Shown here one piece after another: positions 1 through 64,000 of a stretch of DNA of 64,000 nucleotides. This DNA is from Dehalococcoidia bacterium (lineage in GTDB: Bacteria; Chloroflexota; Dehalococcoidia; Lucifugimonadales; G963668185): NCBI GenBank assembly GCA_965261935.1, contig OZ253485.1:536388-600387 (forward strand). The letters run 5' to 3'. A model generated the notes under the pieces. It did no database searches, was not told the DNA's origin, and saw nothing but the letters and a program-made list of their open reading frames with translations. A program made the position numbers and the translations under genes. Numbering within the stretch: the first letter of the stretch is position 1; every line of letters starts with the position of its first letter.

Positions 1-328
1 CCAGGTAGTGGGCGTCGTAGACTGCGCCTTGCTTGAGCTGGCCGGCCAACTCGAGCGCCCTGCGATGAAGATTGGGCGGCTGATGCAGTTCGAGACGCGA
101 CGACAGCAGACTACCGATGAGATCGGCAGCCGCCTCGACACTTAGCTCGCCCTGTGTTATTCGCCTATGGAGAGCGTTAGCCACCTCAAAGGGCATCAGA
201 TAAGGAGCCGCTGGCCTGATGTCTTGACTATCCCAAACCCGAAGAATTGCCAGGGCCTTGTCGGTGTGCTCCTCCCTCACCAGCCACTTGAATGCCACGC
301 TTGCATCAACGACGACGAACTCGCTCAT
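1..328 (-). CDS. vapC: PIN-domain toxin (VapC-like), partial; C-terminus lies beyond the window start
   Basis: Absent from ORF track (no stop in window). Reverse translation from ATG 328-326 gives MSEFVVVDASVAFKWLVREEHTDKALAILRVWDSQDIRPAAPYLMPFEVANAL... The VVDaSV start is the PIN signature. The ATG overlaps the upstream stop (ATGA at 325-328). Confidence 0.75.
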   Translation of the reverse strand, partial: MSEFVVVDASVAFKWLVREEHTDKALAILRVWDSQDIRPAAPYLMPFEVANALHRRITQGELSVEAAADLIGSLLSSRLELHQPPNLHRRALELAGQLKQGAVYDAHYL

Positions 329-627
329 GCCCAGTTCTCGATCTGGGCGTCCCTGATCTCGCGGGCCTCTCGGATGTAGTCAGCCCCGCTTCCAGACAGC
401 ACCCTATCTCCAAAGTACTTCTCTTGGAGCGCTTCGAACCGCTCCGCGTCAGAGAGGGAGGAGGGCAGACCCGTTAGGCCGTTGGCTTCGTCCTTTGTCA
501 ACTCCCGGTCGATGGCGGTCCGGCAATACAGGCGCATGCTGACGCCTTTGAGCGCGGCGATGACCTTCAGGCGCCGCTGAAAGGCGGGGTCTAAGTCCAG
601 GGTGAGTCTCTTCTTCTTGGCTTCCAT
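325..627 (-). CDS. Ribbon-helix-helix antitoxin partner of the PIN toxin (VapB/CopG-like)
   Basis: Internal Met (aa 73) of track ORF 325..843: MEAKKKRLTLDLDPAFQRRLKVIAALKGVSMRLYCRTAIDREL... A GGGAGGGG run lies 7 nt upstream. 4-nt overlap with the toxin start. Confidence 0.6.
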   Translation of the reverse strand: MEAKKKRLTLDLDPAFQRRLKVIAALKGVSMRLYCRTAIDRELTKDEANGLTGLPSSLSDAERFEALQEKYFGDRVLSGSGADYIREAREIRDAQIENWA

Positions 628-662
628 CGCCTGCCCCTCCCGAAGGTGATTTGTCTGAAGCA

Positions 663-692
663 AGAATAGGGCAAACACAGAAAGAGAGTCAA
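663..692 (-). promoter_or_regulatory. Candidate sigma70-type promoter for the toxin-antitoxin pair
   Basis: Minus strand reads TTGACT (692-687), 18-nt spacer, TATTCT (668-663), about 35 nt upstream of the antitoxin ATG. Confidence 0.3.
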
Positions 693-802
693 TAGCCCAT
701 CGGAAAGCGGGCAACAAAAAGGGGCCGCATATATGGACAGGCGGTTGGTCTGATTGTCCCATGCCGGAATCAAGATGCAAGGGCCGGATGCATGGGCAGC
801 TA

Positions 803-837
803 GGGGAGGGCATCGCTCCATAAACGATGCCCTCCCC
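803..837 (-). terminator. Strong hairpin just downstream of the helicase gene
   Basis: Perfect 13-bp stem GGGGAGGGCATCG/CGATGCCCTCCCC with a 9-nt loop, 13 nt after the helicase stop (850-852). No clear U-tract. Confidence 0.45.
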
Positions 838-849
838 TTCCATGACGGC

Positions 850-3216
850 CTAGCGCCCCGCGCCGACCAACTCCTCCTCCCGCTCCTGTTCCACGGTCAG
901 CGCCCACTCGAACATCGAGAGGGTTGCGGGCTGGGGCTTGCTCGTGCGGCCCTTGGGCTTGACCGGCTCCTCGGCCATGAACTCCGCCCAGGAGAACAGC
1001 GACTGCTGCGGCTCCGGGGCCTCGTCGCTGTGGCCGTTCCCGTTGACCTCGACGGCTGCGTGTCCGTTCCCGTTGGCGTGGCGACCGGTGTCCAGGACCA
1101 GCTCGACCGTCGGCCCGATGCCGCCTGCGTGGTGGCCGTTGCCGTTGACCTCGACGGCCTCCGGCTCGACCTCCACCGGCTTCCAGCCGTCGTCCACCAG
1201 GTACTCCTCGGCGCTGGCCTCGGCGTCCCTGGCCTGGGCGAAGACCGCCTCCACCGTCTCCGTCTCGTCCTCCTCCTCGTCGCCGCTGACGATCTTGCGG
1301 GCCAGCGCCATCATCAAATCGTCGCCGTCGTCGCCGTATGCGGCCAGCCCGTCCTCCGGCAGCTCGCCCTCGACGGCGAGGGAACTTTGCAGCTTCTTCG
1401 CCACCAGCTTCAGCGCGTCGGCCTGGAGGGTGTTTCGGTAGGACATGAACACCACCTTCACCGGGCGGGTCTGCCCGATGCGCCACGACCGCCGTGACGC
1501 CTGCCGCATTACGTAGACGCTGTAATCAGTTTCGTACCAGATCAGCGTTGGGAAGTCGATCAAGTCCAACCCCGTCTGCACCAGCCTGGGGTGGCATATC
1601 ATCACGTCGATGCCCTGCTTCACCCTGTCCGCCACCCACGCCTCCCGCCGTTCCGGGGCAACGGCGTCGGCCTTCATCACCGCCACGCGGAACCCGTGCC
1701 GTGTGAGCATGTCGTCCATCCGCTCGGTGATGTCCCGCGTCCCGGTGTGCGTCGCGTAGACCAGCACCCTGCGGCCCTCCATCCGCTCCGCTGCCACCAT
1801 GTCGATGAGGGCCTTCTCCTTGGGGTAGAGCCGCTCCTCGGAGAGGGGCGGCACCTGGACGATCACGTCCCCGCTCCGGGGGTCGAACACCGTCTCCCCC
1901 CTGGTGCAGCCGTCGGGGTAGGCCAACAGGGTTTGCAAGTAGGTCGCCAGCAGCCGCTTCGAGCCAGCCTTGAGAGCCTCCGCCAGCTTCAGCCGCAGCT
2001 CCTCGTACACGGTGTTGTAGGCGCTGCGCTGGGAGTAGCCCGTCGCGTCCTCCTCCGAGTCCATCGAGGACAGCATTACCTGCTCCTCGTAGGGGGGCAG
2101 CCCCGAGGCCACGTCCGCGAGGCGCAGGAAGACGGTGTTGCCGATGATGTGGAAGAGGGCGCTGGGCACGAGTCCCGGCCTCTCTCTGACCACCTTGCGG
2201 TACTTGCGCCGCCTGCTGAACCTCCCGTCCTCCACCGAGTCGTCGTCCGGCTTGCCGACGGTGTGCTCCTCGAAGCCGTACCGCTGAATCCAGCGGTGCT
2301 CATCGGAGCGTCTGAAGTCCGTCCTGATCTCCGGGGAGAACCTGTAGAGCAGGTGGAACAGCGTGCTCGAATACCCGCCCATCAGAGTCCCGGTGAGGCT
2401 GAGGGACTTGCCGCAAACGTCGGCGAGGATGCCCGCGGCGATGCCCTGGGCCGAGCCTCTCCCCTTGAACTCATGCACCTCGTCGCCTATGAGCAGGTCG
2501 AAGAAGCCCTTCATCCGGTGCTTCACGTAGTCGGCCAGAGGGTAGCGGGCGGGGCCGGACTTGTCGGCCTGCCAGAGGGGAGAGCCGCAGTTGGCGCAGG
2601 TGTGCTTGCGGCGGTTCAGGTCCTCGTCGGTGAGGGGAACGCCGTCCTTGTCCACGATCTGAGCCGTGCAGTCGGGGCAGCAGGGCACCCGGAACGGCTC
2701 GCCCGTCTCCTCGTCCCGCAACAGCCTGCCCCTGGAGGTGGCCCACCGCTCGATGACGGCGGGCATCCAGCGGTAGGACAGCTTGGCCTTCTCACGGCTC
2801 ATCACCGCGAACAGGGGGCCGGAGCCGACGGAGAGGCGCAGCCGCTCCAGGTCGGTGATGGACTTGACGACGACGGCGCGTGCGCCGGGCACCGTCATCT
2901 CCACCTCCCGCTTCCACTTGGGCACCAGGTGGGGCGGGCAGAGGACCAGGACCCGCTTGAAGCCCGCCAGATGTGCGGCGGCGGCGGCGATGAAGGTCTT
3001 GCCGGTGCCCATCTCGCCGACGACGGTGGTGCCCCGGTGGGCTTCGAGGGAGAGGGCCGCGCCCCGTATGGCGTCGGCCTGCGCCCCCAGGGGCTTGCGG
3101 AGCAGGCGGGGGAGTCTGTGGCCGTTCTCCGAGGGCCGGTAGAGGGGCGGGTAGGACTCCACCACCCGCTGAGCGATGGCGTCCTTGAATGTGTCGATGA
3201 ACTGTCCGAGGTTCAT
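850..3216 (-). CDS. SNF2/DEAD-like superfamily-2 helicase with an internal C4 zinc finger and an acidic repeat-containing C-terminal tail
   Basis: 788 aa. Walker A GEMGTGKT, motif II LIGDEVHEF, motif VI QASRRSWRIGQ. CPDC...CANC insertion between motifs I and II. AAGGAAGGAG Shine-Dalgarno before the ATG. Confidence 0.85.
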   Translation of the reverse strand: MNLGQFIDTFKDAIAQRVVESYPPLYRPSENGHRLPRLLRKPLGAQADAIRGAALSLEAHRGTTVVGEMGTGKTFIAAAAAHLAGFKRVLVLCPPHLVPKWKREVEMTVPGARAVVVKSITDLERLRLSVGSGPLFAVMSREKAKLSYRWMPAVIERWATSRGRLLRDEETGEPFRVPCCPDCTAQIVDKDGVPLTDEDLNRRKHTCANCGSPLWQADKSGPARYPLADYVKHRMKGFFDLLIGDEVHEFKGRGSAQGIAAGILADVCGKSLSLTGTLMGGYSSTLFHLLYRFSPEIRTDFRRSDEHRWIQRYGFEEHTVGKPDDDSVEDGRFSRRRKYRKVVRERPGLVPSALFHIIGNTVFLRLADVASGLPPYEEQVMLSSMDSEEDATGYSQRSAYNTVYEELRLKLAEALKAGSKRLLATYLQTLLAYPDGCTRGETVFDPRSGDVIVQVPPLSEERLYPKEKALIDMVAAERMEGRRVLVYATHTGTRDITERMDDMLTRHGFRVAVMKADAVAPERREAWVADRVKQGIDVMICHPRLVQTGLDLIDFPTLIWYETDYSVYVMRQASRRSWRIGQTRPVKVVFMSYRNTLQADALKLVAKKLQSSLAVEGELPEDGLAAYGDDGDDLMMALARKIVSGDEEEDETETVEAVFAQARDAEASAEEYLVDDGWKPVEVEPEAVEVNGNGHHAGGIGPTVELVLDTGRHANGNGHAAVEVNGNGHSDEAPEPQQSLFSWAEFMAEEPVKPKGRTSKPQPATLSMFEWALTVEQEREEELVGAGR

Positions 3217-3319
3217 GTCTTTCTCCTTCCTTTATGAGAGTGCTTGGGGTTGGGCGATAGGCGATGCCCCGCCAGTCGATGGGACCAACGGGGCCTCGTG
3301 AGCGGCTCGTGTGAGCCGT
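3217..3319 (-). repeat. Intergenic module, copy 2 (between small Cys protein and helicase)
   Basis: Minus strand: GCAGCATAGACGGCTC..GAGCC..GAGGCCCCG-hairpin-..ATAAAGGAAGGA-ATG. Same order of blocks as 3515-3627. Confidence 0.6.
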
Positions 3320-3514
3320 CTATGCTGCGTTCGGAAGGGACTTCCGCCGGTGCACGTCCTCGTAGCACCTGCCCTTCAGGTGGTAGGACTTCACCGGGGT
3401 GGAGACCGCCCGTCCGCCGATGATGTCCACCGAGGCGGTCTGCATGGCGGGTTCGCCGGGGGCGATGGGCTGCCCGCAGCGGCAGCAGGCTTCCAGCGTC
3501 ATGGTTATCTGCAT
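3320..3514 (-). CDS. Small Cys-rich hypothetical protein (64 aa)
   Basis: Last 64 codons of track ORF 3320..4183: MQITMTLEACCRCGQPIAPGEPAMQTASVDIIGGRAVSTPVKSYHLKGRCYEDVHRRKSLPNAA. ATG at 3514 preceded by AAGGAAGG. Confidence 0.45.
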   Translation of the reverse strand: MQITMTLEACCRCGQPIAPGEPAMQTASVDIIGGRAVSTPVKSYHLKGRCYEDVHRRKSLPNAA

Positions 3515-3627
3515 CTTCACGACCTTCCTTCCTTTATAAGGGTGTTGCGTCCAGACGAAGCGAGGCCCCGCCGTTTCCCCGTAGAGGGATGGCGGGGCCT
3601 TGTGGCGCGGCTCTTGGGGCGAGCCGT
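3515..3627 (-). repeat. Intergenic module, copy 1 (between methyltransferase and small Cys protein)
   Basis: Starts with the same GCAGCATAGACGGCTC (last two Ala codons + TAG + 7 nt) as copy 2. Contains hairpin GGCCCCGCC...GGCGGGGCC and ends in ATAAAGGAAGGA. Confidence 0.6.
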
Positions 3628-4677
3628 CTATGCTGCGATGTCGGTGATCTCTCCGTCGTGCAGGTCCAGGGCGACCACCGTGGTCTTGAGCTTCTCCCGG
3701 TGGACCTCCTTCTCGGGGCTGTCCTCGACCATGACCATCTCCTTGCTGGTGCGGCCCTTGACAAGGATGCGCCGCCCCTCCGCCTCCAGGCAGAGGTTGT
3801 CCAAGAAGCCCGCCGCCACCAGCATCGCCATGTGGCCCCTTCGCAGGGGCATCAGCGGGCGGGTGCGGGTGTCCCTGGCGGGCCAGAGGGTGTCGGTTAT
3901 CTCCGTGCTCGTCCACAGCCCCGACCGCCTGGCCTCGGCAGCAGCCGCGACGGGATCGACGGTGCGGGTGGTGAACAGGATGTCGCCGCTGGGCGTGGTC
4001 TTCGGCGTGAACGGCGGGTACTGTTCGGGGCGCATCGGCTCCGGCTCTCCCACCGCCCACTCCACCGCCCACTCCAGCGCCATGCTCTCGCCGTGGGCGT
4101 CGGGAACGGGGTCGACCTTCCGGTAGGCCATCAACACCACCTGGTCGAAGACCTCTCGCTCCGGGTGCGGGAAGGCCCAGCACCGCATCCGCCCGTAGTG
4201 GGTGGAGAGGTAGCGGGCCGAGACCGCGAGGCGCTGCCTGGGGACGATGAACACCAGCAGCCCGCCCTCGGCCAAGTAGCGCGTGGTCTGGGTCAGGAAG
4301 GCGTGCTCCGTCCGCTTGTCTTCCGAGTCATGGTCATACGGCGGATTCAAAAGGAGCAGCCCGAAGGCCCCGTTCGCTATCGACGTGGCGAACAGGTCGG
4401 AGGCCAGGGCGTGGCCGAGCCGCTTCTCCGCCTCCTCCGCCCGGTCCCGGTGCAGCTCGACGCCGTAGGTCTCGATGGGGATGGCGTTGGGCACGTCCAG
4501 CCGCTGGGCCAGCTGCGCCAGCGCCTCCCCTGCCCCGCAGCAGGGGTCGAGGATGCGGAGGGTCTCCCGGTCCCTGTGGTAGTAGCCGGGGGGGGTGTGA
4601 ATCAGCTCCGCGAGCAGGTCAACGACCCGCTCCGGCGTGGGGTAAAACCCGCCTTTTGCCTGTGCTGCAAGTCTCAT
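3628..4677 (-). CDS. Orphan N6-adenine DNA methyltransferase (class I SAM-dependent, NPPY type)
   Basis: Track ORF 3628..4830 trimmed to Met 52 (MRLAAQAKGGFYPTPERVV...). Motif I ILDPCCGAGEAL, motif IV LLLLNPPYD. The ATG overlaps the upstream stop (ATGA 4674-4677). Confidence 0.8.
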   Translation of the reverse strand: MRLAAQAKGGFYPTPERVVDLLAELIHTPPGYYHRDRETLRILDPCCGAGEALAQLAQRLDVPNAIPIETYGVELHRDRAEEAEKRLGHALASDLFATSIANGAFGLLLLNPPYDHDSEDKRTEHAFLTQTTRYLAEGGLLVFIVPRQRLAVSARYLSTHYGRMRCWAFPHPEREVFDQVVLMAYRKVDPVPDAHGESMALEWAVEWAVGEPEPMRPEQYPPFTPKTTPSGDILFTTRTVDPVAAAAEARRSGLWTSTEITDTLWPARDTRTRPLMPLRRGHMAMLVAAGFLDNLCLEAEGRRILVKGRTSKEMVMVEDSPEKEVHREKLKTTVVALDLHDGEITDIAA

Positions 4678-4943
4678 GTCGTCTCTCCTTTCTCTGTGTC
4701 GTCTGTCGTGTCCGTTGACGGCCCGAACCGGCAGGGTCCGGGGTTGCAGAAGTGGCAGTCCCTTCTCGCCCTGGGGGGCGGCACGTAGTCCTCGACGGTC
4801 GCCGCCTGGAAGATCACCTGGATGCCGCACGAGCCGCAGTGGTAGGTCTCTCCGGTTTGGATGTCCCTGTCAGGCTCCTCGACCTGCGCGAACCGCTCGT
4901 CGCAGTGGGGGCAGGTGAAGAACAGCGTCTGTTCCGTTGGCAT
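4674..4943 (-). CDS. Zinc-ribbon protein (89 aa)
   Basis: MPTEQTLFFTCPHCDERF...YHCGSCGIQV: two CxxC pairs. Translationally coupled to the methyltransferase. Confidence 0.55.
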   Translation of the reverse strand: MPTEQTLFFTCPHCDERFAQVEEPDRDIQTGETYHCGSCGIQVIFQAATVEDYVPPPRARRDCHFCNPGPCRFGPSTDTTDDTEKGETT

Positions 4944-4976
4944 GGTCTCCTCTCCTTTCCTGTGTGTTGCGCCGCC

Positions 4977-5384
4977 TCAGGCGGCGATTGCCATGTCCCT
5001 GTGGCCGGTCTGCACCCCGACCACCTCTCCGACGCCCACGTTGCGCTGGTAGCAGAGCACCTGGTGGGTGTTCAAGCTCTTCGCGCACGCGGTGCAGAAG
5101 GCGGTGATGAGCTCGGCGTGGTTGGAGACGGTCATCCGTCGCACCAGCACGGAGCCGCCCTGGGGCAGGGTGTGGCGGTAGAGCATGACCGAGGGGTCCC
5201 GCTTCTCCGCTTCCGTGGCGGGCCGGTAGAAGTGGGGTTGGCCTGAGCTTGTCAGGTGCGTGGTGTGGTCGTGCTTGCAGTAGCGGCAGGTCGTCCCGTC
5301 AGGGGAGAAGCGCCGCCAGGCGCTCCCGTTCCGGTTCTGCCTGCGCTTGTTCTTGCGCTTGGCCGTCTTCAGCATCCTATCCAT
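4977..5384 (-). CDS. Hypothetical basic/Cys-containing protein (135 aa)
   Basis: C-terminal part of track ORF 4977..5825, from MDRMLKTAKRKNKRRQNRNG... The start overlaps the upstream ORF end (ATGGATAG). No family recognised. Confidence 0.4.
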   Translation of the reverse strand: MDRMLKTAKRKNKRRQNRNGSAWRRFSPDGTTCRYCKHDHTTHLTSSGQPHFYRPATEAEKRDPSVMLYRHTLPQGGSVLVRRMTVSNHAELITAFCTACAKSLNTHQVLCYQRNVGVGEVVGVQTGHRDMAIAA

Positions 5385-5769
5385 CGGAAACCTCCTCAGT
5401 GGGCAGGGTGAGCCAGCCCGACGCCACGGCGTCGGAGAGGTCTTCCCGGAGCTTGTCGGCCTTGGGGGAGCACCGGTAGGCGGAGACGCCCACCGACTGG
5501 AGGGGGACAATCTCCCCTTCGCCCAGGCCCCTCCGCCAGAGCCAGTCCGCCCAGGTGCTGTGCAGGGGAAGCGGGCTGCGCTTGTCGAGGAAGCGGTGGT
5601 GGAGCGCAGGGGCCTCATCCTCGGCCTGCGCCAGCAGGAGGAAGCTGTCCTTCTCGAATCCGTACTCGGCGGTTTTGGTGTCGGGTAGGCCGCCGGCGAG
5701 TTACTCCGTGTTAGCGGAGCACTTTTCCGTCGGCCCCCCTCCGAACCGGACGTGCCACTTTCGCGGCAT
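5377..5769 (-). pseudogene. Hypothetical ORF interrupted by an in-frame TAA
   Basis: ATG 5769: MPRKWHVRFGGGPTEKCSANTE, then TAA (5703-5701). 107 protein-like codons follow (LAGGLPDTKTAEYGFEKDSFLLLAQAEDEAPALHHRFLDK...) with no ATG/GTG/TTG start of their own. Confidence 0.4.
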
Positions 5770-5848
5770 CCGGCTCTCCGGTGTCGGTACAGTTGGTAGT
5801 GTCGTGGGATGTGTGCCTGTGGCACCGTCCGCTTGCGTGAGGGGCCGT

Positions 5849-5866
5849 CAGGCTGCGAGCAGCCTG
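5849..5866 (-). terminator. Tetraloop hairpin directly after the lipoprotein stop
   Basis: CAGGCTG-CGAG-CAGCCTG abutting the TAG at 5867-5869. No U-tract. Confidence 0.35.
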
Positions 5867-6454
5867 CTAACGAGGGGAGTAAGCGTTGGCGATGTGGGTG
5901 TACCCGGTGTCGGTCGCGTTGACATTGGAGTCGATCGTGACATTCGTGGGGTATCCGAACTCACTGTTGTAGCTCACGGTAACCTGCTCTACCTCGTTGG
6001 TGATGGCGTGCTGGATATCGTCGAACAAGCTGTCGATGGTGGGGTAGCTGGGTCCGCCGTCCCACCGCACAGGTGGCTCACCGGACTCTCCGTAGAAACC
6101 GGATTCTGCGTAGACGACTGACTCGATATCCCCGTTCGTGACAGTGATCTTGACGGTCTGTCGCGAGCAGTGGAAGCAGATTGCCTTGTACTCATACGTG
6201 TAGTCGGGTGAACCGGTCTGCTCCCACAAAGTACGGTGCTTGTCCAATTCGACCTGGGCCCGGGCAAGCACAGCCTCTGGCTGGGCCCGGGCAAGCACAG
6301 CCTCTGGGTCTGCATTGTTGCAGGCCAGGACTGCGGTTAGGAGGATTCCGGCAAGGGCCGGAATCACGAGCACGAGTTTAGTGTGCACGCTTTCTGAGCC
6401 TCCGATGCTCTTCCGGTATACAGGTCTACTGTGGCCCATTTTACCACCGGCCAA
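5867..6454 (-). CDS. Putative secreted lipoprotein
   Basis: Signal peptide with lipobox ...LLTAVLAC. In-frame PEAVLARAQ x2 duplication. Exact start uncertain (Met 1 or Met 6). An IS end lies 2 nt from the ORF start. Confidence 0.6.
   Translation of the reverse strand: MAGGKMGHSRPVYRKSIGGSESVHTKLVLVIPALAGILLTAVLACNNADPEAVLARAQPEAVLARAQVELDKHRTLWEQTGSPDYTYEYKAICFHCSRQTVKITVTNGDIESVVYAESGFYGESGEPPVRWDGGPSYPTIDSLFDDIQHAITNEVEQVTVSYNSEFGYPTNVTIDSNVNATDTGYTHIANAYSPR
6254..6307. repeat. Perfect 27-bp tandem duplication inside the lipoprotein gene
   Basis: CTGGGCCCGGGCAAGCACAGCCTCTGG at 6254-6280 and again at 6281-6307. Confidence 0.9.
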
Positions 6455-6456
6455 TC

Positions 6457-8096
6457 TGTTGTTGCTCAGCGATTAAGTCCTCGCTAACTGTCAAGCGAAA
6501 ATGTCCGCATGAAGGAGCATGTGACATTGACGCAGAAAGAGCAGACAAGGCTTCAAGTTCTCAACAGTTTGATGTCGGACCATATGACCACGGAGCAGGC
6601 GGCCACGTTGATGGGAGTGAGCGCGCGCCACACCAGGCGCATTCTGGCAGCTTATAGCAAGGAGGGAGCAGCCGCACTGGCTCACGGCAATCGAGGTCGC
6701 AGACCGGCCACCGCTACACCGGACTCGTTGGCGACCGACGCGGTGGTCCTGGCGCGGACCCGATACGCGGGAGCCAACCACACGCACCTGAGCGAGCTGC
6801 TGAGGGAGCGAGAAGGCATAGACATCGGTCGCAACACGTTGCGCAAGATACTGACCGACGCCGGTGTGAGCAGCCCTCGCCGGCGCCGGCCTCCGAAGCA
6901 TCGTGTTCGACGGCAGCGGATGCCCCGCGAGGGGATGCTGATACAGATAGACGGCAGCTTCCACAGATGGCTGGGAGAAGAGGGCCCCTGGTTCACGTTG
7001 CTGCTGGCGGTCGACGACGCTACCGGCTGTGTCGTCAACGCCCTGTTCTGCGAGTACGAGAACACCCGCAGCTACTTACTGCTGATGCGGGACCTGATAC
7101 AGAGCTACGGCATACCCCTCGCACTCTATTCAGACCGCCATGGCGTCTTGAAACACACGCCGCCGTCAGAGACCGCCTCCGCTCCGACCCAGTTCTCTCG
7201 AGCGATGGGTGAGATCGGCGTACGGTTGATATTCGCACGGTCGCCGCAGGCCAAAGGCCGCGTGGAACGCACCGCGGGCACACTTCAGGACAGGCTGGTC
7301 ACGGAGCTGAGGCTCGCAGGCTCGACCACCATCGATAACGCCAACCGCGTGCTCAACGCCTTCCTTCCCCGCTTCAATGAACGTTTTGGTGTGCCGTCTG
7401 AGCGCAAAGACACCGCGTATCGGGTCCCGGACCCGGATCTGTGCCTGGACACAGTCCTATGCCTGAAGTACAGGCGCCGGGTTGGACGGGACAACACGGT
7501 GAAGTACCGCTGGCGTACCCTGCAGTTGCTTCCCGATCAGGCTCGACCGAGCTTTGCCGTGTCGGCGGTCAAAGTGCTTGAGGGGCTGGACGGACGGCTG
7601 GCAGTGCAACACGAAGGGCGTATCGTCGCCTCCCAGGAAGCGCCTCCGCGACCAGGTATCCTGCGCAGCTTCGGCACGCGGACCGTACACACGACCGGTC
7701 CCAGCCGCTACACCAACGGTGTCATCAGGAGGTCGGAGGACGATGTGGAGTCAATGGGCACAATGCTCGAAGCGGGCAGACTACGCGACGATGCGGATCG
7801 CAACGGCGCTGCAAGAGTTCGCAAACCCGTGACTCCGCGACCCAGAAAGCCCACCCCACTTCAGACGGCGAGATGGAAGGCCGTGCAGAAGGCGAAGCGC
7901 AAGGGGCTGTCCATCCGCGGGATCGCCCGGGAAGTGAGCATACACAGACAAACCGTGAGGAAGTACATGCATGCCGAAAGCCCACCCATGGCGCGCCCGC
8001 GCAACGTCGGAAGTACCCCAGCCTGATAGCATGGCAATCTACTCGGAGGACATTTTCCCTTGACACTTAAGCGGACATAATCGCTGAGCGTCGACA
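6457..8096 (+). mobile_element. IS element copy A (ISNCY/IS481-like, 1,640 bp)
   Basis: About 50-bp imperfect terminal inverted repeats: TGTTGTTGCTCAGCGATTAAGTCC...GAAAATGTCCGC (left) and GGACATTTTCCC...ATAATCGCTGAGCGTCGACA (right). The same ends delimit copy B. No matching flanking direct repeat for this copy. Confidence 0.85.
6509..8026 (+). CDS. DDE (rve-type) transposase with N-terminal HTH, ISNCY/IS481-like
   Basis: 505 aa. HGNRGRRP, LIQIDGSFHRW, LYSDRHGV, SPQAKGRVERTAGTLQDRL blocks typical of this transposase type. Confidence 0.9.
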   Translation: MKEHVTLTQKEQTRLQVLNSLMSDHMTTEQAATLMGVSARHTRRILAAYSKEGAAALAHGNRGRRPATATPDSLATDAVVLARTRYAGANHTHLSELLREREGIDIGRNTLRKILTDAGVSSPRRRRPPKHRVRRQRMPREGMLIQIDGSFHRWLGEEGPWFTLLLAVDDATGCVVNALFCEYENTRSYLLLMRDLIQSYGIPLALYSDRHGVLKHTPPSETASAPTQFSRAMGEIGVRLIFARSPQAKGRVERTAGTLQDRLVTELRLAGSTTIDNANRVLNAFLPRFNERFGVPSERKDTAYRVPDPDLCLDTVLCLKYRRRVGRDNTVKYRWRTLQLLPDQARPSFAVSAVKVLEGLDGRLAVQHEGRIVASQEAPPRPGILRSFGTRTVHTTGPSRYTNGVIRRSEDDVESMGTMLEAGRLRDDADRNGAARVRKPVTPRPRKPTPLQTARWKAVQKAKRKGLSIRGIAREVSIHRQTVRKYMHAESPPMARPRNVGSTPA

Positions 8097-8395
8097 CCCC
8101 AGTGGTACACCGTTCACCCGCCCTTGACAGTGGGATTATGTCAGCATCACAGGAGGTCGTGTTGGAGAAGTTGTACCTATCGCTCAACCCGCTGCAGCTG
8201 AGCAGGCAGATAGAGAACGAAACAGAGAAACTGTTGCGACTGGCATGGAGACAGGACGACTCACTAACACGGGCACTCTCTTGGTAACCGCAACTGAAAG
8301 GTTGAATCTCGTCTTCGGTGACGATTGGTCTTGATGTCGTAGGGCGGCGTCTTCAGCCCAACAAATGCAGAGGTCCGCGAAGACCTCGTACTCCC

Positions 8396-8605
8396 CTAGC
8401 TCAGCCGCATCAATCGTCGCATCCCTGATCGTGTGAAATCCCCTCCAGCCAATGCCGACTGGATTAGCAGTCCTGCCTCGGTCATCATTGCCATGCCCAC
8501 AGTCCGCCCTGCGAAAATTGGCTCGAGGCGGATCGCCAATGTACATTCAATATCGTTGTCGTAGAGACTTCGAATCTCCATTCTTAGCCAACTCCGCTCG
8601 CTCAT
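8396..8605 (-). CDS. Small hypothetical ORF coupled to the protease gene (possibly frameshifted)
   Basis: The ATG overlaps the protease stop (ATGA 8602-8605). Protein-like sequence continues in another frame (track ORF 8184..8546: [27 protein letters not shown]...). Confidence 0.3.
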
Positions 8606-9780
8606 CTCCCGCGTGTATCTTCACGTGCGCGTCTGATGGTGTTATGCACTAGACGATTAGCCTCTTCGTCAACGAGGTACAGGGCAGCAGATCTACCATC
8701 ATCTTGCACCCCAAAGTTTATCCCCACCACGTATCCGTCTTCATTCAACAACGGCGAGCCGCTGTCTCCCGGAATTAAGTACGTATCGTGGTAGATTTCA
8801 TCGGGTAAACTGAAAATGGTGCTTTCCAGCGTTTCACCTTCAAAAATCTCTACGCCTGTTTCGAGGTCTCCCCAAGTTACTGAGAAAACCGCCTGCCCGG
8901 GCGCGATGCCGAAGTAATCACTGTATTGCGAAGTCCGACTCCGCATCGTCTCATTGGAAAACGCTAACGCCTTGCAGCCTGAGCAATTGAACTTCAACGA
9001 AGCTACGTCAATCCGGGATGAATTAGACTCATACACTAGTTCTGCCGTTTGATGCTGGCCTCCCGTACCTCGGTACACTTGAAACTCAAGCGGTTTGCCA
9101 TCAACGACGTGCGAGGCGGTCAACACATACGCCCACCCGCCTTCAATATGAAAGATGAATCCGGTCCCAACTTGGTAGAGGGCAGTCCCTCCACTTTCAC
9201 TCATCAGCGCACGAACATGAACGACGCCTCCTGAAGTGATGTCAAGCTCAGCTTGAACCTTGTTAACGTCCAAGTCTTGCTTAACGAACTCGGCCAGAGA
9301 GATTTCTAGTCCCTTGCCCGGCGGACCCGGAGGCCCCACTGCTCCTTGCGGGCCGCGGTCACCCTGTGGGCCTGCCTCCCCACGCTCTCCACGTTGGCCA
9401 CGCGGGCCTGTTGGACCTGTCTGGCCGGGAGTTCCTTGCTCCCCTTGAATGCCCTGCGGCCCGCGCTGTCCGACCGCTCCCGGAAGACCCCGCTCCCCCT
9501 GCGGCCCAACGTCTCCTTTTTCGCCGGGCAATCCCATTGGCCCCTGCGCCCCTACCTCTCCACTCTGCCCCCTTTCTCCTTGCGGCCCTTCAATGACTTG
9601 AACCTGCTCTCTGATCAGGGAAGTAACCTCAGCCTCTGTGAGCCCGCTGGAACAACCCACGCCCAACGCCATCAACGCCGCAATGCCTACGAACAACCTA
9701 ATAATAGTTAGCCTCACAATCTGACCACTGACGTATTCTCCCACTCGTCCACCTGCACGATCCGTCGCTTCTCTTGGCAT
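8602..9780 (-). CDS. Membrane-anchored collagen-repeat / trypsin-like (S1) serine protease fusion
   Basis: Track ORF 8602..9906 trimmed to [11 protein letters not shown]... (AAGGGGG upstream). TM/lipobox segment (GVGCSS), 31 Gly-X-Y triplets. Then TASHVV (His) and [10 protein letters not shown] (Ser) protease motifs. Confidence 0.8.
9310..9588 (-). repeat. Collagen-like Gly-X-Y repeat region (31 triplets)
   Basis: [37 protein letters not shown]...GPPGPPGKG in the protease ORF. Confidence 0.85.
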
Positions 9781-10160
9781 TGTGTTAGCCCCCTTCAGGG
9801 CAGGGCCGGGGAATCTTCCATATGCGGGCGCAAAAGTCCCGTGTTCCTCCGCCTCAGACCCCTGTACTTTCCGGCTTCCAGAGGGCCGCCTGCCTCCGCC
9901 GTCCATGTGATTCCCTATACCGTTGTTCCTGTTGGCCTGCCTTCCCCTTGTCCAATTGGGTCGCTTTACTCGCTACTGCAGCTCGATGCTGCCGGTGAAG
10001 CCTCCGGAGGCGGCAGGCACCTCTGGATTATAGGTCACTCAGGTCTCAAGCATCAGCGTGACGGTGCCGCCGCCATCGTGCACGAGCTTGCCATTTTCGC
10101 GGCGCACGTCTCGGCGGTGCTCGTAGCCGGGGCCGGGGACTACCCGATGTTCGGCGTGTC

Positions 10161-10483
10161 CTATGGCACGTACAACGCCGCGTCAAACGTAAACGGTAAG
10201 GTCATGGCGACAACCGACTCCTTCGTCAGAGTGAATTGGAAGGACCGCGCGGCTGTCCTAGTAATGAGCCTTGCAGTGTCCATCGTCCCACGCGCCGACG
10301 TCTCGTTCACGTCGGTCAGCTTCACTGTCGCCGGTGTGCTGATCTGGCCGTCGTTGCCGTCGGACACGTCCACTGCTAGGAAGTAAGACAGCTTGGTCTC
10401 ATAATCGTAGGTTACGCCGGACTTGATGGTCATACCGTAGAAGCAATAGCGACAAAACGCTGAGGTACTCGTGGGTGGTTTGC
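10161..10483 (-). pseudogene. Remnant of a cadherin-domain surface protein, truncated by IS copy B
   Basis: GMTIKSGVTYDYETKLSYFLAVDVSDGNDGQISTPATVKLTDVNE is a cadherin-repeat ending. A PPC-like stretch (SFQFTLTKESVVAMTL...DAALYV) follows and then a stop. The reading frame abuts the IS end at 10484. Confidence 0.5.
10477..10483. repeat. Target-site duplication (left) of IS copy B
   Basis: GGTTTGC immediately outside the IS end; identical heptamer at 12124-12130. Confidence 0.75.
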
Positions 10484-12123
10484 TGTCGACGCTCAGCGAT
10501 TATGTCCGCCTAAGTGCCAAGGGAAAATGTCCTCTGAGTAGATTGCCATGCTAGCTGATTACGGTACTTCCGACGTTGCGCGAGCGCGCCATGGGTGGGG
10601 TTTCGGCATTCATGTACTTCCTTGCAGTGTCCCGGTGGATGCCCACTTCCCGGGCGATCCCACGGATGGACAGGCCCTTGCGTTTCGCCTTCTGCACCGC
10701 CTTCCATCTCGCCGTCTGTAGTGGGGTGGGCTTTCTGGGTCGCGGAGTCACAGTCCTGCGAACTCTTGCGGCGCCGTTGCGGTCGGCATCGTCGCGGAGT
10801 CTGTCCGCTTCGAGCATTGTGCCCATTGACTCCACTTCGTCCTCCGGCCTCCTGATGACACCGTTGGTGTAGCGGCTGGGACCGGTCGTGTGTACGGTCC
10901 GCGTGCCGAAGCTGCGCAGGATACCTGGTCGCGGAGGCGCTTCCTGGGAGGCGACGATACGCCCTTCGTGTTGCACTGACAGCCGGCCGTCCAGTGCTTC
11001 GAGCACTTCCACCGCCGACCCGGCAAAGCTCGGTCGAGCCTGATCGGGAAGCAACTGCAGGGTGCGCCAGCGGTACTTCACAGTGTTGTCCCGGCCAACC
11101 CGGCGCCTGTACTTCAGGCATAGGACTGTGTCCAGGCACGTCCCCGGATCCAGGACCCGATACGCGGTGTCTGCGTGTTGCGACGGCACACCAAAACGTT
11201 CATTGAAGCGGGGAAGGAAGTCGTTGAGCACGCGGTTGGCGTCATCGATGGTGGTCGAGCCTGCGAGCCTCAGCTCCGTGACCAACCTGTCCTGAAGTGT
11301 GCCCGCGGCGCGTTCCACTCGGCCTTTGGCTTGCGGCGACCGTGCGAATATCAGCTGTACGCCGATCTCACCCATCGCGCGAGAGAACTGGGTGGGGGCG
11401 GAGGCGGTCTCTGACGGCGGCGTGTGCTTGAAGACGCCATGGCGGTCTGAATAGAGTGCGAGAGGTATGCCGTAGCTCCGTATCAGAATCCGCATCAGCA
11501 GTAAGTAGCTGCGGGTGTTCTCCAACTCGCAGAACAGGGCGTTGACGACACAGCCGGTAGCGTCGTCGACCGCCAGCAGCAACGTGAACTGGGGGCCATC
11601 TTCTCCCAGCCATCTGTGGTAGCTGCCGTCGATCTGTATCAGCATCCCCTCGCGGGCCATCCGCTGCCGTCGAACACGATGCTTCGGCGGCCTTCGACGG
11701 CGGGGGCTGCTCACACCGGCGTCGGTCAGTATCTTGCGCAATGTGTTACGTCCGATGTCTATGCCCTCTCGCTCCCTCAGCAGTTCGCTCAAATGCGTGT
11801 GGTTGACTCCCGCGTATCGGGTCCGCGCCAGGACCACCACGTCGGTCGCCAACGGGTCCGGTGTAGCGTTGGCCGGTCTGCGACCTCGATTGCCGTGAGC
11901 CAGTGCGGCTGCTCCCTCCTTGCTATAAGCTGCCAGAATGCGCCTGGTGTGGCGCGCGCTCACTCCCATCAACGTGGCCGCCTGCTCCGTGGTCATATGG
12001 TCCGACATCAAACTGTTGAGAACTTGAAGCCTTGTCTGCTCTTTCTGTGTCAATGTCACATGCTCCTTCATGCGGACATTTTCGCTTGACAGTTAGCGAG
12101 GACTTAATCGCTGAGCAACAACA
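10484..12123 (-). mobile_element. IS element copy B (same family as copy A, 1,640 bp, inverted orientation)
   Basis: Same terminal inverted repeats as copy A (TGTCGACGCTCAGCGATTATGTCC... / ...GGACTTAATCGCTGAGCAACAACA). Flanked by the 7-bp direct repeat GGTTTGC. Confidence 0.9.
10551..12071 (-). CDS. DDE transposase, ISNCY/IS481-like (copy B)
   Basis: 506 aa, collinear with the copy A protein apart from scattered substitutions (e.g. PANATPDPLATDVVV vs PATATPDSLATDAVV). Confidence 0.9.
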   Translation of the reverse strand: MKEHVTLTQKEQTRLQVLNSLMSDHMTTEQAATLMGVSARHTRRILAAYSKEGAAALAHGNRGRRPANATPDPLATDVVVLARTRYAGVNHTHLSELLREREGIDIGRNTLRKILTDAGVSSPRRRRPPKHRVRRQRMAREGMLIQIDGSYHRWLGEDGPQFTLLLAVDDATGCVVNALFCELENTRSYLLLMRILIRSYGIPLALYSDRHGVFKHTPPSETASAPTQFSRAMGEIGVQLIFARSPQAKGRVERAAGTLQDRLVTELRLAGSTTIDDANRVLNDFLPRFNERFGVPSQHADTAYRVLDPGTCLDTVLCLKYRRRVGRDNTVKYRWRTLQLLPDQARPSFAGSAVEVLEALDGRLSVQHEGRIVASQEAPPRPGILRSFGTRTVHTTGPSRYTNGVIRRPEDEVESMGTMLEADRLRDDADRNGAARVRRTVTPRPRKPTPLQTARWKAVQKAKRKGLSIRGIAREVGIHRDTARKYMNAETPPMARSRNVGSTVIS

Positions 12124-12130
12124 GGTTTGC
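12124..12130. repeat. Target-site duplication (right) of IS copy B
   Basis: GGTTTGC, identical to 10477-10483. Confidence 0.75.
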
Positions 12131-12155
12131 TCCCCGAAAACTGGTCCGATCATAA

Positions 12156-13312
12156 TGCGAGTCTTGTGGGATGATCTAAACCGATTGAAAGGAGAATCGT
12201 CCCCTGAAGAGGTCCCGATACAGTCCGGAGCAGGTCGCTTTCGGCCTGCGCCAGGCGGAGGAGGGCACGCCGGTTGCAGAGGTCTGTCGCAAGATGGGAA
12301 TCAGCGAGCAGACCTTCTACCGCTGGAAGAAGAAGTTCCAGGGGATGGGAGTGGCCGAGGTGCGGCGGCTGAGAGTCCTGGAAGAGGAGAACCGCAAGCT
12401 CAAACAGCTGGTGGCGAACCTGAGTCCGGACAAGCAGATGCTGCAGGACGTGCTCCGAAAAAAGCCTTCGAGCCTGCTCAGATGAGAGACCACGCAAAAT
12501 ATCTGCAGGTGGCTTACGGCTCGAGCGAGCGCCGGGTTTGCCAGGTGCTCACCCTTGGGCGCTCAACCTGCAGGTACTAATGCGTGGCCGCTGAGCAGAC
12601 GGCCTTACGAATGCGGCTCAAGGACCTTGCCCAGGCCCGGGTGAGCTACGGCTACCGGCGACTGCACATCCTGCTGCAGCGAGAGGGGTGGGCGGTCAAT
12701 CACAAGCGGGTCTATCGGCTGTATCGCCAGGAGGGCTTGATGCTGAGGACCAAGAGACCCAAGAGGCACGTGTCGTATCAGAGACGCATGGAGAGGCCGG
12801 TGGCCGCCGGAGTTGATGAGAGTTGGTCCATGGACTTCATGAGCGACGAGCTCTTCGATGGGCGCCGGATCCGGCTGTAAACGATAGTGGATAACTTTAC
12901 CCGTGAGAGTCCGGCCATCTAGGTGACGGTCAGCATCGGTGGGCAGCGGGTCGTGGAGGTTCTACACAGATTAATGCAGCAACATCGCATGCCGAAGGCC
13001 ATTCGCGTCGACAACGGCCCGGAGTTCACCTCGAAGCGTCTGGACCAGTGAGCTTACCTGAACGGAGTGGAGTTGGACTTCAGCCGGCCGGGGAAGCCCA
13101 CTGACAACGCCTTCATCGAGGCATTCAATGGGCGGTTTCGACAGGAGTGCCTGAACGAGAACTGGTTCCTGTCGCTGGAGGATGCTGAGGAGAAGGTGGA
13201 ATCGTGGCGAAGACACTACAATGGGGAGAGACCCCACAGTGCGCTGGGAAACCTGTCGCCCCGAGAGGTTGTCGCATTGGCTACATAGGAAGACTTACCC
13301 GCAAGACTCGCA
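12156..13312 (+). mobile_element. IS3-family element (IS407-like), inactivated
   Basis: Ends TGCGAGTCTTGTGGG (12156-) and CCCGCAAGACTCGCA (-13312) are 14/15 inverted repeats with TG..CA termini. orfA/orfB layout with an A_AAA_AAG slippery heptamer at 12459-12465. Confidence 0.8.
12204..13288 (+). pseudogene. IS3-family transposase OrfAB with four in-frame nonsense codons and no canonical orfA start
   Basis: orfA ...RYSPEQVAFGLRQAEEGTPVAEVCRKMGISEQTFYRWKKKF... is open only from CTG 12204 (TGA 18 nt upstream). orfB (-1 frame) has stops at RY*(12578-12580), RL*(12878-12880), AI*(12920-12922) and DQ*(13049-13051). It is otherwise collinear with IS3 DDE transposases (WSMDF...VDNGPEFTS...[22 protein letters not shown]). 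Confidence 0.8.
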
Positions 13313-13495
13313 CTCAGAGTGGTACAGAAAATGGGGCAAGACCATCCAGGGGAGCGACAAGCTTGGCGAATTCGAATTGCTCGTCAATCCGGAGTTCATA
13401 TTCTTCAGGAATAGCTTCGCGCCACAGCCAGCCGCCAGAGGACCACGCCGTTTGACAGGGCTGCGATCAGTGCCAGACATGCCAGCCCTGCCCGG
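13313..13495 (-). repeat. Inverted partial duplicate of the 3' end and downstream region of the CDP-alcohol phosphatidyltransferase gene
   Basis: The reverse complement aligns with 20115-20285. It encodes ...GLACLALIAALSNGVVLWRLAVARSYS* versus ...ARSHS* in the intact gene. Near-identical for about 85 nt, more diverged afterwards. Confidence 0.75.
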
Positions 13496-13519
13496 GGTCG
13501 CCAAATCAACGGTGGAGCA

Positions 13520-14752
13520 ATGAAGTTGTGCACGGTCTTGTTGGTGGTCGTAATGGGCTTGACTGTGGTTAGCTCGGGCTGTGACGGTAATTCGAGCAGG
13601 CAACCCTCCAAGACTCCGTTGAAGATCGGCTTGCTGCTGGACTTCACCGGATCTCCAGAAGCATCTTCGGACAGAAAGCGAGCCTTCGACCTCGCCATAC
13701 GACACATCAACGAGGGCGGCGGAGTGCTTGGATTGCATGTCGAGAGTGTTGCAGCAGATGCCTCCGGCGATCCGTCCACCGCCGTGCAGGTGGCTCGGCG
13801 TCTTGTAGAGGTAGAGGGCGTACATGCGATAGTCGGCCCCAACGCCAGCGCGGCAGCACTGCCAATTTCCCAGAGCATTTCCGGCACACTTGGTATTCCC
13901 ACTATCAGCCCTTCGGCCACCTCTCCGTACCTGAGCGATGTCGAAGACGACGGTTACTTCTTCCGTACGGCACTCTCAGATGCCGCGCAAGGTCCTGTCC
14001 TCGCCGGCTTGGCCCGGAATCGCGGCTTCGACAACGTCGGATTGATCTACCAAGACGACGCTTATGGCCAGGGGTTGGCTGACGCCTTCGAGACTTCCTG
14101 GGACGGAACCTTGCGGCTCGTCTCCGTTGGCAAGGCTCAAACTGGCTACCTCTCGGAGTTGGCGCGGAGCGCGGAGTTGGGGGCACAGGCTTTGATCGTC
14201 ATTGCTTTCGAGGCTCAGGCCCTGGTCATAGTGCGTCAGGCTATCGATGAGGGCATATATAACCAGTTCGTCTTTGGCGACGCGGCCAAAAGGGTAAGTC
14301 TCGTCAGACAGATCGGCGGCGAAAGGCTGGGCGGTATGTACGGTACTGCCGGAGCGTCTGCTCCTGACAATGCCGCCACAGCCGAGTGGGAGGCCGCCTT
14401 CATTGCTGAATACGATGAGTTGCCCGTTCTCGCCTACGTCAAAGAGACGTACGATGCGACCGTCGCCCTCGCCTTTGCCGCCCAAGCTGTTGGTAGTGTC
14501 GACGGAGCCGCGATCCGCGACCATTTGTGGGAAATCGCAGGACCACCCGGTCAGACCGTTCCGGGCACTCCGAAAGGCGTCGCCGACGGACTCACCTTGC
14601 TTGCTGAAGGCAAGAAAATCAACTTCGACGGTGCCGCCAATACGCTGGATTGGGACGGAAACGGCGACCTCCTCAGAGGTCACATTGGCACGTGGCGGTT
14701 CACAACTGACGAGCGTATAGAAGAACTTGACGTGGTGCTCTTCGAGCACTAG
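13520..14752 (+). CDS. ABC-transporter substrate-binding lipoprotein, LivJ/branched-chain amino-acid type (orphan)
   Basis: 410 aa. Lipobox VVSSGC. The IGLLLDFTG...ISPSATSP...GLIYQDDAYGQG pattern is typical of Peripla_BP_6 proteins. No permease or ATPase genes adjacent. Confidence 0.85.
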   Translation: MKLCTVLLVVVMGLTVVSSGCDGNSSRQPSKTPLKIGLLLDFTGSPEASSDRKRAFDLAIRHINEGGGVLGLHVESVAADASGDPSTAVQVARRLVEVEGVHAIVGPNASAAALPISQSISGTLGIPTISPSATSPYLSDVEDDGYFFRTALSDAAQGPVLAGLARNRGFDNVGLIYQDDAYGQGLADAFETSWDGTLRLVSVGKAQTGYLSELARSAELGAQALIVIAFEAQALVIVRQAIDEGIYNQFVFGDAAKRVSLVRQIGGERLGGMYGTAGASAPDNAATAEWEAAFIAEYDELPVLAYVKETYDATVALAFAAQAVGSVDGAAIRDHLWEIAGPPGQTVPGTPKGVADGLTLLAEGKKINFDGAANTLDWDGNGDLLRGHIGTWRFTTDERIEELDVVLFEH

Positions 14753-14911
14753 TGGCAGTCTTCAGATCACCCAATCACCCGACTATCAGCTCGACCACTG
14801 AGACTGCGATGAAGAGATGAAGGTAGGAATCGACTAGAGTTTGATGCCGTAGTCCGAAAATTTGCCGAAGCGACGGAAGCGCTGGCAAATGTCAGAGAGC
14901 AATTACAGATC

Positions 14912-15301
14912 TTGGCTGAACTTCGCAAGGCTGAGGAAAGGGCGAACGCGAGCCTACAGGAGTCGGCGGAGCAAGTTGCCCTATTTGCTGCTGAGTCAGC
15001 AAGATTTCTGAAAGGGCTGGAAGACGCACAGACGAAAGTGGCTGAGGTGCTCAAGGTCGGTGCCGATCTGCTCGATGGCATCGAGTTGAGGAGCATTGCA
15101 GAATCCGTAAAGGCGAATTCGCAGTCCATTTCCGTAGTTGACAGCCGTGTTGACGCTCTTGAGTCGAAGATGACGGAACTGGTCGGCATCGTGACCACTC
15201 TACAGACTGGGTTGGAGCAAGGAATCAATAGTCTGAGTGAGGAGATCAAGAACGTTCACGTAGATGTCAAAGCGCCCAAAATCGTAAAGCGTTTCTTCTG
15301 A
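14912..15301 (+). CDS. Hypothetical coiled-coil protein
   Basis: 129 aa from a TTG start. Heptad-like, Ala/Glu/Leu-rich. The frame is open further upstream (to about 14838), so the start is uncertain. Confidence 0.35.
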   Translation: MAELRKAEERANASLQESAEQVALFAAESARFLKGLEDAQTKVAEVLKVGADLLDGIELRSIAESVKANSQSISVVDSRVDALESKMTELVGIVTTLQTGLEQGINSLSEEIKNVHVDVKAPKIVKRFF

Positions 15302-15502
15302 AGCCAAAGTTGCGTCGAGTCACAGCTTTCGGTTTGGTCGCTTTGGCCATCACTCCGTCTCCTTCACTGCCGATCCGAGCACGGCTTTGAAAGGTCCTCC
15401 GCATTCCGCACGGCAGGCGCCGCAACGGCCCCTACGTGAACAGAATGCTGATTTCTCTCACCACCATTAAGGTTTTCGGGTATTGGAAAGACCGTTGTGG
15501 AG

Positions 15503-15930
15503 TGAGGTGGACCCCATATTTTGGACAGGTAGTTGAGTTTGAGTTCTGCTTCTGGGATCGCAGGAATGTGAAAGGAGCAGGACATGGGAAAGAGGAGAAA
15601 GCACTCTCCGGCGCTGGAGGCCCAGGTGGCGCTGGAGGCGGTCAAGGGTGAGCAGACGATCAGCGAACTAGCGAGTCGGTTCGAGGTTCACCCCAACCAG
15701 ATACACACCTGGAAGAGAGCTCTGCTGAAAGACGCCGGCTCTATCTTCAGTAACGGGCATGGCGACAAGGCCAAGAAGGCCGATGATGCGCTGGTGGCCC
15801 AACTCTACGAGCAGATCGGCCGGCTCAAGGTGGAGAGGGATTTCTTGGAGGCAGGGTTAGGGCGCTGAGCCTTCGGCAGCGGCGCGCCCTGGTGGACAGT
15901 GAGCACGAGTCCCTTTCGGTGGTGCGGCAG
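15503..15930 (+). mobile_element. 5' fragment of a second IS3-family element, truncated by insertion of IS copy C
   Basis: IS3-like left end TGAGGTGGACCCCATATTTTGGACAGG. After orfA the orfB-type sequence LSLRQRRALVDSEHESLSVVRQC stops at the IS copy C end. Confidence 0.65.
15584..15868 (+). CDS. IS3-family transposase OrfA (HTH)
   Basis: MGKRRKHSPALEAQVALEAVKGEQTISELASRFEVHPNQIHTWKRALL...LKVERDFLE, the typical IS3/IS150-group OrfA. Confidence 0.8.
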   Translation: MGKRRKHSPALEAQVALEAVKGEQTISELASRFEVHPNQIHTWKRALLKDAGSIFSNGHGDKAKKADDALVAQLYEQIGRLKVERDFLEAGLGR

Positions 15931-17575
15931 TGTGTCGATGGTCAGCGAAAATGTCCGGCTAAGTGGCCAGCATAAATGTCACTGGTGCTGCCCACGATGT
16001 TAACAGATGGCTCCTATCGGACACGATCTGGGTACAAGGGTGGATTATCGGCCTCCATGTATTTCTTCGCCGTGTCCCGGTGGATGCCCACTTCCCTGGC
16101 GACAGCTCGAATCGACAGGCCCCTGCGCTTGGCCCTTCTGTACAGCGTTCCACTTCGCCGTCTGGAGTGGAGTGGGCTTCCCACGTGGCGTGGCGGCGGC
16201 CTTTCGAACTGTGACAGCGCCGTAGTCGACGGCCGTGTCGCCAGCATCGGAGGCGTCCATCTCCGCGTCGAGTGCTGCCAGGGCCACATCCCAGCGCCTG
16301 CCCAGACCGTTGAGACCGCCATGTATGGGTGGCCCGTGTGAGGAAGGAGCCGTTGAAGCTTCTGAGCATGCCGGGACGGGGCGGCGCCTCCTGGCTGGGG
16401 ACGATCTCTCCCTGGTAACGCACAGCCAGCCGACCGTCCAAGCCTTCGAGGACCTCCACCACCGCTCCCGCATAGCTGGGTCGTTCCATGCCCGGCAGCA
16501 GCTGCAGGGTACGCCGGCGGTACATCACCGTGTTGTCCCTGGCCACCCTGCGCCTGTGCCTGAAGCAAAGGACGATCGAGGCATGCGTCCGGCTCCAACG
16601 GGCGGTAGGCAGCCTCAGGATGCTGTGCAGGCACTCCGAAGCGTCCATTGAAGCGGTCGAGGAACTCCTTCAGCACGACGTTGGCCTCCTCGATGGTGGT
16701 TGCACCCGAGAGCCGAAACTCAGTCACCAACCTGTCCTGGAACGTCCCCGCAGTGCGCTCCACTCTACCCTTCGCCTGCGGTGACAGGGCGAAGACCATC
16801 TGTATGCCAAGCTCGTCCATAGCACGGTTGAACTGTGTGGGTGCACGGGGTAGCCCGGATCCGGGCACGTTCTTGAAGACTGAGTGCCGGTCGGTGTAGA
16901 GGGCAATGGGTATGCCATGGCGCTGTATCAGGCCCCTCATCAGCAGGAAGTAGTTGCGGGTGTTCTCCTGCTCGCAGAACAGGGCGTTTACCACGATGCC
17001 GGTCGCGTCGTCCACGGCCAGCAGCAGCGCAATCGGCGGAACATCGTCTCGCAACCACCGGTGATGGCTGCCGTCCACCTGTATCAGCATCAGCATCCCC
17101 TCGCGGGGCATCCTCTGCCGACGGATACGGTGCCGCGGCGGTCGGCGGCGGCGTGGGCTCTTCAGACCGGCGCCCACCAGTATGCGTCGCAGCGTGGTTC
17201 TTCCGATCTCCATGCCCTCACGCTCCCTGAGCAACTCGCCCAGGTGGGTGTGGTTGGTTTCGGTGTAGCGGGATCGAGCAAGACGCAGCACCTCTGACCT
17301 CAGCGGCTCCGGTGTCGCGTTGGATGCTCGGCGTCCACGATGCCCGTGAGCGAGTGCGGCTGCTCCCTCCTCCCTGTAAGCCGCCAGAATGCGCCTGGTG
17401 TGGCGTGTGCTCACTCCCATCAACGTGGCCCCCTGCTCCAGAGTCATGTGCTCTGCCAGTAAGCTGTTGAGGATCCGAAGTCTTGCCTGTTCTCTCTGTG
17501 TCAATGTCACATTCTCCATAATGTGACATTCTTGCTGACCTGTTAGGGAGGACGCTTATGCTGGCCACCGACACA
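15931..17575 (-). mobile_element. IS element copy C: diverged, inactivated relative of copies A/B
   Basis: Ends TGTGTCGATGGTCAGCGAAAATGTCCGG... (15931-) and ...GCTGGCCACCGACACA (-17575) form related inverted repeats. No obvious target-site duplication. Confidence 0.75.
16014..17519 (-). pseudogene. Frameshifted ISNCY/IS481-like transposase (copy C)
   Basis: The N-terminal 300 aa are collinear with copies A/B. Homology then jumps to the frame of ORF 15959..16648 (RRRVARDNTVMYRRRTLQLLP...EAPPRPGMLRSF). It moves next to ORF 16045..16473 (GKPTPLQTAKWNAVQK) and back (RRGLSIRAVAREVGIHRDTAKKYM). At least 3 frameshifts. Confidence 0.8.
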
Positions 17576-18214
17576 CGGGGCGGAGCAAAGCTGTACCTCT
17601 CGACCGCCGGTGCTCATAAGCTGCCGTCGGGGCCAGCGCCCCTACCAAACCCAGCGGATGCAACCAGCTTGGAGACCCGCGCCACCGTAAGGCATACCAG
17701 GCTGTATGAAGAGGCGTGGCGGGCCGCCAGCCCGTCGCCAACATGCATCGCATCTCCCATTGCGCTCCACCTCCCGTTCCGGGATGGGAGGTGGCTTCCG
17801 GACTCGCGGCTCGGAGCCCGTGAATAACGTTGGTCAATAAGACCCCGGCGCATCTAGTACCTGCACCGTGGGGCCGACCTGCAGGTGGGCGGCAACGAAG
17901 GCTGTGGGCATATTTTCGGTCCGAAACACTTTCAATTGGCGGCGGCCTATTTCACCCGCGCTGCGGTCAGCTCAACACCTCAGACGGGCGCATACCGCGC
18001 GGCACGCTGCTCACCGCCGCCGGCACTCTTCAGTTCCGTTGAGTCAACTCCGGACAGCTATGTTGAGCACAGAGATAATCTCGCATTTGTGAAATAGTGT
18101 ACAATACGGTCGTCTACAGATCTCTTGAGTTACCTCTGCCCCCCTCGGGCCGACACGCTGAGCGCCAGCGGTTCCTCCGGCAGTCTACTGATACATCATT
18201 GAAGGAGAACCGTT

Positions 18215-18493
18215 ATGAAAATCTATGTTGGCAATCTCAGCTTCAACACAGGGGATGAAGGGCTACGCAATGCCTTTTCGCCCTTCGGTACGGTCCGCGA
18301 GGCCACGGTCATCACCGACCGCGACAGTGGCCAGTCTCGCGGCTTCGGTTTCGTCGAGATCGCGGATGACGCCAGTGCCCAGGCAGCCATTCAGGCACTC
18401 AACGGTACTGCACTCGACGGTCGCAGTTTGAAGGTCAACGAGGCGAAGCCTCGCACCGACAGGCCACGCTCAAACGCAGGCCGTTCCTGGTAA
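18215..18493 (+). CDS. RRM-type RNA-binding protein
   Basis: 92 aa. RNP2 KIYVGNLSF and RNP1 RGFGFVEI motifs. GAAGGAGAA Shine-Dalgarno 7 nt upstream. Confidence 0.9.
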   Translation: MKIYVGNLSFNTGDEGLRNAFSPFGTVREATVITDRDSGQSRGFGFVEIADDASAQAAIQALNGTALDGRSLKVNEAKPRTDRPRSNAGRSW

Positions 18494-18522
18494 GCCGCCT
18501 CATTCACGGGCGGTGAATTGAA

Positions 18523-18556
18523 GAGGCCCTCTCGTGTCGGGAGGGGGTTTCTCTTT
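18523..18556 (+). terminator. Weak intrinsic-terminator candidate after the RNA-binding protein gene
   Basis: CCCTC...GAGGG stem followed by the T-rich GGTTTCTCTTTGTCT. Confidence 0.3.
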
Positions 18557-18878
18557 GTCTACGCCTCAAACGACCACAGCACTGCAACTGCAACTGCCCA
18601 GAGTTGAGGCGATCTCTCCTTAGTGCTGTTCAGTGTGAGCACTCTCTTCACGGCAGTGTTCACACTTCTGCAGTAGAGGACTCTACTCAGATCTCACGAA
18701 GACTGACCGGCTACCTGTAGCAAGGAGGCAGTCCGCCGATTCGATAACCTTCCGCTTCGCGTATGTTTCGCGCCGAAAATCCGTATGGGTTGAGGTCCGT
18801 CTATGCCGAAGTCGTTCAGGGTACACCATGGAATCTCGGCAGCTGCACGTCAATAGCTGCTTCTATAAAGGAAATTGC

Positions 18879-19601
18879 ATGAAGGGCGTCATTCTAGCAG
18901 CAGGAAACGGGAGCCGATTTGCTCTGGGCGAAGGGCGCCGCCACAAGCTCCTGCTTCGCATAGGCAACCGTGCGGTCATCGACTACACCCTGGAGGCGTT
19001 TGGCAAGGCAGGGATCAGGGACGTTGCAATGGTTGTAGGTTATCGTGGCGAATTGCTGCGGGACTACAGCGGCGACGGCGCCCGCCACGGCATCCGTATC
19101 GAGTACCTATCAAACCCCCGGCACGAAATGGGAAACGCTATCTCCCTTTACACCGCAAAGGCCTACACTCAGGAAGATCCGTTCTTGCTTTCCATGGGAG
19201 ACCACTTGGTCTCTTCTGAACTGCTATCAAGGATGCTGGCGTCCACAACCGATTCCAGTGCTCTGGCTGTAGATTTCAGCCCAGATATTTACGACATCGA
19301 AGAGGCTACCCGAGTGTGTGTGGACTCAGGAGGCGGCATTTATCGCATAGGGAAACACCTGCGTGAATCGGACGGCGTCGACGCCGGTGTGTTCCGGCTC
19401 ACTCCAGCCATCTACGAAGCCATCGATGCAGTGACGTGCGTTCAACGAGATGAGTATCAGATCAGCGAAGCCGTAACCTGGATGATCAGTCATGGATATC
19501 GCCTCTCTGCCTGCGACATCTCCGGATGTTTCTGGACAGACGTGGACACATGGAAAGACCTTCGCCATGCCAAGGGGGTTCTAGCGGAGGCTGTGCTTTG
19601 A
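18879..19601 (+). CDS. Sugar/alcohol-phosphate nucleotidyltransferase (IPCT-like cytidylyltransferase)
   Basis: Track ORF 18828..19601 trimmed to MKGVILAAGNGSRF (G-x-G-x-R NTP-transferase motif). AAAGGAAA upstream. Confidence 0.8.
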   Translation: MKGVILAAGNGSRFALGEGRRHKLLLRIGNRAVIDYTLEAFGKAGIRDVAMVVGYRGELLRDYSGDGARHGIRIEYLSNPRHEMGNAISLYTAKAYTQEDPFLLSMGDHLVSSELLSRMLASTTDSSALAVDFSPDIYDIEEATRVCVDSGGGIYRIGKHLRESDGVDAGVFRLTPAIYEAIDAVTCVQRDEYQISEAVTWMISHGYRLSACDISGCFWTDVDTWKDLRHAKGVLAEAVL

Positions 19602-20206
19602 CCGTTGCGCATGACGGCTTTGTCTCCCGCCACCTCAATCGGAGATGTTCCCGGCCCATTGCCGAATTGCTGGCTTACACTCCGGTAACCCCTAACCAGG
19701 TTTCTCTGCTTAGTTTGTTCATCGCGCTGGGATCGCTTGCGCTATTCCTCAATGACCATCCTCTATGGGCAGGCGCAGCCGTTCATGCGTCTTCAATCGT
19801 TGACGGTGTAGACGGAGACCTGGCGCGCCGGAAACGCATGGCCACACGGTTCGGCGGCTTCTTGGACGCGCTTCTCGACCGATACTCCGATGTTGCCATC
19901 CTTGGAGGGCTGACGTACTGGTCCATTACCTTCGAAGGCCGACTGTCCTCCGAGTCTACGGTCATCATCGGCGTGTTGGCTATCGTAGGAGCGTTGATGA
20001 TCAGCTACAGTCGTGCGCGGGCGGAAGCCTCTCTGGGGTTCACTTTCCGTGGAGTAGCCGGGAACCTGGCATCCAGGGATGCGCGCCTGTTGATTGTGGT
20101 GATCGGGGCCGTCTCCGGGCAGGGGCTGGCATGTCTGGCACTCATCGCAGCCCTGTCAAACGGCGTGGTCCTCTGGCGGCTGGCTGTGGCCCGGAGCCAT
20201 TCCTGA
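19598..20206 (+). CDS. CDP-alcohol phosphatidyltransferase family membrane protein (DIPP-synthase-like)
   Basis: DGVDGDLARRKRMATRFGGFLDALLDRYSD matches D-G-x2-A-R-x8-G-x3-D-x3-D. Multiple TM helices. Proposed TTG start overlaps the upstream stop (TTGA); the track ORF starts at 19526. Confidence 0.8.
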   Translation: MTVAHDGFVSRHLNRRCSRPIAELLAYTPVTPNQVSLLSLFIALGSLALFLNDHPLWAGAAVHASSIVDGVDGDLARRKRMATRFGGFLDALLDRYSDVAILGGLTYWSITFEGRLSSESTVIIGVLAIVGALMISYSRARAEASLGFTFRGVAGNLASRDARLLIVVIGAVSGQGLACLALIAALSNGVVLWRLAVARSHS

Positions 20207-20285
20207 GGAATATGTACTCCAGAAAGACGCGCCATTCGACTTCGCCAAGCCTGTCGCTCCCCTGGACGACAGGTACTGTCCTGAG
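20115..20285 (+). repeat. Partner of the inverted repeat at 13313-13495
   Basis: Covers the last 30 codons of the phosphatidyltransferase gene plus about 80 nt downstream. Confidence 0.75.
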
Positions 20286-20595
20286 AATGGCACGCCCACG
20301 AGAGTGAACTCGAACTGTACCCATTGAGTTAATCTAACTTTCAGCTCGTTGGCAGATCGACCTCCACGAGTAACGCAGCGTTTCGTTGTCATTGCTTCTC
20401 CGGTATGACCGTCAACTCAGCAATGAGATACATGACCTGGAGGGGGAGCAGACTAGTTGCCTTCGAATATGACAGTACTGCCTCAATTTCGCCCATTGCC
20501 TGACCTCCACCTGGCTGGACAGGTGATCGGGAGCCTAACCGCCAGTTTCTGTCTTGGAGTTGCCCTCGTCTACGGCTGCATGTTAGTTTCCGATT

Positions 20596-20937
20596 TCAAC
20601 AAAAGAGTGCCGGGGCCTGCTGGAGATCTCCCAACGTTGACCGTTTCGTCTCGGCGGCTTCTCCTAATTCGGCATCGCTCCTCACCTCTATCTTGTGAGG
20701 TAACGATATGAAAGTCGTGTCCACATGGGAATTCGTGAGGTCATCTACAACAACGAATCTAGAGTGCGCATAGACTAGGTAATCCCCGGGGGCGACCATC
20801 TCACTCGGATGGTCCAGAATGTTAGCTCGATCCCAAGTTGCAGAAATGGTCCTTTCCTCATTGGGTCCTAGCTCTCGACGTGCGGTCCGGAACAAGCTTC
20901 CCGGTGGCTGTCCCCAGATCGCCTCACAGCTACTCAA
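20596..20937 (-). pseudogene. C-terminal half of a beta-sandwich (BsuPI-like) domain, out of frame with the RCC1-repeat gene
   Basis: CEAIWGQPPGSLFRTARRELGPNEERTISATWD...APGDYLVYAHS continues the domain begun at the end of ORF 20934..21827. This frame is open upstream to about 20990 but has no start codon. Confidence 0.45.
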
Positions 20938-21827
20938 CGCGACGACGAAGAAACCCTCGCCATATTCGAACTGAAGAAGGTCATTGTCTCGTTAGTGACG
21001 TTCCGTTGTGTCAATCGCATCTCCACCTTCTGCCCGGACATGACCTCAAAGTTGAACTCGACGCCGCTCAAGTCCTCGCTTGGAGGCCAAGGCGGCGAGG
21101 TTCGCCGATGCGCCTGTGCGACCTTGCTGTCACAGTTGGCGGAGCTCAGCTGCTCAGAAGGTGAAGTGATCTGCCCATGCCAGAAATCGCCCCAGCAGGC
21201 CACGGAGTAGTCGGTCTTCACCCCGCACGTGTGAAGCGCCCCGGAACTGACGGTGACGAACTCATCTGAAGATGGTATAGCCTTGCCGTTCCAATCTAAG
21301 CCCCAGCAGGCCACGGAGGCGTCAGTCCTCACCCCGCACGTGTGGCGATGGCCTGCGCTGACCGACGCTAACTCCCCTGAAGGAGGTGAGCTCACCTCTC
21401 TCGTAACTTCGCCCCAGCAGGCCACGGAGGCGTCGGTCCTCACCCCGCACGTGTGATAACCACCTGCACTGACGGCCGCGAATTTCCCCGTCGGAGGCTG
21501 GGTGAGATTTACAGAAAACCCGTCCACGTCCACGATTGACCCCCAGCAGGCGATCAAGCCATCAGTCCTCACCCCACACGTGTGATTCATCTCGGCACTT
21601 ACGGTGGCGAACTTCCCAATTGGCGGCGTGGACTGGCCATGTTCGTCACTGCCCCAGCAAACCACCGCGACATCGGTCTTTACACCACAAGTGTGATAAC
21701 CACCTGCACTGACGGAGGTGAATTCACCGGGTTGGGCTCCGCACGCTGCCAGAGCCAAGATCGGCGTTAGGGCTAGGGATATTGTCAAAGCAGATCCCCA
21801 AGCCCAGACTGATTTCAATGCTCTCAT
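20934..21827 (-). CDS. RCC1-repeat lipoprotein
   Basis: Lipobox LALAAC. Six or so repeats of SAGxxHTCGV(R/K)TDxxVxCWG. Confidence 0.75.
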   Translation of the reverse strand: MRALKSVWAWGSALTISLALTPILALAACGAQPGEFTSVSAGGYHTCGVKTDVAVVCWGSDEHGQSTPPIGKFATVSAEMNHTCGVRTDGLIACWGSIVDVDGFSVNLTQPPTGKFAAVSAGGYHTCGVRTDASVACWGEVTREVSSPPSGELASVSAGHRHTCGVRTDASVACWGLDWNGKAIPSSDEFVTVSSGALHTCGVKTDYSVACWGDFWHGQITSPSEQLSSANCDSKVAQAHRRTSPPWPPSEDLSGVEFNFEVMSGQKVEMRLTQRNVTNETMTFFSSNMARVSSSSR

Positions 21828-24113
21828 GACCTGCCTACAGTCTTTGAACCACTTGCTTTGTTAGTCCCGCGGCCCATAATGCATTCGTTGGGATCCTCAG
21901 AGCGAAGATCTCTGGGGCGAGGTTCCCCAAGGCGCTTATCCTATGATTGCTTCTTCACGCGAGTTCCGCCTTCACCTCGACATCGGCCGATGCCACTAAT
22001 CGATTCTTGTTCAGACATTCCGCCGCAATCGAACGTCTAGCGACGGGCCCAAAGTCGCCGATCAAGGGCCCTCCAATAGCTTTGGCTAGCATCCGCCGCA
22101 ATGGGGATTACGATGCCGTAATCTGAGACAGGGGATTTACGACGCGCCGTCAACACCTACGTTGCCAGGTCTTCGGCTGTCCTATCCTGTCCCAATCCAT
22201 TGTCCCTCCTGCGCGGCGCGTCGGCCTTGCAAAGCAGGCGATGTCCACGAATGACACAGGTTCCGATATCAGCGTCCGCCAATTGAGAAGCAGCCAGCTT
22301 GTACGACACCGCAACGTTGGGGTGCTTCTCAGTCGTCCCACGTGCGCCTCCGACTGGTGGATGGTCACCGGGACAACGGCGAGCGTGAGTTACGTGAACC
22401 GACCGCACCTTTGAATCCCTCTCCTGGGCCGCTGGTCTGCCCCCGGCGGCGGCAGCGACCTTCACGGCAACTCCCTTAGATGCAGGTCATCGACGGACGC
22501 CACACCGTCAACTCCTGTATTCAATTCAGCGGCAGAAGCGTCCAAATGGCCAGTGCGGACGACTCGTAATGATAGTCGGAAGCTGGCCCATGACACTGGC
22601 GTATCCGGTAGCTGCGGCCTTGCAGACGGGACTCCCTTCGCGGTTTGGGCAGGCTTCCGTCACAGTTGCCGTTCACAATTGAACCTGCTCAGGGCGCGTC
22701 CGATCGCCTCCCAAAACTCGTTTCATAAGTATTTCGCAGACTGCCTGCGGCAAGTGTGACGACATGTTGGCAAGTGGTTGGATCGCTGTCGGCAAGAGGT
22801 CTCAGAACAAGCCCCATTCCGACGCCCCCTACAGCTTGCGAATGTTTTGCAGCCTCTGTCTGAAGAAACCAGGCTGCTCTCACGGGCAGGAGTTAGTCTC
22901 GGACGAATCGGGGACCAGAACTCTACATCGCCTGAACTTGTGATCAACTACTTGCGGAATTGCATGCTGCCCTCCACCCTTATGCCAATCTACCGATGGC
23001 CAGGCTGGTCATCATCTCGTTCCGGCTACCTGAGGGTCGGTTGCCGAAGCTCGACCTGACGGGATGGAAGTCAGTGATTCGGCGGTTCGTGGAGACCAGC
23101 GCCGGCACGCATCATGCCGGATGGTCTGTGACGTTCGTCGTCATCGAGGTGGTTCGGCTGGTGCGTTCAGCCACAACCTGGAAGGAGCCTGGTCAAGAAA
23201 GCCTTCGACGTCCTGTGCCCGGCCGGGCGGTCATTCGTGTTGAACGCCGCAATCGCACATATCGGGCGGCCAGTTCCCTGAGAGCCGCCGCATCGAAGGG
23301 CCGGTCGATCTCCGATTGGGCCAAGCGCCTAGCCTCAGCGCTACATCCAAGGGAGTGATTGCATCCGTCGGTCGGGCGTGGGGCCGGTCTCCACGTTACC
23401 TTTCCGCAACTGCCGGATACCCACATTGAATGCCGCTGACGATGACTTGCGGCTAAGCACCGCAACAACGCTCCTGTGTTCTCCACGGGATCCGCACCAG
23501 GCCGCGACCCTCGCCCCCTCAGGTTCACTCGGTCACACTTCAACCTCTCCGGGTTCCCGTTGGATTGACCCCCTTCATGGCCTCACCGCGCTCTTCCAGG
23601 GGGATTTGCATTTCTTCCAAAGGCAACCCCTCTCTAACAGTACATAAGGCCTGTCCACCCAGTTTACGTAACAAGATTGGCATGGCAGCTTGCAAATGGT
23701 ACGTAAAAGTCGACGAACTAGCACGTAAAATCCCCAGATCTCACGCAAAAGAGCCGGAATGATACGGAAACCTAGCCATTCTGTGACCGAAAGATAAAAG
23801 GCGCTGGCGGGAGCCAGGTTGTTGCGGGGCCGGCGAGAGAAGAGGCTCGATCAGCTCGGCATTGACGAGTTCCTCGACGCTCGATTGCCAGGCAGGCAAC
23901 GATCTGCTGCCCTCTTCTGAGTGCGGCAGGCTTGCGCCGTGCTGCGGTGACCTGCTCGCCCCTGAATGGGTCCAATCGGACTGTCTCAGAACTCGTGCCT
24001 GCACCCGCCCCATGATTCCGTTTCCGGCGCCTCGACCGCAAGGGCCGACCTGGTTGTCGCGCTTGAGTGCGTCACTCACACGCCGAGAAGTTCTGGGTGG
24101 CGAACACTTCTTC

Positions 24114-24818
24114 CTAAGTCCAGTTGTCTCTCGAGGTTTCCTTGATGCTGATGCCCGCTCCGAAGCGACGGGCTTCCCGGTCGAGGATGTTCGCCCTGTG
24201 GTCGGGACTGTTCATCCAGCTGTCGACAAGGGTGGCCGCAATGGTCATTGAGCTATGGTAGTCCGATGGTCACCACTCGCCCGCCACACTGAACAAAATG
24301 TGACTGGTCCACTCCTTCACCCTGCCAGCCCTGGCGATGCTCTCGCTCAGACCGTAAGAATACGAACCATCGGCGTGGTGGGCACAGCAGTCGTATCCGG
24401 CCGCAGGTGCCCTGTCCGTAGGGTCCTTGCCCAGGAGCTTACGAGCATAGCCCAAACGAACCATGTTTGCGCCATGCTTCCTCAAGATACGCGAGATTGC
24501 CCTGTCGCCGATGAGCGGCTTGAGACCGGCCTCGTCCCGCTCCTCGTTGGTGAAGAGGCGGACCAATTTCTCGATCTCGCCGACATCCAAAGGTCCGCCA
24601 TCCGGGAACTTCTTGCTAACAGGAGCGGGTGTGGGCCGCGCTGTGGCCACGACAGTCTGCTCGGAGGCAATAGCCGTTGGGACTGGTGTGCCCGGAGAAG
24701 TTAACTCCACGGCCCTTTCGATACGTGACCACATGGAGTCCATAAGGTCCACTTTCCTGACCTCGTGCTCGTACTGGCAGGCGGCAGCGCCAACAGAATG
24801 AACACCCGGCCCGTACAC
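24114..24818 (-). pseudogene. CAP/SCP (PR-1-like) domain protein with an in-frame TGA
   Basis: ...FTNEERDEAGLKPL...GEW then TGA (24270-24272), then PSDYHSSMTIAATLVDSWMNSPDHRANILDREARRFGAGI in the same frame. WMNSPxHRxNIL is the CAP-domain hallmark. Confidence 0.6.
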
Positions 24819-25386
24819 CCCGATAAGGACTCGCAGGGCCTGTCCTCCGGCGCGCGGCGCTGGATGGCCGGCGATCGGAACTCCTTCGGCCTCCTAGTTC
24901 GGACATAAGGAAACAGAATCCGCAACGGAAGCCCCCTTCGGCGGGTTCGGGCCTGCCGTTTGCTAACCGACGAGCACCGATCATGAGCCAAAGGGGGCAC
25001 GGGGCTTCACCCGTCCCCCTTCAGAGGAGACGACCGGTCCGCATTCCGCGCTCGTCTTTCCGTCCCGTTCCCCACGGGCTAGGTGGAGCATCCCAGTTAT
25101 TGGGCCGTAGCTCCTTGAATGGAACACTGGCGCCGTCGTGGCATCCAGTCGCACCGGCCGCGAACTCGGGCTTCTGCCTGCGGAGCCATCCCTTCCCACT
25201 TCCAGGTACGTGACTGCCGCATCCTCGTCCCGTCACTCCCTTAGTGTACTTCCATTGAGCGATGCATTGAATGACCATATGATGGTCCGCACCCATTTGG
25301 CTGGTCCAGTTCTTCGCGAGCAGACCATTCCTCTCCAGCTGCAATTGACGAATCTGCTTCATTGCCACTAGTATCAGTAGACGCAG

Positions 25387-28300
25387 ATGAGATTGACGAG
25401 CGCGAGTCTTAGATCAGCGTTGGTCCCTATCGGCGTAACGCTGGTCATGGTGGCGCTTATGGGGTGCGATCGCGAAGCCGCGCCCACCGAGACTCCCGAA
25501 CCCATCGTTGCTGCCACTCCGGCGCCATCCCCTACGCGGACTCCGCAGCCCGCCGCCACCCCAACTCCTGAACCTGCGGTAACTGCAACGCCGTCACCCA
25601 TATCCACGCTGACTCCGCAGCCCACCCCTTCTGTAACCCCTGAACCCGCGGTGACTGCAACGCCGTCACTCTCCCCTACACCAACTTCTGAGCCCACGGT
25701 GGCTGCAACACCGTCACCCTCCCCTACACCAACTTCTGAGCCCACCGTCACTGCGACCCCCGCGCCTGCCGCTACGACCACGCCCGTAGTCGATCTCGAG
25801 GCAATCCTGAGCTTTGACCCCACAGTGGTGCGGGGTACTCTTTCCAACGGCCTGAGTTACTACATCAGGCACAACGAGGAGCCGCGCGATCGGGCGCAGC
25901 TAACGCTCGTGGTCAGGGCAGGCTCGATATTCGAAGAGGAGGAACAGCGTGGCCTGGCGCACTTCGTAGAGCACATGGCTTTCAACGGAACTGCCCGCTT
26001 CGCCAAGCAGGAGATCATAGATTACCTTGAGTCCATCGGCAGTTCCCTTGGTCCCGACTTAAATGCCCAAACCGGCTTCGATGACACAGTGTATTGGCTG
26101 GAAGTTCCAACCGACGATCCCCAGATTACCGAAACCGCATTTCAGATTCTTAGCGACTGGGCATACGCGGTGACATTCGACCCTGCCGAAGTGGATCTCG
26201 AGCGTGCTGTCGTCCTAGAAGAGTGGCGCCTATACCAGGGATTCAACTCCCGCTTTCAAGAAAACTGGTTTCCCGTGCTGTTTGGCTCCTCGCGGTACGC
26301 AACTCGGGACCCCATTGGACTGACAGAGGTCATTGAGACAGCTCCGGTGGAACGCCTTAGGGAGTACTACGAGCGTTGGTACAGACCTGACTTGATGGCC
26401 GTAGTTGCCGTGGGCGATTTCGATATTGAATTGATCGAGTCAAAAGTTAAGAAGCACTTTGCTCCGCCACCTGAAGGCGAAGCCACTCAGACGCGCGCCG
26501 CGATCGCGCCAGCCACCGACAGGCGGCGCTTCGACATTCCGGGCCACGACGAACCACTCATTGAGGTGTTCACTGATGCCGAGTCGCCTGGTACCCAGTT
26601 CATCCTGGTTCGAAAGCTCGATCCCGACACTGGTCAAGATCTGACGGCATTCCGCCGTGTGGTGGTGGAGCGGCTTGCAATCATGATGCTCAACGCGAGG
26701 CTGTCTGAACGAGGACAGACCGCCGATCCCCCATTCTTGTGGGCCGCCACCGGGCGTTCTCAGTTTGTGGAACCACTCGACCTTCTCACATTCTCAGCAT
26801 GGATGGAGCAGGGCGGTGTCGAACGCGGACTAGAAGCCGTGCTTGAGGAGATACAGCGCATACGACAGCATGGCTTTACTGGTGGCGAGTTGGCGCGGGA
26901 GAAGGCCAATTTGCTGAGCACGGTGGAGAACATGTACAGGCAACGCGACCAGTCGACCTCATCAGAACTGGTCAATTCGTACGTGGACCACTTCATCCGA
27001 GGCGCTCCGGTTCCCGGCATTGAGGCTGAGTGGGCCCTTTACCAGGAGCTGCTGCCGCAGGTCCAGTTGGCAGATTTTGACGACCTTGCTGAGTCATGGG
27101 CAAAGCTTGAAAACACTGCGCTATTGGTAGTGCGCCCCGCCGAAACCAACGCCAGCTCGGATGAAGAACTGGCGGCGGCGGCATTGTCGCAACTCGAGAC
27201 GGCCAACACACTGGAGGTGGCAGCCTACGCGGACGACCTTGGCGATACCCCGCTGTTGGCGACAATTCCGACTCCGGGAAGCATCACTGCGGAGGAGCCA
27301 ATCGATTCTATCGACGCCCAAAGTTGGACGCTCTCAAATGGAATCACCGTGATCGCCAAGCAGACCGGCTTCCGCAACGACGAGCTTGTATTCGAGGCAT
27401 TTAGTCCTGGCGGTCATTCGCTTGTCGCAGACGAGGACCACGTGTCAGCCTTGCACGCTGACAGCCTAGCTTCCGGCAGCGGCGTCGGTCCACACGACAA
27501 CGTAACCCTGGATAAACTGCTGGCCGGCAAGAGAGTTTCGGTGTCGCCATACATCGGAGAGTTGTTCGAAGGTTTCACGGGCAATTCCTCACCGGAAGAC
27601 TTGGAGACTCTATTTCAGTTGGTCACGCTTTACGCAACTGAGCCCAGGCTGGACCCGGTCTACTATTCAACCTACGAGTCAACTCTCCAGAGCGTCGCCG
27701 AGACTCGTGCCGCCCAGCCTGACGCGATCCTCTTCGACACAGCGAACACTGTGCTGGGCCAGGCTCACTTCCGCCAGCGTCCACTTACAATCGAGTTGCT
27801 GGAGGAACTGAGCCTGGAGCATGCAAAGGCGGTGTTTTCCGACCGGTTTGCAGACTTGGGCGATGCGACATTTGTGTTCGTTGGCGCATTCGACTGGGAA
27901 GACCTCCGAGCATTCTCAGCTACCTATTTGGCCAGCTTGCCGGTCACTGGTCGTACCGAGCAGTGGCGCGATGTCGGGATCGACCCGCCGACTATGGTGG
28001 AGGATCACATCGTGCGCAGCGGCATTGAACCGCGAAGCAGGACTGTGTTGGTGTTCGCCGGAGATTTGGATTGGAGCCGCAACGAAGCGCTGGCGCTCAC
28101 TGTGGCAGGCGAGATGCTTGGGATCCGCCTCCGGGAACGTGTGCGGGAGCAACTTGGCGGCACTTACAGCATCAGCGTAAACGCTGATGGTTCCACACCT
28201 CTGCCGGACCCCGAGTACCAAGCCTCCATCATATTCGGCAGTGATCCTTCACGCACCGAAGAACTCTTTAGGGAAGTGATGGCAGAAGTGAAGTGGCTTC

Positions 28301-28557
28301 GGGAAGGCGGAGAGCAGGATTATTTGGACACCGTTAAGGAACTTCTGCGAACGACGCGGCAAGAACAGCTGCGAGACAACGATTTCTGGCTGCGTCAGAT
28401 TCGGACCGCAATGCAGCGCGGTGAGTCACTCACGGAGATCCTCAGCTTCGATGAACGTTTGGAGGCCTTGACGCTGGAGCAGGTCGCAGCAGCGGCTCTG
28501 CGCTACCTCACTGACGACCGCTACGTGCGGATCGTGCTGCTCCCCGAAGAAGGATAA
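25387..28557 (+). CDS. M16 (pitrilysin/insulinase) family zinc metallopeptidase lipoprotein
   Basis: 1056 aa. Lipobox ALMGC, Pro/Thr-rich linker, HFVEHMAFNGT (HxxEH) zinc motif. Two M16 halves. Confidence 0.9.
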   Translation: MRLTSASLRSALVPIGVTLVMVALMGCDREAAPTETPEPIVAATPAPSPTRTPQPAATPTPEPAVTATPSPISTLTPQPTPSVTPEPAVTATPSLSPTPTSEPTVAATPSPSPTPTSEPTVTATPAPAATTTPVVDLEAILSFDPTVVRGTLSNGLSYYIRHNEEPRDRAQLTLVVRAGSIFEEEEQRGLAHFVEHMAFNGTARFAKQEIIDYLESIGSSLGPDLNAQTGFDDTVYWLEVPTDDPQITETAFQILSDWAYAVTFDPAEVDLERAVVLEEWRLYQGFNSRFQENWFPVLFGSSRYATRDPIGLTEVIETAPVERLREYYERWYRPDLMAVVAVGDFDIELIESKVKKHFAPPPEGEATQTRAAIAPATDRRRFDIPGHDEPLIEVFTDAESPGTQFILVRKLDPDTGQDLTAFRRVVVERLAIMMLNARLSERGQTADPPFLWAATGRSQFVEPLDLLTFSAWMEQGGVERGLEAVLEEIQRIRQHGFTGGELAREKANLLSTVENMYRQRDQSTSSELVNSYVDHFIRGAPVPGIEAEWALYQELLPQVQLADFDDLAESWAKLENTALLVVRPAETNASSDEELAAAALSQLETANTLEVAAYADDLGDTPLLATIPTPGSITAEEPIDSIDAQSWTLSNGITVIAKQTGFRNDELVFEAFSPGGHSLVADEDHVSALHADSLASGSGVGPHDNVTLDKLLAGKRVSVSPYIGELFEGFTGNSSPEDLETLFQLVTLYATEPRLDPVYYSTYESTLQSVAETRAAQPDAILFDTANTVLGQAHFRQRPLTIELLEELSLEHAKAVFSDRFADLGDATFVFVGAFDWEDLRAFSATYLASLPVTGRTEQWRDVGIDPPTMVEDHIVRSGIEPRSRTVLVFAGDLDWSRNEALALTVAGEMLGIRLRERVREQLGGTYSISVNADGSTPLPDPEYQASIIFGSDPSRTEELFREVMAEVKWLREGGEQDYLDTVKELLRTTRQEQLRDNDFWLRQIRTAMQRGESLTEILSFDERLEALTLEQVAAAALRYLTDDRYVRIVLLPEEG
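25657..25752 (+). repeat. 48-bp x2 tandem repeat in the Pro/Thr linker
   Basis: ATPSLSPTPTSEPTVA / ATPSPSPTPTSEPTVT; nucleotide units 25657-25704 and 25705-25752 differ at a few positions. Confidence 0.8.
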
Positions 28558-28753
28558 CACTCGCGCAAGACTCTCGAGTTGTGCGCGTCGGGCGTTACGG
28601 CAGCTTATCGCTTCCTTGCCAATGCTTGGGCTGTGTACTTCGCACCATCTTCGATTTCTTCGGCAATCGGACTGCTGTTGTCTGGCACGAGGTCATTTTC
28701 TCTGTCCCTCGGCGCACTTATGAAGGAGAAGCAATGGATTTGAGAAGTTGCCG

Positions 28754-30437
28754 CGCTCCGGGAGGGATATGTAGGAGTACGTGGTCGTGCAAGTGGTGGA
28801 GGAGGCGAGCGAAGCGGCCGACTTGATGTCCTCAACGGTCTACTTGCGGGGCACGGTTGGATGTATTGGTAGGTTGTGAGCAACTTTCGAGTTGCGTGTT
28901 GCTGTGCTGACGCCCTGAACTGTTGATAGAGCATTTTGCATGTTCGGCGTGAGTACAAATGTCCCCATGTGATTAAGTACCTTTCGGCCTCGACAACGCC
29001 GCGCCGAGTCGGTACGTTTAATGTGAGGGATGCAATGGATCCACGCCATCAAGTGAGAGGGGTCCATCGATATCATTGCCAATGGACGGTATCGGCGTAG
29101 AGGGTCCAATCCCCGTAGCGTCGTAACGAGGGCAGGGGTGGAGGGCTAGGTACCTGGCATGCTTGGGGCCGACATACGCAGACAGGTTGTCCAGGCGGTG
29201 CGAGCCGACCCGGACGCAATGGTGTACGCCGCGAGAGTCTCAGTGTGGATGCGCTGGCTCATCTGGCTGGCTGCAGTGGCTGTGACGGCCTTTCGACCGG
29301 AGTTCTGGTACGCCACCGGCAAGCAGCACCTGTTCCTGAACGTGCCTCTGGTGGTGTTCAACGGCCTTGTCCACTACCGTCTCTGGACTGGCCGGGCGGT
29401 GACGTGGCGTTGGCTAGTATTCCTCAGCGGACTGGACATCGCCCTGATCACTGCCGCCATCATCGGCGGCGAATTCGGCCTGTTCATCTATGTGGCCTAC
29501 TATCCCGCCCTGGCGCTGTTCGCCGTCGTCTTCGCGTCCCTGTGGCTCAGTCTCGCCTGGACCACGATGGTCGCTGCCATCTATGCCGTTGTCACTCTGA
29601 CGGCGGGCTCCGGCCTCGACTTCGAATCCGGTCAGGAGAAGGCTCTCCTAGCCAGGTTGGTGGCAATGTATGCGGTTGCCGCATCGGTCAGCCTGATCGC
29701 CCGGTTCGAGCAGGTCAGGAGACAGGAGTCCTCAGAACGGGAGAAGGAGTTGCATCGGGAGCGCGTTGAGCTTTCCCAGGCCATTCATGACACGGCCGCA
29801 CAGACCGCATACATGATCGGCTTGGGGATACACAGGGCCATGAAGCTGGCCGCCGGTCTGAGCGAGGATCTGACTGCCACACTGGCCGCGACCTCATCGC
29901 TGTCCAAGGTGGCTATGTGGGAGTTGAGGCGTCCCATCAACGAGGGTTACTTCTTCGAGGGTAGAGAGTTGGCCCGCGTGCTCTGGTCACACACAGAGAC
30001 ATTTGCGAAGGTCGCCGCGGTCCCTGCGGAGATGTCTCAGACCGGGACTGAGCCGCCGCTCGCAGTGGTCACCCGAACCCGCCTCTTCTCCATAGCCCAC
30101 AATGCACTCACCAATGCGTTTCTGCACGCCCGTGCCAGCAAGGTGGAGGTCAGGCTGGACTTCGAGGCCGACGGCATCCGACTGTCCGTCTCGGACGACG
30201 GGGTTGGCCTTCCCGACGACTACGCAGAACGCGGTAGAGGCTTCATAGGCATGAAGGCGGACGCTGAGCAACTCGGCGGCGCGCTCACCGTTGAAACAGA
30301 CGCTCGCCACGGAGGAACGACCGTGACCTGCAAGACGCCCTACAGATAAATCGTTGGCGGGAGGCCCAGATGTCTTCGACTGAAAGGATCAGAGTGATGC
30401 TGGTAGACGACCACCCCATCATGAGGAACGGTCTGCG
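28754..30437 (+). repeat. Left arm of the 1,684-bp inverted duplication
   Basis: Position x pairs with 61492-x. All ORF-track translations in the arm recur verbatim in the right arm. The boundary bases were checked by eye. Confidence 0.9.
29159..30349 (+). CDS. Sensor histidine kinase, HisKA_3 (NarL-partner) type, multi-TM sensor domain
   Basis: 396 aa. About six TM helices. H-box ELSQAIHDTAAQ, N-box HNALTNAFLHA, G1 DDGVGLP, G2 GFIGMKADAEQLGG. Confidence 0.9.
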   Translation: MLGADIRRQVVQAVRADPDAMVYAARVSVWMRWLIWLAAVAVTAFRPEFWYATGKQHLFLNVPLVVFNGLVHYRLWTGRAVTWRWLVFLSGLDIALITAAIIGGEFGLFIYVAYYPALALFAVVFASLWLSLAWTTMVAAIYAVVTLTAGSGLDFESGQEKALLARLVAMYAVAASVSLIARFEQVRRQESSEREKELHRERVELSQAIHDTAAQTAYMIGLGIHRAMKLAAGLSEDLTATLAATSSLSKVAMWELRRPINEGYFFEGRELARVLWSHTETFAKVAAVPAEMSQTGTEPPLAVVTRTRLFSIAHNALTNAFLHARASKVEVRLDFEADGIRLSVSDDGVGLPDDYAERGRGFIGMKADAEQLGGALTVETDARHGGTTVTCKTPYR

Positions 30438-31044
30438 ACACGCTCTGGAAAGTGAGGGGGACTTCGTGATCGTAGGTCAAGCCGGAGATGGAAGAGAGGC
30501 AGTGAGGGTAGCGGAGATCGTCGAGCCTGATGTGATTGTCATGGACGTGATGATGCCGCACAAAGACGGCGTCGAGGCTTGTCGGGAGATCATGGATCTG
30601 CTGCCGGACACTCGGGTGCTGATGCTAACGGCCTCGACCGAAGAGAATGTGGTCGTGGAGGCGGTCGCTGCCGGCGCGACGGGCTATTTGCAGAAGTACA
30701 CAGGGCCTGAGGAGTTGGCAGATGCTGTTCGGGACGTGGCTCAGGATCGTATGCGCATACCAGACAAGTCTCTTAGGCACGTCTTTGCGACAATCCGCGG
30801 CCAGCGCGGGCTCACTGCTGGCCGGACTATGGATGCGTTGACCCCTAGGGAAAGGGAGATCGTAAAGTTGTTTGCCGACGGCAAGTCATACGCTCAGATC
30901 GCCAAGGCCAGAGGTAACAGCACAGCGACCGTCAGAAACGCGATCTACCGAATTCAGGACAAATTGGGGATCAGTACGAAGCAGGAAATCGTGGTCTGGG
31001 CTGTGAGGAGCGGCCTGCTGGACGAGGTGGACTCGGGCGGCTGA
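30370..31044 (+). CDS. NarL/FixJ-family response regulator (REC + LuxR HTH)
   Basis: 224 aa. MLVDDHP, phospho-acceptor VIVMDVMMP, LTASTE. C-terminal LTPREREIVKLFADGKSYAQIA...TVRNAIYRIQDKLG. Confidence 0.9.
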   Translation: MSSTERIRVMLVDDHPIMRNGLRHALESEGDFVIVGQAGDGREAVRVAEIVEPDVIVMDVMMPHKDGVEACREIMDLLPDTRVLMLTASTEENVVVEAVAAGATGYLQKYTGPEELADAVRDVAQDRMRIPDKSLRHVFATIRGQRGLTAGRTMDALTPREREIVKLFADGKSYAQIAKARGNSTATVRNAIYRIQDKLGISTKQEIVVWAVRSGLLDEVDSGG

Positions 31045-31054
31045 AGCCCAACAA

Positions 31055-31122
31055 CGCAGACCGTTCCTCATGATGGGGTGGTCGTCTACCAGCATCACTC
31101 TGATCCTTTCAGTCGAAGACAT
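31055..31122 (-). pseudogene. Duplicated 5' stub (23 codons) of the response-regulator gene
   Basis: MSSTERIRVMLVDDHPIMRNGLR is identical to the intact gene. Track ORF 30886..31122 then reads antisense through the regulator's 3' end. Confidence 0.8.
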
Positions 31123-31142
31123 CTGGGCCTCCCGCCAACGAT

Positions 31143-32333
31143 TTATCTGTAGGGCGTCTTGCAGGTCACGGTCGTTCCTCCGTGGCGAGCGTCTGTTTCA
31201 ACGGTGAGCGCGCCGCCGAGTTGCTCAGCGTCCGCCTTCATGCCTATGAAGCCTCTACCGCGTTCTGCGTAGTCGTCGGGAAGGCCAACCCCGTCGTCCG
31301 AGACGGACAGTCGGATGCCGTCGGCCTCGAAGTCCAGCCTGACCTCCACCTTGCTGGCACGGGCGTGCAGAAACGCATTGGTGAGTGCATTGTGGGCTAT
31401 GGAGAAGAGGCGGGTTCGGGTGACCACTGCGAGCGGCGGCTCAGTCCCGGTCTGAGACATCTCCGCAGGGACCGCGGCGACCTTCGCAAATGTCTCTGTG
31501 TGTGACCAGAGCACGCGGGCCAACTCTCTACCCTCGAAGAAGTAACCCTCGTTGATGGGACGCCTCAACTCCCACATAGCCACCTTGGACAGCGATGAGG
31601 TCGCGGCCAGTGTGGCAGTCAGATCCTCGCTCAGACCGGCGGCCAGCTTCATGGCCCTGTGTATCCCCAAGCCGATCATGTATGCGGTCTGTGCGGCCGT
31701 GTCATGAATGGCCTGGGAAAGCTCAACGCGCTCCCGATGCAACTCCTTCTCCCGTTCTGAGGACTCCTGTCTCCTGACCTGCTCGAACCGGGCGATCAGG
31801 CTGACCGATGCGGCAACCGCATACATTGCCACCAACCTGGCTAGGAGAGCCTTCTCCTGACCGGATTCGAAGTCGAGGCCGGAGCCCGCCGTCAGAGTGA
31901 CAACGGCATAGATGGCAGCGACCATCGTGGTCCAGGCGAGACTGAGCCACAGGGACGCGAAGACGACGGCGAACAGCGCCAGGGCGGGATAGTAGGCCAC
32001 ATAGATGAACAGGCCGAATTCGCCGCCGATGATGGCGGCAGTGATCAGGGCGATGTCCAGTCCGCTGAGGAATACTAGCCAACGCCACGTCACCGCCCGG
32101 CCAGTCCAGAGACGGTAGTGGACAAGGCCGTTGAACACCACCAGAGGCACGTTCAGGAACAGGTGCTGCTTGCCGGTGGCGTACCAGAACTCCGGTCGAA
32201 AGGCCGTCACAGCCACTGCAGCCAGCCAGATGAGCCAGCGCATCCACACTGAGACTCTCGCGGCGTACACCATTGCGTCCGGGTCGGCTCGCACCGCCTG
32301 GACAACCTGTCTGCGTATGTCGGCCCCAAGCAT
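31143..32333 (-). CDS. Second, identical copy of the HisKA_3 histidine kinase
   Basis: 396/396 aa identical to 29159..30349. Confidence 0.85.
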   Translation of the reverse strand: MLGADIRRQVVQAVRADPDAMVYAARVSVWMRWLIWLAAVAVTAFRPEFWYATGKQHLFLNVPLVVFNGLVHYRLWTGRAVTWRWLVFLSGLDIALITAAIIGGEFGLFIYVAYYPALALFAVVFASLWLSLAWTTMVAAIYAVVTLTAGSGLDFESGQEKALLARLVAMYAVAASVSLIARFEQVRRQESSEREKELHRERVELSQAIHDTAAQTAYMIGLGIHRAMKLAAGLSEDLTATLAATSSLSKVAMWELRRPINEGYFFEGRELARVLWSHTETFAKVAAVPAEMSQTGTEPPLAVVTRTRLFSIAHNALTNAFLHARASKVEVRLDFEADGIRLSVSDDGVGLPDDYAERGRGFIGMKADAEQLGGALTVETDARHGGTTVTCKTPYR

Positions 32334-32905
32334 GCCAGGTACCTAGCCCTCCACCCCTGCCCTCGTTACGACGCTACGGGGATTGGACCCTCTACGCCGA
32401 TACCGTCCATTGGCAATGATATCGATGGACCCCTCTCACTTGATGGCGTGGATCCATTGCATCCCTCACATTAAACGTACCGACTCGGCGCGGCGTTGTC
32501 GAGGCCGAAAGGTACTTAATCACATGGGGACATTTGTACTCACGCCGAACATGCAAAATGCTCTATCAACAGTTCAGGGCGTCAGCACAGCAACACGCAA
32601 CTCGAAAGTTGCTCACAACCTACCAATACATCCAACCGTGCCCCGCAAGTAGACCGTTGAGGACATCAAGTCGGCCGCTTCGCTCGCCTCCTCCACCACT
32701 TGCACGACCACGTACTCCTACATATCCCTCCCGGAGCGTTCCCATTACTCAGATGGACAAATCGACTGCTTCTGCAATTTCAATGTGGGACGCATATGAT
32801 GCCATGCTCCCAAACAGACAAGGATGACCTTGCAGTGTAGAGTACCAATTGGAATACTTGGCGATGCCGTCACACCAGTGTTTGGCTTCACCCAACGTAC
32901 CTACC

Positions 32906-34048
32906 CTACGACCTCGCAACACTGAGCAGTTCGCGGAATAGTGCTTCCCAGCGATCCAGCACCGCGGTGTCGGAGAACTCGGTGCGAACGCGTTCAAACG
33001 CCCGGTCCGCCAAGGCCTGCCGTTCCTCGGGACTCGCATCCATAAGTTTCTCCATTGCGTTCGCGAGTGCCTCCGAATTTCCCGGCGGTGCGAGGAGACC
33101 GGACACTCCATCCTCCAGTATCTCGGGTATGGACGCGACGGATGTCGCGACCACGGGTCTACGCGAGGCCATCGCCTCCAACACGACCACTGGCATGCCC
33201 TCCCAAGCTGAAGAAAGCACCAGTGCATCACTTGCCTGTAGCAGCCGTGGCACATCACGCCGCAGTCCCAGCATAGCGACGCGCTCCTCCAGCCCAAGGC
33301 GCCGCACAAGCGACTGCACTTCGCTCCGTAAGGGGCCGTCTCCCGCGATGGCCAGGTACGATTCCGGGCGCTTGCAGGACAACTCCGAGAATGCATTCAG
33401 CATCGTCGGGTAACCTTTTTGGACAGCCAAGCGCCCCGCGGCCAGCCACAGGAACTGATCGCGAGATATGCCCAACTCTCCTCGCGTTTCTTCACGGCTC
33501 CCGTCCGGCGCGAACCTGTCGATGTCAACGAAGTTGGGGATGACCCGGACTCGGGACGCCGTGGTGACTCCCCGCCGGCAAAGCTCGTCAGCGAGACTAC
33601 TCGACAACACCGTCACGGCGTCAGCCATGCCGTCTGTAAGCCCCAGCAGCCTTTCTCTGACTGGGGAGTCACGCTCGTTATGAATCGAAGACACGCGCGC
33701 CCGGACTCCAACCAGAAGGCGTGGAAGCCGAGCCGTTATCATGCCGTGGTACATGAACCCTACGAGAACATCGGGCCGTTGCCGCCTGATCACAGATGCG
33801 GCCGAGATCAGGCTAGCGAATCTCCGTGCCCCGTCGGAGGCGTTCAGCGTCAACACGGTCACGTCCTGCTCTCGAAGCTCGCGGCGCAGCGAGTCCTTAG
33901 AGAACGGCAGATATGAGAGGACTGTCACCCGCCACCCCCTCCCTGCGAGGCCATTAGCAATGGCCACCAGTTGGTTCTCCGCGCCGCCCCGCTCAAGGCC
34001 GCTGATCACAAACATCACATGCGCGGAAACTGGCGGAGCTTTCCTCAA
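32906..34048 (-). CDS. Glycosyltransferase family 4
   Basis: GGAENQ N-terminal motif. SSAWEGMPVVVLEAMASRRPVVATSVASIPEIL (E-x7-E). Confidence 0.85.
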   Translation of the reverse strand: MRKAPPVSAHVMFVISGLERGGAENQLVAIANGLAGRGWRVTVLSYLPFSKDSLRRELREQDVTVLTLNASDGARRFASLISAASVIRRQRPDVLVGFMYHGMITARLPRLLVGVRARVSSIHNERDSPVRERLLGLTDGMADAVTVLSSSLADELCRRGVTTASRVRVIPNFVDIDRFAPDGSREETRGELGISRDQFLWLAAGRLAVQKGYPTMLNAFSELSCKRPESYLAIAGDGPLRSEVQSLVRRLGLEERVAMLGLRRDVPRLLQASDALVLSSAWEGMPVVVLEAMASRRPVVATSVASIPEILEDGVSGLLAPPGNSEALANAMEKLMDASPEERQALADRAFERVRTEFSDTAVLDRWEALFRELLSVARS

Positions 34049-34069
34049 ACGCTCACTGCACGTCCCTGG

Positions 34070-35398
34070 TCACAGCGTAAAGACTCTACCGGCTACAGCC
34101 CCTGCCTTCCGTAAGGCGTTGCGTGTGTCGACGAATAGGTGGCCGGCGGCCGCGACCGTCTGCCAATCGTACGAGCTGTGGTCCGTGACGATAACAGCGC
34201 AATCGGCCTTTTGCAGCGCGTCTTCCAGAGTAAGTTGTCCCTCGGTTGCAACGCTTCGTAAGTCCATTCCTTCATAGTGGATGGCGGGAACTAACGGGTC
34301 GTGGTAAGCGACAATCGCCCCCTTCCCGGCCAGAAGACGGACTATCTCCAAGGCAGGCGATTCCCTTGTGTCGTTGACATCTGGTTTGTAGGCGATTCCC
34401 AATATCAGTACGCTCGATCCTCTCAGGGCCTTCGATTCTTCGTTTAGCGCATCGGCAATCTTGCCGACCACGTGCTGAGGCATCGAGAAGTTGATGTCCT
34501 CAGCTAGCTGTATGAAGCGGGCCGTGTAGTCCAACGTCCGCAGTTTCCACGCAAGGTATTGTGGGTCTACGGGAATGCAGTGGCCGCCCAGCCCGGGCCC
34601 AGGGTAGAACGCCATGAATCCGAACGGCTTGGTTCCCGCGGCTTCGATGACCTCCCATACGTCCAGTCCCAAGCGATCGCAGATCAAGGCCATCTCGTTG
34701 GCTAGGGCGATGTTTGTTGCCCGGAAAGTATTCTCCAGCAGCTTGGCCATCTCGGCCGCCTTGGGGGATGAGACGCAGTGAACACGGTCAACTATCGATT
34801 CATAGAGCGCAGACGCCGCTTCGGTGCAAGCGGGGGTGAGACCGCCAATTAGCTTCGGCGTGTTCGATATTGTCCAGGCGCTCTGGCCCGGATCAACGCG
34901 TTCGGGCGAGAACGCCAGGTAGAAGTCGCGTCCGGGCTCCAGCCTGGTATTGCAGTTGGCCTGTAGCAAGGGAAGCAAGAACTCTTCCGTGCAGCCGGGA
35001 TACATCGTGCTCTCCATTACTACAAGCGTGCCTTCGCGCAGATGCGGCGAGATCCGCTCGACTGCGTCCGCCACGTGCGAGACATCCGGGGAACGCGTCT
35101 TGCCGAGAGGCGTTGGCACGCAAACGATAATCGCGTCTGATAGCGCAACGGCTTCATAGTCTTCTGCCGCGGTAACTCTGCCCTCTTGCAGGACCAACCT
35201 CTCTATTGTCGAGTCTGCTACGTCACTGATGTAGGACTGCCCCGCGTTTATCGCCCGCACCCGCTCTTTGTCGATGTCTATTCCGTGGACAGTAAATCCC
35301 GCATCGGCAAAGAGTATTGCCAGCGGCAAGCCGACGTACCCGAGCCCCACGATGGAGATGACGGCTTCGCGGCTGGAAATCCGACTCTGAACGTTCAT
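34070..35398 (-). CDS. Nucleotide-sugar dehydrogenase (WecC/TviB-like, UDP-glucose/GDP-mannose dehydrogenase family)
   Basis: Track ORF trimmed to MNVQSRIS... VGLGYVGLPLAILFADAG Rossmann motif. Catalytic-region GGHCIPVDP. Confidence 0.85.
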   Translation of the reverse strand: MNVQSRISSREAVISIVGLGYVGLPLAILFADAGFTVHGIDIDKERVRAINAGQSYISDVADSTIERLVLQEGRVTAAEDYEAVALSDAIIVCVPTPLGKTRSPDVSHVADAVERISPHLREGTLVVMESTMYPGCTEEFLLPLLQANCNTRLEPGRDFYLAFSPERVDPGQSAWTISNTPKLIGGLTPACTEAASALYESIVDRVHCVSSPKAAEMAKLLENTFRATNIALANEMALICDRLGLDVWEVIEAAGTKPFGFMAFYPGPGLGGHCIPVDPQYLAWKLRTLDYTARFIQLAEDINFSMPQHVVGKIADALNEESKALRGSSVLILGIAYKPDVNDTRESPALEIVRLLAGKGAIVAYHDPLVPAIHYEGMDLRSVATEGQLTLEDALQKADCAVIVTDHSSYDWQTVAAAGHLFVDTRNALRKAGAVAGRVFTL

Positions 35399-35810
35399 GC
35401 AGGTGATTGTAAAGACTGTCGAACCATCGAAACTACCGTCGAACCCCAATCATGACCTCGTCTCTATACGGTAAGAGCAATTCTGAACGTATCTCGCTGA
35501 GGCTAGTCTGCATTTGATCAAAGCCCCGTTGGCGATCGTTTGCCTCAAGTTGATTCATTTCGTTTCATTTCCTGGCTGGAACTGCCTGGAACACGAGGCG
35601 GCCTAGAAGCGTTCGTGGAACCTGAACGGAACAGATCAAGGCACCCTTGAGACAACAGTGAAGCAGGACTTGCGGCCATGCTGACCGCCTTCCTAGCCGC
35701 CACAGACAGTGATGCCGAAGCTGAGTTAAAGGCCATTCACACACACAACAACAATAGTACATAAGTGCGCACACGGCAATGGGCGGATAGGTCAAATGCT
35801 GACGCGAGGT

Positions 35811-37388
35811 TCATTCCCTAGCGGCAGGGTCATTGGAGGTTGCTTCCCGTTCTGCCGTCAGCCGCTCTATGCAAAACACCAGCCCGACGAACACGAAGTG
35901 GAACCAGTCTCCTACGAATGGGCCGGCGTTGTGGAACAGACTGTTGATGCCATACCCTGCGAGCGAGCCCGTAACTGCGCCGGCGAGTACCAAGCCTTCA
36001 GTGTCACGTGAGCGGAGAATGCGCCGATACGTTACAAGAAGCGACCGGCCTGCTAGCAGGTAGAACGCAACGAGCAGCGCCAGCCCTGGGTACCCATAGT
36101 ATACGAGCACTACTAGGAACTGGTTGTGCGGAGTTGTCCTGAGGACCTCCTCGGCAACTCGAGGCTCAAGTCCTCCCGGAAGATGGTGGTCCTCCGGCAG
36201 GTACCTGCCGGTTCCCAGCGGGTGATCCAGCGAGTATCGCAGCGCCGTCAGAGCCATAGGTATCCTGGCCCGGGCTGACGTGTCATCGAGGCTGATGATT
36301 CGCCTGTTGAGACCAAAGTCGGCGCGCGACTCTCGCCAGAGCTCACGTGCGGTCTCTATCTTGTTACGCAACTCAACTTCGTAGGGTGAGTTCTGGTCAG
36401 ACGGCCAACCAGGCTGAGACAGGCGAACTAGCGCTCTCCCGTACCACTTGTCCTCTAATCCGCCGGTTTCGTTTCCAATGCTTGGCGTTGGCCCGCTCGC
36501 GAGTATGGTATCGGCGCCCCTCACTCCCGGAACGAACATCAGCAGCAGCCAGACGACGATCGCAGCCAAAGCGGCTGACATACGCCTCCGGAGTTCCGGC
36601 CTGCCAACGAGTACGATGACGCCCGTTACAACACAGCCTACAACCACGCCCAAGATTGCCGAGCGTGTGGCGTTCAGTAACACCACCGTCAACATCAGCA
36701 CGAGCGCGAAAAAAAGCACGGCCCGCCATGACCATGTGCGTGCTTTGGTGCGTAGCCGGCTGCCCGACACAAGAAACGCGAAAGCGAGAGGTACGGCCGC
36801 TGCAAGGACGTAGCTGAACGCGATGATGTTCTGGGACAGGCCGGCCATCCTGCCGCCGGCAACTATGCCGGGGATCCTATCCAGGTCGACTCTGCTGAGG
36901 ATAACCCAGACCGTCATAAACGGGTCGCCCAACAAGGTCACAGCCACACCATACAGCGCACAGATCGCGGCCCCTAGCACCAAGACCCCCAGCAGTAGCT
37001 TCAACCTGAAGGGTCTGTCGACTGAGAACCAGACAACGACGATCAAGCCTATACCCATGGCAAAGTGTCCGAGCCGCAGTAGTGCGAGCGTGTCCGTGAA
37101 CAGGTACACCGCTGCCGCCCATAACGTAAGCAACGCCGAAACTGTGAGAATCGGCACCACTGGCCTGAGCCGGGCATAGAGGAAGGAAACGGATCGGGCG
37201 TTTACGCAGCCTGTTGCATAGCAGGCACCGGCCAGCAACACCGCGACACTGAGGGACAGGATGAAGACTTTCGCATTGCCGAACGGTGGATATACTGCAA
37301 CAGTCCATATGCGGCCCAGCATCCCAATGACCAAGAGGACAATTATCGTCCTCTTGAGGAGTTGCTCGTACTTGATGGTCAGGCGCAC
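35811..37388 (-). CDS. O-antigen polymerase/ligase-like (Wzy_C) polytopic membrane protein
   Basis: 10 or more TM helices. TTPHNQFLVVLVYYGYPGLALL resembles the O-antigen ligase motif. Start uncertain (GTG 37388 or ATG 37322; the track ORF starts at 37484 inside the upstream gene). Confidence 0.7.
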   Translation of the reverse strand: MRLTIKYEQLLKRTIIVLLVIGMLGRIWTVAVYPPFGNAKVFILSLSVAVLLAGACYATGCVNARSVSFLYARLRPVVPILTVSALLTLWAAAVYLFTDTLALLRLGHFAMGIGLIVVVWFSVDRPFRLKLLLGVLVLGAAICALYGVAVTLLGDPFMTVWVILSRVDLDRIPGIVAGGRMAGLSQNIIAFSYVLAAAVPLAFAFLVSGSRLRTKARTWSWRAVLFFALVLMLTVVLLNATRSAILGVVVGCVVTGVIVLVGRPELRRRMSAALAAIVVWLLLMFVPGVRGADTILASGPTPSIGNETGGLEDKWYGRALVRLSQPGWPSDQNSPYEVELRNKIETARELWRESRADFGLNRRIISLDDTSARARIPMALTALRYSLDHPLGTGRYLPEDHHLPGGLEPRVAEEVLRTTPHNQFLVVLVYYGYPGLALLVAFYLLAGRSLLVTYRRILRSRDTEGLVLAGAVTGSLAGYGINSLFHNAGPFVGDWFHFVFVGLVFCIERLTAEREATSNDPAARE

Positions 37389-38107
37389 TTGATAGTGAAG
37401 TACCTTTCGGCCACCGGGGAGCGCACGATCCGCTCCGGCTTGCCTTCGAAGAATTCGTCGATCGCCTTTGTGGCTCCGGGCCACGCCTCTAGACGGTACT
37501 CATCGAATGCTATTGCGCCTCTGGGTGCGACGTGATCGTACAAGAGCTCTAGCGCTGCCCTGTAGGACTGGTAGATGTCCACGTCAAGGTGCAAAAGAGC
37601 AATCGGCCCTGCGTCGTAGGACGGCAGCGTTGTCCGCAGTTCCCCTTCAACAAAGACGATGTCGGAAATAGAATCCGCGTCCAGTCCGGCGGCCAGCAGG
37701 TTCTCGCGTACCTGCTCCTGTGAATAGTTCCAAGTTCCGCCAAGATCAGCATTCCATTTGCCGTCAACAGCCGTAGCGTCAGGTATTCCTCGGAACGTGT
37801 CGTACCCGAGTATGCGACGTGGCCTGTCGATTGCGTTCGAAATCACGGAGAAATCAAAGAGGGACCTACCTGAACCGACGCCGCACTCAACAATCACTCC
37901 ATCCACATCGGCCACTTTTGCCAACAGCCTTTCGAAGTGCATGAACCGGCTAATCCATTTGAAACCGTATCCGCTTACTAGCGGATTTTCAGGATTGCGT
38001 CTCGCGCGACTCACGTCAAGTCCAAACGCACTTCTAGCAAACTTCTTGGCAGCACTCTTAAATGCCGCTTTCAGGCCTCTACTCTCGTCGGATGAAGGCA
38101 CTCTCAC
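37379..38107 (-). CDS. TylF/MycF-like SAM-dependent O-methyltransferase
   Basis: VIVECGVGSGRS...GYDTFRGIP...LLHLDVDIYQSYRAALELLY...GAIAFDEY matches the macrocin-O-methyltransferase pattern. The GTG start overlaps the upstream stop (GTGA), with AAGGAGG adjacent. Confidence 0.75.
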   Translation of the reverse strand: MRVPSSDESRGLKAAFKSAAKKFARSAFGLDVSRARRNPENPLVSGYGFKWISRFMHFERLLAKVADVDGVIVECGVGSGRSLFDFSVISNAIDRPRRILGYDTFRGIPDATAVDGKWNADLGGTWNYSQEQVRENLLAAGLDADSISDIVFVEGELRTTLPSYDAGPIALLHLDVDIYQSYRAALELLYDHVAPRGAIAFDEYRLEAWPGATKAIDEFFEGKPERIVRSPVAERYFTIKCA

Positions 38108-39225
38108 CTCCTTGTTGAAGTATCCACCAGTTCGAATACTAGGTCGAAGTACTGCTGGATCGAGCCTTCGGCAGTGTACTCGCTGGTTCCTTCGATGAGG
38201 CGTGTGGATTCGATGGGCCTGTCGATCGTATCGAGTATCGACTGACCCAGTGCGCGCCAGTCTCCCACCGGGACCAGGCGGCCCAGTGCTCCGTCTCGCA
38301 GAATTTCGCGCGGACCGCTTGGACAGTCGGTGCTTACGATCAGTGTCCCGCACGCCATCGCTTGAACAAGCACATTCGGCGACCCTTCGTATACAGAGGA
38401 CAGCACAAACAGCTTTGCCCTGGACATGTACGAGTATGGGTTACTCACGAAGCCCGGGAAGTCAACCGCATCTTCTATTCCTAGGTCCTCAGTAAGGAGC
38501 CGCAACGCATCTCGTTCCGGCCCTTCTCCCAGGACGACCAGCCTTGCTAGGCGGACCTTCAGCACCACGTTGGCGAATGCCTCCAGCAGTGTGGGATAGT
38601 CCTTCACAGGCACCAACCGGCCCGCGGCGAGTACTACCGGCAGGGATGAGTCCTGGAACCAGGGGTGGTCGACAGGTTCCACCGCCTTCTCGGCCAGTTC
38701 GGGCCAGACGACGGGATTATGGATTACTCGCACCTGTGGCGCGAGATTCGGGGCGGCGCCGACGAGATCGTCTGCCGCACCACGCGAGTTTGCGATTACC
38801 ACGTCGGCATACCGCAGAAGCAGGCGCTCAAGCCGCAGGACGGCGCGCGCCTTAAGTCCTCCCTGCCTGAGCTCCATCGTAAATGTGCTCGCGCGGCGGA
38901 CGCCGAGTGCCATCTTCCTGGAAAAGAGTGCACGCGCCAGAATTGCGACTACGTTAATCTCAGGCGAAGTAGATATGAGCACGGATGGACGCTCGCGACG
39001 GAGGTAGCGAACAAGCGCGGGGAAGCACAATAGGGCCCTCCGCGAATTGAGGTCTATGAGCCTCACATCCGGTGGGACGAATTCGAGGTAGGGCCCCGTA
39101 GCCTTGACCAGAATGAGATCGACAGCCACCCCCCGCTGCGCTAGTCCCCTCGCAATGTCGAGCATTGCTCGTTCGGCGCCACCACCTCGAAGCGAGCTAA
39201 CAAAGAGTGCGACGCGAATGCTCAC
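38104..39225 (-). CDS. Glycosyltransferase family 4
   Basis: SLRGGGAERAM N-terminus. SSVYEGSPNVLVQAMACGTLIVSTDCPSGPREIL. GTGA overlap with the upstream gene. Confidence 0.85.
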   Translation of the reverse strand: MSIRVALFVSSLRGGGAERAMLDIARGLAQRGVAVDLILVKATGPYLEFVPPDVRLIDLNSRRALLCFPALVRYLRRERPSVLISTSPEINVVAILARALFSRKMALGVRRASTFTMELRQGGLKARAVLRLERLLLRYADVVIANSRGAADDLVGAAPNLAPQVRVIHNPVVWPELAEKAVEPVDHPWFQDSSLPVVLAAGRLVPVKDYPTLLEAFANVVLKVRLARLVVLGEGPERDALRLLTEDLGIEDAVDFPGFVSNPYSYMSRAKLFVLSSVYEGSPNVLVQAMACGTLIVSTDCPSGPREILRDGALGRLVPVGDWRALGQSILDTIDRPIESTRLIEGTSEYTAEGSIQQYFDLVFELVDTSTRR

Positions 39226-40343
39226 CGTGAGCCGCCCGCCATCTCGACAAGCACGTCAACGTAGCGGTCGGGTGAATGTTCGGAGAGGACCAGCTCGTAG
39301 CTGCGACGTCCCATCTCGAGAAGCTGCTCGCGGTCCTTAATTGCTCTCTCGGTGCATGCCGTCAAGTCGTCGATGTCGCCGGATCGGAACATGAAACCGT
39401 TTTCGCCGTGCCGAATGTAGCCGCTCGTCCCGTTCGCATCGCTGCACACGACCGGCAGCGAGTGGGCCATCGCTTCGAGGTGCGAGACGGCGGCCGGCTC
39501 GTCCCGGCTCGCTAGCACAAACAGGTCGTGACTTGCGTAGAACTCACCCATTTCTAGATGGGGTACGTTGGCCTCGATCCGAACAACCTCTTCCATACCA
39601 AGACACGTTCTGAGCCGCGTCAGCTCTTCCCACTCGCGACTATGCTCAGATGTCGAGCACTCGCCGACGATCGTTGCTCTGAGCGCATAAGACTTCGATA
39701 ACTTCGCTACGACCTCAAGGAACATTCGATGGTTCTTTCGCGGCATGAACTTGCCCACGTGAAGCAAATTTATGTACCCATTTGCGAACCAGTCCCTCTC
39801 GTCCGCCGATGTCTGCGGCAACATTACAAACGGCACGTATCGAGGTGAACACCGGGGCCACGCATGGCGGTTGGGGTCCCCTAGTACTGGCGTGAACCAC
39901 GCAGCGCCCGTCACGCGGAGCAAGGTCGTTTCCATTGCACCCTTTAATCGGCGGACTTCCCGATGCCGTGGCGCCTGATTATAAAGAACAAGGTGTGCAT
40001 CCATAATCCTGGAAAGCGTGATCGCCAGCAACCCGTAGGCGGAAGAAGGGTTCCGGACGACAACGGCAGCTGGCTTCACGCTTCGCATCTCTCTCCAGAA
40101 CGTCAAGACTGGGGGGATGCCGCCAACGTCGCTCCAGGTCAGTCCAGGCAATGCCGAGACCATACGCCGGAGAAGGTCGAAAATGCGAGAGCGGCCTAGG
40201 ACACGCGGCTCAAGTACATCGTATGCCTCGCTCCGGCCCCGTCTGAGCGCCAGGACCGTCACCTCGTGGCCCGCGTCCAGTAGAGCCCTGAACGCGTACC
40301 GCTGGTTCGTGTGAAACCTCGGAGCCGTGAACACAAAGCGCAT
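39222..40343 (-). CDS. Glycosyltransferase family 4/1
   Basis: ASRDEPAAVSHLEAMAHSLPVVCSDANGTSGYI (E-x7-E region). Confidence 0.8.
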   Translation of the reverse strand: MRFVFTAPRFHTNQRYAFRALLDAGHEVTVLALRRGRSEAYDVLEPRVLGRSRIFDLLRRMVSALPGLTWSDVGGIPPVLTFWREMRSVKPAAVVVRNPSSAYGLLAITLSRIMDAHLVLYNQAPRHREVRRLKGAMETTLLRVTGAAWFTPVLGDPNRHAWPRCSPRYVPFVMLPQTSADERDWFANGYINLLHVGKFMPRKNHRMFLEVVAKLSKSYALRATIVGECSTSEHSREWEELTRLRTCLGMEEVVRIEANVPHLEMGEFYASHDLFVLASRDEPAAVSHLEAMAHSLPVVCSDANGTSGYIRHGENGFMFRSGDIDDLTACTERAIKDREQLLEMGRRSYELVLSEHSPDRYVDVLVEMAGGSR

Positions 40344-40348
40344 TCGGC

Positions 40349-41239
40349 TTACTCGAAAGGTACCGTCGCAGACCTCGTCAATACCGCCAAAGCGTAATCA
40401 TCGCCCTGGTACTCGCCTCGTGAAGGCATGGTCACGATCTCCAGAGACCAGCGGCCTTCACGCTCCTCCAGGAAGTCCGAGACCGCTCTTCTGATGCCCG
40501 CGAAGCGTTGCTTGAGAACCACAAACTCGTTGGCTTCCCCCAGGCGGGGAGCCGCGTCTCTAGCCTTTTGCCACACCACGCCCAGCGTCCGCCCGACTCC
40601 CCAAGCAGCGAAGTTCATTGGCCTAGATCTGATACGCCCAGCGACTACGCCGAGGTGGTAGTCATCCATGACGATGGCGCACCGTTCCGCCATCAGCGAG
40701 TCGAGCATCGTCAACTCACCCTTCACGTCCGCATAGGTGTGGCTGCCATCGAGAAACGCCAGGTCTATTGGGCCATGCGGCCACTCCTGTAAGACTTCCA
40801 GTGAACGGCTCGTAATGGTGGAGACTACTGCACTCTCCTCCGCGAACCACCTTTCCCAGATCTCCAATCGAGTCATGGGCCGTGCACCATCCAACTCGTC
40901 ATCGCGCTGCTTCGCGATGTGCCAGCGGCGAGGCTCATCGTGACCGAACACGTCGACTGTATAGACATGGCCGCCCGCGTCCTCGTCCAGAATCGCACGC
41001 GCAAGCATCATGGCGGAAAAGCCCCTAGCCGTACCGATGTCGAGCGCTACCAGCGAACCGCCGCTCCCGGCGAATAACCGGCCCAGCTTGTAAAGCAAGA
41101 GACCGTGTTCTCCGCCATCTCCGCCTCTGAGAACCCTTCGGGCGCTGCGGTACCATCCGTGAGGAACTTCCGCCCTGGCCAATTGTGCAAGCTTCACATC
41201 TAGAGACGTGACGGAGGCTCCGGAAGGGACTAAAGTCAC
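40349..41239 (-). CDS. Class I SAM-dependent methyltransferase (O-methyltransferase family 3 / CmcI-like)
   Basis: LVALDIGTARGFSAMMLA...VYTVDV...LAFLDGSHTYADV...IVMDDY. Proposed GTG start overlaps the upstream stop (GTGA 41236-41239). Confidence 0.65.
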   Translation of the reverse strand: MTLVPSGASVTSLDVKLAQLARAEVPHGWYRSARRVLRGGDGGEHGLLLYKLGRLFAGSGGSLVALDIGTARGFSAMMLARAILDEDAGGHVYTVDVFGHDEPRRWHIAKQRDDELDGARPMTRLEIWERWFAEESAVVSTITSRSLEVLQEWPHGPIDLAFLDGSHTYADVKGELTMLDSLMAERCAIVMDDYHLGVVAGRIRSRPMNFAAWGVGRTLGVVWQKARDAAPRLGEANEFVVLKQRFAGIRRAVSDFLEEREGRWSLEIVTMPSRGEYQGDDYALAVLTRSATVPFE

Positions 41240-42378
41240 AATGACAGACGATATCCCGAATCCAACATCAGCGGCCGGTAGACTTCTTCGTGATAGCGTC
41301 TTGCTATGGCACTCCAATCGTGCTGACGAACCGTACCCAAGGCATTCTCGACTATTGACTTTGTAAGTTCGGCATCTTGTAGAAGCTTTGACGCGCCGGC
41401 TGTCAGGCCATCTACGTCATCTACATCCGCAAGCAGCCCATTCTCCCCATTTCTTATCAGATCGGTGCACATTCCTACTCTCGTAGCAACCAGCGGAGTT
41501 TCGGTCGCCATGGATTCAAGACATGCCATAGGGCCACCCTCATCTCGTGAAGCAATCACATACAGATCGAGCGCCCAGTAGTGCCGAGCTACGTCTTCAT
41601 ATCGCTTCAGGAATACGTGACGGTAATGAACACCCATCTTCTCCAAGCCAAGCTTCACATATCCTCTCGCTGGTCCTGTCAGGAGGACATAGATATTGAA
41701 ATCACGACGCAGCCGGTCGATTACCTTCAGGAACACGTCAGGGCCCTTGACCCACTTGGGAGACAGGCCTTCTTCCCAGCCTTCTCCGTCCTTTTGAAAC
41801 GATCCGATGCACTTTGCATCTTCTGGAATACCGAGTTTTCTCCGGATATCGAGGCGCTCCTCGCTGGTAGGCGGAAGGAACAAGCGCGTATCGATTCCGT
41901 GAGGGATGTATGCAAGCTTGGCTCTGTCCACCCCCTCTTCCAGCAGAGTAGTTGAGCCAGCTTGAGCATGCACGATTATCTTGTCTAAGAAGTTACTCGC
42001 TTCACAGACGTTATCTAGCCGCCTGGCAAACTGTGGATTCGGGTGCGATCTCCTCCCGTGTGTCCAAGAAACGACCTGCTTGTTGGAAGGATGAACTCTG
42101 CGGTACATCTCTTCTTCAAAGTAACCTGTTGGCGACCCAAAATGGACAAGAGACTGACGCAGATCACTCCATGCGTATTGAGGTCCAAAGGCATAGTAGT
42201 TGCTGAGGTGATAACGTATGGCGTTTCCGATTGTTGAAAGAACCCAGCCGGTATCTCCAACGTAGATCAGCGGAGGTTTGACCCAAGAGCATCTCTTAGC
42301 AATCGCGGACGTGCATATGTACCATCCGCGCAGCGTCAAATGGCCGGGCTTGGCTATCTTCTTGCCTATTCTTCTCAC
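41236..42378 (-). CDS. Glycosyltransferase family 4/1
   Basis: ASRDEGGPMACLESMATETPLVATRVGMCTDLI. GTGA overlap with the upstream gene. Confidence 0.8.
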   Translation of the reverse strand: MRRIGKKIAKPGHLTLRGWYICTSAIAKRCSWVKPPLIYVGDTGWVLSTIGNAIRYHLSNYYAFGPQYAWSDLRQSLVHFGSPTGYFEEEMYRRVHPSNKQVVSWTHGRRSHPNPQFARRLDNVCEASNFLDKIIVHAQAGSTTLLEEGVDRAKLAYIPHGIDTRLFLPPTSEERLDIRRKLGIPEDAKCIGSFQKDGEGWEEGLSPKWVKGPDVFLKVIDRLRRDFNIYVLLTGPARGYVKLGLEKMGVHYRHVFLKRYEDVARHYWALDLYVIASRDEGGPMACLESMATETPLVATRVGMCTDLIRNGENGLLADVDDVDGLTAGASKLLQDAELTKSIVENALGTVRQHDWSAIARRYHEEVYRPLMLDSGYRLSL

Positions 42379-43481
42379 GATACGTTGCGCTGCGAGTGCC
42401 GCCCTGCGATCACTTCTCTGAAGGCGGAGACGTATTCTTCGGCGGCACGTAAGATCAGGAACCTGTCCCGTTGTTCAACGAGCTTACTCCGCAAGCTGGG
42501 TAGTCGCAGCCTCAGGTCGTCTATCACGCAAGGCAAGTCGTCAGATAGGGGAATGCCGAACTCTCCCGCAAGTTCCCAATTGCCCCCGGAATCCCGGTAG
42601 ACAACGGGTAGCCCGCAGGCCATAGCTTCAACGATGGCGTTCGAGCAGGGCTCGTTCCACGCCGCGTGGACCATGGCGTCGGACGAGCGCATTAGGGCTG
42701 CGAGTTCATGCGATTGAAGGATTCCCGCAAGGTTCACGTTTGCGGGGTGGATCTCCGGGCACCAGTTGCCTGCAAATGTCAGCTCCACACCAGGCAGCTT
42801 AGATATCTCAGCCAAGGTGTCGAACCCTTTGCGCCGGTTTGGAGACCAGGAAACTGCGACGAGCCGTAGCGGGGAGTCAGTGAAAGGCTTGGTGCCTCCA
42901 GGATAGAACACGCGCGGGTCAACAGCGTTTTGGATTATCGTATAGCGCTCTGGAGAGAACTTACATTGCTCGGCGAAGCTCTTCCGGCAGTATTCACTCT
43001 GAAAGATCGTGTAGTCGGTCAGTCGGTTCACCGCAGGCTGTACTTCATCAGCTTTCGTCCTACGTCCACGGACAATCTCGGGAACGCCGTCAACGCGGTG
43101 AACAAGCACCGGCCTACTTCTAATCGCACGAGTCCACAGTCGCGTCACGAAAGCTGATTCAAAAGGAGTCATCGCGCCTGTTCTCCTCAACCTCTCCACC
43201 TGTGCAGGAAGCAAAGGTTTGTTCGCGCCGCGATTGAAACCGTTGAGCAACACGACCTGAGTATCATATTGTGGCCTCGAAGTCACTCTATGCCCTAACC
43301 TCGACAGTTCGGAGTTGAGAGCGCTCAGGAACTGGTTTCCGCCGCCCCAAGGTGAGCTGACTGTGTCGAAGAGAACGCATATGTTAAGAGCATCGCTTGG
43401 TGTACTTTTTGAGCTTTGCAATGCTATACCAACGGGGTTCGCTGATTTCGGCGCGCTACGAACCAGACTCCGTTCGGGCAA
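42375..43481 (-). CDS. Glycosyltransferase family 1/4
   Basis: HAAWNEPCSNAIVEAMACGLPVVYRDSGGNWEL. The 5' end overlaps the upstream gene by 58 nt, so the true start may be later. Confidence 0.75.
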   Translation of the reverse strand: MPERSLVRSAPKSANPVGIALQSSKSTPSDALNICVLFDTVSSPWGGGNQFLSALNSELSRLGHRVTSRPQYDTQVVLLNGFNRGANKPLLPAQVERLRRTGAMTPFESAFVTRLWTRAIRSRPVLVHRVDGVPEIVRGRRTKADEVQPAVNRLTDYTIFQSEYCRKSFAEQCKFSPERYTIIQNAVDPRVFYPGGTKPFTDSPLRLVAVSWSPNRRKGFDTLAEISKLPGVELTFAGNWCPEIHPANVNLAGILQSHELAALMRSSDAMVHAAWNEPCSNAIVEAMACGLPVVYRDSGGNWELAGEFGIPLSDDLPCVIDDLRLRLPSLRSKLVEQRDRFLILRAAEEYVSAFREVIAGRHSQRNVS

Positions 43482-44146
43482 GAAGATGGATTCTGTCGCG
43501 CTGAACCTACCTTATCTATCAATATGAATAGGTGGGTGACGAGCAGGGCGAACATCACCCCGCAGACTCGAATCAGCTTTCCTAGAATCCAGCCTCGGAC
43601 ATATGGCCTCACGAGGTCAAATGCCGATAGGAACACGCCCCCGCAGGCTTCCACCTCGATCGACGATAGCCCGGTCTCACTAAGTAGATTACGAAACGCT
43701 TCTGGTGTATAGCGCCAATAGTCGTTCGGAGCGCCGTGCACTCCAAGAGCGAAGGGCGTCCAGCCGTACAGGATCGCACCGGGCTTCATGACACGGCGAA
43801 TTTCGCGCAGCGCTCTTCGATGCTCGTAAACGTGCTCCAGCAGATTGAAGCAGAGCACGGTGTCGAAACTCTCCGCCTTGATCGGCATTTGCGTAGCAGA
43901 ACCGTGTATGTCATCGGACCCTCTGGGCTGAATGTCCAGAGCCACTATGCAATCCGCATCGTCTATATTCATGTAGCTTAAATAAGTCTGTCTGCTGCCG
44001 CCGCCGACGTCCAGCACCTTACCTCTGACCACCACATGCTTCATGACCTGGAGGTGAAGAAGTGCTCGGTTGACGCTCATACCTTTATAGACGTGAGTGG
44101 CTATGAAACGCCCAGTGGATGGCCTTCGCTGTCTGTGGGCGCTCAT
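43424..44146 (-). CDS. Class I SAM-dependent methyltransferase (Methyltransf_11-like)
   Basis: VLDVGGGSRQ motif I. FDTVLCFNLLEHV. MKPGAILYG. Confidence 0.8.
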   Translation of the reverse strand: MSAHRQRRPSTGRFIATHVYKGMSVNRALLHLQVMKHVVVRGKVLDVGGGSRQTYLSYMNIDDADCIVALDIQPRGSDDIHGSATQMPIKAESFDTVLCFNLLEHVYEHRRALREIRRVMKPGAILYGWTPFALGVHGAPNDYWRYTPEAFRNLLSETGLSSIEVEACGGVFLSAFDLVRPYVRGWILGKLIRVCGVMFALLVTHLFILIDKVGSARQNPSSCPNGVWFVARRNQRTPLV

Positions 44147-45477
44147 TAGAGTTGATAGCTCCGCCTGATAATCGAAGCTGCAAACGGCGCCAACGTTATC
44201 ATGATCGCCAAGGTATACGCTAAGCGAGACCAGGCCGCCCCCTCGGCCCCAAAGCTAGGAAGAAGGAAGATAAGCAGTGAGGCAGAGATGACAAGCGCCA
44301 CCAGGGCCGACAGCAAGTTAGGCAGGGTCCGGCCGATAGCCAGGGGCATCCTGCCGTAAGTCCCCACTATTGTTCCGATCAACGCACCGGGAATCAGTAT
44401 CAACATAACCGATGCGGCTTCCGAAAACTCGGCTCCCAGCACTATCTCGACTACGGGTCCCCGCACCAGAGTCAGCAACGCAAAACCAACACCCGCTACT
44501 CCCGCCGTGACCAGTGTAACCCTCAACAGCGTGCGTCTCAGATCGGTGCCTCGCCCCTCGAACCACAGCCTGCTGAGTTCAGTCTGGGCGCCAGTTGCTA
44601 TCAAGGCAACCGGTCTCCGGCAAGTGTCGACAATACGCCGTGCCGCACGGTAGATGCCAGCGGCGGGCGCGCCCGCAAGCTGCCCCACGAGGATCGTGTC
44701 AAGATTTGCGTTCAATGCGCCGATCGTGGCCCGGGCCCACGTTCCCGCTTGGAACCTGACCACCTCCCGGGACACTCGGAATCTGGGAGATCGCAGGAAC
44801 CCGGCAACGCCCGCTCTTGGCGCGGAGGCTGTAGCCGCAGCGAAAATGCCAGTTCCGCGCACTATCGACCCAACCACATAGGCCCCCACAATCGCGAACA
44901 GACCGCCGCCCGAAAGCCATGCCAGCACAATCATGCCGACGAGAGCCGCAGAGCCCGCCAACTCCACGACCGTAGAGAGGGACACACGGTCCGCCAGGCG
45001 CAGCAGGGCTATGCTCTCCGACTGCGTCGACCCAAGCACGCCGACGACTCCGAACAACAGCGTCGCTTCCACATACGCGTCCCTGAGGCCGGTGAACTCC
45101 CGGGCCACGTTGAGCGTTATGAACATCACGGCGTACGCAAGCAGCGACATTCCGAACGAGACGGCGAGCGCGAAGTGAACGATGGCCGCGGCCTGATCGC
45201 CTCGACCTTCTACCACACTCTTTGAAACGAACGCGATCACGGCGTCGCCGCCAGGCAGAGAGACGATTCCATGAATGAGGCCGGTCGCCGACATGATCAC
45301 GGCCAGCACACCGTAGCCGTCGGGACCGAGGACCCTCGCGGTGATGGAAACGGTGGCCAGCCCTGCGAGCAGTTGGATCCCAGTGGCCGCCCCCATCCAG
45401 AACGTCTGCCGGGCGACACGCTTCTCGGACTTGTTCAGCGTGGGCGTAAGGAGCGCCTTCACTATTGCTGGCCGCAC
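44146..45477 (-). CDS. Wzx-type oligosaccharide flippase (MOP superfamily)
   Basis: 443 aa, 12 or more predicted TM helices. First gene of the cluster. Its stop overlaps the next start (TAATG). Confidence 0.8.
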   Translation of the reverse strand: MRPAIVKALLTPTLNKSEKRVARQTFWMGAATGIQLLAGLATVSITARVLGPDGYGVLAVIMSATGLIHGIVSLPGGDAVIAFVSKSVVEGRGDQAAAIVHFALAVSFGMSLLAYAVMFITLNVAREFTGLRDAYVEATLLFGVVGVLGSTQSESIALLRLADRVSLSTVVELAGSAALVGMIVLAWLSGGGLFAIVGAYVVGSIVRGTGIFAAATASAPRAGVAGFLRSPRFRVSREVVRFQAGTWARATIGALNANLDTILVGQLAGAPAAGIYRAARRIVDTCRRPVALIATGAQTELSRLWFEGRGTDLRRTLLRVTLVTAGVAGVGFALLTLVRGPVVEIVLGAEFSEAASVMLILIPGALIGTIVGTYGRMPLAIGRTLPNLLSALVALVISASLLIFLLPSFGAEGAAWSRLAYTLAIMITLAPFAASIIRRSYQL

Positions 45478-45903
45478 CCGGAGCCAGGGTCAGGATGTAT
45501 TGATTCGTTGCACAACCACATCCCCCGTGGAACGGATCGTTGCACTCTGGCCAGCCCTTTCTTTCTGAGAACGCCCGTACTATAATCGTTATGTGAAGTC
45601 TGCGAAGCACAGCCGGACTCACTCCGCAGCCCGACAAGTATGGTCGCCCTGGACAGGTGACTATGCTCTAGTTTCTTATGGGTCGCGGTCCATGCCGTGG
45701 TGGCCGCAATTGGCCGCCTTTGGCCGCATTTCGAGAGCCTGAAACCGCTCCACAGCTTGAAAGTGTCCGCAATTCTCCGATCAGTGCGGACATTCCTTCC
45801 CTCCGTAGCTTTGGAGCGAAGTCCCAGCGGCTCCTGATCGGACTTGGACCGAGCGTCGCCATTGAGGAGTATGTTGTGAATTCTTGGCACTTGCCCAATC
45901 CTA

Positions 45904-45961
45904 GTGAGCGGCGGGCCCATACGCAATGTGAGCGGCGGGCCCAAATGCAATCGGCTATAAT
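45904..45961 (+). promoter_or_regulatory. Two tandem 24-bp direct repeats abutting a consensus TATAAT box upstream of def
   Basis: GTGAGCGGCGGGCCCATACGCAAT (45904-45927) and GTGAGCGGCGGGCCCAAATGCAAT (45928-45951), then CGGC-TATAAT (45956-45961), 72 nt before the def start. Confidence 0.35.
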
Positions 45962-46032
45962 GGCTTAGCTGCGCGGAATGCCGTAACAGTGGCGCCGTGA
46001 CGCTAAGATAGCCGCTCGACAGGAATCGCGCC

Positions 46033-46539
46033 GTGGCCTTGTTGCCAATAATCGAATACCCGGACCCGGTCTTGAGGATGAAGGCGAAGAAGGTCCGCAA
46101 GATAGACAGGAGCGTGGAGCGGCTTGCGGAAGATATGATCATTACCATGCAGGCTGCTGATGGTATCGGCCTTGCTGCCAACCAGGTGGGTATGCTGCGC
46201 CGCGTTATCACTATCCAACTTCCGGAAGAAGAACCAAGAGTCTACATCAACCCTGAAGTAGTCCACCGTGAGGGAGAGCGATCGGTGGAAGAGGGCTGCC
46301 TCAGCGTTCCAGGGTACAAGGGGTTCATTACACGGGCGGTCTGGATCAAGGTCAAGGCTTTGGACCTTTCGACGAAGCTCATCAGGCTCAAGGCCGACGA
46401 GTTGCTTGCTCAAGCCCTCGAGCACGAGATCGACCATCTGGATGGTATCCTATACCTAGATCACCTAAAGTCACATGAAGACCTTCATAAGCTGGAAGAG
46501 GAGGAAGAACCGGCTTCCGTAGAGGTGGCGGTCGGCTAA
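46033..46539 (+). CDS. def: Peptide deformylase
   Basis: GIGLAANQVG, EGCLSVPG and HEIDHLDG motifs. GTG start. Confidence 0.95.
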   Translation: MALLPIIEYPDPVLRMKAKKVRKIDRSVERLAEDMIITMQAADGIGLAANQVGMLRRVITIQLPEEEPRVYINPEVVHREGERSVEEGCLSVPGYKGFITRAVWIKVKALDLSTKLIRLKADELLAQALEHEIDHLDGILYLDHLKSHEDLHKLEEEEEPASVEVAVG

Positions 46540-46577
46540 TCGACGCGCCGCAACACCAGGAACTGCCCGGCAACACT

Positions 46578-48047
46578 TTGTCCTCGGTCTCTACTTCACG
46601 AACACTCGCGCCGCCCGCGGCCCGTCGCATGGCTGATTTCCTTCGAGCCCGCGGCATGCGGTCGTACCTTGTTGGAGGCGCGGTGCGCGATGCGTTGCTT
46701 GGCCGTCATTCGCAGGACGTCGATATGGCAGTTGAGGGCGATGCCACCGGCGTCGCACGGGAGATTGAGACAACCTTGGGAGGCCGGTCCGTTGTACTGG
46801 ACAACAGCCGCGGAATTGTAAGGGTAATGCTGCCAGATCCGGAGGGCCAAGTCCAAATCGACCTCAACTCCGCGACGAAAGGGATTGCAGCCGACCTTGG
46901 CTCGCGCGACTTCACAATCGACGCGATGGCGCTCTCTCTAAACGGAGGCCCCGAAGAACTAGTCGATCCGCACGGCGGGCGCGCTGACCTGGCGGGTAAA
47001 GCGATACGAGCGGTTTCGCCTTCCTCACTCCCGAAAGATCCGGTGCGACTGCTGCGAGCTGTTCGACTGGAAGCTCAGCTGGGATTCAAAATCATCGATG
47101 AAACGGCAAGTGACATCCGAGAGAAAGCAACACTAGTCAGGGCAGTGGCCCCAGAACGAATCAGGGACGAACTGCTAAAGACACTGGCCGAGTCCGGGGC
47201 AACCGCGTCATTGAAACGGCTGGACGATTTGGGTCTACTAACACAGGTCATCCCGGAACTGGAGGATGCGCGCGGCGTGACCCAGCCGAAAGAGCACTAC
47301 TGGGATGTGCTTGGCCACCTGCTGGAAACGCCGGGTCAGGTCGAACGCGTTCTGGATGCGCCGTCGGACAAGGCTGCGTGGTGCGTCCCGAAGTTCGATG
47401 ACATGGCGGCCTACTTCGCCGAGCCGATAGGTGACGGCGCGCAAAGGAGCACTGTCCTGAAGATAGCGGCGCTGTTGCACGATGTCTCGAAGCCGGCGAC
47501 CAAGCAGTTTGAACCGTCAGGGCGAATGAGGTTCTTCGGGCACGATACAGAAGGCGCGGAAGTCTCGAAACAGCTCCTGAAGCGCCTGCGATTCAGCGGG
47601 CGCACGTGCAGTCTGGTGCGTTCCATGGTCCGGTTCCATCTCAGGCCTAGTCAGCTTTCACAGAAGGGGGAGATGCCAACCTCTAGAGCAGTGTACCGGT
47701 ACTACCGGGACGTCGGTGAGGTCGCCGTGGACACGCTGTACCTCAACATGGCGGACTACCTTGCTGCGCGGGGACCTGACATTGAGCTCGACTACTGGGC
47801 CGAGCACTGCCATATGCTGGGCGTGATTCTGTACAACCGCGATCGCCGTCCAGATCGCGCCGACGGGCCGAGTTGGCTAATTGACGGCCACGATTTGATG
47901 GCCGAGTTCTCATTGGAGCCAGGCCCAATCATAGGTGAAGTCTTGGAGGCAGTGCGCGAAGCGCAGTGCTCGGGCGAGATCGGCACTCGGCAGGAAGCGC
48001 TCGACCTTGCGGGCGCCAGGCTTGTTTCGGACTGCCGCCGTGCGTAG
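46578..48047 (+). CDS. cca: CCA-adding tRNA nucleotidyltransferase with HD domain
   Basis: LVGGAVRDALLG...DVDMAV (pol-beta NTase) and LLHDVSKP (HD). The start could instead be Met 18 (46629). Confidence 0.85.
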   Translation: MSSVSTSRTLAPPAARRMADFLRARGMRSYLVGGAVRDALLGRHSQDVDMAVEGDATGVAREIETTLGGRSVVLDNSRGIVRVMLPDPEGQVQIDLNSATKGIAADLGSRDFTIDAMALSLNGGPEELVDPHGGRADLAGKAIRAVSPSSLPKDPVRLLRAVRLEAQLGFKIIDETASDIREKATLVRAVAPERIRDELLKTLAESGATASLKRLDDLGLLTQVIPELEDARGVTQPKEHYWDVLGHLLETPGQVERVLDAPSDKAAWCVPKFDDMAAYFAEPIGDGAQRSTVLKIAALLHDVSKPATKQFEPSGRMRFFGHDTEGAEVSKQLLKRLRFSGRTCSLVRSMVRFHLRPSQLSQKGEMPTSRAVYRYYRDVGEVAVDTLYLNMADYLAARGPDIELDYWAEHCHMLGVILYNRDRRPDRADGPSWLIDGHDLMAEFSLEPGPIIGEVLEAVREAQCSGEIGTRQEALDLAGARLVSDCRRA

Positions 48048-49881
48048 ACACTACCGCGCGCTTGCGGCCATTGGTGTTCTCGTGTTGTTGGCTGCCCTGA
48101 TTCTGGCGTTCCAGTCGATTCGACTGGGCGGGTTCGAGCGCGGCGGCGATACTCCTCTCGGATTGAAGCTGGGTCTGGACCTTCAGGGTGGCATCCATCT
48201 TGTGTACCAAGCGACGCTGGAGGATCCCGCGACCGAGGAGTTGACAATCCCGAGCTCAGACCAGATGAACGCGCTCAAAGCGTCAATAGAGCGCCGCGTA
48301 AACACGTCCGGTTTAGGAGAGCCGATCATCCTGATCCTCGGCGAAGACCGCCTTCTGATCCAGCTTCCCGGCGTAGAGGACAGTACGCGCGCGAAGAGAA
48401 TCATTGGCCCGACGGCCCGTCTCGAGTTCTTTCACCGAACTTTCGAAGTGCCGCTGGAGATCCAGGACGTAACCGAGGACTCGATCATCGGCGTACGCAT
48501 AGAGGAGAGGCGTCCGGAGCCCCCGACAAGCGCGGCACTGGCCGCCGGCTCCGCCACAAGCAGCGTGGAGACGGACGAGGACGAACCGGACCCGACGCCG
48601 ATGTTCGTCCTAGAACTCACACCTGAGGCCGCAGACGCCCTAGACCTCGAGATAGCTAATCTGGACGCGAGCCTTGAACCGGTTCCTGGCTCAAATGAGA
48701 CTTACGCCAGCTTCCTGGTGGTCTCCGCCGAGGGCGGGCCCACATACGAGATTACGTCGCTGCCGGCCGTGGCAATTGCCGGCGGGCCAGTGATCGGCAT
48801 CGACGGCCCGAGCAATATAGAACGCTTAGAGAGCACGAATGACTACCGGGTAGTCATTCCACCTCACGTAGCAACGAGTACGGCCGCCGCAATCGCTGTC
48901 TATGGAGACAGCCCGAGAGTAACGTTGAGCAAGATCGCTGGCAAGGACGATAACGACATCGGGCTGACCGGCGACGACCTAGCACGCGCCTATGCTGGGC
49001 AGCACAGCGGATCAGGGGCGCCAATCGTGAACATCGAGTTCAATGACCGTGGTGCACGGATCTTCGGCGACCTCACTGCCGAGATAGCGGGGACAGCAGA
49101 CCAGATTGCTATTTTCCTAGACGAAGAGGAACTTGTGGCGCCGGTGGTGCAGCAGGCAATCACTAGCGGCGTGGCCTTCATACAGGGGCACGACTTTACC
49201 ATAGAGCGCGTCAGGGATCTCGCCCTACTGCTAGAGTCGGGCCGCCTTCCAATAGAGATTGTTCCGATCTTGGAGCGCACGGTGGGGCCGAGTCTCGGTC
49301 AGGCATCCCTCAACAAGAGCGTAGTGGCTGGGGCAATTGGCTTGGCGCTGGTGCTGTCGTTCATGGCGCTGTACTACAGGGTGCCAGGCGTGATTGCCGC
49401 AGTGGCACTGATCATATACACCTCGGTGCTGCTGGCAGTGTTCAAGATCATTCCGGTGACGCTCACACTCTCAGGCGTGGCGGCGGCGATCCTATCGATT
49501 GGCATGGCAGTGGACGCCAACATTCTGATCTTCGAGCGCATGAAGGAGGAGCTGCGGCGGGGTCGCACTCTGCTCGCCTCGATCAACATTGGGTTCAACC
49601 GCGCATGGCCCGCGATACGGGACAGCAACGTTTCGACGTTGATCACCTGCGCCATCCTATTCTGGTTCGCGGACCAACTTGGGGCAGCCGTTGTGCAGGG
49701 GTTCGCAGTGACGCTGGCGATTGGAGTAGGTATCAGCCTCTTCTCAGCTATCTTCGTAAGCCGCACTTTCTTGAGAATGGTTGCTGAGACTGGTGTCGGC
49801 AGACGGTTGCATCTGTTTGTGCCAGCGGGTGCCGATGACTTGCCCCAGGTCCTCACCGAAGCGGCTTCACGGAGGAGTTGA
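48040..49881 (+). CDS. secD: Protein translocase subunit SecD
   Basis: Track ORF 47935..49881 trimmed to GTG 48040 (VRRHYRALAAIGVLVLL...LGLDLQGGIHLVYQ). C-terminal six-TM block. Confidence 0.9.
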   Translation: MRRHYRALAAIGVLVLLAALILAFQSIRLGGFERGGDTPLGLKLGLDLQGGIHLVYQATLEDPATEELTIPSSDQMNALKASIERRVNTSGLGEPIILILGEDRLLIQLPGVEDSTRAKRIIGPTARLEFFHRTFEVPLEIQDVTEDSIIGVRIEERRPEPPTSAALAAGSATSSVETDEDEPDPTPMFVLELTPEAADALDLEIANLDASLEPVPGSNETYASFLVVSAEGGPTYEITSLPAVAIAGGPVIGIDGPSNIERLESTNDYRVVIPPHVATSTAAAIAVYGDSPRVTLSKIAGKDDNDIGLTGDDLARAYAGQHSGSGAPIVNIEFNDRGARIFGDLTAEIAGTADQIAIFLDEEELVAPVVQQAITSGVAFIQGHDFTIERVRDLALLLESGRLPIEIVPILERTVGPSLGQASLNKSVVAGAIGLALVLSFMALYYRVPGVIAAVALIIYTSVLLAVFKIIPVTLTLSGVAAAILSIGMAVDANILIFERMKEELRRGRTLLASINIGFNRAWPAIRDSNVSTLITCAILFWFADQLGAAVVQGFAVTLAIGVGISLFSAIFVSRTFLRMVAETGVGRRLHLFVPAGADDLPQVLTEAASRRS

Positions 49882-49884
49882 GTC

Positions 49885-50841
49885 TTGGACTACGTGGGCA
49901 AGCGTTACCTTTTCTTCCTAGTCTCAGCGCTTGTGATCGTGCCTGGGATCGTTTTTTTGATCATCTCTCCTGGGCTAAAGCCAGGGATTGACTTCACAGG
50001 CGGCTCCTCGATTATGCTGGAGTTCTCGGCGCCCGTGGACGAGACAGATCTACGGTCCGAGCTTGAGGCGCGCGGCCATCCGGATGCTAACGTCGACCGG
50101 TTGGCGGATGGGTCTTACTTTGTAAGGACAAAAGTCCTGAATGAAGACGAAAAGAACGCGCTTGTAGACGACCTAGAAAGCTCATTGTCGCCCGACGGGG
50201 TCAATGTTCCTTCGTTCGACCTCGTCTCTCCGGTTGTGGCAAAGGAAACGGTGCTAAACGCGCTGTGGGCCGTCGTTGCTGCGGCTGTGGGTGTATTCCT
50301 GTACGTATGGTGGGCGTTCCGCAACGTGCCCAGGCCGTTTCTCTACGGAGCGGCAGCGATAATTGCGCTGATGCACGATGTGATGATAGTGCTCGGGGTG
50401 TTCGCGATACTTGGGAATCTCGCCGGCATTGAGGTTGGGACAATATTCCTGGTTGCGCTGCTGACGGTGATCGGATACAGCGTCAACGATACTATCGTTA
50501 TCTTCGACCGTCTCCGCGAGAATGTGATCAGCTACCCAAACCGCAGCCTATCGGACAACGTGAACCTGAGCATATCCGAAACCCTCGGGCGGTCCATCAA
50601 CACGAGCGCTACGATCATGTTCCCGCTATTGGCCCTTTTGCTGTTCGGGGGGGAGACGATTCAGGTCTTCCTGCTTGTTCTGATAATCGGAGTTGTCTCC
50701 GGTACATACAGCTCTATCGGTGTTGCGGCGCAGTTACTTGCCGCGTGGGACCTGGGAGACCTCAAGCGCATCTTGGACCGCATCCGTCCGGGAACTAGGA
50801 CGGCCGCTTCAAGCACGGGTGTCGCGAGATCTTCGGGGTAG
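49885..50841 (+). CDS. secF: Protein translocase subunit SecF
   Basis: TTG start 4 nt after secD. GIDFTGGS motif, six TM helices, VIGYSVNDTIVIFDRLRE. Confidence 0.9.
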   Translation: MDYVGKRYLFFLVSALVIVPGIVFLIISPGLKPGIDFTGGSSIMLEFSAPVDETDLRSELEARGHPDANVDRLADGSYFVRTKVLNEDEKNALVDDLESSLSPDGVNVPSFDLVSPVVAKETVLNALWAVVAAAVGVFLYVWWAFRNVPRPFLYGAAAIIALMHDVMIVLGVFAILGNLAGIEVGTIFLVALLTVIGYSVNDTIVIFDRLRENVISYPNRSLSDNVNLSISETLGRSINTSATIMFPLLALLLFGGETIQVFLLVLIIGVVSGTYSSIGVAAQLLAAWDLGDLKRILDRIRPGTRTAASSTGVARSSG

Positions 50842-50915
50842 GCCAAGCACTCTTCAAGCCTGCCTTCTGAGTCCGAATCAGGCCAGTCGAGAACGGGACA
50901 TAGAAGAGCACTCGC

Positions 50916-51944
50916 CTAGGGCGTGAGTATTACCCTTCCGAAGGTTTCTCGCGCCTGCATCCTCGCGTAAGCTTCTCCGGCCTCCTCAAGCGAGAACTGG
51001 TCCGATACAACCGGACGCATGCTGTCGGCTAAGACGAGTTCAATGGCGTTCTCGACGTCGGACTTCCCTGCCCCGGACGATGCTTTGATTGAAGCGTCAC
51101 GGAAGACCAACTCGGCCAAGTTAAACTCCACCCGCTTTCCGGCGACCTCTCCCAACAGCACCATGCGCCCATACTGGGCCAGGCTGCGAAGCGCAGACAG
51201 GAACGTCGACGAGCCCACCGTATCAATCACAACCTCGACGCCTTCATCCTCGGTCAGGGCCAGAGCGATTTCCGAGAAGTCGAGCTCTCCTGCCAGTACA
51301 GGTTCGCATGCGAACTGCGATTCCAGCCGCTCGGCCTTCTCCTCGGAACCGGACACCGCGATGACTCGCGCACCGGCGTGAGCCGCCAACTGAACGGCGT
51401 GCACGCCCAGTCCTCCACTCGCGCCCGTCACCAGTACTGTGTCGCCGGTGCCCACCTGCGCTACATCGGTTACGGCGCGAATCGCCACGCCGATAGGACA
51501 CGCGAGGAGTGCCGCGGACGCAAGGTCAATTTCACGAGGCACCGGGACGACGCAATGCTCAGGCAACTTGACGAACTCGGAGAAGCCGCCGTTCAACGCG
51601 TGCCCCAAACCGGCACCATTCAAGCACCTGTACACGCGACCGGTAGTGCATCTGACACAGCTGCCGCAGTACCGGTTCAGCATAGTTACAACCGGATCGC
51701 CGACCGATAGTCGCGTGACATCCAGGCCAACTTCGGCCACGACGCCCGAAATCTCGTGTCCCAAGATTACGTCTTGTCTGACACCGCGCCGCAAGATGCC
51801 ACTCATTACTGCCACGTCGTGGCGGCACATCCCGCACGCGGTTACCTCCACCAGCACCTCGCTGGGGCCGGGCTTCGGAGTAGGGACATCGCGAACGCAG
51901 AGGACGGGAGGGTCCCCAGCGCGTTGGACAAATAGCGCCTTCAA
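50916..51944 (-). CDS. Zinc-dependent alcohol dehydrogenase / MDR-family oxidoreductase
   Basis: CGMCRHD...GHEISGVVAEVG zinc-ligand motifs. GASGGLG nucleotide-binding motif. Confidence 0.85.
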   Translation of the reverse strand: MKALFVQRAGDPPVLCVRDVPTPKPGPSEVLVEVTACGMCRHDVAVMSGILRRGVRQDVILGHEISGVVAEVGLDVTRLSVGDPVVTMLNRYCGSCVRCTTGRVYRCLNGAGLGHALNGGFSEFVKLPEHCVVPVPREIDLASAALLACPIGVAIRAVTDVAQVGTGDTVLVTGASGGLGVHAVQLAAHAGARVIAVSGSEEKAERLESQFACEPVLAGELDFSEIALALTEDEGVEVVIDTVGSSTFLSALRSLAQYGRMVLLGEVAGKRVEFNLAELVFRDASIKASSGAGKSDVENAIELVLADSMRPVVSDQFSLEEAGEAYARMQARETFGRVILTP

Positions 51945-52837
51945 TGCTGCGACACTGGCAGCGCCGCCGTGCGCGCGATCACCTCAATGGTCTCATCCAA
52001 TGTACGGTCAAGGTCTGCTGTTTCCGGATTCTCATCTGCGAACGGCGTCGTGCTGAGAAGCCTGAAGACATCCGCGGCACCTTGATGGAAATGGGGCGTA
52101 GAGCCGGCGTGCTCGAAGGATGCGGCGATCTCTTCCATCTCTCCGATCCACCTGAAGGCGGCGCTTGCAAGGTGAGGAATACCGGAGCGCATTTTTGTGA
52201 GCGTATCCGACTGGCTGTACAGGAACTCCTGCTCTAGCTCGGTCGAAACGCCAAGAGAGGCGGCGGCGCATAGTACGGCCACATGCAGGGCATTGGTCCC
52301 CTTGGTCAGTCCTGCGTAACACATCTTGATAGCAGAGGCGCGGCCGACCTGAGACCCCATGGGCTTGACCTCAATGCCTTTGCCGTCCAATTGCTCCAAC
52401 GGTCCCGTGTCAGCGCCGGAGGCGTAGAACCTTGGCGCACCGCCTCGACCCGGTGGGCCGCCGATGATCGAAGCATCTATGTATCTGCCTCCGGCGGAGG
52501 TAACGATGGACTCGACTTCCTTGGTGGTCATGGGAGAGATGGCATTGCAATCGGCGTAGAATAGCTCAGTTTCAGAGGCGCGGATCGCTTCGGAGATTGC
52601 TTCCGCCGTCTCAACCGTGCGGGCGGGTACCAATATGGACAGAAGCAGATCCGCCTGCACAACAAGCTCTTTGTAGCTGGGTACGTCACGGAAGCCTGCT
52701 GCGCTAGCCAGTCCGCGAGTCCTATCGCTACGGCCCGCAAGGCATGTGATTACGTCCAGGCCGTGTTCTCTGAGCGCGCGGCCAACAGCGTGGCCCATGT
52801 CACCGGGGCTGAGTATAGCAACGGTCTTAACTGGCAT
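51941..52837 (-). CDS. NAD(P)-binding oxidoreductase (6-phosphogluconate-dehydrogenase-like N-domain plus DUF1932-like C-domain)
   Basis: VAILSPGDMGHAVG Rossmann start. TTGA overlap with the downstream dehydrogenase start. Confidence 0.7.
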   Translation of the reverse strand: MPVKTVAILSPGDMGHAVGRALREHGLDVITCLAGRSDRTRGLASAAGFRDVPSYKELVVQADLLLSILVPARTVETAEAISEAIRASETELFYADCNAISPMTTKEVESIVTSAGGRYIDASIIGGPPGRGGAPRFYASGADTGPLEQLDGKGIEVKPMGSQVGRASAIKMCYAGLTKGTNALHVAVLCAAASLGVSTELEQEFLYSQSDTLTKMRSGIPHLASAAFRWIGEMEEIAASFEHAGSTPHFHQGAADVFRLLSTTPFADENPETADLDRTLDETIEVIARTAALPVSQH

Positions 52838-53612
52838 AGGAGGCCTCCTTGGCGCCTGTCCTAACGTTAGCCGACAATGATGTGCATACCTGTGGCGTCC
52901 GGTATTCCCTTTTCGCTAGGTGATTTCAGTGCCGATGAATCTCCCGCGCTGCTTCCTTCAACCTCTCGCTCAAGGGGAATCAGGACAGGCTCTCGCTCCT
53001 CTCCAATTAAGAGAGAAACAGACTTGGCGCGTGTCCGCACATTCCGGCCAAATGTGACGATTTCATACTTGAGAGGCGTGTGTGTGATTCTCCACAGGCG
53101 GCCGTTTGCGGCCAAATGAGGCCAAGCCGTCGAGCTTGGCCTGTCGCCGCGAAAGTGGTTGATTCATTGTCGTTCGCATGGAGTAATAATAGCATGTTTG
53201 TTCGCGAAGGGCAATGCGAGGTAGAGCCCTGGCGTGAGGGTTGCGGCCGTAGGAGGCCCCGTACAGAGACGAGTTCAGCGATTGTAGGCCTTATGAGTCC
53301 ATTCACGAAAGCATAAGCGAGGATGCAATTAAACTATGCATCACACTGCCATTAGTCAGGCAACCATGATTCAACAGCTCAGTTCGCGGCGCGGAAAGCG
53401 AAGTCTGACCGGGCGGCGGCAAGAAGTTGTGGATCGGTTAGAACGTCGCATGCCGTATGAGCCAGCGTCTTCGCAACGTGAAGTCCCTGCTCCTGAGCAA
53501 GCTATGAACCTGCGGCCTCAGTCATCTGCTTGGAGTGACGGGGGACGGGCCCATCGCTTACCGCTACGGCCCAAACAATACTCAGAGCTGACAGTTGGGC
53601 TCGCTCGGGACC

Positions 53613-56255
53613 CTAGCGTCCGAGAGTTACCACCTTTGCTCTTCCGACGTTGGCATAACGTCCCGGAGTGCATGTCAGCACGATTACCTGGCATTGCCTT
53701 CCCGCGGCGGCGATGGCGGCACCCATGCTTTGGAGGCGCTGAGGGTCGCTCCATCCGAGGGCGTCGTCGATCATGACGGGCGCGCCTCCGTCGTCGGGGC
53801 TGACGATGGCGGCGCAGGCCAGCCGGCTCAGGACGCCGATCTGCTCGCGGGCGCCGGTGCTTAGCTGTTCGACGTCTAGGGTGATGCCGTCGAGGGTGCG
53901 GCGGGTGATTCGAAGGTCGTTGTCGACTTCCACAGCGAAGGTTGGGCCAAAGACGATACGTCCGAGCCGGTCGATGCGCTCTTTGAACGGCTCGACGTAG
54001 CGTTGACGAGCCTGCCGACGACGCTTCTCAAAAGTTTCTCTTAGCAGCCGTGCGGCCTCCGCACGCGCATTTACGCGCGAATACTCTCCCTTCACTCGCC
54101 GGACCTGGTTGAGCGCCTCGTCATGGAGAGTGTGCAGGCCCTCTTCGCCTCGGAAATCTAGGCTGCTTTGTAGCTTGTACTGATGCTCCTTGTTGGACTG
54201 CAAATCGTCAATAGCGCGTTTTAAGGCTTCGCGAGCGTTATCACGCAGGGCATCGAGAGAATCCGGATCCGCAGCCTTTAGTTCTGCTTTAACCCCTTCC
54301 AGAGATTTGCGAGCGTCGTCAGCCTTCTTTTCAGCCACGACGAGCGCGGTCGTCAGAACTTCATCCGCTCGGTTTTCTCTGGCTGTGGCGAGGGTAGCCG
54401 CAGCATCCTCATTGCTTATGCGGGCGTCCTTGATCCTCGCAGCAAGAACTTTTTCGCTGACCTGAGCCTTGTGAAGCGCATCAGTGGCGTTCTTGGCAGC
54501 ATCTTCGCAAGTGCCGCACTTAACCTTCCAATCAGCGAACGAAGGCTCCATCTCAGAGGCGACCCGTTTGGCTTCCTCGAAGTCTGAGGGAAGGGGCGGG
54601 TCCTCAGGACGCTCTTGGAGATAGGTAGCGACCCGCTTTGATAACCCCTTGACCTTGTCGAGAAGGATTTCGGGGGTGAGGTCCCGCAGGTCTCGCTTGA
54701 TGGCCTTGGTGGCCTCCTCGCAGTTGCGTTGGGCTTCCCGTCGCTTCTGTGCCACTGTTCGCGCCTCGGCCAGATCGGCGACGCCGCCCTCGTCGCATAG
54801 GCGCTGCAAGATCTCATGACTGCTGCCGCGCCGGTCGGCGAGTCCTCTGGACTCGGGCCCTGCGCTCACGCGCATTCTTGCGATGTTAGGAATGACCAGC
54901 ACCACCTCGTCGACTACGAGCATGCGATTGACTTCGTTGGCAGCTAGTTCGACTCTCTCATCTGCATCATCGACATGCAAAGTAAGGTCGCGCAGAGCTG
55001 TCGTCTCGACTGAAGCGGCAGCACTGTCTGCGGCAACCTTGGCACGCTCATCTTCGAGGTAGGCCTGCTCGATCCGATAAACGAGGTCGTCATCTACCCT
55101 GACCGATTCGAGAAAGTCCTCAGCCTCTCTGAGGGTCTTGGCGGCTTCCTCATATCGCTCATGGCGTTCCTTGAGTTGGGCCACCTCGATTTTCCGACGC
55201 CGGTAGTCGCGGTCCTCTGTGGCCAACCAATACCTGCTCTCGGCACAGCGAAGCGCAGAGCGGGCATCGTCGAGGGCGACCTCGGCCTTTTCGCTGTGTC
55301 GAGTGGCTGCCGTAAGAGTTGGCGCCGATTGCTCGACCTCAGCTCTGAGACCAGCCAGTCCATTCTTCTGACGGTCGAGCGTGTTGATCAGCTCTTGCCG
55401 GCTATGCTGTTCATTGACAGCCCGGCTGCGCTGCGCCTCTGCAGCGTCGTAGACAGCGGTCAGGCGCTCGATTTCGATACGCAGCCTCTCCGCCGAATCC
55501 CACCGCTTTGTCAACTCGGACTCTTGCTTTTCGCACTCCGTTCGGGTCACAGCAAGTCGGCTTGCGTCGGCAACCAACCAGATCATTTGGTTCGTGTCGC
55601 TCTCGATCTCTCCGAGCCGCTCATTCAGCTCGCTGACATCTTTCTGAGCCTCCTCCACTCTCTGCTCCAACGACCTCAACTCTCTTCCGGTCTGACCCGT
55701 CCGGGTCCAATACTTGTCGTACTCATCACCGATGCGGTCCCACAGAGTGTCTTCGCGGTCGGTTGCGATATCACCGCCCGCAGCGCGATCCAGGGCTTTG
55801 CCCATCGACGGCAAGTCAAACTTGGGTAAGTTCAACTCCGTGCCCTGCTCGATTCGCAGCGCTGCCCAGAGGTCCTCGTCAAGAGTCTCTCCTAGAATCG
55901 CCTTTGCACGGTCGTGCGCCTCGCGCCCAGTGCAACTCTCACCATGCGGCGCACTGACCTCAAGCGTTGTCTCCGGCCTACGCAGCCACCGCTTACGATA
56001 CACAAACTCGTATGGGCCGGTGGTCATATGGATCTCAACTTCAGGGCCGGCATCGCGGTCGACGGGCTTGACGGACTTTACGTCCGAATGTTGAGAAGAG
56101 TCCGGCAGCTCGATCGCTAACTGGAGCGCTTCCGCAATTGAGGTCTTTCCAACTTCGTTCTGCCCCTCGACGATGGTGACGCCACTGGGGGAGAAGCTGA
56201 CGTCAGAGCAGGCAACGCCGCGGTAGTTGAGCAAACGCACTCGATTGAGTCTCAT
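53613..56255 (-). CDS. sbcC: SbcC/Rad50-like ATPase
   Basis: N-terminal GQNEVGKTS Walker A. Long coiled coil with a CGTC zinc hook (KVKCGTCEDA). C-terminal LSTGAREQ signature and VMIDDALG Walker B. Confidence 0.85.
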   Translation of the reverse strand: MRLNRVRLLNYRGVACSDVSFSPSGVTIVEGQNEVGKTSIAEALQLAIELPDSSQHSDVKSVKPVDRDAGPEVEIHMTTGPYEFVYRKRWLRRPETTLEVSAPHGESCTGREAHDRAKAILGETLDEDLWAALRIEQGTELNLPKFDLPSMGKALDRAAGGDIATDREDTLWDRIGDEYDKYWTRTGQTGRELRSLEQRVEEAQKDVSELNERLGEIESDTNQMIWLVADASRLAVTRTECEKQESELTKRWDSAERLRIEIERLTAVYDAAEAQRSRAVNEQHSRQELINTLDRQKNGLAGLRAEVEQSAPTLTAATRHSEKAEVALDDARSALRCAESRYWLATEDRDYRRRKIEVAQLKERHERYEEAAKTLREAEDFLESVRVDDDLVYRIEQAYLEDERAKVAADSAAASVETTALRDLTLHVDDADERVELAANEVNRMLVVDEVVLVIPNIARMRVSAGPESRGLADRRGSSHEILQRLCDEGGVADLAEARTVAQKRREAQRNCEEATKAIKRDLRDLTPEILLDKVKGLSKRVATYLQERPEDPPLPSDFEEAKRVASEMEPSFADWKVKCGTCEDAAKNATDALHKAQVSEKVLAARIKDARISNEDAAATLATARENRADEVLTTALVVAEKKADDARKSLEGVKAELKAADPDSLDALRDNAREALKRAIDDLQSNKEHQYKLQSSLDFRGEEGLHTLHDEALNQVRRVKGEYSRVNARAEAARLLRETFEKRRRQARQRYVEPFKERIDRLGRIVFGPTFAVEVDNDLRITRRTLDGITLDVEQLSTGAREQIGVLSRLACAAIVSPDDGGAPVMIDDALGWSDPQRLQSMGAAIAAAGRQCQVIVLTCTPGRYANVGRAKVVTLGR

Positions 56256-57382
56256 GCGCGCTGACCCGCGAGCCGGTGCAGGAGGGCCAAGGCGTCGCGC
56301 GCAACGACCGCCTGGTCACCGGACTTAGCCATGTCATGCAGGTCAAGCAGGGCCTCCTGTGCAAAGCCCGAGAAGTCGAAATAGTCTTGGTCGGCGGCAT
56401 CGGGCACCACGATCAAGTCGCTTTGTCGTTCCCAAGTCTCCAAGGCCGCGAGCAGGTCGGCGTTGTGCTCCAGCACGCTGTCGAGCCGCGCCTTCTGGGC
56501 CACAGATACTTGGCCTATTACCGACACTTTACCAATAGTACGGTCCTTAGCTTCCAGCCCGGATAGCCACTCCTCCAGCGCCTCGATGTCCTGTTCGCCG
56601 CCCAAGTCCCATTCACGGCGCACGAACCGCCAGGCGCCCACGTGTCGGGCCTCCACATCTATGCTGTCGACATCGACGTCGACGATGAGCACGTTCCCTG
56701 GGTCGATCTCCGTATAGTCCGTGGGTTCGGGCGCGCCCGAATACCAAACCCTGCCGGTGATGCCTACATCAGTTGTCGAGTGGCGGTCGCCAAGAGCGAC
56801 GTACTGAATTAAGCCTGACTTGACTCTCTCCTCTATCCGATCCAACGCAATGAGCTTAGGGTCGTCGGGAGTCGGTGACATTGAGTCGACAGCGCCGTGA
56901 CCCACCACGATGCGGACGGCGTCCGTTGGCTCAAGTTTCTCGCAGGCTGAATTCACCAAGTCGATGTTTGGGTACTTGTTGGGCCACGGTGCGGGAACTA
57001 GCTCGACGCCGGGCGCCGCTTGCACCGGATCAAACCCTTCCAGCACCTTCACGTTGTCCGGTTGAAGCTCGGTGAACGTCGAAGAGCGGTAAATGGAGGA
57101 CGCATCAAGAGGGTCGTGGTTGCCTGGTAACAGGAAGAATGTGACGTCCGGGGTTGCGGACATCTTTTCGAATGCTCGTCCAAGCACCTGTCGCTGCACG
57201 TGATTCGATTCGAACACATCGCCGCACACCACGACGAACTCGCAATTCTCCTCCATGGAGAGTTTTCCGATCTGTTCGATAACATCGAGCCGTGCTGCGC
57301 TGAAGCGCGGCTGGGCGTCGGCGCTCAGATAATGTCTAGTCATCCCGAGTTGCCAGTCAGCAGTGTGCAGAAACTTGACCAT
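56252..57382 (-). CDS. sbcD: SbcD/Mre11-like metallophosphoesterase nuclease
   Basis: FLHTADWQLG, VVCGDVFES and LLPGNHD phosphoesterase motifs. 4-nt overlap with sbcC. Confidence 0.85.
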   Translation of the reverse strand: MVKFLHTADWQLGMTRHYLSADAQPRFSAARLDVIEQIGKLSMEENCEFVVVCGDVFESNHVQRQVLGRAFEKMSATPDVTFFLLPGNHDPLDASSIYRSSTFTELQPDNVKVLEGFDPVQAAPGVELVPAPWPNKYPNIDLVNSACEKLEPTDAVRIVVGHGAVDSMSPTPDDPKLIALDRIEERVKSGLIQYVALGDRHSTTDVGITGRVWYSGAPEPTDYTEIDPGNVLIVDVDVDSIDVEARHVGAWRFVRREWDLGGEQDIEALEEWLSGLEAKDRTIGKVSVIGQVSVAQKARLDSVLEHNADLLAALETWERQSDLIVVPDAADQDYFDFSGFAQEALLDLHDMAKSGDQAVVARDALALLHRLAGQRA

Positions 57383-57633
57383 ACTTCAGAAATTTTACTC
57401 TTGCAACCGGGGAGTACAGGCTGTTATGAACTGCCAATGAACGGCAACGCCAGACAGTTGAGCGATTGGTCGCCGCAAGGGTCGCCTTCGATTGGCATTC
57501 AAGAAGATCACGGAGTGCGATTCGATAGCGTTTCGGTAAGAGAGATATCTCCCCGATCTAGCCGTTTCCCACGTCCCTGATCATTCAAACGCCTTGGCTC
57601 TCTTCACCTGTCCATCGCTTTCAGGTCCTACCC

Positions 57634-58866
57634 TCACCCTCCCGAGCGCGCGGCGAAGTCCGACCGCGCAGCGTCGAGAAGTTCCTGATCGTTCAGAACG
57701 TCGCAAGCCGCGAGCGCAATCGTCTTGGCGACAAGGATGCCCTGCCGATTCGCCAGCTCGGATCCGGCCGCCTCGGTCATTCGCTTCGAGTGACCCGGGA
57801 CCGGTCCATCGCTGATCGCGAAGCTAATCGCGAAAGACGGCACTTCGTGGCTGACGTTACCGAAGTCGGTAGAGGCGCCAACGGGCCGATTACCGGCCGG
57901 CAGCTCATCAGTCTGTAGGCCAACTGCCTTTGCGGCCGACAATGCGGCCGTTGCAAGTGGCGAATTGGGACGCACATTTTCGTAAAGCGGATCGCCGGGC
58001 AGGATCTCCAGGCGAGCGCCTGTCATCGATGCCGCACCTTCGGCAACGCCTCGAACCTTGTCTACAACTTCGGCGAGGTACTCGCGATCCCTGGCTCTCA
58101 GCAGGAAGTTGGCCTCGGCGTACTCAGGGACTACGTTGGGCGCTGAGCCGCCGTGAGTGATGACGCCGTGTACGCGGGCGTCGCCCCGAAGGTGCTGCCG
58201 AAGCGAGTCGATGCCGGCGAACAAGTGCAGCAACGCGTTGAGAGCGTTCACCCCCTCGTGCGGGGCGGATGCTGCGTGCGCGGCTTTACCGTGGTAGGCG
58301 TAGCGGTATCCGACCAAGGCCAGTGAGAGACTCTCCCCAATCGGCACGTCGGTGTGGATGATAGTGCGATCCGAGGCAGGATGGCTGGACAGCACCACAT
58401 CGACGTCATCGAACAGTCCGGCCTCCAGCATTCGGATCTTGGCGCCGTCTGTCTCTTCGGCGGGAGTGCCCATCACGACGACCGAACCTGGCAGTGCACC
58501 CAGCGCAGCCTGTGCCCCGATGCCGGCTCCCACAGCGGTCTGAGCGATCAGGTTGTGCCCGCAGCCGTGGCCGATGTCCGGGAGAGCGTCGTACTCGGCC
58601 AGGACCGCCACCACGGGACCGTTCGAACTTCCAGCGGCCACGGCCCTGAACCCGGTCTCGATTCCGGCGACAGGCCACTCTACCTCAAAGCCGTGTCTGC
58701 CGAGAAAGCCCGTAAGCAGCTCGGCCGCATGGTGTTCTTCGTTGCCGAGCTCGGGGTGCGCGTGGATATCGAGGCTGATATCGATCAGTTCATTCCCGGC
58801 AGCGTCTATCGCTTGCACCACTTCGTCTAAGTACGGTCTGTGTGGAGATGGGTTAGCGGTCGCCAT
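57634..58866 (-). CDS. M20D-family amidohydrolase (AbgB/hippurate-hydrolase-like)
   Basis: Track ORF trimmed to MATANPSPHRPYLDE... IHAHPELGNEEHHAA and GCGHNLIA metal-site motifs. Confidence 0.85.
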   Translation of the reverse strand: MATANPSPHRPYLDEVVQAIDAAGNELIDISLDIHAHPELGNEEHHAAELLTGFLGRHGFEVEWPVAGIETGFRAVAAGSSNGPVVAVLAEYDALPDIGHGCGHNLIAQTAVGAGIGAQAALGALPGSVVVMGTPAEETDGAKIRMLEAGLFDDVDVVLSSHPASDRTIIHTDVPIGESLSLALVGYRYAYHGKAAHAASAPHEGVNALNALLHLFAGIDSLRQHLRGDARVHGVITHGGSAPNVVPEYAEANFLLRARDREYLAEVVDKVRGVAEGAASMTGARLEILPGDPLYENVRPNSPLATAALSAAKAVGLQTDELPAGNRPVGASTDFGNVSHEVPSFAISFAISDGPVPGHSKRMTEAAGSELANRQGILVAKTIALAACDVLNDQELLDAARSDFAARSGG

Positions 58867-59553
58867 TTGACTCTCTTGTAATTGGATCCCCTCAGAATTC
58901 TGCCACGCTGCCGAAGCATCGCCAATACGAGACCTGTGTGTAGCAAGGTTCGCACCATGGGGCGCTGCAGTTTCCACCCAAAACGCAGTTTGGCCGCCCA
59001 TTTCTGAGCGGCCAAACCTTGTTGCTCCGGAGCAACTGCCCTACAGAGCAAGACCGGCCGTACGGACCGGCGATGCTCGGAACCGGGTAAGCGGTCCCGT
59101 TCCTGCCTGTGGGCAGACAGCAGCCTGACTGATTCCCTGCCGGGAGGTCAGCCAGGCGACCCTGAAGGGAACTTCCATTGGTTGACCAGAACGTGAAGTC
59201 TAATCAACTCTACCCCCTTATTCCAGCGCAGATTTTGCGCCGGTTAGTGTCCGAGGAGGACCGACTACCGACGTTAAGTCCAGTCTTCGCCCTCTCTCAC
59301 CTTGACGGTAAGCTTAGCATCTGAAACGTTCGTATGTCAAGCTCATTGCTGCGTATTCTGCCTAAACATGTAGATCTGTTAAGTGCATTATTTCACAATA
59401 CGGCAGAGCTTGCGAAATCCGTCACATTCATTCTCACTGATCGGACCGTTGTCATAAAGGTAGCCAGCGCTGCTGATTCTAAGCGCGACGAATGAGTTCA
59501 TGCTATATAAGGGGCATGACCAGACTTCCTTCACCGCAAGGTGAAATGCTCAC

Positions 59554-60522
59554 ATGGTAGCCAGCAGAAAACGATCCGGCCGCGGGCGGGCAGGATCCGG
59601 TATATGGCTAATCTGGCTCAGGCCGTGGATTTGGGTGTCCACGGTAGTATGGTCATGGCTGCACCATATGTTCTTAGTTCAGCTCATCGTGCGCGTAGTA
59701 AGAGAGGTGTCGGAGGATGACGCAACTCACATGGCAGCCGGCATCTCTTACTACGCGCTGTTCTCAGTGTTCCCTCTCGTGCTAGGGATGACAGCCCTGT
59801 TCAGCGTGTTCGTAGATACGGAGACTGTCATCTTGAGACTCACCCAGTTCGCAAATGAGTATCTCCCGGGCACGGAGGACCTGATCAGGCAGAATGTGGA
59901 GACGGCGTTGGCCCTCAGAGGCGCTTTGGGGCTGTTCGCCGTGCTCGGGTTGTTCTGGTCGGCCAGCGCCGTCTTCGGTGCGCTGAACCGCTCAATAAAC
60001 CGCGCGTGGGACATTCAGGTTGACCGACCACTATACGTTGGCAAGCCCCGCCAAATGCTCATGGCGGTAGGCGTGGCGCTGCTCTTCATCATGTCGCTCG
60101 GGGCCGCAACGCTCGCACGAGAGGCAGAGCGCATCTCAGAGTCCGGTATTTCGCTGATCGAGTCGATCCCAACCCTGTCAAGCGAGGTCTTTCTGCGGGC
60201 CGCATCGGTTCTGCTCACCCTTGCAATTTTCCTATTGATTTACCGGTACATGCCAAATACGAAGACTTACTGGAGATACATCTGGCCCGGCGCCATTGTA
60301 GGAACGCTTCTCTTCGAAACAGCCAAGAACGTGTTCATCATATACACATCTCGATTCGCCAATTTCGAGAACGTTTACGGCTCTCTCGCGCCGGTGATCG
60401 CGTTGTTGTTATGGGCGTACGTGGCAAGCTTCATCCTGATCCTCGGTGCGGAGATCAGTTCTGAGTACGAACGCCTCAAGAGGGGAGCAGCGCAGGGCAG
60501 GCTGCTGGAGCCACACGACTGA
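59554..60522 (+). CDS. YihY/BrkB (ribonuclease BN-like) family membrane protein
   Basis: AAGISYYALFSVFPL..., six TM helices. C-terminal GAEISSEYERL. Confidence 0.85.
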   Translation: MVASRKRSGRGRAGSGIWLIWLRPWIWVSTVVWSWLHHMFLVQLIVRVVREVSEDDATHMAAGISYYALFSVFPLVLGMTALFSVFVDTETVILRLTQFANEYLPGTEDLIRQNVETALALRGALGLFAVLGLFWSASAVFGALNRSINRAWDIQVDRPLYVGKPRQMLMAVGVALLFIMSLGAATLAREAERISESGISLIESIPTLSSEVFLRAASVLLTLAIFLLIYRYMPNTKTYWRYIWPGAIVGTLLFETAKNVFIIYTSRFANFENVYGSLAPVIALLLWAYVASFILILGAEISSEYERLKRGAAQGRLLEPHD

Positions 60523-60664
60523 CACGCCCACAGGTTGCCTGGACAAGACTGAGTCTCAGCGTTCGTCACTTATCCCCATCACCCGCCGCGGAGCCACTTC
60601 CACATAAGCAGTCGCATTCATGCGGTGCTTCGTCACAATCTGTTAGTCTCTTCGGGGACACTCA

Positions 60665-62059
60665 ATGAACGAGCGGAAGAGCGCCTCAACAATCAAAATA
60701 GAGAACGCAGAATACGTCGTCACCGTGGACGCGGATCGGCGGATCATTCGCGGCGGCAACGTGATCATCGAGGGCTCAACGATAGCCTGCGTGGGCAAAG
60801 CGGATGAACTCTCCGATGTACCCGTTGAGCAGGTAATCGACGGACGGCATATGGTCGTCACCCCTGGATTCACGAACGGTCATCTGCACGTCAGCTACGC
60901 CCATGCCACTCGAGGCATCTTCCCGGACGATCTGCCGACGCACGAGTACCTGCGGACGGTGTTCAGGCTGCAACAGGCGATGACGGAAGAGGAAGAGCAC
61001 CTCACTTCCCTGCTCGGAATCACGGAACTTCTCAAGTACGGCGTCACAACGTTCCTGGACCCGGGGACGACGACACACCTCGACGCCTGCATGGAGGCCT
61101 ACAGGGAGGCTGGCTGCCGGATCATTGTCGGCAGGTCTGTCAACGACGCGACCGACGTCGCAGGTGTGAAGCCAACGGGAACGGACGAAGCGCTGGCGAT
61201 GACAGAGGAAGCGATCCACCGGTACGACGGCGCCTTAGACGGCCGGGTAAGGGCGTGGGCGATGCCGTTCTCGCAGGAATCCTGCTCGGGTGAGCTTCTG
61301 CTGCAGCTCAAGCGTATGGCCGATGAGAATGGAACCGGCGTCACGCTGCACCAGACCAATCTCAAGGAGACGGCAGACACACACAAGGCCGAGCATGGCC
61401 ACTATCCGGTGGAGTGCCTGGAGCACGACGGCCTGCTGGGGCCAAACGTGTTGCTTGCCCACTTGGCATTTGCTGACCCGTCGGAGATCGACTCGCTGGT
61501 GAGAACGGACACGAGAGTGGTGCTATGCCCAACCGCCGCTCTGAAGCAAGGTTCCGGCATCGGGCCGCACGGGGTACTGCCGGAGCTACTGGACCGGGGG
61601 GTCTGCGTAGGCCTGGGAACGGACTCAGGCAACAATTCCAACCTCACCGAAACTATGCGTTCAATGTACCTCGCAGCAACACTCTTCAAGGACGCACGGC
61701 GCACCACGAGTGTGGTGACGGCTGAGCAGGCGCTGGAAATGGCAACATTGCATGGAGCTCGATCGCTTGGCCTCGACACCGAGGTAGGCTCAATCGAGGT
61801 TGGAAAGAAGGCCGACCTCGTCCTGTTTGACACGCGGCGCCCGGAGTGGCGCACGTTGTTCAACCCGGTCACCAATCTGGTGTATGGCGCAGACGGCCGA
61901 AGCGTCCACACTGTAATCGTGGACGGCAAGATCGTGGTCCGGGACCATGCGCCGACGTACGTGGACGAATGGGAACTGATCCAGAAAGTGCAAGAGGCGG
62001 GCGAGGACATGATGCGGCGCACCGGCATCTCATTCGACAGCAGATGGCCGATAGTCTAA
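60665..62059 (+). CDS. Amidohydrolase-superfamily deaminase/chlorohydrolase-like enzyme
   Basis: PGFTNGHLHVSYAH (HxH metal motif). LAHLAF, GLGTDSGN. Confidence 0.85.
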   Translation: MNERKSASTIKIENAEYVVTVDADRRIIRGGNVIIEGSTIACVGKADELSDVPVEQVIDGRHMVVTPGFTNGHLHVSYAHATRGIFPDDLPTHEYLRTVFRLQQAMTEEEEHLTSLLGITELLKYGVTTFLDPGTTTHLDACMEAYREAGCRIIVGRSVNDATDVAGVKPTGTDEALAMTEEAIHRYDGALDGRVRAWAMPFSQESCSGELLLQLKRMADENGTGVTLHQTNLKETADTHKAEHGHYPVECLEHDGLLGPNVLLAHLAFADPSEIDSLVRTDTRVVLCPTAALKQGSGIGPHGVLPELLDRGVCVGLGTDSGNNSNLTETMRSMYLAATLFKDARRTTSVVTAEQALEMATLHGARSLGLDTEVGSIEVGKKADLVLFDTRRPEWRTLFNPVTNLVYGADGRSVHTVIVDGKIVVRDHAPTYVDEWELIQKVQEAGEDMMRRTGISFDSRWPIV

Positions 62060-63111
62060 CCCTGGGGCCGATGTCAAACAGCGACGACGCCGGAATAAAG
62101 TCAACGCGTACACTGATGCTGGCCGCGGACGCAATTCAGAAGCACAACTCGTTCGTGCTTACCACGCACCGTGAACCGGATGGGGACGGACTGGGCGCGG
62201 AGGCGGGTCTCCACGGGGCCCTCTCGCAGTTGGGCAAACATGTGCGCATCGTCAACAACGATCCTGTGCCAGATCGTTACAGTTTCCTACCAAACCGCGA
62301 GGCGTTCGAGACGTATAACGCCGCTGTGCATGATGAGTTGATCGACGGCGTGGATGTCTTGGCGATCGTTGACGCGGCTCACCCAGACAGGACGGGCCGC
62401 ATGGAGACGGTCCTAACGGCGTACAAGGGCCTCAAGCTCGCGATAGACCATCACCAATTCACGGGATGGGCCTCTATTGACCTTGTTGACTCGAAAGCCG
62501 CCGCGGCTGCGGTGGTGACGCAGGAATTGATCGAGGCGCTACCGGTGACGCTGACACCCGAGATAGCCAGCGCTCTGTACGTTGGACTGGCAAGCGACAC
62601 ACAGAACTTCACAACAGCGAACACATCCGCAGAGTCCCACAAGTGCGCGGCCCGACTCATCCAAGCGGGAGCCGAACCAGCCGAAGCGCATCGGCTGATG
62701 TCAGCGACCTGGCGACCGGCACGTCTCAAGCTGCTGGGCAAGTTCACGTCAACCTTGGAGCTATCGGCCGAAGGACAGTTGGCCTGGGGCGTGCTAACTC
62801 ACAAGGATCTCTGCGCATATAGCGTGGAAAGGTCGGAACTGAACGGGTTTGTGGACCGACTACTCCTCATCGCATCGGCGAGAGCAGCGATGATGCTAGT
62901 GGAGGAGCCAGACGGCTCCTACAAGATCAGCTTGAGGGCGAGGCCCGGGGTGCGAGTTGACGATGTCGCTGAGTCTTTCGGAGGTGGAGGCCACCGGCTT
63001 GCTGCAGGAGCACGTGTCTCAGCGGCAAAGGGCAATGAGATTATCGAGGTCCTTCGGAGGTTCGGGGAAGAGGCCGAAGCGGCAGTTGGACCGACGGAGT
63101 CCGCAAACTAG
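62044..63111 (+). CDS. nrnA: DHH/DHHA1 phosphoesterase (NrnA-like oligoribonuclease / pAp phosphatase)
   Basis: Track ORF trimmed to MADSLTLGPMSNSDD... (alternative start 62071). THREPDGDGLG, AIDHHQF and GGGGHRLAAGA motifs. Confidence 0.85.
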   Translation: MADSLTLGPMSNSDDAGIKSTRTLMLAADAIQKHNSFVLTTHREPDGDGLGAEAGLHGALSQLGKHVRIVNNDPVPDRYSFLPNREAFETYNAAVHDELIDGVDVLAIVDAAHPDRTGRMETVLTAYKGLKLAIDHHQFTGWASIDLVDSKAAAAAVVTQELIEALPVTLTPEIASALYVGLASDTQNFTTANTSAESHKCAARLIQAGAEPAEAHRLMSATWRPARLKLLGKFTSTLELSAEGQLAWGVLTHKDLCAYSVERSELNGFVDRLLLIASARAAMMLVEEPDGSYKISLRARPGVRVDDVAESFGGGGHRLAAGARVSAAKGNEIIEVLRRFGEEAEAAVGPTESAN

Positions 63112-64000
63112 CCCAACAATGAGACGCCGATCAACCGGCCTATACCGAAGGTGACGCTGGCCGCCAGTCCTCCGGCCAGCAGCATCCGGGCAGCACCCCA
63201 CAGGGGATGGCGACCGGTCATGACCCCCAAAAGCGCGCCCACCACGAACAGGGCCGCTCCGCTAAGCACAGCGCTAAGAGTAAAGGCTATGTCTCCGAGG
63301 TGCAGGACGTACGAGATCAATGGAACGATCGCGCCTGCCGAAAAGGCCAAGAAGGAGCTGATCGCAGCGCCAACCGGCGATCCAAGCCCTCCCGGGTCCA
63401 AGCCCAGCTCTTCCTTGGCCATCGTGTCGAGGGCGACGTCCGGGTCTGACATCACTTTCGCTGCCATACGCCGGGCGTCGCTGTCGCTCAGGCCTTTCGC
63501 CCGGTATATGAGGCGCAACTCCTCTTCCTCTTCCTCCGGGTTCTCCTCAATCTCAACGCGTTCCTGTCGGATCTGGTGCTCGTAGAGGTCCCTCTGCGAC
63601 CTAACCGAAATGTACTCGCCCGCGGCCATCGAGAATGCACCAGCCATAAGACCGGCGGACCCCGCCAACAGCACGATATCGGCATCCCCTACTCCGCCCG
63701 ACACACCCATGATCAAGCTAAGGTTGGAAACCAGGCCGTCGTTCATCCCCATGACGCCGGCGCGCAGGTTGTTCCCAAGCCCAACTCGGTGAGCACGTTC
63801 GCTTCCGCGAGTCACCTCGTTCATGGACACGCCCGCCATGGCAGCCAGTTTCGCGGTGTGATTGAGTTCTTCTTCCAGGATGTCCGCCGCCTCCGGATCG
63901 CCGGCGTAGGCCTCTATCTCGTCTGCCTCCAGACGTAAGAGAACGGGCAGAACCCGGCCAGTACCGAACACGGTGGCGCCAAGCTTCAGCAGCCTGGGCT
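63108..64000 (-). CDS. VIT1/CCC1-family iron/manganese transporter with N-terminal ferritin-like domain, partial (5' end beyond window)
   Basis: GMNDGLVSNLSLIMGVSG and C-terminal TM helices. The frame stays open upstream of the track start (…LLKLGATVFGTGRVL…) to the window edge. Confidence 0.8.
   Translation of the reverse strand, partial: PRLLKLGATVFGTGRVLPVLLRLEADEIEAYAGDPEAADILEEELNHTAKLAAMAGVSMNEVTRGSERAHRVGLGNNLRAGVMGMNDGLVSNLSLIMGVSGGVGDADIVLLAGSAGLMAGAFSMAAGEYISVRSQRDLYEHQIRQERVEIEENPEEEEEELRLIYRAKGLSDSDARRMAAKVMSDPDVALDTMAKEELGLDPGGLGSPVGAAISSFLAFSAGAIVPLISYVLHLGDIAFTLSAVLSGAALFVVGALLGVMTGRHPLWGAARMLLAGGLAASVTFGIGRLIGVSLLG

Follow-up and report, generated by a model that had tools for sequence, protein, structure and literature searches.

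The locus described here raises the question of why a bacterial genome should carry one sensor kinase gene twice, in opposite orientations, on either side of a single response regulator gene, and whether such an arrangement is genuine, invertible and of any consequence to the cell. The window, i.e. the whole stretch of 64,000 nucleotides that was analysed, contains no N bases and comes from a sponge-type Dehalococcoidia bacterium. A first-pass annotation of the letters had described a perfect inverted duplication of 1,684 bp, and a position-by-position comparison bore this out: position x pairs with position 61492-x over the entire span of both arms (table 1), with 0 mismatches in 1,684 nt. 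A perfect inverted match of 1.7 kb cannot be chance. An ungapped repeat search returned arms of 1,700 nt (28738-30437 and 31055-32754), its extension tolerating 16 nt past the exact end. Matches were found at 9 of these 16 nt just beyond the outer boundary, and no convincing microhomology was detected at the novel junctions.

Table 1. Coordinates of the inverted kinase locus and its flanks in the window.
Feature	Position	Strand	Remarks
M16 peptidase gene, conserved left flank	25387..28557	+	Transcribed toward left arm
Left arm (leader, kinase and first 68 nt of regulator gene)	28754..30437	+	Reverse complement of right arm; boundaries same in five related contigs
Conserved upstream leader of kinase operon	28880..29158	+	Mirror copy at 32334-32612 (-); entirely within arms
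Sensor histidine kinase, left copy, 396 aa, HisKA_3 and HATPase_c	29159..30349	+	ORF and Pfam
Single complete NarL/FixJ-type response regulator, 224 aa, Response_reg and GerE	30370..31044	+	Spans left-arm/core junction
Invertible core (regulator codons 24-224, stop and 10 nt)	30438..31054	+	Forward here, in frame with left arm
Orphan regulator start in right arm (23 codons, then antisense of core)	30886..31122	-	Sequence read directly
Right arm of inverted duplication	31055..32738	-	Exact mirror of left arm
Sensor histidine kinase, right copy, identical within window	31143..32333	-	ORF and arm identity
Glycan-synthesis cluster	32906..46211	-	All genes transcribed toward right arm; hypervariable between strains

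The composition of the arms also agreed with the earlier description. Each consists of a leader of about 405 nt, the whole kinase gene and 23 regulator codons, the 617-nt core holds the remainder of the regulator gene and ends 10 nt past its TGA, and the two kinase ORFs and the regulator ORF lie where they had been placed. Because the repeat takes in only the first 68 nt of the regulator gene, the right arm carries an orphan regulator start. As had been noted, the two kinase copies therefore converge on one regulator, the right one reading into the core in antisense.

The kinase matched PF07730 (HisKA_3, 24.8 bits against a cut-off of 24) and PF02518 (HATPase_c, 45.6 bits), and the regulator matched PF00072 (Response_reg, 98.9 bits) and PF00196 (GerE, 42.5 bits). 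In NCBIfam, no equivalog reached its cut-off for the kinase, and the best match of the regulator was NarL, with 158 bits, under the cut-off of 250 for that family. With the characteristic domains present in both proteins, the locus is predicted to encode a NarL/FixJ-type two-component system. The leader showed a mean column identity of approximately 82% across 15 species, the kinases of which were 74–78% identical. It had no match in Rfam, and a function as a structured RNA was considered and found to be unsupported, since covariation was not convincing (RNAalifold term close to 0). Scans of the region from 28.0 to 33.5 kb for promoters, terminators and Rfam families found nothing, and no significant structure emerged when the unique gaps and the junctions were folded.

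A search for the same architecture in related genomes, which the first-pass annotation had proposed as a check, found the order peptidase, kinase, regulator, inverted kinase and glycan cluster on five further contigs, between 39 kb and 1.05 Mb long, which belong to two other ENA metagenome assemblies. The outer junctions were common to all five and the inner junctions were the same in four, the fifth having a garbled core. The arms of each of these contigs differed from one another at 2–7 of the 1,684 sites (99.6–99.9% identity, compared with 100% in the window) and were therefore assembled as separate loci. The structure was kept in all six strains, with both kinase copies intact. Contig names and related records point to PacBio HiFi/metaMDBG sponge metagenome projects as the source of the related genomes, and as the names fit this pipeline, single reads should span the 4-kb structure. 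The junction between the left flank and the arm was present in two more samples (L007 and L106). The L007 contig (1,708 bp) was also considered as a collapsed repeat, and was found to consist of 103 nt of left flank followed by arm positions 1-1605. The inverted duplication is real, and is not an assembly artefact.

The two flanks of the locus were of different character. Between strains the left flank was 99.65–99.85% identical; the right flank was 92–98% identical and differed in gene content. The glycan cluster encodes glycosyltransferases, a UDP-glucose dehydrogenase, a Wzy-like protein, methyltransferases and a flippase.

Comparison of the arms among the six genomes showed that the two arms evolve in concert. 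Six strain-private alleles each occurred in the left and the right arm of a single genome, and left arms could not be told from right arms at any site. Arms of different genomes differed on average at 5.8 sites (6.1 for left-left, 5.5 for right-right and 5.7 for left-right comparisons), compared with 3.5 for the two arms within a genome. Seven of the ten variant kinase codons were synonymous, so both kinase copies appear to be under purifying selection, or to have been converted from a selected copy.

An inverted kinase copy was absent from all of 80 related Dehalococcoidia kinase-regulator loci, suggesting a recent origin of the duplication. It would thus be recent and species-specific, an age and origin judged from its absence in species with at most 78% kinase identity. 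An ancestral single-copy state was not found: the nearest kinase orthologues (at most 78% identity) and M16 orthologues (74–80%) lie in unrelated neighbourhoods. One locus, L082, in which the regulator follows the kinase on the opposite strand, was considered as a possible relic and rejected, as its regulator belongs to a different minus-strand operon and there is no second kinase copy. A scan of JGI metagenomes with the regulator protein gave no contig of the same species (best match 70%).

Recombination between the arms had been predicted to flip the core, and both orientations are indeed present on the related long contigs. As read from the assembled contigs, the core was forward in the window, ctg470889 and ctg455266, and reversed in ctg439390, ctg32459 and ctg97786. 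Across the contigs, orientation did not track flank similarity. The garbled core of ctg97786 is the reversed sequence with seven small insertions, and its first 15 nt are those of the forward core; the three internal insertions that were examined coincide with forward-orientation sequence at about equal offset. This core looks like the pattern expected of a consensus drawn from reads in both orientations. Mixed orientation was hinted at in this contig only. The core was clean in the other five of the six contigs, which suggests that its orientation is largely fixed per strain, with no rapid switching.

The earlier prediction that a flip would change no protein was also upheld. The same 224-aa regulator, preceded by the same leader and kinase, is restored in both orientations, so that inversion of the core is predicted to leave the coding sequence unchanged, and neither the promoter direction nor the coding sequence appears to be altered in the way that defines an inverton.

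These results are best accounted for, with good probability, by a species-specific inverted duplication which is homogenised by gene conversion, and the core of which is flipped by general homologous recombination with little effect on fitness. According to this model, an inverted segmental duplication would have placed the unit of 1,684 bp, which comprises the leader, the kinase and 68 nt from the start of the regulator gene, twice around the remainder of that gene. As the arms are long and nearly identical, general homologous recombination, presumably of the RecA type, could then act between them. Non-reciprocal exchange, i.e. gene conversion, would keep the arms alike, and reciprocal exchange would invert the 617-bp core, giving one isomer with the regulator body attached to the arm on the peptidase side and another with it attached to the arm on the glycan side. 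Both isomers should express the same kinase and regulator, since each arm includes all of the upstream region and the reading frame is continuous across the junction in either orientation. On this symmetry, the flip can most probably be regarded as a nearly neutral structural polymorphism and not as a programmed switch, and two equivalent isomers are expected as things stand. Of the explanations originally offered for the zero divergence of the arms in the window, the favoured one is continued gene conversion, working on a duplication that is fairly recent and species-specific.

A functional phase switch that operates independently of a recombinase is the first alternative to be weighed. Inversion would then decide which operon's read-through carries the complete regulator, and which flank receives antisense transcription, thereby coupling the regulator, and perhaps surface-glycan expression, to one side. 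The setting is suggestive in that both flanks are transcribed inward (the peptidase gene on the plus strand and the 13-kb glycan cluster on the minus strand), and neither the stretches separating the flanking genes from the arms nor the sequence 3' of the regulator gene yielded an intrinsic terminator. Glycan clusters are a classic target of phase variation, and the locus abuts one that is hypervariable between strains; the retention of the structure with both intact kinases in all six strains would also fit a function. The glycan genes adjoining the repeat were frameshifted in two of the three forward-orientation contigs and intact in all three reversed ones, but this association comes from six contigs only and is not significant. 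Moreover, the whole conserved upstream region lies within each arm, so that in either state the operon is probably transcribed from an identical promoter of its own; no protein changes, the clean cores argue for an orientation largely fixed within a strain, and the structure is limited to a single species. Predicted programmed inversions, in addition, are depleted in response regulators and sensor kinases (PMC9881135). A phase switch is thus unlikely. Its most specific form, a recombinase-free bistable switch which moves the regulator to the tail of the peptidase operon or of the strain-variable glycan operon, and redirects antisense read-through into the opposite flank, is distinctly unlikely. 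If true, it would provide a sponge symbiont with heritable alternative states of surface-glycan expression, and would need only gene duplication and the general recombination machinery. A regulatory role through coupling of the regulator to one or other of these operons is possible, and any functional consequence of the flip is conjecture, given the unchanged protein and the complete conserved upstream region in each arm.

It could also be argued that the duplication is real but static, and that the differences in orientation between contigs are arbitrary choices made by the assembler at an inverted repeat. The orientation of each contig was taken from assemblies, not reads, and depends on the 1.7-kb inverted repeat having been resolved. 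Unless a whole arm is covered by reads, a walk through the assembly graph is valid with the core in either orientation, and a bidirected graph has edges from the arm to the core in both directions even for a single isomer. However, accurate long reads of several kb span a 1.7-kb arm, and long-read assemblers with iterative k exploit them. The core of ctg97786, mostly reversed with forward bases interleaved, needs reads of both kinds, and the shuffling of alleles between left and right arms across strains shows that exchange between arms occurs. A static duplication is therefore very unlikely.

Trans-acting invertases exist in other bacteria, and an invertase of the tyrosine or serine type, with its gene outside the 64-kb part of the genome covered by the window, might act on short sites within the arms. 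As the first-pass annotation had stated, no site-specific recombinase was found nearby: Pfam domains of tyrosine or serine recombinases were absent from the window ORFs scanned (those of at least 180 aa other than two overlapping stronger calls, plus some shorter ones) and from the genes called within 10 kb on the five related contigs. The repeats are 1.7 kb of duplicated genes and not short recognition sites, repeats of such length and identity are sufficient for homologous recombination, and concerted evolution along the entire arm favours the general process, making a site-specific inverton highly improbable. A fold-back chimera of assembly or amplification, raised earlier because of the zero divergence of the arms in the window, is barely credible in view of the unique syntenic flanks on both sides, the recurrence of the outer junctions on five contigs of two other assemblies with arms differing at 2–7 sites, and the left junction in the two further samples.

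General homologous recombination between duplicated arms, the explanation preferred here, has parallels in known systems. The large inverted repeat of plastids is approximately 25 kb long and ancient, with isomers that are roughly equimolar within a cell. As in the model favoured here, gene conversion maintains the similarity of two long inverted copies that are almost identical, and a unique segment occurs in both orientations through general homologous recombination, without a dedicated invertase and with gene products unchanged. The present arms differ in being 1.7 kb long, limited to one bacterial species and bounded inside a gene, with an orientation that seems mostly fixed per strain. 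At the sap locus of Campylobacter fetus, recA-dependent inversion takes place between oppositely oriented S-layer gene homologues. There too, inversion occurs at long homology of duplicated inverted genes (the conserved 5' regions) by general recombination and with no invertase, but the invertible segment of sap carries a single promoter and its inversion changes the protein made, whereas here the 5' ends, presumably together with the promoters, belong to the arms, the core is a shared 3' body, and the product is unchanged. The tufA and tufB genes of enterobacteria are complete inverted duplicates lying hundreds of kb apart; they similarly undergo concerted evolution, by RecA-dependent conversion, and are able to mediate inversion of the intervening segment. 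Unlike them, the repeat described here ends inside a neighbouring gene, and its spacer is 617 bp.

Gene-altering programmed inversions, such as the type I restriction hsdS shufflons (Milman et al., NAR 2023, PMC9881135), also have inverted repeats inside the coding sequence, an orientation that varies within a species, and a complete gene near a truncated, oppositely oriented partner. They exchange one 3' module for another and so create new alleles, in most cases with a recombinase encoded alongside and with repeats of tens to hundreds of bp, whereas here there is one 3' module, the same allele, no recombinase found and repeats of 1.7 kb. Invertons and intragenic invertons are likewise segments bounded by inverted repeats which occur in both orientations in natural populations and can be detected by long reads (bioRxiv 10.1101/2023.03.11.532203). 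Their short repeats, dedicated invertases and altered promoter direction or coding sequence were not found at this locus. A literature search revealed no directly comparable case in which two inverted kinase copies have one regulator gene in common.

The locus provides a clean natural example, from an uncultivated member of the Chloroflexota, of how a simple inverted duplication can give rise to an invertible segment and to concerted evolution without a dedicated enzyme. If orientation affected the expression of the regulator or of the glycan cluster, phase variation without an invertase would be demonstrated. For annotation, it is a warning that long-read metagenome assemblies can contain true inverted repeats that are perfect over kilobases, and that the segment enclosed by such repeats has an orientation which varies at the population level. 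Within the 64-kb window there was no other repeat of the same kind. The remaining long repeats were three diverged copies of an ISNCY-family transposase, located at 6.4–17.5 kb.

The perfect inverted duplication of a histidine kinase gene and the start of its regulator gene, proposed in the first-pass annotation, was confirmed in the window. Base-by-base pairing of position x with 61492-x gave no mismatches, the proposed arm and core coordinates were exact, and the ORFs and domains agreed with that description. The arm boundary falls 68 nt inside the regulator gene, whose stop codon lies 10 nt before the end of the core. G+C content (58.5–60.5%) is the same across arm, core and flanks. A repeat finder gave a length of 1,700 nt, because ungapped extension tolerates 16 more nt, 9 of which pair (28738-28753 vs 32739-32754; ATtTGAGaAgTtGccg vs ATcTGAGtAaTgGgaa); the extra pairing may be accidental or a degraded continuation of the repeat.

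Coordinates of features in the window
Feature	Positions	Strand	Basis
Left arm, 1,684 nt	28754-30437		base-by-base check
Core, 617 nt	30438-31054		
Right arm, 1,684 nt	31055-32738		base-by-base check
Leader, ~290 nt	28880-29158 (mirror 32334-32612)		
Kinase, 396 aa, HisKA_3/HATPase_c	29159-30349	+	ORF and domain search
Kinase, second copy, 396 aa, HisKA_3/HATPase_c	31143-32333	-	ORF and domain search
Regulator, 224 aa, Response_reg/GerE	30370-31044	+	ORF and domain search
Glycan cluster	32739-46211	-	
ISNCY-family transposase element, ~1.6 kb	6433-8096	+	386 bits, cut-off 250
ISNCY-family transposase element, ~1.6 kb	10484-12147	-	386 bits, cut-off 250
ISNCY-family transposase element, ~1.6 kb	16035-17523	-	386 bits, cut-off 250
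Collagen-repeat/trypsin-like protease gene	8602-9906		
Inverted repeat, 144 nt	13345-13488 and 20123-20266		91% identical
SMC/Rad50-like and Metallophos genes	53613-57382	-	
ResIII/Helicase_C and DUF6094 genes	850-4830	-	

The same architecture was also found elsewhere. Exact-protein look-ups retrieved five further contigs with the layout M16 peptidase, kinase, regulator, inverted kinase, glycan cluster: ctg470889_20x_l (1.05 Mb), ctg455266_8x_l (61 kb) and ctg439390_12x_l (39 kb) from ERZ25074053, and ctg97786 (246 kb) and ctg32459 (274 kb) from ERZ28763718. None is the window's own contig; compared with the window, their arms differ at 2–8 sites, and their left and right flanks are 99.65–99.85% and 92–98% identical, respectively. 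The outer junctions (...gccg/CGCTCC and ...ggaa/CGCTCC) are common to all five contigs and the inner junctions to four. A fold-back assembly or amplification chimera, which the first-pass annotation had kept as an option, predicts identical arms in one assembly only, and is ruled out by these recurring junctions and by arms that differ from each other at 2–7 of 1,684 sites within each of the five contigs, in two other assemblies. The left-flank/arm junction was present in two more samples, on short contigs (L007 and L106) that both end within the arm. Sponge metagenome projects using PacBio HiFi and metaMDBG are the source of the related genomes, which are MAGs of Dehalococcoidia; contig names of the form 'ctgN_Nx_l' appear to fit that pipeline.

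Core orientation was scored with the peptidase gene set on the left. The core is forward, with the regulator on the left arm, in the window, ctg470889 and ctg455266, and reversed, with the regulator on the glycan-side arm, in ctg439390, ctg32459 and ctg97786, as expected if the core inverts between the arms. Orientation does not go with flank similarity: the group with window-like glycan flanks (n = 3) has two forward cores and one reversed, and the remaining three contigs, with other glycan flanks, are likewise split. The core of ctg97786, whose right flank differs from that of ctg439390 at 2 of 7,595 sites, consists of the reversed sequence plus seven small insertions, with none in the surrounding arms. 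Its first 15 nt are the start of the forward core, and the left-edge insertions and three internal ones examined (examples are TTGAC, CAAGGCC and AGGTCA) correspond to sequence of the forward orientation at a similar offset. This is most simply read as a consensus polished from a mixture of forward and reversed reads, which would point to coexistence of the two within one sample; genuine decay of the regulator gene in this contig is less likely. The clean cores of the other five of the six contigs suggest that each strain mostly keeps one orientation, and therefore that flipping is slower than strain turnover and faster than 0.2–0.4% sequence divergence.

The 12 arms of the six genomes vary at 19 sites. 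Six alleles each occur in a single genome, yet in both of its arms (194G and 223A in the window; 93A, 347A and 1161C in ctg32459; 1350C in ctg455266), eight are private to a single arm, and none of the 19 sites distinguishes left from right arms. Between genomes, left arms differ from one another at a mean of 6.1 sites, right arms at 5.5, and left from right arms at 5.7; the mean difference between arms of one genome is 3.5. Together, the shared private alleles, the lack of a left/right site and the equal means indicate that arms exchange sequence and that position carries no identity, the signature of gene conversion. The zero divergence in the window is the extreme of the within-genome distribution. 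Seven of ten variant kinase codons are synonymous.

The 1.7-kb near-identical inverted arms offer plenty of substrate for general homologous recombination, which would yield both conversion and core inversion, and we infer that it alone accounts for them. Both orientations and the arm exchange support the earlier proposal that arm recombination inverts the core. As had been noted, no site-specific recombinase is nearby: neither a tyrosine nor a serine recombinase domain turned up in the scanned ORFs of the window (nearly all of at least 180 aa) or in genes within 10 kb on related contigs. Mobile-element genes come no closer than 11 kb, the nearest being three copies of an ISNCY-family transposase element (71–93% mutual identity), of which the first two flank the protease gene in inverted orientation. 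The 144-nt inverted repeat encloses a 6.6-kb segment carrying genes for a periplasmic binding protein, the third ISNCY copy, an NTP-transferase and a CDP-alcohol phosphatidyltransferase.

SbcCD-type nucleases attack long, short-spacer palindromes in other bacteria. In the window, two adjoining genes resemble an SbcCD/Mre11-Rad50-type nuclease: one encodes an SMC/Rad50-like ATPase of 880 aa, the other a Metallophos protein of 376 aa whose SbcD match is below threshold. The 617-bp spacer may make the inverted duplication tolerable.

Inversions between inverted gene copies are recA-dependent in Campylobacter fetus sap and in tufA/tufB; by analogy the present locus would work like these, and like plastid inverted-repeat isomerisation. 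Gene-altering programmed inversions (PMC9881135) have a similar geometry, with an intact gene next to a truncated partner in inverted orientation, but neither of two defining features of that class, an adjacent invertase and an altered product, was seen here; response regulators and sensor kinases were in fact depleted in the PMC9881135 survey.

The related-locus scan, limited to one genome per GTDB species, gave 80 kinase loci (55–78% identity), all from Dehalococcoidia or Chloroflexota MAGs. Simple same-strand operons, kinase then regulator, make up 77; in the other three the regulator is upstream, displaced or on the opposite strand. An inverted kinase copy occurs at none of the 80, so the duplication is specific to the window's species, and none has an M16 or glycan gene near the kinase. 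No closer outgroup was found in the collections searched.

Either isomer has one complete kinase-regulator operon, and a second kinase followed by 23 regulator codons that run into the regulator body in antisense; with respect to the arms, the two isomers are mirror images. The leader lies wholly inside the arms; across 15 species it keeps ~82% column identity, against 74–78% for the kinases themselves. In the relatives (loci L012-L045) it sits at about 9720-10000. Rfam gave no match to it and the 15-species alignment showed almost no covariation, which suggests either a conserved regulatory region acting at the DNA level or a leader without structure. Because this conserved region is entirely in the arm, an identical promoter is probably present in each arm.

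The isomers differ at the flanks only. Since transcription of both the M16 gene (+) and the glycan cluster (-; 13 kb) points inward, and no terminator was detected in scans of the arms and flank junction region, read-through could make the two states unequal. A regulatory role for the inversion is improbable. Frameshifts disrupt the glycan genes closest to the repeat in two of three forward contigs; in all three reversed contigs these genes are intact. Six contigs are too few for a conclusion. Next to the right arm, a glycosyltransferase gene and a Wzy-like gene are split in both ctg470889 and ctg455266, as is a UDP-glucose dehydrogenase gene in ctg470889; all three are intact in the window and the reversed contigs. 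These frameshifts could also be consensus errors in a strain-variable region. The glycan cluster (in the window and the right flanks of loci L001-L006) is 92–98% identical between strains and differs in glycosyltransferase/methyltransferase content, whereas left flank, arms and core are 99.5–99.9% identical; the right arm thus marks the border of a strain-variable island.

Among the relatives, locus L014 (~9960-9985; leader alignment columns 238-275) has the 22-nt loop between CCCCCGC and GCGGGGG as the exact reverse complement of that in the other 14 species, a tiny hairpin-loop inversion within the leader. A second, direct leader copy lies 3–7 kb upstream of the kinase in seven relatives' loci: L013 (6166-6530 vs 9618-9985), L023 (6494-6826 vs 9623-9976), L019, L022, L072, L076 and L078. 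In both L013 and L023 the copies enclose a shared pair of minus-strand genes (385 and 449 aa), and that of L076 also carries a kinase N-terminal fragment; this operon family appears to duplicate its 5' region readily. The left end of the window carries a restriction- or defence-like pair, in which a ResIII/Helicase_C protein (788 aa) adjoins a DUF6094/N6-methylase-like protein (400 aa).
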